A program made the translations under genes and the position numbers. This document shows positions 1 to 41,224 of a stretch of 41,224 nucleotides of DNA, piece after piece. The stretch covers positions 1-41,224 of the forward strand of contig MEDY01000278.1 in NCBI GenBank assembly GCA_001724265.1, read 5' to 3'. Within the stretch, counting starts at the first letter, position 1; each line of letters starts with the position of its first letter. Under the pieces are notes generated by a model, which was not told the DNA's origin, made no database searches, and worked only from the letters and a program-made list of their open reading frames with translations. The stretch is from Rhizaria sp. SCN 62-66 (lineage: Eukaryota).

Positions 1-1
1 G

Positions 2-796
2 GAGACGGTCGATGCGCTGGTCGCACGCCGCATCGCCGACCTCACGGCCTATCAGAATGCGCGCTATGCCGGCGACTACGCGGCCTTCGTCACGCGGGTC
101 CGCGCCGCCGAGCAGGCCGCGCTGCCGGGCGAGGAGCGCCTGACGCGCGCCGTCGCGACGCAACTGCATCGCCTGATGGCCTACAAGGACGAGTACGAGG
201 TCGCCCGCCTGCACAGCCTGCCGGAATGGAAGGATGCGCTCGCGCATGGCTTCACCGGCACGCAGCGCATCGAGATGCATCTGGCCCCGCCGGTGATGGC
301 GAAGCCCGACCCTGTCACCGGCGTGCCCGCCAACGCCGACTCGAGCGCCGGCCGCGGCAACGTCATGGACGCCATTCGCCAGGGCATCAAGCTGCGCAAG
401 GTCGCCAACGACGGCGGCAGCGGCGGCGCCGGGGCCGGCAACGGGCCCGCGGGCGCGCGCAAGGGGCCCGGCCCTGCGCCCGCGTCCTCGGGCAGCGGCG
501 GCGGCGGCGGCGGAAAGGATATGCACTCGATGCTCATGGAGGGCCTGCGCAAGCGCGCGGCGCTCATCGCGGGCCGCGATACGGACGACAAGAAGCCCGC
601 GCCCGGCCTGCCCGCGCCCAAGAGCGCAGCTGGCGATGACGGGGGCATGGCGGCCAATCTCGACGCAGGGTTGCGCGAGCGGCTCGCTGCGGTGACCGCC
701 AGCAAGGGCAAGCCGGCCGCCGCGGCCGCGCGCAGGCCCGCCGCCGGCGACGACGACGACGGCGGCGACGACGACGGCGATGACGACTGGGAGTGA
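2..796 (+). CDS. 5'-partial composite ORF: bacterial indolepyruvate:ferredoxin oxidoreductase C-terminal-like segment (~2-331) fused in frame to a WASH/WASP-type VCA C-terminus (~332-796)
   Basis: Frame +2 is open from nt 2. ETVDALVARRIADLTAYQNARYA...RLMAYKDEYEVARLH...MHLAPPVMAKPDPVTGVP is the hallmark of fused bacterial IOR proteins. It is followed by a WH2 motif (GRGNVMDAIRQGIKLRKV, 350-403), a WASH-like central helix (DMHSMLMEGLRKRAALIAG) and an acidic Trp tail (DDDGDDDWE), ending at TGA. Confidence 0.75.
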   Translation, partial: ETVDALVARRIADLTAYQNARYAGDYAAFVTRVRAAEQAALPGEERLTRAVATQLHRLMAYKDEYEVARLHSLPEWKDALAHGFTGTQRIEMHLAPPVMAKPDPVTGVPANADSSAGRGNVMDAIRQGIKLRKVANDGGSGGAGAGNGPAGARKGPGPAPASSGSGGGGGGKDMHSMLMEGLRKRAALIAGRDTDDKKPAPGLPAPKSAAGDDGGMAANLDAGLRERLAAVTASKGKPAAAAARRPAAGDDDDGGDDDGDDDWE

Positions 797-1328
797 GCAC
801 GGAGTAAAGTAAAGCCACTGCTGGACCGGAAGTTAAGTCGCTGTCTGCTGTTGTCATCGAGCGAACGTCGTCCTTGTTGTTGCTGACCAAGAATAAGTAT
901 ACTTAATACTGACTGTAAATTACGTAGTAATTGTTGTTGCTGTTGTTGCTGGATATATCCGAGCACGCTAGGGCCAGGGCCGTGCGAGTAACGTCGCCGG
1001 TAACCGATAACTGTTGTGATGCTATATGAACAAGCTGTGACACTGTGTTGCTTGCTTTGTTGAAGTGTTATGATGTTGGACAAATACAATACATATCAAT
1101 AATATTCCAAACGCCCAATTTATTTGTGTTAAATGATGTTTTCGATTCAAAATTCGTGTATTGTGTGTGCATCGCAGCGATGACAATCATGCGCAATCGG
1201 TAGTTAAATAGGACTAGATACTGGAATTCATTGAGTAGACCCACAGAATAGCATGGAGAATAATAAATATAGGTATAAATACATGTTAGTCGTTCCAAAG
1301 CTATCGCTAACGACGAGTATATTCAGCC

Positions 1329-3538
1329 TTACGCCTCGGTCTTGGTCTTCGACCTAGTTTCCGTTTCAGCCTTAGCCTCTGCCTCAGCCTTGCGCCGGAG
1401 CTCCACCTCCTTGGCGCGGTCCTTGTTGGCCCTCTTGCGCTTGGCGTCGGCCTCGCCGGGCCCCACGGCGGCGGCGAACGCATGCCACACGTGGGAGGTC
1501 CTGGTCGCGGCGACGGGCACGGGCGCGAACGGCGCCGCCGCGACCGCGGGCGGCAGCAGGGGCGACGTCAGCGGCAGGTACCAGTGCTCGGGAACGCCCG
1601 CGGCCGTGCGTGCGATGCTGTTGAACGGCGGGAACATGCCGTCGGGGAAGTGTGGAGACACCTGTGCGCAGAAAGCAAGAGTAGCAACAAGAACAGGAGT
1701 ACGAGACATGTGAGTGTTAACGAAGTTGTCATTTGCATATTCAAGAATAAAATAAGTATCAGTTATATTCTAATGCTCTTCGGTGAAATTAACGTGTTTC
1801 TGAAAGATTTGCGCGATATCCGTACCAGTTCGCGCCAATGCTCGCCGAGGCGCCGCATGTAGGGCGAGTCGGCGCCGACGGGCACGGCGGGCAGCGAGTC
1901 CGCCCAGGCCGCGAACGCGCGGCCCGCGCCCGCCTCAGCAGATTTCTCGCCGATACCGGGGGCCACGGAGCGCGGGGCCGCGCCGCGTATGTCGCCCGCC
2001 ACGCCCCGCGCCAGCGCAGAGAGGTCCAGAGTCGTCGCGGGGCCGTGGTCTTGAGCGGAAGTACTCTCGGTCGCAGTCGACGACGGCCCAGTCCCAGTCC
2101 CAGTCCCAGTCGCGTTCTCCGACGCCGACGCCGACGCCGAGGGGAGCGGGACCGCGCCCGTGACGTGCGCAACGATCGCGAGCCAGCGCAACCCCAGTGC
2201 GACGTGGCGCTCCTCCTCTTTCCCGATGGCGTCGACGAGCGCGGCCGAGGGCGCGTCCCCCAGCGAGCCCAGCTTGTCCATGAACCGCGGCGTTGCGTCG
2301 AGACCGCGCGCTTCCTGGCTGAGCGGGATTACGGCCAGCCGCGCGAGCAAGGACGCGCGGGTGGCCACGCCCAGCTGCCACAGCGCCGCCACGCCCGGGA
2401 TGCAGCCGTAGCGGTAGTCCACTGGCATAACAACATCAGCAGCAGCAGCAGAGTCAGCGGTCGAGGTCGCGGCAGCAGAGTCAGCTTCAGATTGCTACTT
2501 TGCCTGCTTCTGCGCCTGCTTCTGCAGCTGCGCCTGCTACTGCTGCTGCGCCTGCGCGGTGAGCAGCTCCAGCCGGTCCGCGACCATCGCGAAGTGGCGC
2601 GCCTCGTCGTCGACGATCGACAGCACATCGTCCGCGAACGCTTCATACAGCGGTAGCGTCACGGGCGCCTGCGCCGGCCGCGGCTGCGGGGGCGAGAACG
2701 ATTGCGGGTGCGGCGTGTCGGCGGTGAGCGGGGCCGTATAGTCAACCACGGGGTTGTACATCGGCCGCAGCACAGTCACCATGATCTCGCTGTCCTGAGT
2801 GAGGGGGAACTCACGGGCACGCGTTCTCTGCTTCTGCTTCTCACAGTCATTGGTAACGGCAGCTGCACGGCGCAGCGCGGCCTTCTCATCGCCGCTGGGC
2901 GGCACGGCGGCAAAGCGTGCCACGGTATCGAGATAGATGTCCACGGCGTTGAGCTCGATGTGCGCAAGGGCGTGCAGGATGTAGATGTTGGTCGGGATCG
3001 AGAGCGCGCGCGCGGAGGGCACGTTAGTGGAGAGCCACTGCGGCCGCGGGGGCCGGGACGGAAGCACCCAGGGGACGGACGCCTGACTGGGATCATCGCT
3101 GGTCGAACTTGCACAAGATTCGCAAGTGTTTGTAGGGCTCGCGTCACCGTCACCGTCAGTCATAGCTGCAGCTGCAGTTGCTGCAGGTGGCTTCAACTGG
3201 TCAGTCTGCAGTTTGCGCACGATGTCGGCGTCAAGCGCCGCGTCGTAGAGCGGGATGCGGCGCTCGCGCCAGAGCGCGGCCGTTTCGCGGGCCAGCGCGA
3301 GCTTCTGCGGCAGGCTCGGCGTGCCGTACACGGCCGCGATGCAGCGGCGCACCACCGACGAGCCCGCAGAGACGGGGATCGCCGCAGTGGGGAACACAAA
3401 CGCAGGCGCGGCGGCAGCTGTGGGGGCGACAGTGGATGCCGCGGCAGAAGCTGTGGCTGCGGCGGCTGCTGTGGCGGAGAAGCAGCGGCGCAGACGCAGG
3501 GCCGGGGAGAGGCCGCGCGGGAAGCGCGGGGGAAACAT
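1329..3538 (-). CDS. DUF455 ferritin-like (diiron) domain protein with probable mitochondrial presequence; 2 exons (3538-1826, 1661-1329); two in-frame TAG codons
   Basis: DUF455 motifs occur in order: LHALAHIELNAVD, DEARHF..RL, YG....LW, LLARLAVIPLSQEARGLDATP, EEERHVALGLRW, then PPFNSIARTAAG..WY after the intron. Track ORFs 2537-3577, 1763-2428 and 1329-1709 join through TAGs at 2537-2539 and 2495-2497 and a phase-0 intron. Arg-rich, acid-free N-terminus (MFPPRFPRGLSPALRLRRCFS). About 681 codons, ends TAA. Confidence 0.85.
1662..1825 (-). other. Spliceosomal intron in DUF455 gene (164 nt, phase 0)
   Basis: GTACGG...ctttctgcgcacAG, AT-rich; removal joins HWREL to VSPHFPDGMFPPFN. Confidence 0.85.
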
Positions 3539-3990
3539 GGCGTTGTTGCGACACTGCAGCAACTCGACTGCGGGCACAAGTAGCGTTTAGAAGACAATCG
3601 TAGACGTGGCACAAGCTGCTGCGTTTTGTCGCACGAGAACAAAGCGGGACTCTAAACCTCAACGAAATTTCGGCGTGCTGCTCGGTCTTGAGAGGGCTGT
3701 TCTGTAATGTAAAAATATCGATGAGGATCTGACTACAAACAATATAATTATGAAATAATACTCGCAAAACTATTTCTACATTCATACTACTATATATTCG
3801 TGCAACAACGACGCAGTACTGAGTTTTACCCTCAACTAAACTCACGCCACTTTCAACTCCAATCAAGCCCAGTCCTCTCACTTCCATCTGAGTGTCACTG
3901 CGTACACTCCCTTCGACTCTCCCGCAGCTCTAGCACCCTCCGAGGTACATCTCCTGGTCAGTTCTACCCTATCCCCGCCCCGCATTGACG

Positions 3991-4920
3991 ATGGCCCTCC
4001 GCTTCGACTGGGGCCAGCTGAGCCAGCCCGCGTTGTCGCGTGTCGTGCTTGATACCATTAACGGCTTCCTCGCCAAGCAGCGCACGCCCATGCAGGGCGG
4101 CTTTGCCTACCTCGAAGTGCTCGACTTCGGCTCCATTGCGCCCACCATTTCGCTTGCCTCGCTGTCGCATCTGGCCGACGACGCCTCCGAGGCGCGCGTG
4201 CGGCTGCACTTCAGCTACTACGGCAAGGCCAACGTCAAGATCCACGCCTACGCGCAGATCAACACGGTGCGCTCGCGCCTGGGCAAGGCCGGCGACCGTG
4301 GGCGCTTTCACATGCGCTCGCTCGACTCATTTGCGCCCGCGTTCTTGCCCGTGTGGGTCGAGCTCTGCCACGTGCACGTCGACACCGACATCATCCTGTC
4401 GCTGTCCTCGGCGCCGCGCGCGCTGCGCGTGCACCTCACCACGTTCCCGCTTAAGGACGTCCTGGTCAAGACCTGCTTCGACGGCTCCGTGATCGCGCAG
4501 AAGATTGCGGAGACGGCCAACAAGGCGATCGAGGACGCGCGGACTGCGCTGGCGGCGCAGGGCCACGACTTCGATATCCCGCTCGAGCAAATCACCACAA
4601 ACACAAACACACACACAAACAGCGCTGAGACTGACGGTAGTGTCGCTGCCGCTAGTGGCAGCAGCAACGCCAAGAGTAGCGCCAACGGCAGCGGCAGCGA
4701 TGGCAGCGCGAGCGATAATCGCAGCGCTGGGAGCAGCAGCGTGCATAGCGCGAACTCAAGCTTTGGCAATATTAACTCCGATTCTGGCGCTGGCGCTGGC
4801 GCTGGCGCTGCTGCTGCTGCTGCTGCTGTGGGTGCGGGCGCGAGTGTTGGTGGCAGCGGCGGCAACAAGGCTGGCGATCATGCCGTCACGGATGGTGTTG
4901 CGATTGACGCTGAAGGCTGA
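3991..4920 (+). CDS. SMP-domain lipid-transfer protein, ERMES subunit Mdm34-like (Mdm12 not excluded)
   Basis: MALRFDW start, LDFGSIAPTI, FSYYGKANVKIHAYAQIN and FPLKDVLVKTCFD resemble the Mdm34 pattern (MSFxFNW / LxFGxxxP / YxGDAxIxLxTxVQAN / DPLESxxVSSTFD). Low-complexity Ser/Ala tail, ends TGA. First ATG is at 3991. Confidence 0.65.
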   Translation: MALRFDWGQLSQPALSRVVLDTINGFLAKQRTPMQGGFAYLEVLDFGSIAPTISLASLSHLADDASEARVRLHFSYYGKANVKIHAYAQINTVRSRLGKAGDRGRFHMRSLDSFAPAFLPVWVELCHVHVDTDIILSLSSAPRALRVHLTTFPLKDVLVKTCFDGSVIAQKIAETANKAIEDARTALAAQGHDFDIPLEQITTNTNTHTNSAETDGSVAAASGSSNAKSSANGSGSDGSASDNRSAGSSSVHSANSSFGNINSDSGAGAGAGAAAAAAAVGAGASVGGSGGNKAGDHAVTDGVAIDAEG

Positions 4921-5570
4921 TGCGAGCGCCATGAGTAACTGCGGCAACGCACCATCTCAAACGACATGGCTCAAAAGTTCACCGACAGTGACGACTTGTT
5001 TTGGGATTTAATCAGTGGCTAATTAATTGAATTTCACTGTTCAGACGCGAGTTACAGATAGTTACATAGTAGTTTCAAACCCGAGCGTTGTTGAAGAGCA
5101 ACAACAATAAAGGTCATATTTGATAACAACACAATGTGAGACTGACTACATTTGTGTTTTGATGAAAGGAGAATCTACTATGTATTGTTGAATTAATTGT
5201 GGAATTTATCCACAAGCGACACGTAGTAACCCGTTAAGTAACTAGAAAATTACATTGTAAGCACTGTAGGCGAGTACACACTTACTTTAGTTTAAATGAC
5301 TCTGACTGTGACACTGAATGTAATGTAGTCGTACCGCATTCAAGAATGGATGAGAGTGTACCACTCCACTGAATGTGTCATTGAGCTTGCTAATTGCAGC
5401 TAAGACTGCATTTGAGACGTGCAGCTACGACTGCGGTCGCGACAGCCGCTGCAACTGCTAAGTTGCTGTTGCTGACGAGCGTGTGCGTTAGCTGTCACTG
5501 AGAATGCAGACAGGATGAGGACGAGCATTCCACAGGCTATTCATTGCCGGGAGCGTCATCTTGCTGTGCA

Positions 5571-5576
5571 TGTGTG

Positions 5577-5607
<31 letters not shown>

Positions 5608-5616
5608 GTGTGTGTG
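5571..5616. repeat. Imperfect (TG)n/(CA)n microsatellite
   Basis: About 23 TG units with two interruptions, in a convergent intergenic region. Confidence 0.95.
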
Positions 5617-6338
5617 AGGGTAGTCATGTCGGTCGGTGGTTTGGGACGGAGGGGGCGTGGGGTTTAATGCCGTAGTTAAGACAAAAAAAATCACAGAAAC
5701 AAGTCACGGAGACAAATCACAAAGAAGAGCAAAAAAAAAAAGAAGAAAATAAACAAAAGAAAGGACCAGCCATTCAAGGATCAACCAAAGAAACAACCAT
5801 GAGAGAGAAACATATATTTTAGATAGCAAGCAAACGAACGACCTATGGAAGACAAGAGACAAGTTGAGTCAAGAGCAGAAAAGAAAAGAAAATAGCATAG
5901 CAGACAAGGAGCGCAGAAACGATGATTGTTGAAAATAGCAAGCACGAGAGAAAAGAAAGAGAATGAATGGTGGCATGTTACTTTGTCATTGCGCAGGCTG
6001 AAAAGGGTGCTGAGGGGTTGATTTGTCGTTGTTGATATCATAGTTGTTGATTTTTTGTTGTTGAGAAAACATAGAAGACTGGTAAAGAAGCAAAAGCAAT
6101 CGATTGGATGAAAAAATCAGAATAAAGCATTCATGAAAACAAAAAATACACACACGAACAAAAGAGACAAAAAAATGATTGATGACTGCCACAAATATAG
6201 CGATATGACAAAAAAACAGCAACACATAGAAATTATATCGTCATATAATATTAAGTATTAAGACTAATGTCGCATCTATCATTTGAATTACTACATCTAA
6301 GTTTCTACACACGCCAAGCCGTCAAGTGCTGTCAACTC

Positions 6339-9300
6339 TTAGTTGTTCTCTTCGTTGGCCTCGATGAAGGCGCGCATGGGCGTAAAGAAGTCCGTCGAGT
6401 GCGACATGCGCCTCAGCGAGATGGGGTTGAGCACCTCCTGCAGCTTGGGCACGGCAAGCATCTCGTCCGCGCCGGCGCCGCCCTCCGCGGCCGCGGTGTT
6501 GCCGCCCGTGGAGCCGCGGCGGCCGGCGTAGAGCAGCGTCGCGGCGGGCGTCGACCGCGGCGATGGGGCCGCGCGCGGGGACGCATGGTCGCGGTCGCGC
6601 GAGGGCGACTGCGAGCCCCTGCCGTTGCCGTTGGTGTAGTATACCTCGCGGCCCGGCGACGAGGGCGCGTCGCGCGCGTCCGCCAGGCCGACTGCGGAGA
6701 GGTTGTGGGCGTGGTTTCCACTGCCACTGGCGCTGTTGCTGCCGATGCTGCCCGCGCGGCGGTGCGGCGTCATGGGCGACGAGGGCGCGCGGATCAGCGA
6801 GGCAGGGACCTTATCTTCGTGCTCACCGGGCGCCGCGTCGCCGTGGTCTTCGTCCGCCGCCGCCGCGTGACCGTGAGCGTGGTCGCCCGCGGTGTGCGCG
6901 TTGAGCCCGTCTCTTCCGCTGCTGCTGCTGCTGTGCGCGGTAGTGCTGGGGTTGACGTTGGGCACGGGCAGCCCGGCGAGCGCGTCGTCCTCCGGCGGCG
7001 GCGAGTCCGACTGCGAGAGCTGCGCGCGTCGCGGCGACAGCACGGCGTCCTTGCCGTTGCTGCTGCGGCTGCCGCGGCCGCTCCCGCCGCCGTTGGCGCT
7101 CAGGTCGACGGCGAGCATCCCGGACTGGGGCCGGCCGGGGACGGGCGACGCCGAGCTGTTGCTGTTGTTGCTGTTGCGGGAGCGCCTCGCCAAGTTGTTG
7201 ACCAGGTCGGGATCGACGTGCGTGGTGAGCGCGGGAGACAGCGACAGCGACGGGATCCCGCCCGGCCGCGGCGACTGCGACTGCGCCTGCGCATGGGCCA
7301 CGGGCGCGGCGAGCACAGGCCGCGGCGACTGGGACACTGCGTTGGGGTTACTCGGGTTGGAGTTAGTGCTGTTGCTGTCGCGGCGGATGCGGAAGGCGCC
7401 CGAGGTGCGCGCGCCGGGCGACGCAGGCACCAGCGCGGGCCACGCCCCACCCGCGCCCGCGCCCGCGCCTGCACCGGCACCGGTACTGGCACCGGCACTC
7501 TGGGCATTAGACTCGGCGGCCGCGGTGATGTTGCCGACGGGCATGGCCGGAGTGAGGATCGAGGGCCGCGAAATGAAGTCGACGGCGATGGATGAGCGGC
7601 GAAACGCGTGCAGATTGCCCGCGCCCGCGCCGGGGCCGCCGACGACGGGCAGCACGGGCATATCGTTCGCGGCACTAGCGGTAACGGCGCTCGCGGCGGC
7701 TCCTCTAGCGCTGTTGTTGGGCGAGGCGGCGACGGCGGCGCTCATGTTGCTCGCGCTGAAAGGATTACTCTGCGCGCTCGCGCTCGTGGCACTCGCGGGC
7801 GTCCCAGTGTTGACTGCGGTTGCGAGGGCGAGGTCTGTGCCGGGCGGCAAGAAGAGCCCCCCGGTCTGGGTCTGGCGCTTGAGCAGACGGCCGCGCTTCG
7901 GCTGCTGCGGGTCCTCACCCGCTGCCACGGCCACGGCGCTGCCGCCCTCGCCGCCCTCGCCCCCCGCGGCAGCGAGTGCGGCGGCGGCGGCGGCGGCGGC
8001 GGAGCCCGCGGCGAGCGCGGCGGAGAAGGCGGCCGGGTTAGAGGCGTTGAGCTCGGCCACCGTGTGCCTGCGGCCCGCGCGCATGCCGCCCAGCGAGCCC
8101 GTCGAGGGGCCCGCAGCAGAACCAGCAGCAGCGCCAGAGCCGGAGCCGGGGAGAGCGCCGCTGTTGGCGTTGGAGGGCGAGGCAACGACGACTGCACCGT
8201 CAATCAGGTCCAGGTCAGCGCGGCCGAGCCCGCCGGCGTAGGTCACGGGGATCGAGCCCGCGCTGCCGCCGCCCAGCCCCGCGCCGGCGCCACCGCCGTT
8301 TGCCCCGGCCGCGGCGCGCGCGGACCGCGCCAGCAGCCCGCGGTAGCCGCCAGCGGCACCCGCGCCGGCGCCTGCGGGGGCGGCCAGCAGCGCGTGGTGG
8401 TGGCGCCGCGCCAGCAGCACCGAGTCGGCGTCCATGCCCGCGCCCGCGCCCGCGCCCAGGGCCAGCGCGGCGTTGGCGGCGGCGGCGGCGGACAGCGCGG
8501 CGACCGAGACGCCGCCTGCGGCCGCGCCGCCGGCGCCCGCAGCGGCGGCGTCGAGGCCGAGCCCGTCAGAGGCGGTAATGTGCATGTCGCGGATGCTGCG
8601 CTCCAGCGCCGCCAGCGAGGCGTCTTCGTCGTTGTCCACGTGGGCGTCGAGCGTCAGCAGGTTGATCTGCATGCGTTGCGCCGCCGCGACCTCGGCCTCG
8701 GCCGCGGCAATCGCCGCTGCAGCACTGGCGCTGGCGCTGGCGCCGGCGTCGCTGCGGAGGGCGTCGAGGCGGGCCTGCGCGGCGGCCTCGCGCGCGCGGA
8801 GGCGGGCGTGGTCGCGCGAGGACGCAGCGCGCCTGGCCCGCGCGCGCTGCGCGAACATCGTCTGCAAGGTCCGGATCTCGCTCTCAACTGCAGCAGCCGC
8901 GGGGGAAGTCAGGTTGGCAGCCAGCGCGCGGTCCAGGTCGGCGTTGTTGTCCAGCAGCAGGCGGTCGACGGCCGCCGCGGTGACACCCGCGTCTTCCGCC
9001 AGCGCCGTCGCAGCCGCGGTCGCAGCGGTCGCGGTCGCAGTGGCTGCGGAGGCGGCGTTGGCGGAGGAGGACGCAGAGTGGGGAACGGAGGTGGTTGCGT
9101 GGCTGGTGGTCGGGGAGGCCGTGGGCGTGGCCGCCGTCACCGTGACGCGCAGCGCGCCGGGACGCGTGGAGGCCGCCGGCGAGTGCGCGCGCTGCTGCGA
9201 CGACGACGAGGAGGACTCTGCGGTGGTCGAAGAAGGCTTTGTGGAGCGGATAGACGCGCCGGAGACCGTCGCGTTGCCTAAAATGGGAAAAATACGAAGG

Positions 9301-9456
9301 GAGGGCCAAATCGTGAAGTGAGGGAGTGATAGGAGTCAAGGCGAAATGGGGGGCGAAGGACAGAGCGAGAAAAGTATTACTGGGGCGGAGGAAGTAAGAG
9401 AAAGGCGTACCATCAAAGTCAGGCGCAACGGCGGCCTTGGATGAACCGCAACCCAT
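6339..9456 (-). CDS. Hypothetical intrinsically disordered protein (~994 aa) with N-terminal dual-acylation motif MGCGSS; 2 exons (9456-9411, 9277-6339)
   Basis: ATG 9456 gives MGCGSSKAAVAPDFD. A phase-1 GTACGC...ttttAG intron joins it in frame to the 933-aa ORF 6339-9140. Helical/coiled-coil segment near the N-terminus, ends TAA. Confidence 0.8.
9278..9410 (-). other. Spliceosomal intron (133 nt, phase 1)
   Basis: GTACGC...cccattttAG, pyrimidine-rich; splice recreates a GGC codon and restores frame. Confidence 0.85.
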
Positions 9457-10241
9457 AAGAGGCCTGTGTTGCGGGGCGTAAAAGACCGAAGCTTGTGGTT
9501 CGTGGGAGCAGAACGGAGTGTTTGTGAAGTCCTGGTTGGCTACGGAGGTGACAGGAGAGAAACGAACGTCTTTTGAGTCTTGTGGTCATACAGGAAAAGT
9601 ATTAATAACAGTTATACAAATTCACAGAAAAGTATCATCCGTCAAGAAAGAAACATTCCAAAAAACGATGAGTTGAACCCGCTATAGCCTCTTCTTTGGC
9701 GGGTCAGAGTCGAGTGCTTTGCGACCACCTCCTACACGATTTTTTGCGAACCCAGGCCAGCGAGCAGTCAACTCAGGTGGTGGGGCAATGTTTGAATTGG
9801 GCCATCTTGGAACAGAGTTGTCGCCGCGTATGTTCGTAGGATACGAATATATTTGCTGCTACAGGATAGAAATTTGATGCGCACATACCATGTTTAAATT
9901 TCAATTCTCTTAGATGCTTCTGTAGCTCTCAAATTCAATTTTGCCATGGTCAATTGCTTTGAGCGCGCTTGCCCTCCGCCCAGTTCATTTCATGTTGTGT
10001 CTCGCCAGTGCCTCTCCTTTAACCTCATCATCTCTTAATTTTCTCACTTTACACACTTTACAAATTCTATCTGTTGTTGTTATTATATGTAGCTCGAAGG
10101 TTCTACCCTTCCAGCGCTCTCTTTTCTTGAGCTCACTCAAACAGCTCTCGCATCGCACAGAGCACCGCCTCTGCCGCCCGCTCCCCAGGTCCCCGCGCTT
10201 CCTGCTCGGCTGGGCGAGACGTGCCCGCGTACCGCAGCCGC

Positions 10242-13200
10242 ATGTCTCACGCGCTCACCGGCGCCCCGTACCCGCCGGGCGGCCCCGGCGCCAGCGGCTC
10301 GCAGTTGCCTCACTTGCCCGACCCCAGTCCCAGCTCTTCACTGTCGCCCAACGGTGCACAGCCGCAACAGCCGGCGTCATCCTCTGCGGCGCCCGTGTTT
10401 GGCCCCACGTCGCCGCCGCACCCCTCGTTGTTTGCCGCCCCGATGATGTCGTCCTCGTCCTCGTCCTCGTACCCGGCCGACTCGGTCTATAACTATAACA
10501 ACTCGGGCGCCGCTAACGGCTCTGCTACCAACGTGCCCGGGGCCAGCGCCGCGGCCGTGTCCGCCGCGCCCGGCGAGGACATCCGCTCAATCATCGCCGC
10601 GGCCCGCGCCACGGCCCCCGTCCCTGGAGCCGGAGCGGCTGGGTCGCCGCAGGCGGTGGGCGTCGAGGGCTATCCTCTATCACAACCGCGGTCACAGTAT
10701 CCGCAGTCGCAATACCCGCAGGCGGCGCAGGCCGTGCCGTGGGCGCAGCAGGGCGCGGGGTCGGCCTGGGAGCAGCAGGGCTCGGCGGGCTACAACGACC
10801 CGCGGCTTGTGTTGGGCGCCCCACCGATGAACTCGGCCTCGGTCGCGCTCTCCTCGCCAGTCGAAACGTACGTCAATTCACTAAACAAGAACAAAGCGGG
10901 GATATGTCTTCTTCCAGGAAATATATATTGACAATAACAATATTACAATTTATTAGTGCTTCTGATCAATACGCTCACACATCTTTGTAACGTCTATTTC
11001 TTACTTGAATCACAACTTCAGCCTGCCTGGTGCCACGGTGGCTCTGCGTCCGGGCCCGCAGTCGCCCTTCACGTCCGACCTGGCCACGGGCATTGGCGGC
11101 GCGGGCGGGCTCTCGGCCATGTCTGCGCGCCCCTCTGCGGCGCCGCTGTGCTGCTGCTGCGACTCGGGCGACTGTTGCGATTGTTGCCTCACCAACACCT
11201 TCCTGGCGCCGTGTCTGCGCGCGTGGGTCGACGCCACGACGGGCTCGGGCGCCTCGGCCGCGCGCCATGAGATGCGCCACGGCGTGTTGCTGCCGCTGGA
11301 CGCGGCGACCGCGGGCGCCAACTCGGCCGCGGCCCGCGAGCGCGTGGCGCTCTTCCGCGCGCGCCACGCGCAGGCCGTCGTCACGCGCGCGCTCTCGCCC
11401 TACCGCGCGCTGCTCGCGGCCGCCCGCGCGCGCGGCGCCCCCGCGGCGCTGGCCGCGCCCGCCGCGCCGCCAGTCTCGCTCACGGTCGCCGTGCGCGGCG
11501 CCGACGCGCTGGAGCCGCGCCGCGGGCTGCGCTTCCCGGCCGTGCGCGTGCACGTCGTCGACCTGCGCACGGGCGCGTACCTGGCCCCGTCCGCGCTGTT
11601 CCCGGCCGATTTGGCGAGCTACGGCGCGCAGTTCCAGCAGCAGGAGCAGCAGGACGGCGGGATGCTGCAGCAGCGCGTGCACGTGACCGCGGGCGGCGCC
11701 GCGCTGCCGTGGGTGCCCGCGCAGTGGACTGAAGCCGTCGACCTGCGCACAATGGCCGGGCAAGACTACTCGCGCGGGCGCGGGCGGGCCGGCGCGGCGG
11801 CCACGGCGGCGCGGCTCGCGCAGAGCAGGGGCGGCGAGGCGGCCGGCGATGTTTTCTCTGATATGCTGCGCAAGGGCTCCAACAACTACAACAACGGCGA
11901 CGGCAACGGCGCGGCCGCAAATGATAGCGACAGCGACGACGACTGCGGAGACAACGACGGCGGCGACAGCGACGACGACGGCAACAGCCCCGAGGGCAGC
12001 TTGCTCCGCAGCCGCAAGGGCACCAGCAGCTCCAGCTCCGGCTCCAAGAACGGTGACGGTGCGAACGTGCTGGTGCAGCGCGGGTCCTACGAGCCGCGGT
12101 GGACGGGCACGGGCTCCGTCCTACAGTTCCCCGACCTCTTACTATCGGACCTGCTCACGCCCTCGGCGCTGCTGCTGTTCGAGCTGCTGGACCTGGGCGG
12201 CCCGCTGTCGCCCGCGCTGCTGGCGCATCCTGAGTCAGACCCCGCCGTCTCGCGTCCCGACGCGCGTATCGCCTGGGCCTTTACGGTCCTGCAGAAGGCC
12301 CCCGTGCGCGGCTCGGGCCCCATGGGCTCGGGCACAAGCGCCGACGGCACCGCGCCCGCGGCGGCGTGGCCTGGCGCGAGTATGTTCAACACGGGTCCCG
12401 CGCGCCTGCAGCTGTACCGCTACACGCACGCGCCCGGCGCCTTCGCGGCCGCGCACCGGCCCGCGACGCCGCTGGTCTACTACGAGTGGGTATGGCAGAA
12501 AAATACGGCGCGCGTGCCCTACCCCTCGACGCTCTACACCGTCATCGGCGGACTGCCCCCGCCCGCGCTCGTCCGCGACTTGACGCTGGGTACCGCGCTG
12601 GGCCCCGCCTCGGGCTTCGCGGCCGCGGCCGGCGGCTGGGCCATCCCGCCCGAGGTGGCCAAGCAGCTGCAGCCGCACGACGTGGCCGTGCTGGCCGCGC
12701 TCGCCGCGGGCGCCCGCGCCGACGCCCAGGCGCGCCAGCTCGAGGCGCGCCGCCTCGCGCTGCTGGAGCGGCTGCTGGCCGTGTACTCACGCGCGGTCCA
12801 CGCCACTGGGCTCGCGCGGCCCGGCCGTGGCGGCGCGTCGCCCGCCCTTGTACGGCCGCCGCGGCTCGACGCGCGCCTCACCGAGCTGCTCTGCGGGCCG
12901 CAGGGCTGCTCCGCGCTGGCCTTCTCGCCGTCGGGGCTCATCCTTGCCGGCGCGTGCGGTGAGACGTTCAACTTCTGCATCAAGCTGTGGGAGTACGCGC
13001 CGATGCAGGAGCTGGCGCCGGGCGCCGCGGGCCACGCCGCGGCGCGCGCGCTTGCGCTCGGCGCGCTGGGCCCTCTCGCGCGCTCGTGGCGCCTGCTGCA
13101 GACGCTGCGCGGCCACAACGCGCTTATCCACGACGTGGCGTGGAGCCCCGACGGGCGCGAGCTCGTCTCGGCCTCAGCCGACGGCACCGCGATGGTGTGG

Positions 13201-15867
13201 GCCGTCGACTCGGAGGCGCTCCACGGCGCCTCGCTGCGCGCTGTCGACGAGCTGCGCCGCTCCGGGGGCGGGCTCACCGCCGCCGCGCTCGAGAGCAGCA
13301 GCGCCAGCACTAAGACGACGCCGCTGGTGGTCCCCGCGCCGGACCCGGCGGAGCTGGCGGTGCAGATGGCGGCACGCGCGAAGCTGTCCGCGCGGTCCAC
13401 GCCCGTGCTGGTGCTGCAGCACCTCACGTTCGTGTACGCGGCCAAGTTCTACGCCCCCAAGACGGAGCTGCGCGACGCCTACGGCGCGCCGCTGCCCGCC
13501 GAGCTGGCACCGCCGCCGCTGCTGCTCACGGGCGCCTTTGACGGCCGCGTGCGCGTGTGGTCTCGCGACGGCGCGCTGCTCGCCGTGCTCTCAGACGCCC
13601 CCATGCCCGCCGCCAGCGCGACTGGCGGCGCCAACACTGGCGCGCTGTCTGCGCGGGGCTCGCTGCACGCGGCGTCGGTGTCGGCCGAGGCGGAGCTCAT
13701 GCGCCAGGGCCTGCGCCCGGGCTCGGGCCGCGTGACCAACACGGCGGCCGCGGCGTCGCTGTCGTACACGGCCGCGCTCTCGGCCGCGTCACGCGCCGTG
13801 CTGTCGCCCGAGGTGTCGCAGGGCATGTACCTCTCCACGGTCGCCGACTCGGTCGACCAGGTCGCCGCGCTGCTCGCGCCCTCCTCCGCCGCGCTCGTCC
13901 CGTCCTCCGCGGCCCCCGGTGGCACTGCTCGTGGCGCGACTGGCATGAGTGGTGCAGCGGACGCGGCGCTGTTTGCGCAGTCGCCCGAGTCGCTGCCGCC
14001 CGGCGCGGCGCGCATCAACGCGTTGCTGGTCGCGCCCGGCGGCGGCAAGTTCTACACGGCCGACGCGCTGGGCCGCGTGCGGCTCTGGGAGGACCTGCAC
14101 GCCTTTGCACCCGTGCTGTTGCACACGGCCGACTTTGCGGGCGCGGGCATCTCGCCCGACGCCGTCGCCGCGGCCTCGGTCGTCGGCTCCGCAGTCGCGC
14201 TCGCGCAGGCCCAGGACCTGGACCTGCCCAGTCCCGATCTGGCCGAGGTTGCAGGCACTTTCGGCGGCGGCCACGCCTTCGCGCCGACGACGGCGGGCAG
14301 GCACCTCTTCTCGGGTGGCGCGCGCGTCAACGGACTCACCGCGCTCGAGTGGCGCTCACGCTTCCGCGTCTTCCGCACCATGTCCGCCTCGACCGAGAGC
14401 GCCGGCGGCGGGGTGGGGATCGCACCCGCGGCCGTGTCGTCGCTGGCGCTGGTGCCGCGGCCGCTGCCCGAGGCCGTGCTCGCGCTCTCGCACAGCAACG
14501 CCGTGTACTCGCTGCCGCTCACACAGATCACCGAGCCGCCGCGCGTGCTCGCCAACGCCGCGGGCTTCACCGCGCGTTCACAGCACCTCGCGCTCGCGCT
14601 GTCGCCCTGCGGCAGTACTCTGATCGCCGGCTCGGAGGACGGACGCGCGTACGTGTTTGACATCGCGCCCGAGGCCGCCGACGCGCTCGCGGCAGACCCG
14701 CCGCGCCCGGCCCCACCCGCGGCGCGCTCATCCCCCGGCCGCCTGTCGTACGTCGTCGAGGCGGGCTTCCCGCTGCCGCTGCGCGCCGTGGCCTGGAGCT
14801 CGGCGCTGCATGTGGCGGCTCTCGGCGCGTTCGGCGGCAACTACCCCGTCGTCATCATGGGACCCTCGCGGTCTGCCGCTACGCTCGCCGCCGCTGCCAA
14901 GGAGGACATGCAGCAGCAAAACCAACAACAGCATGGTCCTGTCGCCGGTGCGAGCGGTGCGCTGCCTCCGCTGCGCGGCGACTACGGCTCTGGGCTGACC
15001 CGGTCCGCGGCGCCGGAGCAGAGCGCGGCCAGCTCGACCGCGCTGGTACAGTGGGAGTCGCCCGGGCTGGCGGCCGCGCGCGAGGCCGCCATGGCGCGCG
15101 TCGCGGCCCGCATGCGCGCGCGCTACGGCATCGACCTACACGACACCAGCGCGCCCATTGTGCCCGTCTCCGCGCGCTCCGCACTGCAAGCGCAGGGACA
15201 GGAACAGGGGCTGAGGCAACCGGAGGTGGAGCACGCGTCGCGCGGGCTCGAGCTGCTGCCGCCGCCCGCCACGGCCTCGGTGGCGCCCGCCAAGACGGAC
15301 GGGCCGCTGGGGACGCATATCACACCCCCCAAGCCCGCGCCCGGCGGCGGCCACAGCAGCAGCCTTAGCGCCCGGGGCAGCGGGGGCGCCGCGAACGGCT
15401 TCACGCCGCCGTCGACCAACAGCAACGCGCACTCGGACAACAATAGCGCCGCGAGCGCCAGCGCCAGTGCGAGCGCGGCTGCGGCGACCACCGCGGCGCC
15501 GGGCTCGGCAGGCTCGCGCTCCGGCGCGGGGTCCCGCCTCAACGCCGGCTCAGGCTCCGCCTCGGTCTCGCGCCTCACCGCGGACGGCCCCGGCTCCGGT
15601 GTCGGTGCGACTGGGGCGAGGCCGCTGTCGGGCTCTGGCGCCGGCGCGGGCTCGGCTGGGGCCAGGCCCGGGGCCGGGCTCGACGCCTCGCGGCCGCGCA
15701 CGGCCACGACCCCTGCGCCCGCCTCTACTATGGGCGGGGCGGGGGCCGGGGAGCCGATGACACCGGTGCAGCGTCGGCTGGAACAGGAGATGTCCGAGCA
15801 CAGCGGAGGTTCGCTGCCGGGCACACCCGAGGGTCCGAACGATAACACGGAGCCGGGACTGTTTTAA
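10242..15867 (+). CDS. AHI1: Jouberin/AHI1-like ciliary transition-zone protein (C2-like region + WD40 propeller); 2 exons (10242-10867, 11022-15867)
   Basis: AHI1-type blocks in order: PAVRVHVVDLRTGAYL, LLLFELLD, IAWAF, RLQLY, YPSTLY, GCSALAFSPSGLILAGAC, GHNALIHDVAWSPDGRELVSASADGTAMVW, LQHLTFVYAAKF, LLTGAFDGRVRVW, SPCGSTLIAGSEDG. Phase-2 intron joins the two ORFs; ends TAA; no SH3 seen. Confidence 0.8.
10868..11021 (+). other. Spliceosomal intron in AHI1 gene (154 nt, phase 2)
   Basis: GTACGT...cacaacttcAG, AT-rich; AC+C restores frame between ORFs 10221-10931 and 11005-15867. Confidence 0.85.
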
Positions 15868-16235
15868 CACAAGACTCAGCACAAGGATCGCATTATGACT
15901 ACATATCTCATATGGTATGAGAACAAAAATTATGTTACTTTAGCAAGAAACGAATAATCGTATGTGCACTATTTCGGACGTACGATAAAAGAATACATTT
16001 CTTTAGATTAGCACATTTATTTCATTATCAAGTACATTGTACGTGTACGTACATGGCACACATGTTTGGAGAGATATCATCATTTGTATTACTAAAATTA
16101 CGACTAAGTAAACGACTTTTAAAAAATTATACATGAGGCAGCGGGCGAACTAAACACATTTTCAATCTTGAATAATTGGCCTCACTTCTAACATGACTGA
16201 CAGATAAACAACTGGCTGCGCTACACACTGCACAC

Positions 16236-18817
16236 TCAAAAGTTCCTGTTGCCGCCGCGGCCGTAAAGGTCGTCCTCGCCCTGTCCGCTGAGGTAGCCGC
16301 CGCTCATGCCGTGGTGGTCGTCCTGGACGGAGAAGCCGTCCCGGGCGGCGGCGCGCACGTCCTCGATGTCGCGCGTGGTGCGCTCGGCGCCGTCGAGCCC
16401 CAGATCGAGAATGTTCTTGGCGGCGAAGCGCAGGCCCGACGCGCCCGCGGCGCGCTGGCGGCGCTCGAAGTTGGTCACGGGCCTGGGCGCGCCCTCGTGG
16501 ACGGACTCGGGCCGCGTGAGCGACTTGGAGGCCACGCGGAAGTCGAACCCGCGCGCCGTGTACGTGAGCTGCTCCTGGTCCCACACGGCGCGCGAGCGCA
16601 TCATGGCCTCTTGCTCGGGCGGGATAAAGTGCTTGACGAGCAGCAGCTGGAACTCGAGGTGACGCTTGAGCTCCTGCACGTGATCGTAGAGGTCCTTGCG
16701 CTCGCGCTGCACGTACTGCTGCGCGTCCGCCGACGCCTGCTTCGCGGCGCGGTACTCGTCGCGCAGCTTCTCCAGCTTGCGCTGCAGAATCTGCACAGTC
16801 TCGCTTGCCTTGTTCGAGCGCTGCAACGCCATGTTGTATTCCTCTTCCTTGGCCTTGACCGCAAGCTTCTGCGCCTCCATCGCGCGCTCCTGTGAGTGAA
16901 CCGTGTTTATGAGACAGGAAATAACACAAAAAAGAGAAGTAAGAGTCGAACGGAGATAGAGTGAGGTCAGAGAGAAAACATCAATTTAGATTCTGAGCGT
17001 ATACCAATTGCATTTTTGTGATGGAGTGATAACACAGGAATAAGATATGATATAGTCCGTGACGTACGTGATCCTGGATCTCGGCCATGCGCTTCTCGAG
17101 CGCCTCGCCGTCCCTGCGCGCCTGCTCGGCGGTCTCACGGTCCATCTGCAGCCGCTCCTCGGCCAGCTGCAGCTGTGCCGCGATCTCGCGCTTGGTGCGC
17201 TGCTGCTGCTCCAGCAGGCGCGCGCGCTCGGCCAATTGGTGCTCCGTCGCGGCCGCCTTGGACTGCACCTCCTGCTGCAGCTCGTACAGCTGCCGCGCCT
17301 CCTCCTGGTGCCGCGCGAGCAGCTCCTCGCGCTTCTTGAGCGACTCCTGCTCGACCTGGTCCAGCTCTTCCTTGGCCACGCCCTGCACCTCGACCTTCTC
17401 CGTGATCTTGACGCGCTCGATCACGCCGCCGCCGCCCGCGCCGCCGCCCAGCGAGACGCCGCGCGAGGCGTACTCGCCGTTGCCCGCGGCCATGTCGTCC
17501 GTCGCCTCCAGCGCCGCGCGCAGACGCTTGATCTCGTCCTAACCGCAAGGAAACAATGGTTGAGGTCAAATGTGATTGGTACAGTTGTGAGTAAAATAAA
17601 AGGTTGCAATATAATTTGGGTGTAGTTTGTGTAAATTTCAATACAATAAAGACTCAACACATGTTACGTTGCGTGTTATAAGTATAATCAAATATCATGC
17701 GTGTCACGCGTACTTGGTACTCGCGCAGAAGACCGTCCTTGGGGTCCTCGTTGACGCGCGGCTTGTTTTTGATCAGCTTGGCACGCGACGCAAAGCGCAT
17801 CGTCTCGGTCGTCTCGTCGACGTTGTAGTCCGCGGGGCCAACGTTGGCGATCATCACGGTCTTAGTGTTGCCGCCGAGCGAGTCCATCAAGAGGCGGGTC
17901 AGCTGCGACTCGCGGTAGGGGATATGCGTCGCCGAGCGCGACGTGAGCGCCGAGATGACCTGGCCCAGGGTCATGAGCGACAGGTTGATCAGAATGCCTT
18001 CCTTAAGGCGCTGCCCCGTGGCCTGCGTTTTGGCCTGGCGCTCGGAGCCGGCCAGGTCGACCAGGTTGAGCTTGCCGAGGCGGATGTGCGCCTCGCCGTC
18101 CTCACGCACCATCGACGTCTCCACCGTCAGTGTAAAGATGCAATGCGAGCGCGACGAGCCCGGGTTCATCTTAGTCGCGCCCACCGCGCGGTGCGCCTTG
18201 GACATCGCCAGGTACTTGAGGCAGTCGGCGGAGGACTTGACGACGTGCTTGGCGGCGCCGACGACGACGAAGCCGCCGTCGGGCGAAGCCTTGAGCTGGA
18301 GCTTCGCTCGCTCCTGGCCGCGGACCGTCTCGCGCAGCAGGTCCATGACGTCCTCCTGGTAGATCTCAACGCACTGGCACGACACCAGGAACTGGTTCTG
18401 CGGATTTTTGGCCTGCTCGGTGGCGATGTGGGAGAAGATGTGGTCGAACGTGCGCGGGTTCACGCCGCGGAGCGCGTCGTCCGTGAACACGCCCTCCATG
18501 GTGTGCGTCTTGCCCGTGCCCGTCTGGCCGTACGCGAAGACCGTGCCGTTGTAGCCCTGCAGCACGAAGTCGACGATCTGTGCGACGGCGCGCACGTAGA
18601 CTTCCTCCTGTGTCGAGCTTTGAGAGAAGACGGCGTCGTAGGTGAACTCCTTCGGCTGCCCGTTGGCGTTCGCGCGTGGGTCGCGGATAATAATGCGGTG
18701 CGAGGCCTCGTCAACGGTGACAATGTCGGCGTTGCCGTTGGACTGCTCCTCTGAGTTGAGGGGACGGCAGCGCACGACGACCTGCACGCTCTCGCCCTTT
18801 TCTTTGTCGGATGACAT
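16236..18817 (-). CDS. Kinesin-2 (KIF3/FLA10/FLA8-type IFT motor subunit), ~742 aa; 3 exons (18817-17714, 17538-17068, 16889-16236)
   Basis: Motor motifs VVVRCRP, GYNGTVFAYGQTGTGKT, SSRSH, LVDLAGSER, HIPYRESQLTRLL. The kinesin-2 neck NEDPKDGLLREYQ|DEIKRLR is restored by splicing. Coiled-coil stalk and kinesin-2 tail motif RF..KNILDLGLD..ERTTRD; ends TGA. Confidence 0.92.
16890..17067 (-). other. Spliceosomal intron 2 of kinesin (178 nt, phase 0)
   Basis: GTACGT...ttcactcacAG; joins EIQDH to ERAMEAQ. Confidence 0.85.
17539..17713 (-). other. Spliceosomal intron 1 of kinesin (175 nt, phase 0)
   Basis: GTACGC...ccttgcggttAG; joins LLREYQ to DEIKRL. Confidence 0.9.
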
Positions 18818-19444
18818 CTTGAAAGCGCGAGCTGAGGTAGAGTTATGCAGTAGAACAAGAAAATAACAGAAACAATGTCAGAAATGCATGTTTAAAATTC
18901 ATGTTTGCCTGGTAGCAATGAAGATTGAACGCATCGTGAAGCAGGAGAGTCGGATATTTAGGGTCATCAAGGACGCTAACAAGGCGCGAGGCAAAGTCAA
19001 GCAGGAACCGGACCTGCAAAGCACTAGACAAGAGCAAATAACGCTATAATTTAAAAAATAGATACTAAACTCAACGTTAATACCGACAGCCGAAGATACG
19101 CTTCTTGAAAACGGTCTTATTATGACGTAAATCTCATTGGCGTTTTGCAAAGCAACGGCTCTCTTTTGAACCGCCCATTGGCCAGGCGAGTCGTCACAAA
19201 CTGCGGCCTCTGAACACAGTGATATGTACCGCATCGTAAATTCCGTTGCTTGCTATAATGCACGCACTACCATATACTACAAGCTCTATTTTATTTATTC
19301 TTTCTTTGACGCCGTGTGAGGACTTTGCCACATAGCGATATACCTTCCGTAAATCTCCCCTCTCGCTCACCAAGCAAGGTCTCAACTGCTTACTTTGCTC
19401 TTGGTTATTGCCTCGTCCTGTTTTCATTTCCCTTTTTAGACTCG

Positions 19445-21196
19445 ATGCTCGGTCGCAGCACCTCCGTTGCCTCCCGCCTGGCGCAGCTGGGCCACGCCGC
19501 CCTCGCGCACCCCAAGGCCGCGACCCGCTTCCTGGCCACCGCGCCCGCCCTCACCAAGGCCCTCAACGCCCGCACCTCCGCCGCCACTGTCCGCGTCCCT
19601 GCTGCTGCTGTTGCGCCTGCGATGGCCTCCGCGTCCGCGATGCTGAAGCCCCGCGTGCAGCTATTCCACTCGCTGTCCTCGCGTGCCCACGCCCGCTCCC
19701 CGCTCGCCTCTCTGCTGCGCCCGGCCCCCGTTGCCGCAACTTCCTCCGCTTCCTCGGCCGTCTCGGCCGCGGTCGCGCCCGTCGTCGCGGCTCCCGCGCG
19801 CGCCAAGTCCAGCGGCTGGGGCGCGGGCCTGGAGAAGAACCGCAAGTCCCTGTCTGACATTGAGGTGGCGGCGCTCGAGTCGGACGCGACCGTGGACAAG
19901 ATCGTCATCTACGAGATGCCGCCCACCGTTGTGGACAAGCTTAAGCGGCACATGTACGCCGCCGTGGGCACGGCCGTGCTGTACCCCATCGCCGTCTCGG
20001 TCATGAACTCGTACATCGCGTACCCGTACACGATCGGCGTGTCGCTGGTGGGCGCGCTGCTCTGCTTGCGCCAGATCAGCAACATCTTCGCGCTCCAGAT
20101 GGCCGTTAAAAAGATGACGGTGATCTGGCCCAGCGAGGACGAGCTCGCGCAGGACCGCGCTGAGGACTACGAGGCGCGCGCTGCGCTTAACCTGCGCGAG
20201 ACTGAGTCGCGTAACATGTACATGGTCGAGATGGAGGCGCGCAAGGAGGCCGCGGCGGCGCAGGAGCAGGCGCTACGCGAGGGCAAGTCTGAGGAGGAGG
20301 CCGCCGCCCTGGCGCGCGAGATCGTTGCGCAGAGCACGCCGATGATCGAGGCCGAGAGCGAGGAGATGTCCGCCATGCCCTCGCGGCTCATCATCCACCG
20401 TCTCGGCAACCCGTTCTCGCGCAGCGGCTCCGTCATCGAGGTCGACCCCACCAAGATCAAGACCCGCAAGCTCGGCCCCAACGCACAGGTACGCCAATAG
20501 CAAGTGCGAAGTTCTGGTTTATATGAGCAATTATTGAGGATTATTTGTTGTCTTGTTTAAAAATATCTGTGTTTTCATACGAGATTTATATAGTGTGTCA
20601 ATATCATATCATCTTGCGCTTCATGTTCTCACTTGCCATTTTTGCTTTGTTTCGTTTTGTTTTTGCTCTGTCACTCAGGTCGAGATCCCCCTGGTGCCCG
20701 AGGACGCCGCTGCGGCCATCGCACAGGACCCCCGCTACGCGGCCATGATGCTGTGGGCCGACGACACGATGCCCATCCTCTTCAACGCCGCCCACGTCAA
20801 GCACATCGGTGCCATGAACCAGCTCATTCAGGTACGCTTTTATACCAACAACAAGATATATCTTGCTCATATAATACCTCTTCAAGATGAAACTTAAGAT
20901 TTCTGTTGCAAACGTTGATATCTACCCACACATGAAACGTGCTATTTTTGACTAATACCACCTTTGTCATATCTTGTCATTTTTCATTGTTACGCACGCA
21001 GGCTGCCAACTCCAACGGTGTTGCCGAGGACCTTAAGGTGTCTCCCATTGGCCGCCGCTGGAACTTCGCGGGCCAGGGCGCTAGTGGTGCTCGCCAGGCT
21101 GCGGCTGCGGCCTCTGCCGGCGCCGCTGCCCCCGGCGCTGCCGCTCCCGGCGCCGCGGGCGCTGCCCCTGGCTCCCCCGCTGCTCCCCAGCAGTAA
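19445..21196 (+). CDS. Probable mitochondrial membrane protein with two TM helices (TMEM70/TMEM186/TMEM223-like architecture), ~463 aa; 3 exons (19445-20488, 20679-20831, 21002-21196)
   Basis: Long Arg/Ala/Ser-rich acid-free presequence (MLGRSTSVASRLAQL...), then IVIYEMP..VDKLK, two hydrophobic segments and AVKKMTV. Two phase-0 GTACGC introns join three ORFs; ends TAA. Gene model is solid, family call is tentative. Confidence 0.65.
20489..20678 (+). other. Spliceosomal intron (190 nt, phase 0)
   Basis: GTACGC...T-rich tract...tcactcAG. Confidence 0.85.
20832..21001 (+). other. Spliceosomal intron (170 nt, phase 0)
   Basis: GTACGC...TGACTAAT (branch-like)...gcacgcAG. Confidence 0.85.
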
Positions 21197-21834
21197 ATGC
21201 ACGGATGTTTGCAGTAGGCGTAGTGTTGTCTCGAAAAGTAAGAATCTATTTTATCAATCAAGCTGTTTTATATGCTAATACAAGTTATTTATGTGATTTC
21301 ATGACATTTTATTGTTGTTACTTCTGCCGTATCTCTATAAATGTGGATTGCCACAGCGTGACCGATGGAACACTGGTTGTGGCGCGGGATTGAGGGGTCC
21401 TCATCTCACCGCAAAAGCAACTCCTGATCATGCATGAAACTTCGACAGTTCGCCACACAATAACATTATTGTAACTCAACCGCAGATTTACACTTGCCCT
21501 TTAATTATTATTTCCCGCATCATATTTTCCAGCTCACGACACACACTCTTCTTCTTCCCTTTGCCCGGTCAAGTTGACCGTCGGGAAGACAGACTATCTT
21601 CTGTCTCGCCTGCATCTGCATCTTTATCTGTATCACTGCCTCTTTACCGTAAGGATATTTATTTTGTCACAGACGTGGCCCTTAGCGCCACACTTGTTAC
21701 CCGGAAAGAGAAGGCGACTTCTCCCCTAATTCCATCAGCCCTCTCGGGCTACTGCATTCACAAGCACCGAGCACGCATAGCGATAGCCCTGCGCACTCGA
21801 TCGCGCTCGCGCGCTTACAACACACTTGTCGGTG

Positions 21835-24800
21835 ATGTCTGCCTTTACGCAGCGAGCGCCTCCGCTGCACGCTGGCAACACCAGCAACACCCATGACAGT
21901 CCCGAGCTCGAGCTCGCACCGTTGAGCATCGCCACCACAAAGCAGTCGCAGCCGCCGCAGCCGCCACAGCCGCAGCAGCTGCAGCCGCGCCCTGTCGCGG
22001 CGCCCGCCCCGCTGCCGTTTTCGCGCTCGCTGGGCCTTACGACGCTCGAGTCGCGGCACCGCTCGCTGTGGTGCGCCGCGGCGCCGGTATCGCTGCTGCG
22101 CACGGCGCACGCCACGTCGCTCTCGCTCCCACGGGCCACGGCGCGCAACTGCTTCTGCGGCACGCTCGTCGCGCGGCTGGCCTGGCTCCTCGTTGCCGTC
22201 TGCGCGCTCGCGGCCGTGGCGACGCACAACGCGCGCGAGATCGTCGCCCCTGCGCGGCTCACCTTCGTGCCGGTCATCAGCGTGTCAATCTTCACGTCCA
22301 GCTCCAACGACTCTGCCACCGCCACCGCCGCAAGCGCCAACGCACCAAGCCCCCTTGCGGTCGACGCCGACGCCGCGGTTGTGCTGTCGCACGCCGCCAT
22401 GGGCGCTGCCCCGCCCAGCTCTCTCTCGTCGGCGCCCGGGCTGCTGTGGGCAGTGGCGCCCGGCGCGGCGCTGCTCGCGCTGCTACTGCTGCACGCGCTG
22501 CTAACCGCACTCTGGGCACGCGCCGCGCTGCGCGAGCCGCTGCGCGCCGCGGGCGCGGGACTGGGCGTGCTTGCTGCGGCGCTCGCGGCCGGCGCGGCGG
22601 CGGCGGCGGACACGGCGGCGGCGGCGGCGGCGGCGACTGAGGCAGAGGCGGAGGCGGAGGCGGGGACCGCGCTGCTGGCCGCCAAGACCGCCAGCAGCAA
22701 CGTTGCCCACAGCAGCAGCGGCGACGGCAACGCTCACGGTGGCGAGGCAGACGCTGCTGCTGTGGCTGTTGCCGTCGCGGCCGTGACCGCTGCTGCAGTC
22801 GCGGAGGCCACCGCGGCCGCGTTGAGCCCTGCTGCCGCGGGAGCAACGACTGCCGGTGCCAACGCTGGCGCTGTGACGACCACCGTCACTCCGCTGCTGC
22901 TCCCTGGCACAGTCCTCAACGCGAATAGCGACGGTAGCAGCAACCAGGGCCACGGGAGCAGCAGCGCCGCCAACGCGTCGTCGTCGCTCGGCGGCATCCG
23001 CGTCTACCGCGACGGCAAGTGGCGTCCGCTGGCCACGGGCCCCATCGCAGCGCGCGTGGCGACGCACACGCCGCCCACCTTGGACCCCGTGACCAACACG
23101 CAGGGCGGCGACGGCGCCGGCCGCAGCGGGGGCGTGAACGCGTACGGCAACGCGACGGGGCCCACCTCGCCAGGCGGCGCGGGGGCAGCGGGTGCGAACC
23201 TGAGTCTGAACATGCTCGGCGTCGGGCTGGGGCTGGGCGCGTCCGACGCTGACGGCAGCGTGGGCGTTGCGTCGCTGGCGCCTGGAGACGTGATCGCGCC
23301 CGCCGGCAACAACAGCCACGCGAGCGCGAGCGCGACTGGCAATGAGTCCCACACCGCTGGTGCGGGTGCGACTGGGACACACAGCAGCAGCAGTGGCGGC
23401 AGTAACAGTATTCCGGGACTGGGGCTGGAGCTCGAGTGGGAAAGTCTGGCCGGCGTTTCGCTGCCACTGCTGCGCATCGCCGTTGTCGATAACGACACGA
23501 CCACCATCATCACCACGACAACAACGACGGCTGCGAGGAGTGGAGGCATCCCACAGTCCAGTGTCAGCGGCGCCGGCTACGACGGCGTGGGCGTGAGCAA
23601 AAAGCGCACGCGCTCGCTGCTGCCGCTGTGCTGGCTGGCTCAGCAGGAGCTCGCGGCCGTGTTCCCCACCCCGCAGGACCAGCGGAAGCAGCAGCAGCTG
23701 CGCGCGCAGCACCAGCTTTACACCCGCAACAGCACCAGCAGCAGCGGTGCCAACGATGCGACCGGGGCCAGAGGCAAGGACGAGGACGGTGAGCTGTTCT
23801 ACAAGCTGGCAGACACCGCGACCGCGCTTTCGTGCGCACACTCCCTCATTAGCTCTCAGACAAACATTAACGAGGATGATGCCGCCGCGGGTGCGCGTGA
23901 CGTGGAGGAGTGCGCTGCGGCGAGGCACGCGCTCTGGTCCGCGGCCGCGGGCTCCGGCGCCAACGCCCTCGTCGCCCGCCTCACCAACACCGCGGCGCAG
24001 GCCCTCGGCGACCGCGTGAAGTGCCACCGGGACCGTGCGCACGGCCAGCACAGCGAGCACGATGGCGAGAATGACTGCGAATCTGAGTGTGCGCGTGACT
24101 ACGACTCTGGGTACGAAGCGAGTGTGATTCGCGGGCTATGTACTGGCACTGTGCCGATCCCGCTGCCGTTGCCGTTTGCCGCAGCTACAAACAATAGCAC
24201 TGGCAACGCTCGCAGCAATGATAGCGGTAGTGACAGCGATGATGACGACTCTGACACGGGATCGAGCAGCGCCTGCACGGGCGAAACCCAAGCTCCGTGG
24301 TCGTGGGGACTGGTTCCCGTCGGCTCTGTCCACTTGCCTCCTCTCATCTCGAGCAACAACACGAGCATCGACACCAACAACTACAGCGGCGGCGGCCGCG
24401 AGCGCAGCAGCGACCACGGGCGCGTGCTCTGGGCACCCGCGGTCCGCGGCTCCCCGGTGCCGGCTCACATCAAGGCCTTGCTGCCCGCGATCATCCTGCC
24501 TGGGTCCGCGCCTACGCTGACTGAACATCACCACAACCACAATCACAACCACGGCCACGGCCACCATCATGCGCACGATCACAGCCATGCGCACGGCCAT
24601 GCTGTGTCGCTGGCGGCGCTGTCGGGCGCTGGTGTTGTGCGTCGGTCACAGTATTCACACAACAAGATCGCCACCGTGCCTGCGCCTGTGGCTGGGACCA
24701 ATCCCAACGCTCACTTCAACACACGCGCGAGCAATGGCACAAGCTTGCACACTGCGGACTACGCGTCGAGTGCTAATGCGAACGTCAATGTCAGCGTGAA

Positions 24801-26836
24801 CGTGAATGTGAGTGTCACAAGCAAGCTCCACGTTCGTTACGTGTACGTCGTTCTCAGCGCGGTCGCCGCAGCGCACACACAGGGACTTGTCGCTAAGTAC
24901 CACGCGTACAACCATGCGCCCGATGAGCCAGCATCGACACTATCGCCGTCTCGGTCCCCTGCCGCTCGCCACAGCCACCACCACAACCTCAGCGACGACT
25001 GTGTCCGTGCTAGAGTTGACTGGAGCGAGATTGCCGCAGCACTCGCGCCGTTGAGTCCGCGCCCGGCGTCTCTTGCCGGCGCTGCGTCTGCGCTCGCTGC
25101 ATCGTCGTCGACATCGAGCTCGTTTTCTTGCACTCGCCGCCCCAGCTCGCGCCCGAGCTATCAAAGTGCCCGCTGTTCTAGTGCGAACGAGCGCAGCTGC
25201 TGCTTTCGCGGCCGGCTGTTCTGCTCGCGCCTGTTTGCGCCGTCCGCATCCTCTGCTGCGGCGGCCGCGATTGACTGGCTGCTGTCGCCGCACAGCAACT
25301 CGCGCGCGCCGTGGGACTCCAAGCCGACGGCTGCGAAGCGAAGCAGCAACGACAATGACGACGCAGACGACGATGACGACTACTATAACCAGCAGGTGAG
25401 CAACAGCATTAGCGCCTCGCAGCCCCCGCCGGAGCGCCCCGTGCCCCGGCCGCCGCGTCGCCTGCTGTGGGGTCTCTCTGCGGCCGGCGCGGCCTCCAGC
25501 CCCGCCACCAGCGCCGGGCTCGGCGGCGCCGCGGTGGCGAAGATCGTCCACCTCGCGCTGTCCACCGCCGTCGCTGCGCTCCTGGTGACGTTTGTCGCGG
25601 GGCTCATCCGCGTGTTCCTGCTCCGCGTGCCGCGCCAGTCGCTGCTCGCGACCTCGGCTGCGGACCCTTCGCAGACCGCGGCCGAAGCGGAGATCGCCGC
25701 GCTGGCCGCGGCCGGGGGCTCCGCGCCGCTGCTCGCAGTGCTGCTGACGCAGTCCCCAGCGCAGCTGCCGTCCGCCGCGGCCGCGCTGGCGCCCGCGGCC
25801 GTGCGCGCCGTGCTGCTGGACCCGCTGCTTGCGGCGGCTCCCGCGCTGGCCGCCGCGGCCGCGCTCGTGCCGCTGCTCTCGGCCGCGGCGCGCGCGCGGG
25901 CGGGCGGAGTGCTAGTGCTGCTCGTCGCTCAGCTCGTGCGGCGCGCGCGGTCCTCGGCCGCGGCCGACGCCAAGGTCGAGGCCGAGGTGTACCAGGAGGA
26001 GGCCGCCGAGGACGAGGCCGTGCGCCGCGAGGCCAGGGAGCGCGTCGGCGAGCTTGCCAATGAGGGCCAGTACAGCAGCGAGAGCGGTGGCAGCGCGAGT
26101 GAGGGCGAGGAGGAGGAGGCTGCGGCCGTGGCAGCGGAGGAACAGGAAGGCGGCGGCGGCGACGCCGGGGACGGCGGCCTGGGCGGGCGCGGCAGGGGCG
26201 ATGAGAGCAGTCGCAGCCACAGCAAAAACAGCCGTTCTTCGTCCTCCTCTTCTTCTTCGAAAGCTCGGTCGCATTCGCGCTCGCGCTCGCACTCCCAGTC
26301 GCGCGACTCGCAGTCGCAGTCGCGTGCGCGCCGCCGCGAGCGCGAACGCGAGCGTGACCGTGACCGTGACCGTGAACGTGACAGCAGCAGCCGCAGCCGC
26401 AGTCGTAGTCGCAGTGATAGTCGTCGCCAGCGCCGTCGTCAGCGTGAGCGCGCGCGTGAGCGCGAGCGCGAACGTGATCATGATAGCTTCAGTCGCAGCC
26501 ACAGTCGGAGTCGCGGCCGGGACTACGGCCGCGACCGAGACCGTGATCACGACCGTGAGCGCGAGCGCGATCGTGACTACCGTGAGCGCGAGCGTGATCG
26601 TGACTATGACCGTGACCGCGACTATGACCGCGGCTACGATCGTGATTACGATCGTGATAACGGCCGCGATATTGATCGCGAGCACTATCACTTGCCGTTG
26701 CCGCCCCCCGTTGTACCCCCGCTGCCCCAACTCAGTGACCAGTCGAGCAGCCACAGCCGCAGCAGCCGCAGCCGCCGCAGCAGCCGGAGTCGCGGTAGCA
26801 AGCGCAGCCGCAGCGGCGACAGCAGCAGCGACTCTG

Positions 26837-26870
<34 letters not shown>

Positions 26871-29800
26871 GGACGGCAAGGCGACGGGGCTCGCCGCCGA
26901 GCGCGCGCGACGTGGCGACCGCCGTGCCGCGATTGAGGCCGCGGCGCGCAACCGGCTGAAGAAGAAGAAGAAGGGCAAGGGCAAGTCGGGCAAGAAGAAG
27001 AGCAAGCGCCGCACCGCCTCGTCCTCCAGTTCGTCCTCGTCGTCCTCTGAGACCGAGACCGACAGCGGTTCGGAGTCGTCTTCATCGTCTTCGTCCCGGT
27101 CGGCGAAGTCGCGGTCGTCGCAGTCGCTCGCGTCGGCGCTTGTCGTCGCCGGCGCCCGCCCACCCCGCGACGAGCGCCGCCGCGCGCGCCGCCGCGGCAC
27201 CCGCCGCAGCCGCAGTCGGAGCCGCAGTCGGAGCCGGACGGACACCGGCAGCCACAGCAGCAGCCGGGACTGGAGCACCACGCCGAGCAGCGACGACAGC
27301 GGCGGCGACGGCGACGATGAGAGCTGGGGCAGCGAGGTGCGCCATCTCTCCGCGGGCGAGGAGCTGGACGACTTGTTCTCGGAGTCGGAGCTCGATGACG
27401 GGAAGAAGAAAAAGAAGAAGGATGGTGCTCGCGAACGCGAACGCGACCGTGACCGTGACCGTGGACGTGGCAAGGGCGACCGCGATCGTGACCGTGGCCG
27501 TGAGCGTGACTCCGGGCGCTATCGTGACCGCGACCGTGAAAAGGATCGCGATCGTAACCGCGACCGTGATCGCGAACGTGACCGTGAGCCGAGGCGCACT
27601 GACCGTGAGCGCGATCGCGACCGCGAGCGTGACGGCAAGCAGTCTCGCCGTGACCGCGACCGTGAGCGGGACCGTGATCGAGACCGCACTCGCGACCGCG
27701 ACCGCGAGCGTGAGCGAGACCGTGAGCGAGACCGTGAGCGAGACCGTGGACGTGATCGTGACCGCGGTCGCAAGGACCGTGATCGTGATCGTGACCGCGA
27801 CCGAGACCGTGAGCGTGAGCGTGATCGTGGTTACAACAGCCATGCCATTGTTACCCGCGACGGGGATTCTCTTAGCGGCCTCGCAGACGACATCTCAGTC
27901 ACCGGTGCCGGCTTTGCGAAGGCCAACACCGATGCTGTTATCAGTGGCAACGACGACCGTGACTCGTTTGCGAGCTCGCAGCGCAGCGCGCGCGGCAGGA
28001 GCGGCCGCCGCGGTCCGTCTGGGTCGGCGCGCAAGCCGCCGCCTTCGTCGAAAAAGCAGCAACAGCAACAACAACAGCAGGTTCAGCAACAACAGCAGCA
28101 AGAGTTGGCGCTGGCGCACCTGCGTCGGTTTGACACGGACTATCACGATGACGACGGCCTTGACAGTCTCAGTGGGAGTTATGTCGACGTTGACGCGGAC
28201 GGCGACCTTGATCTCGACGACCTCGATGACCTCGGCATCGACGATGATGACGAGGACGCTGGCGATAATCGCCACCACCGCCATCACCACCACGGTTCGC
28301 GCGGTGCTCACACCACCAAGCTCCATCGCCACGGTGGCGACCACGATGACCTCGACGATCTCGGCATCGACAACGACGAAGAAGACGGCCTCCTTCCCTA
28401 CGCACAAGCACCGCAACAGCAGACGTACAAGCCTAAGCAAAAGCAGCAGCAGCGAGTTCGCAAAGACTCCCTTGACGACATTGGCGACGAGATTGGTGCC
28501 TCTGACGATGAGCAGGCTCACGGTATCCGTTCCTCTGTTGCAGCGGCCGTTGATGCCGTTGCTGTGGCTGCTGTGGCTGTGCCACGCAGCACGCGCAGCA
28601 GTCGCCGTAGTCGCAGCGACAAGAGCAGCGTTGTCAGCGGTGGCGCAGAGGCTGTTGACGATCTCGACGATTTAGACATCGACAGCAACTACAGTGCTCC
28701 AAGCAAGGGCAAGGGCAAGAGCATGGGCAAGAGCAAGCAGCCTGCTGCTGTGACGACGAGCCCCGGCGCTGCCGGCGCTGCGAGTCGGTCTCGGTCGGGC
28801 AGCGCGGTGAAGCCCAAGTCGACTCCGCGCCGCACTACTTTCGACGACGACGGCGACAGTCTTGATGACCTCGGGGAAGAAGTCGAGGTTCAGGAGGGGC
28901 TTGGCTCAGACCTAGGCCTTGACGATGACGGCCATGACAGCGACGACATTGTCACCAGCAGCAGCAAGCACGGGCGCGGTCAAAAGCACGAGCCGTCACC
29001 ATCGCCGTCACCTGCGGCTGCTGCGGCCGCTGCTGCTGCGGCTGCGGAGGCGGCTCTGATGGCAGCCGCTGCCAAGGCCGCTGCCGCCGCTGCTGCACGC
29101 GCCAGCGCAAGTGCCAGCGCCCGTGTCAAACCGAGCGCTAAGGGCAAGAGCTCTGCAGCGACGCCATCGCGGAAGCAGGGCCGCGGCAGGAAGGGCGGTG
29201 ACGAAGAAGAGGTCGAGGAGGAGCTCGGTGACGGCAGCAGCGACTCCGACGACTCGTTCTGGAATGACGGTTTCACGGTGACGAAAGTTAAGCCGTATAA
29301 GCCTGCTCCACAGACAAAGCAGCAACAACAGCAGCATCAACAGGCGCAGCGTCGTGCCGCCGTTGCCGCCGCACTTGCCACGAATACTGCACGGACAAAC
29401 ACGACAGCGTCGACCGGCGGCTCGAGTCGTGGCAAGAGCAGCAGCAAGAAGAGTGCGAACAAGCCCGACGACGAAGACCTTGACGACCTCGATGACCTGG
29501 GCGTCACAGTCGTCGGCGATGGACCGCGCCAGAGCCACAGCCGCGGCCCCAAGGGCGGGCAGACGCCTCGCCGCAAGTCTTCGGCCGCTGAGGAGGAGGA
29601 CGACGACGATGACTGGGGCGCGCTCGGCGCGAACGAAGTCGCCATCGAGTATGACTCCGACGAGTCCTCCTCGCACGCCACGCTGCGCACGATCGCAACG
29701 ACGCGCGCGCCCCCGACGGTCGCCCCGCGCACGCTCAAGGGCGGCCGCAGGGACGGCGACACCACCACGGACTCCGAGGCGGACTCGGACTCGGACTCGG

Positions 29801-32800
29801 ACTCGGACTTCTACAGCTCGGACTCCGATTCCGACTCCGACTCCGACTCAGAGTCGAGCAAAGCGAGCTCGGGCGCGCGCAGCGGCCGGGGGCGTCTGAC
29901 CCAGGACCCCATCGCGGCCCGTCGTCGCGCTGCCCGCGCTGCTGCCGGCGCCGCCGCTGCCGCTGCTGCTGCTGCCGCTGGCGCTAATCCTGAGGAAATC
30001 GCTGCAGCGGCCGCGGCGGCACGGCGCGAGGCGCGGCAGAAGCAGCGCCGTCGCGCCCGCGCGCGTAACCGCCGGCACGGTGTGCTGGAGAGCGACGGCG
30101 ACAGCGGCAGCAGCAGCGTGGCGTCGTCGGCCGGCGGACTGTACCGGCGCCGCACGCGCCGCGACGACGACGCCGAAGAGATTGACGCCGACGGCGATGA
30201 AGAGGATGAAGACGAGGACGAGGATGAGGGGCCTCAGGAGGCCCACGACGCCGAGACGAACGGCAACAACGCCGATGAAGGTGCTGATGAGCAAGCTCGG
30301 CTCGTCAAGATCGAGAGAGCCCGAGTCCGCGCCCGCGCTCGTGCCGCTGCTGCCGCCGCTGCGACGGACGCTGGTGCAGACGGGGCGAGCGCCGGTGCCG
30401 ACGCCGCTCAGGCGGACCGCGAGCGCCGTCTCACCCGCGTCCGTGCCCGCACTGGCGCTAGCGTTGGCGCTGGCGCTGATGGAGCTGTCGCCCGCCACAC
30501 AGCTGCGCACAAGCATAGAGCCGGCGCTGGCCACGGTACTGCCGCCGTTGGCCACCCTGGCGCTGGCACGAGTGCGGGCTTGGGCATTGGTCCCGATGAC
30601 GCAGCCGCTGCAGCTGCGCGCCGCCGCCGCCGCGCTGCCGCCGCTGCTGCGGCGCGCGACGCGAGCGTGTCTGGCTGGGAGTCGCGCGAGAGCTCGCCCG
30701 CGCGCGGCCGCCGCGGCAGTACGTCGGTTGTGTCTGCGCGCACCGTGCTGCCCGGCGAGCGCCGCAGGATGCGCAAGGAGCGGCTGCGCGAGCGCAAGCG
30801 TCTGCACAGGCTGCAACACCAGCAGGCGCGCGCCCGCGCCGCCGCCGCTGGTGCCGTCGCTGCCGCTGGTGCCGAAGCCGTGAGCCCGGGCGGAGCGCTG
30901 CCGCATGGCGCGACCGCGGGCGACGCTGCCGCAGAGTCTGCGGCGCCGTTCTCGGTCGCTGACTCCGTCACAGGCGTGGTCACTGGCACTGTGCGCGATA
31001 GCGCGCTTGCACCGAGCTCGCAGCGCAGGCAGCGCGACGGCGCCCGCGCCGATTTGTACGGACGCAACGGGGCGCGCACGCGCAGCACGCGTAACGGCCG
31101 CCGCGCGCGCAACCGCGGCCCCAGTCCTCCGTCGCGCGCGCGGTCAGATCTGTTGCCCAGCCTGACCTACATCACCAACAACAAGACGACTACTCAGCCC
31201 AACGCTGCGGGCGACGCCTCTGCTGCTGCAACTGGCGCTGATGCGAGCGCGCAGCCCAAGGTGCAGCTGCGGCCGCCGACGGGCCTCTCGGGGGCGATGC
31301 GGCTCACCTTGATGCGCTGGTTTGCAGCCGGTGTGCACTGGGCTCGTGGCACGGTCGCAGGCGCCGGCGTCAGCAGCAGCGGCGGCGTTCCAGGCGCCCT
31401 CAGCGGGGCCACCAGCGGCGACGGGATGGACACGGCGCTGACCGGCATAGCCAGCCCGCGCGACGATGACGACGACGACGACCGGCAGCGTGATCGCGAC
31501 CGCGACCGTGGGCGTGGGCGTGACCGTGACCGCGATCGCGATCGCGACTACGACGATGATAATGATGAGGACGAGCGCGACGGGCGACGCCGCCGCCGCA
31601 GTCGTAGTCGCAGTGACTCGCGCTCGCGTCTATCGAAGTTAAGCCGCCACAGCAAGAGCTCAACGACGCGCGTTGACTCACGTGCGTCCTCATCGTCTTC
31701 GTCATCTAGCTCGTCTTCCTCGTCTTCGTCTTCTTCTTCCTCGTCTTCGTCGTCATCATCGTCGTCTTCAGCGTCATCACTCTTCGACTCTGACTCGTAC
31801 TCCATTTCGTCCGGCGCCGCGGGTGCCTTGGCCGAGGTTGAGAGTCTACTTGGATCATGCTGGCCTGCGCCTGCCGCGGCGGCCGCGGCGGCCTGGGGCC
31901 TGCTCGCCGCCCCCGGTGCACCTCTTGTCGTGCTTCCGCCGTCTCAGCATGCGAGCGCTCTCGGAGAGCACGCGAGCGCGAAGACGAAGAGTAAGGGCAA
32001 AGGGAAGGAGAAGGACAAGCATGGAGGCAGTCGTAAAACGGTGACTTTCGACCTTGGGAACAACAACGCCAACGCTCATACCGACAGCAAAAACAACTAC
32101 GCATCACATGGTCGCGCTATCGACTCGAGTTCTGCCGCTGCAAGCCGTGTTAGCGCAAGTCATCGCCATCCGCCGCCTTTCTGCGTGTCTCCGCACGTGT
32201 GCTCTCTGCGCCGCGCGTACGGGCTCGAGTCCCTTCTGCCTCTCACGTCATCGCCTTTGCCGTCGAATGAACCATCGAATCGCGCTTACAATCACGGTGT
32301 TTCTGGCGGCTCTCGCAACAAGCGTCGGTGCTCCGCATGTAGCGCGTGTGCAACGTGCTGCCCTTGCGCGCGCGCGCACGCACGTGCTGTGATGGTGGCG
32401 CTCTTGACCGAGACCGATAATGAGGCGATAGCAGCCGCTTGTGCGACTGGCAAGGGCGCCGGTGGCGGTGCGGGTGCGAGCGCCGGCGACGCGGCTGCGA
32501 GCGCGCAGAACAAGAGCGGCAACGGCAGCAGCAGCAGTGATAGCAGTAGCAGCAGCGAGAGCACCGACAGTGACAGCGGTAGCAGCAGCAGCAGCAGCAG
32601 CAGCGAGAGCAGCGACTCCGAGTCCGAGCGCGCGCGCGAGCCCGCGACCGCGACTGCCTCGGCTACGGCTGTCGCGGCTGCCGCCAAGCGCGCCGCCGCC
32701 ACACCTTCCTTGCGGACTTCAGTCTTCCTCCCGTCCCCCGGTCTGCTTTCGCTTCCGACAGTCGAGGCGCTCGCCGCGGCCGGCGTGCTGGGGACCTTGG

Positions 32801-35800
32801 ACCGCCGCGGGATCCTGTCCGAGACCGCGTCATCGCCGGAGCACCTGCTGCTGGTCAAGGGCGGGCGCGCGCACGTCGTCGACATCGCGCCGAACCCCGA
32901 CTCGATGACCGGGCTCTGCCTCCTGGGTAACGTCGACACCATCGACGCCGGTCTGCGCCCGCTCATCTTGGCCGCGATTCTCAACTCGGACTGCAACCTC
33001 AGCGCGCGCCACACGCCCGCGGCCGCGCTGCTCGCCGCCGCGCACGGTGCCGGCGCCGCGCCAGAGGAGTCCGCGCTCGCGGGCCGGCTCGCGCGCGCCG
33101 CGGGCACTGCGGCGGCCGTCGCGGCGGCGGCAGTGAGTGCTGGTGGAGCGGGCACCGCAGGCGGAGCGCTGGCTGAGTCGCTCGCGATGGCGTCTGTTGT
33201 GGTCGCCGCAGCGCCAGCGGCCGCGGAGGCGGCGGTCGCCGCCACTGCGATCATTCCGCCACAGACAGCGCCTGCCGCTGTGTCTAGCGACAGCAACAAC
33301 AGTGCTAACGGTCAGAGCGAGAGCGATAACAGCCTTGCAGCGGCATCCGCGGCCCTGCGCGCGCGCACGCGCGCCCGCGCGACCCGGCTGCGGCTGGCCC
33401 GCGACAAGACGGCCGCGCTCAGCGTTGCGACCGCGTCCGCGTCGCACGTACCCTCGTGCCTGTGTCTGCTGGCCCACGAAGCCGGGTTTTCGGTGGACGG
33501 CATGCGGTATCAGTATCCCGTCACCAAGACCGTGCTGGACCTTACTCTGGAGCGCACGCACGCCGCGTCCCACCTTAACACCACCACGGCCGGCGGCCCC
33601 GCGGTGGGACAGAGCGCGCACGCGGTCGGCGGCGGCGTCAGCGTGCACTCGATGCTCATGGTGTCCGTGTCAGACCGCACCGCCGTGCTCGCTGCGCTCT
33701 CGGACTCGCTCGCCGACGCCCGCGTGCGCCTCGCCTCCGTCCTCCGCGCGCTGGCCGCCGAGGAAGCGGCTGCTGTCAGCAAGTCTGACGAATCGAATGC
33801 GGCTGCTCTGGCCGCGGCGCGCGCTTTGGCGGGCGCTTTGAACGTTTTGGCCACGCAAGAGGAGGCAAAGGAGCGCGCGATTGAGCTCGCATACGCCGCG
33901 GCCGACGCGCAGGCTGAGGCCGAAGCTGCAGCGGCCGCGGCTGTTATTGCAGCAGCGGCTGCAGCGGCTGCGGCGACTGGCGGCAGTAATGCCAGCGACA
34001 GTGTCCGAGCTGCGGCTGCGCTGAGTGCGACGACGGCGATGTCGACCGCGGCGACTACGGCTGCGGCGGACGCGGCCAGGCTCGCTGTCGCCGCGGAAGC
34101 TGCGGTAGCTACCGCCGCGCTGGCCTGGGCTGAGGCCGAGGCCATGGGCGTCGACATGGAGGATGGCGATCTGTGTGACGACGACTGCGACGACCAGCAC
34201 GAGGACGCCGCAGCTGGCACACTGGTCGTTGCGACCAACGCGAGCGCGAGCCCTTATAATGACGGCCAGAGTCATAGCCACGACCATCGCCGCACGCGCA
34301 ACAACTGCGAGTGGTGCGGCACCGCCAACGCGCCCTCCACGCCAGTGACTCTGCCCACCGTCACCAAGCCACCGTCGTTCATTCAACAGCAACAAGACTC
34401 CACCCCTGTCCATGTCGCCGAGAGTGCCGATGGCCCGAGCGCGAGTGGCGCTGGCGCGCCGCCGACCCGCCTCTGCCTACACTGCTGCCGCGCCGCTCTG
34501 GCGGACGCCCTCGAGCGCCTCGGCATCCCTACAGCGAGCTTCCTGCCCGGTAGCCATCCCAGCGCCGCCGCGAGCGGCCACTTCCTGCCCCCGCTGCCGG
34601 CCCCCGCGCCGTCCGTGGGCCTGCTGCCGGCGTACCGACCGCTGCCGCCACTGGGTGCGCTGCTGTCGTCGCGCGCCGCCAAGCGTGTGCAGCGCGCCGG
34701 GCTCCAGGTCTTCTCGCGCGGCGACCCGGGGCTAGTTCTGGCTGCCTGCCGCCGCGCGTGGGACGCTGACGCCGCGGCCACTGCGCGCGCGGGGGGCGCC
34801 GACAGCAGCGACGACGACGACGACGGCGACGGCGCGGGCGCCGGCGCCGGCGACGGCCGTGAGGGCAACGCTGGCGACGCTGGCGACGGCGACGGCGCGG
34901 CGGGCGACGCCGGCTGCGCCTGTGATCGTGACCGCGACGCTGACGGCGACAGGGACCGGGACGCCGGCGGCGGCGACAGCGGCGGCGACAGCGGCAGTGA
35001 CGGCACCGCGGGCGCGCTCGGCGCGGGCTGCGGCAGCGCCGACTGTCTCGACTGCAACCCCCGACCTGACAGCAAAAATAGCTGCAGTATCGATGCCATG
35101 CAGAGCATCACGTGTGGCGGTTGTGGCGAGGGGGAACAAGGATGCGTTTGCGTCTGCACGTGTGTTTGCTCATGCGATATCTGTCACACTGCCGCGACCG
35201 CTCTGCGCACCGCCGTCGCTGCCACCGCCGCGGCTGCCGCTGCCACGGCCGCCGCCGCTGCTGCGGCCGAGGAAGACGAGAACGAGGCAGCTGCGGCTGC
35301 GGCAGCGCTGGAGCGCAAGTACCAGCGCAAGCTGCAAAAGAAGCGCCGCCGCAAGCGCCAGCGCCAGCGCCAGCGGCTTGAGAACCCTTTCGCCGAGTCC
35401 AGCTCCAGCTCTAGCTCCAGCTCTAGCTCCAGCAGCTCGAGCAGCTCGAGCAGCGAGGAAGACCAGGCCAGCGGCAGCGACACCGACGGCGACGACGACG
35501 AGGGCGAGCGGCTCAGCGACAAGCCCGGCGCTGCCGCTGTCGCTGCCACTGCCGCGGCCGCCGCGGCGTCTGCTGCGGCCACGACTGCGGCGGCTGCGGC
35601 TGCGGCTGCCGATGGGAACAGGGGCGGCTGCTCTGTGCAGCAGCAGTATCGCCTCGCTCGCAAGAATAGCTATGCTCTCGGCCACGCTGCTCACGGTCAC
35701 TTTGATGTTGGCGTGCCGCAGCAGCAGCAGCTCGACCTTCGCATGTGTCACCGCGCCGACTGCAGCTGCAGCTGCGGCGTGTGCCGTCTCCGTCGCTGCG

Positions 35801-36186
35801 GCGCCACGGCTGCCGCTCCGGCAACCGCTGCTGACACCGCTGCTGCTGCTGATGCTATTTCTGCCTCCAACGCGGGTGCTGAGGCTGCAAACGGTGACTC
35901 CGAGCAACAACAACATAGCAGCAATGACAATTACACGCAGCAGTCTCGACTATCTGAGGAGGAGGAGGACGACCCCGACCCGGCAGCGCTGGCCGCGGCG
36001 ACTGGCTGCGTGCCAATGAGCGACGAGCTGCTGCGCGAGATCGTCGCCGTGTGGCGTGCCTGGGACCACAAGTGCCTCACCGTCACCGCGTTTGCGCACG
36101 CGCCAGTGCCAGAGGAGGCCGGCGGTCCGTTCCTGACGGCGCGTCCACCCACGGTGCTGATTCCGCGCGATCACGATAACGTCTAA
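21835..36186 (+). CDS. Giant (~4,783 aa) TMEM94/KIAA0195-like, P-type-ATPase-related membrane protein with massive low-complexity insertions; C-terminal half of the family absent
   Basis: Single 14.3-kb ORF. Scattered blocks in TMEM94 order: N-terminal TM pair, VYRDGKW...LAPGDVI (23002-23295), second TM pair (25543-25940), VEALAAAGVLGTLDRRGILS (32761-32820; cf. DKQGILS/DKTGTLT), SCLCLLAHEAGF (~33454), QVFSRGDPGLVLAACRRAWD (~34705), PMSDELLREI...TAFAHAP (~36013-36105). Ends TAA TGA. Confidence 0.7.
26336..27830 (+). repeat. Coding hexanucleotide-type repeats (cgtgac/cgcgag variants) encoding RD/RE/RS dipeptide tracts
   Basis: Two blocks (~26336-26680, ~27430-27830) translate as RERERDRDRD..., with poly-Ser and poly-Lys between them. 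Confidence 0.9.
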
Positions 36187-36507
36187 TGAACAGCGTTGGC
36201 GATTTTTAGTAAAGACGTACTGTGAGTGTGACAGTGTTGTTTTGAGAATATTAATACTAGTAACAAGAATTCATAACATTATATTAACGAGATACATAGC
36301 ATTCTTTATGTTTTGTCATGTTTTATGCCGAGATAAGTGGATTTGTGTGGAAAAACTGTTGTGGACAGGAATGTATTGAAAGCACTAGTGTAACGAGTAT
36401 TTACTAAGTAGGATTGAATCATGGGACGCAGCAGGAGGTGTACCGTGCTCGACATATCATTGTTCAATCAGAGCAGGACCGTTTGTCCGCTGTTCAAGTG
36501 TTTGCGC

Positions 36508-37344
36508 TCAAGCGGCAGGCTTCTCAGTCTTCTCTGGTGCAGAGGCAACAGCAGCGTTAGAAGCGGCAGCATTCGCGACAGGCGACCTATCGGGCGTGGG
36601 GGTCAGGTCATGCACACGCGTGTCTTCCTTCTGTGACTTCGGTACGACGCCAGCGGAGTCCTCGGCGCCCGCGGCCGCCACCGCAGCCTTGACAGCCTTC
36701 TGGTTGCTCGCGGCACTCGACGCAGCAGTCGCAGTCGAGTTGCCCTCGGCGTCCTTGGTGTCGGCGTCAGCGTCAAGGAAGTCCTGCACAATAGCCGCAA
36801 GACGGAAAAACGCTTCGTCCGCTTCCCCGGCGCGCACAGGCTCAAACGCAGCAGCGCCAGTGCTCGCCACGGCGCGAGAGCTGGCATTGGATGCTGAGAC
36901 ATTGCCGGCGCTAGAGCCCATGTCGGCGGCGTGGTCGAGAATGCTACGCGTGACAGGGTTGCGCTCGCTGCGCTGCACCGCGTTTGCGCCACGGCGCAGG
37001 GCGGAGGACGCCACAGAGGGCTTGGTGTTGCGCTCCGCGAGACGGGCGAGTTTGCGCTCGAGGTGCGCGACGTAGTCCTCCGAGGACGCGAAGGCTTGCA
37101 CCACGAGCCCGGGGGCCAGCTGGCTCACGCCGCCGGCGGGCAGGGGCAGTGCGGGAATCGGTGTTGGTGCAGGAGAGGCCGGGGTAGCTGGGTCAGAGAC
37201 AGAGAACGTCGTGGCAGTCGTGTCATTGCGCTTCTCAGTCTCACCTTCAGGAGAAGCTGTAGCGGAGTCGCAGACGGAGATGTTCTCGACAAGGGCGTGT
37301 TCCCCGAAAAAAGCATCATCAAAGTTTGCGTCAAAGTCGTCCAT
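36508..37344 (-). CDS. Hypothetical protein (~278 aa), possibly CCDC32-like
   Basis: GC-rich ORF between AT-rich flanks with ATG at 37344. Acidic Phe-rich N-terminus (MDDFDANFDDAFF). FASSEDYVAHLERKLARL resembles the CCDC32 core (DSExYLASLExKLxxI). Ends TGA. Confidence 0.55.
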   Translation of the reverse strand: MDDFDANFDDAFFGEHALVENISVCDSATASPEGETEKRNDTTATTFSVSDPATPASPAPTPIPALPLPAGGVSQLAPGLVVQAFASSEDYVAHLERKLARLAERNTKPSVASSALRRGANAVQRSERNPVTRSILDHAADMGSSAGNVSASNASSRAVASTGAAAFEPVRAGEADEAFFRLAAIVQDFLDADADTKDAEGNSTATAASSAASNQKAVKAAVAAAGAEDSAGVVPKSQKEDTRVHDLTPTPDRSPVANAAASNAAVASAPEKTEKPAA

Positions 37345-38319
37345 TGGCACTAATTATTAACCTAGTAACGGATCGTACATGCATATCTCGAAAGGTCTTT
37401 TGGTGCTGGCAAAAAAAGTGAGGGAGGCGGGCTTGGAGGCTGTACCGATAAATAGAAATCATTTTTGCGCTTTTGACTGACGGAGACTAAGTGCTTGTCG
37501 AACATACCGACCATTGTTCAGATGTAGGCCCAATTGGTCGCCTGAGACGTGCACGCTGCAAGACGGCAGGCTTAGCTGTGCGTCTCCGAGAGCTTGCAGG
37601 CTTCCAAGTTAGGTTGTGTTGATCAAGTCATGAGGCAAAAGTGACAGTGAGCACTGACCGTGTCAAACCTTGGGTCGACCCACTTTGAACAACGTTTCCG
37701 AAGGATATGAACGATCACAGCGCTTATGACCCATCAACATCGAATGATATTGCTCTTGTCATTTTGCAGCACATGGTTGCACGCTGTTTGACTGTTTCTG
37801 TGTTGGGGAATTCCTGCTCTTTGGGTGATGTCCTTGGGTCATTGACTGTGCACACTTTCCCCCCCACAGCACATTTTTCAAATTTGCCATTACATATTGA
37901 TATGATCGCCACTGTAATGCGGACCATGCTATTAACCCCTGCGGAATAATTTCACTGTCTCTGCTTCACGCGAGTTAATGTTGTATATATCGCGCTATCT
38001 TGAGTAAAGTAGACGCTCGCGCTCATCGTCTCACCGTCACTTGCTTCCTCGCCCCTCCCTCCTGCTTCGTATCTTGGTCAGTCCTCTTTCTTTTTCACTT
38101 CTCGGTCGTTGCTCCGAGATTTCCACCGCGCACCCTCGCTTTCCGACCCCCTTAGCGCCCACAACCTTCGCGCTGTCGTGCTACAGTGCAATTCGCGCCC
38201 ACCTTCGAGTTCTTGTTTTTGAGTTCTTACACACCCAAGCGCCAGCTCGAGCTTCTCCTCGGTCCCCTCCCTGTCAATCTCACACTTTTTCAGTTGCTGT
38301 GACTGACTAAGCGCGCCCG

Positions 38320-39410
38320 ATGTCCGATTCCTCAAAGCCCCTGGATGACCCCGCTGCCGCGGCCGTCGCTGCCGCCGCCGCCGCGTCGATGCCCCCCGGC
38401 CCCAGCGCCGCGCTGCCGCCCGGCTCGCTGCCGCTTTTCTCCTCCGTGCCCGTGCCCGTGCCCGTGGTGCCCGTGCAGATGAACCACGGCCTCCAACCGC
38501 ACCCGCACCAGCACCCGCATGCGCACGCGCACCCTCACCAGCATCAGCACCCGCACCCGCAGCACCCGCAGCACCAACAGCATCCGCAACATCCGCAGCA
38601 GCATCCGCAGCACCCGCACATGCAGCACGTGCACCACCCAGGCGTCGGCGTCGGCGTCGCCGCGCTGCCCGTGCCCGTGCCTGTGCCCGTCGGCATGCCC
38701 GCCCCGTCGCAGCCGCCGCAGCCGCCCGCGGTGTCCGTCGCCGCGCCGCCGCCGTCCGCGATCCACCAGCAGCAGCACCAGCAGCAGCCCCACCAGGCGC
38801 ACCAGGGCCAGCCGCCCGTGATGCACACGATGAACATTGCCGCCGCCGCTGCCGCCGCCGCTGCCGCCGCCGCCGCAGCCGCCGGGTCCCCCCCACCGCC
38901 TCCATCCGGGGCCCCCGTCGCGGCCGTCACAGGCGTCACCATGCACCCGGGCCTGCCAGTGCCGGCTCCCGTCAACGCCAATGGCAGCAGCAACAACAAC
39001 ACCGCGAACAACAACGGGCAGAGCCCCGCGGCCGCTGCTGCCGCTGCTGCCGCCGCTGCCGCCGCCGCTGTGGCCGCGGCGACGGGCGGCGCGGGCCCCG
39101 CGGGCGCGAAGCTGCCGACGATGCTGCCGCCCCCAGCCGCGGCGGGCGGCTTCGCGGTCGCGCCCGCGACCTTCGTGCACGGCCCCAACGGCGGCGCCGT
39201 CGCCAACGTTACGCCCGTGCCTGCCGGCACCGGCGGCAGCATCGTCGCCGCAATCAACAAGGCCGTCGCCGACGCCACGGCGGTCAACGCGGCCGCCAAC
39301 GCGGCCGCCGCGGCGGCTGCGGCCAGCGCGGCGGGCGCGCGATCGATGGCCATGGGCGTGCCGTACAACGCCGCGGCCACCATGGCCAACGCGGCCGCAT
39401 ACGCCAAGCA

Positions 39411-39469
<59 letters not shown>

Positions 39470-41224
39470 GCCAGTCGGCACAATCGCAGCCGCCGCAGCA
39501 GCAGGGCCAGGGCCAGCAGCAAGGGCAGCAGCAGCAGCAGGGCCAGGGCCAGGGCCAGGGCAAGGTGACCGACCAGGCCGCCGCCGCTGCCGCCGCTGCC
39601 GCCGCCGCCGCCGTGGCCGCCGCGGCGGGCGCGCAATCGATGCCCGCGGGTCAGCCGCTGCCGGCGAACCACCCGCTGGCGTCTGCGATGCACGCACATG
39701 GCGTCGTGGGCCACGCGGTGCACCCACACGCGCACGCACAGCACGCGCACCACGGTCACGGCCACGGGCCGCACGCGCACGCGCACGGGCACATGTCCGT
39801 GGGCGCCGGCGTGGCTCCTCCCGCGGTCGGCGTGCCCGTGCCCGTCGGCGTCGCAGGCTCGGGGCTGGGCGCCGCGGCCGCCGCGGCCGCCGCTGCCGCC
39901 GCCGCCGCCGCCGCCGCAGCCGCCGCGAACAACCCCAACGGCGGCGGCGGCAACAGCAACGCTACCGCCGGCGGCGTGAATGCCAACAGCAACAGCAAGG
40001 TGGTCGTGGCCGCGCCCGGCCAGCCCCCCGCGGCGCCCCATGGCGCCCTCACGGCCCTCGGAGCCCATGGAACCCACGGGGCGCACGGGGCGCTGGGCGG
40101 TGGACATGTGATGAGCACGGCGTCCGGCCCCGCGGGCGGGTCGGGCTCCAACAACGGCGGCATCGCGCTGCCCGCCGAGACGATCGCCAACGCGCTGCCC
40201 GCGGGGCCCGTGACGGAGAATAGCGACGTGCACTACTCGACCGTGCCCGACCCCAGCAACCCCGCGCGCATGCTGCTGGTGTGCGCGACGTGCGAGAAGG
40301 TCTTCGCGCGCTTCTCCAACCTGCGGCGCCACGCGCGCACGCACGAGAACGTCAAGCCCTTCAAGTGCTCCTTCGAGGGCTGCGACCGCACGTTCTCGGA
40401 GTCGCACCACCTTAAGTCCCATTTCCGCACGCACACGGGCGAGCAACCCTTCGAGTGCGGCCAGTGCAACCGCCGCTTCGGCGACTCGTCCAACCTCACG
40501 CGCCACATGGTCTGCCACGGCCACGTCCGCGGCAAGCGCACCGGCCCCAACGCCGCCGCGGGCGCCAACGCTGCGGCCGGCGCGGCGGGCTTGCAGTCCA
40601 ACGCGCAGCTCGTGCTCGACCACATCGCGCGCTCCAGCGCCGCCGCGGCCGCCGGCTCCGGCGCTGGTGACGCCAGCGGCAGCGGCAACAACAGCGCCGC
40701 GACCACGGCCGCTGCGGTCGTCGCCGCCGCCGCTGCGGCTGCCGCGGCCGCCGCGGCCGCCGCGGCCAACAGCGGCGGCGACGGCGCAGGGTTACCCATG
40801 GACGACGACGGCAGCGCAGACGCGGCCACACGCCGCCGCCAGGCAGCCGCGTTAGCCCTGAACGCCGCCACCGCGGCCGCAGCCGCCGCCAACGGCGCCG
40901 CGGGCGCGGGCGCTCAGCCGCAGACGCTGGCCGCCATCGTGGCCAACTCCAACGCCGCCAACGCTGCGGCCGCCGCCGCCGCCGCCGCGGGCCGCGGGCG
41001 CAAGCGCCCCGCCTCTGCGGCCGCCACCGCCGCGGACGACGCCGCCGCGGGCAGCGACCCCTCCGACCCGTCCGCCGCCGCTGCCGCTGTGGCCGCCGCC
41101 GCCGCCGCTGTGGCCGCTGCCGCCGGTGACGCGAGCGCGGGCCGCGGCGGACGTCGCCGCGGCGCCAAGGACGCCGACGCCGGTCTGGTTGCGGGCGCCG
41201 CGGGGCCTGCAGGCGCCGCTGCCG
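38320..41224 (+). CDS. C2H2 zinc-finger transcription factor (3 tandem fingers), 3'-partial; missing from the ORF track because it has no stop in the window
   Basis: ATG 38320 (MSDSSKPLDDP...), frame +1 open to the window end. 40282-40518 encodes CATCEKVFARFSNLRRHARTH-ENVKPFK-CSFEGCDRTFSESHHLKSHFRTH-TGEQPFE-CGQCNRRFGDSSNLTRHMVCH. His/Pro/Gln-rich, poly-Ala and poly-Gln tracts upstream. Confidence 0.92.
39409..39468 (+). repeat. (CAG)n coding repeat, 20 consecutive Gln
   Basis: cag caa (cag)18 in frame within the zinc-finger gene. Confidence 0.95.

Follow-up and report, generated by a model that had tools for sequence, protein, structure and literature searches.

A uniform GTACG donor in seven introns of a GC-rich, intron-poor wastewater eukaryote

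Donors with C at the fourth intron position

The donor consensus of Saccharomyces cerevisiae is GUAUGU, with GUACGU a tolerated variant that is spliced by standard U1 and U6, and the donor of Trichomonas is GTAYGT. Shifts of splice signal like the one described here are already known from a few other protists, and donors that favour C at +4, the fourth intron base, have been published before. According to the accessible text of Roy & Bowser (bioRxiv 10.1101/2022.06.08.495308), splice signals homogenise in intron-poor lineages; donors of the apusomonad Thecamonas trahens prefer C at +4 and its U1 is standard; the Mamiellales (Micromonas, Ostreococcus) combine GYGCGY donors with a standard U1; and Mastigamoeba balamuthi prefers GUGCGC donors and has a candidate variant U1, ACGUAC. 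The same text places introner-like elements in Micromonas, Aureococcus and others. The +4 switch treated in the accessible part of Parker et al. 2023 (PMC10581693) is between A and U and does not involve C.

The window analysed here, meaning the whole 41-kb stretch of DNA, comes from a GC-rich uncultured wastewater eukaryote. Intron density in the window is low (seven introns for 10 genes with a combined coding length of 33.8 kb, about 0.7 per gene), and all seven introns begin with GTACG. Thecamonas, a free-living flagellate, is similar in being an intron-reduced lineage whose atypical donor has C at the fourth intron position; Thecamonas proteins were absent among the matches of three homologue searches. 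M. balamuthi resembles the window in having C at +4 and +6, and, in the accessible text of its genome report (PMC8136499), a GC-rich genome (60.7%) and introns with a mean length of about 137 bp. It differs in having G rather than A at +3, 3.4 introns per gene as opposed to about 0.7 and, in the same text, no reported ERMES genes or components, whereas the window contains a candidate Mdm34-like gene. The Mamiellales are GC-rich and intron-poor, with near-invariant +4 C donors and unrelated introns that are kept uniform, but their +3 base is G or Y where it is A here, and the window has a kinesin-2 gene, the candidate Mdm34-like gene and no plastid-related gene. The Mdm34-like gene is a candidate only, which we treat as a lead. 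S. cerevisiae shows the same syndrome of few introns and a strict donor, but only a minority of its donors have +4 C, which is found in 7/7 introns here, with mostly C at +6. Introner-like elements are comparable in their uniform length and signals and in presence/absence differences between relatives, but the sequence similarity between copies that defines them is absent among the window introns.

Seven introns and the support for their junctions

Intron 1 (1825..1662, minus strand; 164 nt, 38% GC, phase 0, GTACGG...CAG) lies in the DUF455 ferritin-like gene G2 (3538..1329), in which the DUF455 Pfam matches fall on the upstream exons. Its junction, WREL|VSPHF, is covered by a gapless alignment to P0123 and P0124, with few identities upstream of the junction. 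Two in-frame TAG codons in this gene could be accounted for by no GT-AG or GC-AG intron.

The kinesin-2 gene G6 (18817..16236, minus strand) contains intron 4 (17713..17539; 175 nt, 35% GC, phase 0, GTACGC...TAG), between the motor and the neck, and intron 5 (17067..16890; 178 nt, 38% GC, phase 0, GTACGT...CAG), in the coiled coil. The REYQ|DEIK junction of intron 4 is identical in the uninterrupted P0001/L001, and P0003, P0005 and P0007 are likewise collinear across it; IQDH|ERAM of intron 5 is exactly collinear with ILEH|ERLT of P0001. The orphan gene G7 (19445..21196, plus strand), which has a single, metagenomic homologue, contains intron 6 (20489..20678; 190 nt, 34% GC, phase 0, GTACGC...CAG) and intron 7 (20832..21001; 170 nt, 35% GC, phase 0, GTACGC...CAG). 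The junction of intron 6 is collinear with P0122 apart from a 1-residue gap at the junction itself, and that of intron 7, NQLIQ|AAN, is identical in P0122. P0121, a prokaryote-style gene call, runs 3 codons into intron 6. Homologues thus support five of the seven junctions (introns 1, 4, 5, 6 and 7), four of them collinear and that of intron 1 gapless.

Homologue support was sought for introns 2 and 3 and none was found; these two are supported by the reading frame, by coding-like GC3 on both sides and by the lack of a usable downstream Met. Intron 2 (9410..9278, minus strand; 133 nt, 50% GC, phase 1, GTACGC...TAG) follows the 46-nt first coding exon of gene G4 (9456..6339), MGCGSSKAAVAPDFD, and 139 codons with a GC3 of 0.85 separate its acceptor from the first downstream Met. 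Intron 3 (10868..11021, plus strand; 154 nt, 33% GC, phase 2, GTACGT...CAG) belongs to the WD40 gene G5 (10242..15867). Upstream of it the frame is open from Met to donor with a GC3 of 0.84, and the WD40 Pfam match lies in the exon downstream.

These seven donors had been listed in a first-pass annotation, and all were found exactly in position, strand and hexamer; the tight length range it gave, 133-190 nt, was borne out as well. It had also described them as all the coding introns, which held for the window: the other five of the 10 genes (G1, G3, G8, G9 and G10) are intronless, each a single open frame with a Met near the frame start, and no further coding introns were found in the 10 genes. 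Contigs from the RNA run match the exons exactly, and none of the 15 listed RNA-contig joints (of 35) spans any of the seven introns. From the genomic sequence, we infer that all seven are spliced. A related organism appears to be without four of them.

Donor, branch-site candidates and 3' ends

The donor hexamers are GTACGC (introns 2, 4, 6 and 7), GTACGT (introns 3 and 5) and GTACGG (intron 1), making the +6 base C in 4/7, T in 2/7 and G in 1/7, or a pyrimidine in 6/7. This is a near-invariant, extended donor (GTACG in 7/7) that departs from GTAAGT. Acceptors are CAG in five introns and TAG in two, so that every intron has the GT start and YAG end of major U2-type termini. Five introns are in phase 0, and the downstream exon opens with G in six cases. 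Intron bodies are AT-rich compared with the GC-rich exons. Minor U12-type introns have the donor consensus RTATCCTT; this class was rejected, as no donor of that type is present and all seven read GTACGN, after which the bases are unrelated.

The window as a whole is not enriched in GTACG: both strands together hold 58 matches, compared with 67 ± 10 in shuffles. The signal is therefore the position of GTACG at each intron start and not its frequency. Given the mean intron composition (A 0.26, C 0.24, G 0.13), the probability of a chance ACG at +3..+5 is about 0.008 for a single intron and about 3e-15 for 7/7. Within exons, GTACG is mildly low on both strands (18 observed and 26.2 ± 4.6 expected on the sense strand; 20 and 26.8 ± 4.9 on the antisense strand). 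Exons thus show no sense-specific avoidance of GTACG, so that GTACG alone cannot define a donor. We infer that the GTACG donor is used genome-wide; the 95% lower bound on its genome-wide share is 0.69, as calculated from 7/7 with a flat prior and one 41-kb window.

The first-pass annotation had seen no branch-point consensus, which is probably wrong. CTCAC, a motif picked post hoc, occurs in six of the seven introns where 1.2 would be expected, and none of 2000 shuffles reached six. In five introns the A of the motif is 41-49 nt from the 3' end: intron 1 (1710..1714, minus strand; A at -49 relative to the last intron base), intron 2 (9318..9322, minus; -41), intron 3 (10974..10978, plus; -44), intron 4 (17587..17591, minus; -49) and intron 6 (20628..20632, plus; -47). 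In a positional test, 24 of 500 shuffles reached the observed 5/7 in a 15-nt window, which is borderline after correction. Intron 5 has two candidates on the minus strand, CTCAC at 16961-16965 (A at -72) and CTTAC at 16939-16943 (A at -50), and the candidate of intron 7 is CTAAT rather than CTCAC (20952..20956, plus; A at -46). If CTCAC, CTAAT and CTTAC are all admitted, an A is present at -41 to -50 in 7/7 introns. The last 40 nt of the introns are 65-80% pyrimidine. CUCAC, located some 45 nt before the 3' end, is probably the branch site.

Explanations for the uniform donor

The seven are likely to be ordinary major-type (U2-dependent) introns, and their uniform donor the strict, homogenised signal, G|GUACGY, of an organism from an intron-poor lineage. 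As in other such lineages, most introns would have been lost and the signals then tightened. The donor would act together with the AT-rich body, the probable CUCAC branch site, the pyrimidine-rich tail and the YAG acceptor, and the likeness of mutually unrelated introns would be maintained by selection on recognition. Recognition would be by U1 and then by U6, with the +4 C forming either a mismatch with a standard U1, as in Thecamonas, the Mamiellales and the GUACGU introns of yeast, or a pair with a changed U1, as in Mastigamoeba.

Pairing to a changed U1, whose ACGUAC-type 5' end would place a G across from +4 and leave GUACG(U) fully Watson-Crick paired, refines this explanation and is not its opposite, in that the strict donor would be the product of co-evolution between snRNA and splice site; we regard it as possible but doubtful. 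The U1 candidate of M. balamuthi, ACGUAC in the accessible text of the preprint (bioRxiv 10.1101/2022.06.08.495308), would pair perfectly with GUACGU, and the window donors (GUACGC 4, GUACGU 2, GUACGG 1) fit it better than Mastigamoeba's own GUGCGC does. The resemblance in GC content and intron size points the same way, as does a fragment of the indolepyruvate ferredoxin oxidoreductase family in the window, which hints at a low-oxygen lifestyle. Against this, of the three +4 C lineages in print, two have a standard U1 according to the same preprint text, ACUUACC is kept by 227 species of Saccharomycotina in which +4 switches between A and U in the accessible part of Parker et al. (PMC10581693), and the mostly C at +6 would mismatch an ACGUAC-type U1 regardless; the intron density and ERMES differences from M. 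balamuthi also count against it. Since +4 C lineages show both U1 outcomes, a compensatory change is possible and not required. The first-pass annotation had proposed co-evolved U1 or U6 snRNA, or altered U6 modification, as possible causes of the fixed +4 C. The background on +4, U1 position 5, the U6 ACAGA box and METTL16/SNRNP27K agrees with the accessible text of Parker et al. 2023 (PMC10581693). No snRNA, U1 and U6 included, was found in the window at the gathering threshold or E<=1, and Pfam scans of it found neither METTL16 nor SNRNP27K. In a bolder form, which we think unlikely, GUACGY would be near-universal in this organism through a fully paired U1 with G opposite +4, either as an independent third case besides Entamoeba and Mastigamoeba or in a relative that keeps the donor to which the odd Mastigamoeba U1 first adapted, and the four introns missing from the related organism would be recent gains that carried the strict signal from the start.

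The uniformity could instead have been inherited and not selected, if the introns were copies of an introner-like mobile element carrying GTACG. The tight lengths and uniform donors are in keeping with such an origin, and the predominance of phase 0 and of G-starting downstream exons resembles proto-splice sites. The four introns absent from the relative's orthologues are compatible with a recent burst of gain, but they can equally be explained by loss. The introns themselves argue against a shared origin, which the first-pass annotation had offered as one reading: in an all-against-all comparison their interiors behaved like shuffles (20 of 21 pairs with z <= 2.6, one with 3.3), and when the window was searched with each intron by blastn-short, the intron matched only itself. 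There were no target-site duplications: the longest junction words in common are 3-5 nt and overlap the splice consensus. Terminal inverted repeats were likewise absent, with terminal inverted words of at most 9 nt. We therefore consider common descent of the introns very improbable. It is about as improbable that GTACG donors are confined to one chromosome region, with a different consensus elsewhere. The sample is seven introns from 20 kb of one contig, the only loci of the same organism (L002 and L021) both duplicate the window, and Mamiellales have one atypical chromosome with very different splicing signals in the accessible preprint text (bioRxiv 10.1101/2022.06.08.495308); but the seven introns are spread over five unrelated genes on both strands, and composition is the same in kind over all 41 kb, with GC-rich exons and AT-rich spacers. 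That the introns are mis-called spacers between genes, or that GTACG recurs by chance, is hardly credible. The RNA-contig joints listed span none of them and introns 2 and 3 are without homologues, but uninterrupted homologues are exactly collinear across four junctions, a fifth aligns without gaps, and the chance recurrence calculated above applies to a motif that is not enriched overall.

Prokaryote-style gene calling cuts these genes at their introns, as in P0121, and the GTACG...CTCAC...YAG signature offers a simple repair rule for gene models on this organism's contigs. The finding bears on why splice signals become stricter, and sometimes different, in lineages that lose most of their introns, and on whether snRNAs follow such changes. 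Few +4 C lineages are known and they are divided between standard and compensated U1; given its genome, U1 and U6, this organism would make a useful further case, as its GUACGY donor is invariant, its introns are AT-rich within a GC-rich genome, and it differs from a close relative in intron presence/absence.

Splice signals of the seven introns

The long open frames of the window are 62-75% GC and are interrupted by AT-rich islands, seven of which are intragenic. GTACG was present at the start and YAG at the end of every intragenic island (7/7 each), and the positions that the first-pass annotation assigned to the GTACG intron starts were exact in all seven. Intron 1 (1825..1662, - strand; 164 nt, phase 0) lies in a DUF455 ferritin-like gene, intron 2 (9410..9278, -; 133 nt, phase 1) in a gene whose product starts MGCGSS, and intron 3 (10868..11021, +; 154 nt, phase 2) in a WD40 gene. 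The kinesin-2 gene carries intron 4 (17713..17539, -; 175 nt) and intron 5 (17067..16890, -; 178 nt), and an orphan gene carries intron 6 (20489..20678, +; 190 nt) and intron 7 (20832..21001, +; 170 nt), all in phase 0. GC content was 33-50% in the introns, while GC3 of the adjoining exons was 0.8-0.96. The remaining genes of the window needed no further coding intron.

Beyond GTACG, position +6 of the donor was C in four introns, T in two and G in one, and conservation did not extend past +6. Given the base composition of the introns, the probability of ACG at +3 to +5 by chance is about 0.008 for a single intron and about 3e-15 for 7/7. Assuming a representative window and a flat prior, 7/7 places the 95% lower bound for the share of GTACG donors in the organism at 0.69. 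Across the window the motif was not enriched (58 matches vs 67 ± 10 in shuffles). GTACG was mildly depleted on the sense strand of exons (P 0.036) and likewise on the antisense strand (P 0.088); selection against cryptic donors was rejected because the depletion showed no strand specificity.

The absence of a branch consensus, as remarked in the first-pass annotation, is probably wrong. CTCAC, the second most widely shared 5-mer, was present in six of the seven introns compared to 1.2 expected, a count reached by none of 2000 shuffles (0/2000) for a motif picked post hoc. Its A was 41-49 nt upstream of the 3' end in five introns; intron 5 has CTCAC at -72 and CTTAC at -50, and intron 7 has CTAAT at -46. 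When corrected for all 5-mers and all positions, the positional match of CTCAC in 5/7 introns was reached in 24 of 500 local shuffles. The tail 3' of the motif was 65-80% pyrimidine. This sequence pattern makes CTCAC a candidate branch site, suggestive and not proven.

A common origin of the introns, which had also been proposed, is not supported. Among the 21 pairs of intron interiors, likeness was no greater than in shuffles and z exceeded 3 in only one pair. Each intron, searched against the window, matched only itself, and neither target-site duplications nor terminal inverted repeats were found at the seven introns.

Support for splicing and comparison with a relative

The spliced kinesin (742 aa) aligned end to end with P0001, a kinesin-2 of a relative (743 aa), with 598 identities and both junctions exactly collinear. 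P0001 is encoded by a single uninterrupted frame within the metagenome locus L001. The spliced orphan protein was collinear with its match P0122, one junction being identical and the other showing a gap of 1 residue, and the junction of intron 1 had weaker support, in an ungapped alignment to the DUF455 homologues P0123 and P0124. No homologues were found for introns 2 and 3. From the intron 2 acceptor to the first Met there are 139 codons with a GC3 of 0.85, and a GC3 of 0.84 was measured in the reading frame preceding intron 3.

Four sequencing runs were compared with the window. Three labelled as RNA matched exons exactly in short, shallow contigs. The fourth, of unstated kind, covered introns and spacers unspliced and is probably DNA. 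The seven introns were absent from the 15 joints listed of 35, which speaks neither for nor against splicing. Uncovered parts prove nothing. The sole form of the orphan gene from this organism in the public protein collection is P0121 (19445-20497, +), a 351-aa gene call in prokaryote style, which enters intron 6 by 3 codons and then stops; in public data, this organism's gene models therefore break off at introns.

A scan of metagenomes for relatives' DNA yielded 39 loci, of which only L001 came from a near relative (82.6% nucleotide identity). Two others (L002 and L021) matched parts of the window at 100% identity and are pieces of it, and the other 36 were distant, mostly low-GC kinesins. 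None of the 39 supplied extra introns of this lineage. Wastewater and activated-sludge runs, as well as another metagenome, contain DNA identical to the window. At the protein level the relative is 87% identical in the kinesin (L001 135-2363, P0001) and 59% identical in the orphan gene (P0122). Both genes appear to be uninterrupted in the relative and, because P0001 and P0122 are reported, apparently together, on one 14,135-nt contig, introns 4-7 appear from these sequences to be missing from its genome. Four of the seven introns would therefore differ in presence between relatives, through recent gain here or loss in the relative.

Other features of the window and the nature of the organism

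The DUF455 gene (- strand) contains two in-frame TAG codons, at 2539-2537 and 2497-2495, both inside an insertion, rich in Q/K and about 40 aa long, that the homologues P0123-P0125 lack. Downstream of the TAGs the frame is still open, with a GC3 of 0.82-0.88 and conserved motifs. An eighth intron removing the TAGs was rejected, as no frame-preserving GT-AG candidate spares conserved residues and the only alternatives left, GC-AG introns 57 or 63 nt long, were unconvincing. Gene ends in the window use TAA (5/8) and TGA (3/8) but never TAG (0/8). The TAGs might be rare sense or read-through codons, the gene might be a young pseudogene, or an odd intron might be present.

A single open frame of 4799 codons (21787-36186, +; GC3 0.76) encodes a giant orphan protein. 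It contains no in-frame TAG and no significant Pfam domain, its lone match being BUD22 (E 0.001, under its cut-off). Between convergent genes at 4921-6338 is a 1.4-kb AT-rich gap (38-39% GC), far longer than the other 3' spacers, with one GTACG at 5334 (-); neither Rfam nor ARAGORN found an RNA gene there.

The left-end fragment (2-796, +) encodes the C-terminal end of an indolepyruvate ferredoxin oxidoreductase family protein of bacterial type, with profile matches to DUF6537 (E 2e-34) and NF009589 (E 4e-34). Its GC3 of 0.91 is eukaryote-style and an AT-rich spacer follows; it may be an anaerobic-metabolism gene laterally acquired by the eukaryote. A 309-aa protein without a Pfam match (3991-4920, +) resembled the N-terminal SMP domain of the ERMES component Mdm34 in language-model features (0.86, under the 0.9 bar) and predicted structure (TM 0.51), and is Mdm34-like as a lead only. 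The best named matches of the kinesin were animal KIF3B (56-57%), and an Atlas search with the DUF455 gene gave no useful taxa. Blastocladiella was dropped as a candidate, since most of its introns are 60-79 nt long and their branch motif is CTAAC (PMC2773782). The kinesin-2, the Mdm34-like lead and the oxidoreductase C-terminus suggest that the organism is a flagellated eukaryote, possibly tolerant of low oxygen.

Interpretation of the fixed donor

The strict, unusual donor described in the first-pass annotation is real. Its cause might lie in a U1 compensated for a GUACGY donor. In the window Rfam gave no matches at gathering and 16 weak ones at E ≤ 1, no snRNA among them, and ARAGORN found no tRNAs. 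Roy & Bowser (bioRxiv 10.1101/2022.06.08.495308) describe a preference for GUGCGC in Mastigamoeba balamuthi, together with a candidate U1 carrying ACGUAC, a sequence whose pairing with GUACGU would be perfect. They also describe standard U1 in Thecamonas trahens, which prefers +4 C, and in Mamiellales, which prefer GYGCGY. Compensatory U1 in +4 C lineages is thus a documented possibility and not a rule, and we consider it improbable in this organism.

Parker et al. (2023, PMC10581693) tie the +4 A/U switch to METTL16 and SNRNP27K and, for Saccharomycotina in which a candidate was found, give U1 as unchanged in 227 species and U6 in 230. A fixed +4 C is thus a known kind of state. GUACGY with +3 A as a lineage consensus was not found in print, within a partial coverage of the literature that comprised text and not figures. 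According to Roy & Bowser (bioRxiv 10.1101/2022.06.08.495308), splice signals are homogenised in intron-poor lineages. The strict donor would be a signal of this kind, homogenised lineage-wide in an intron-poor eukaryote, which is the most likely explanation and one that we hold with reasonable confidence.
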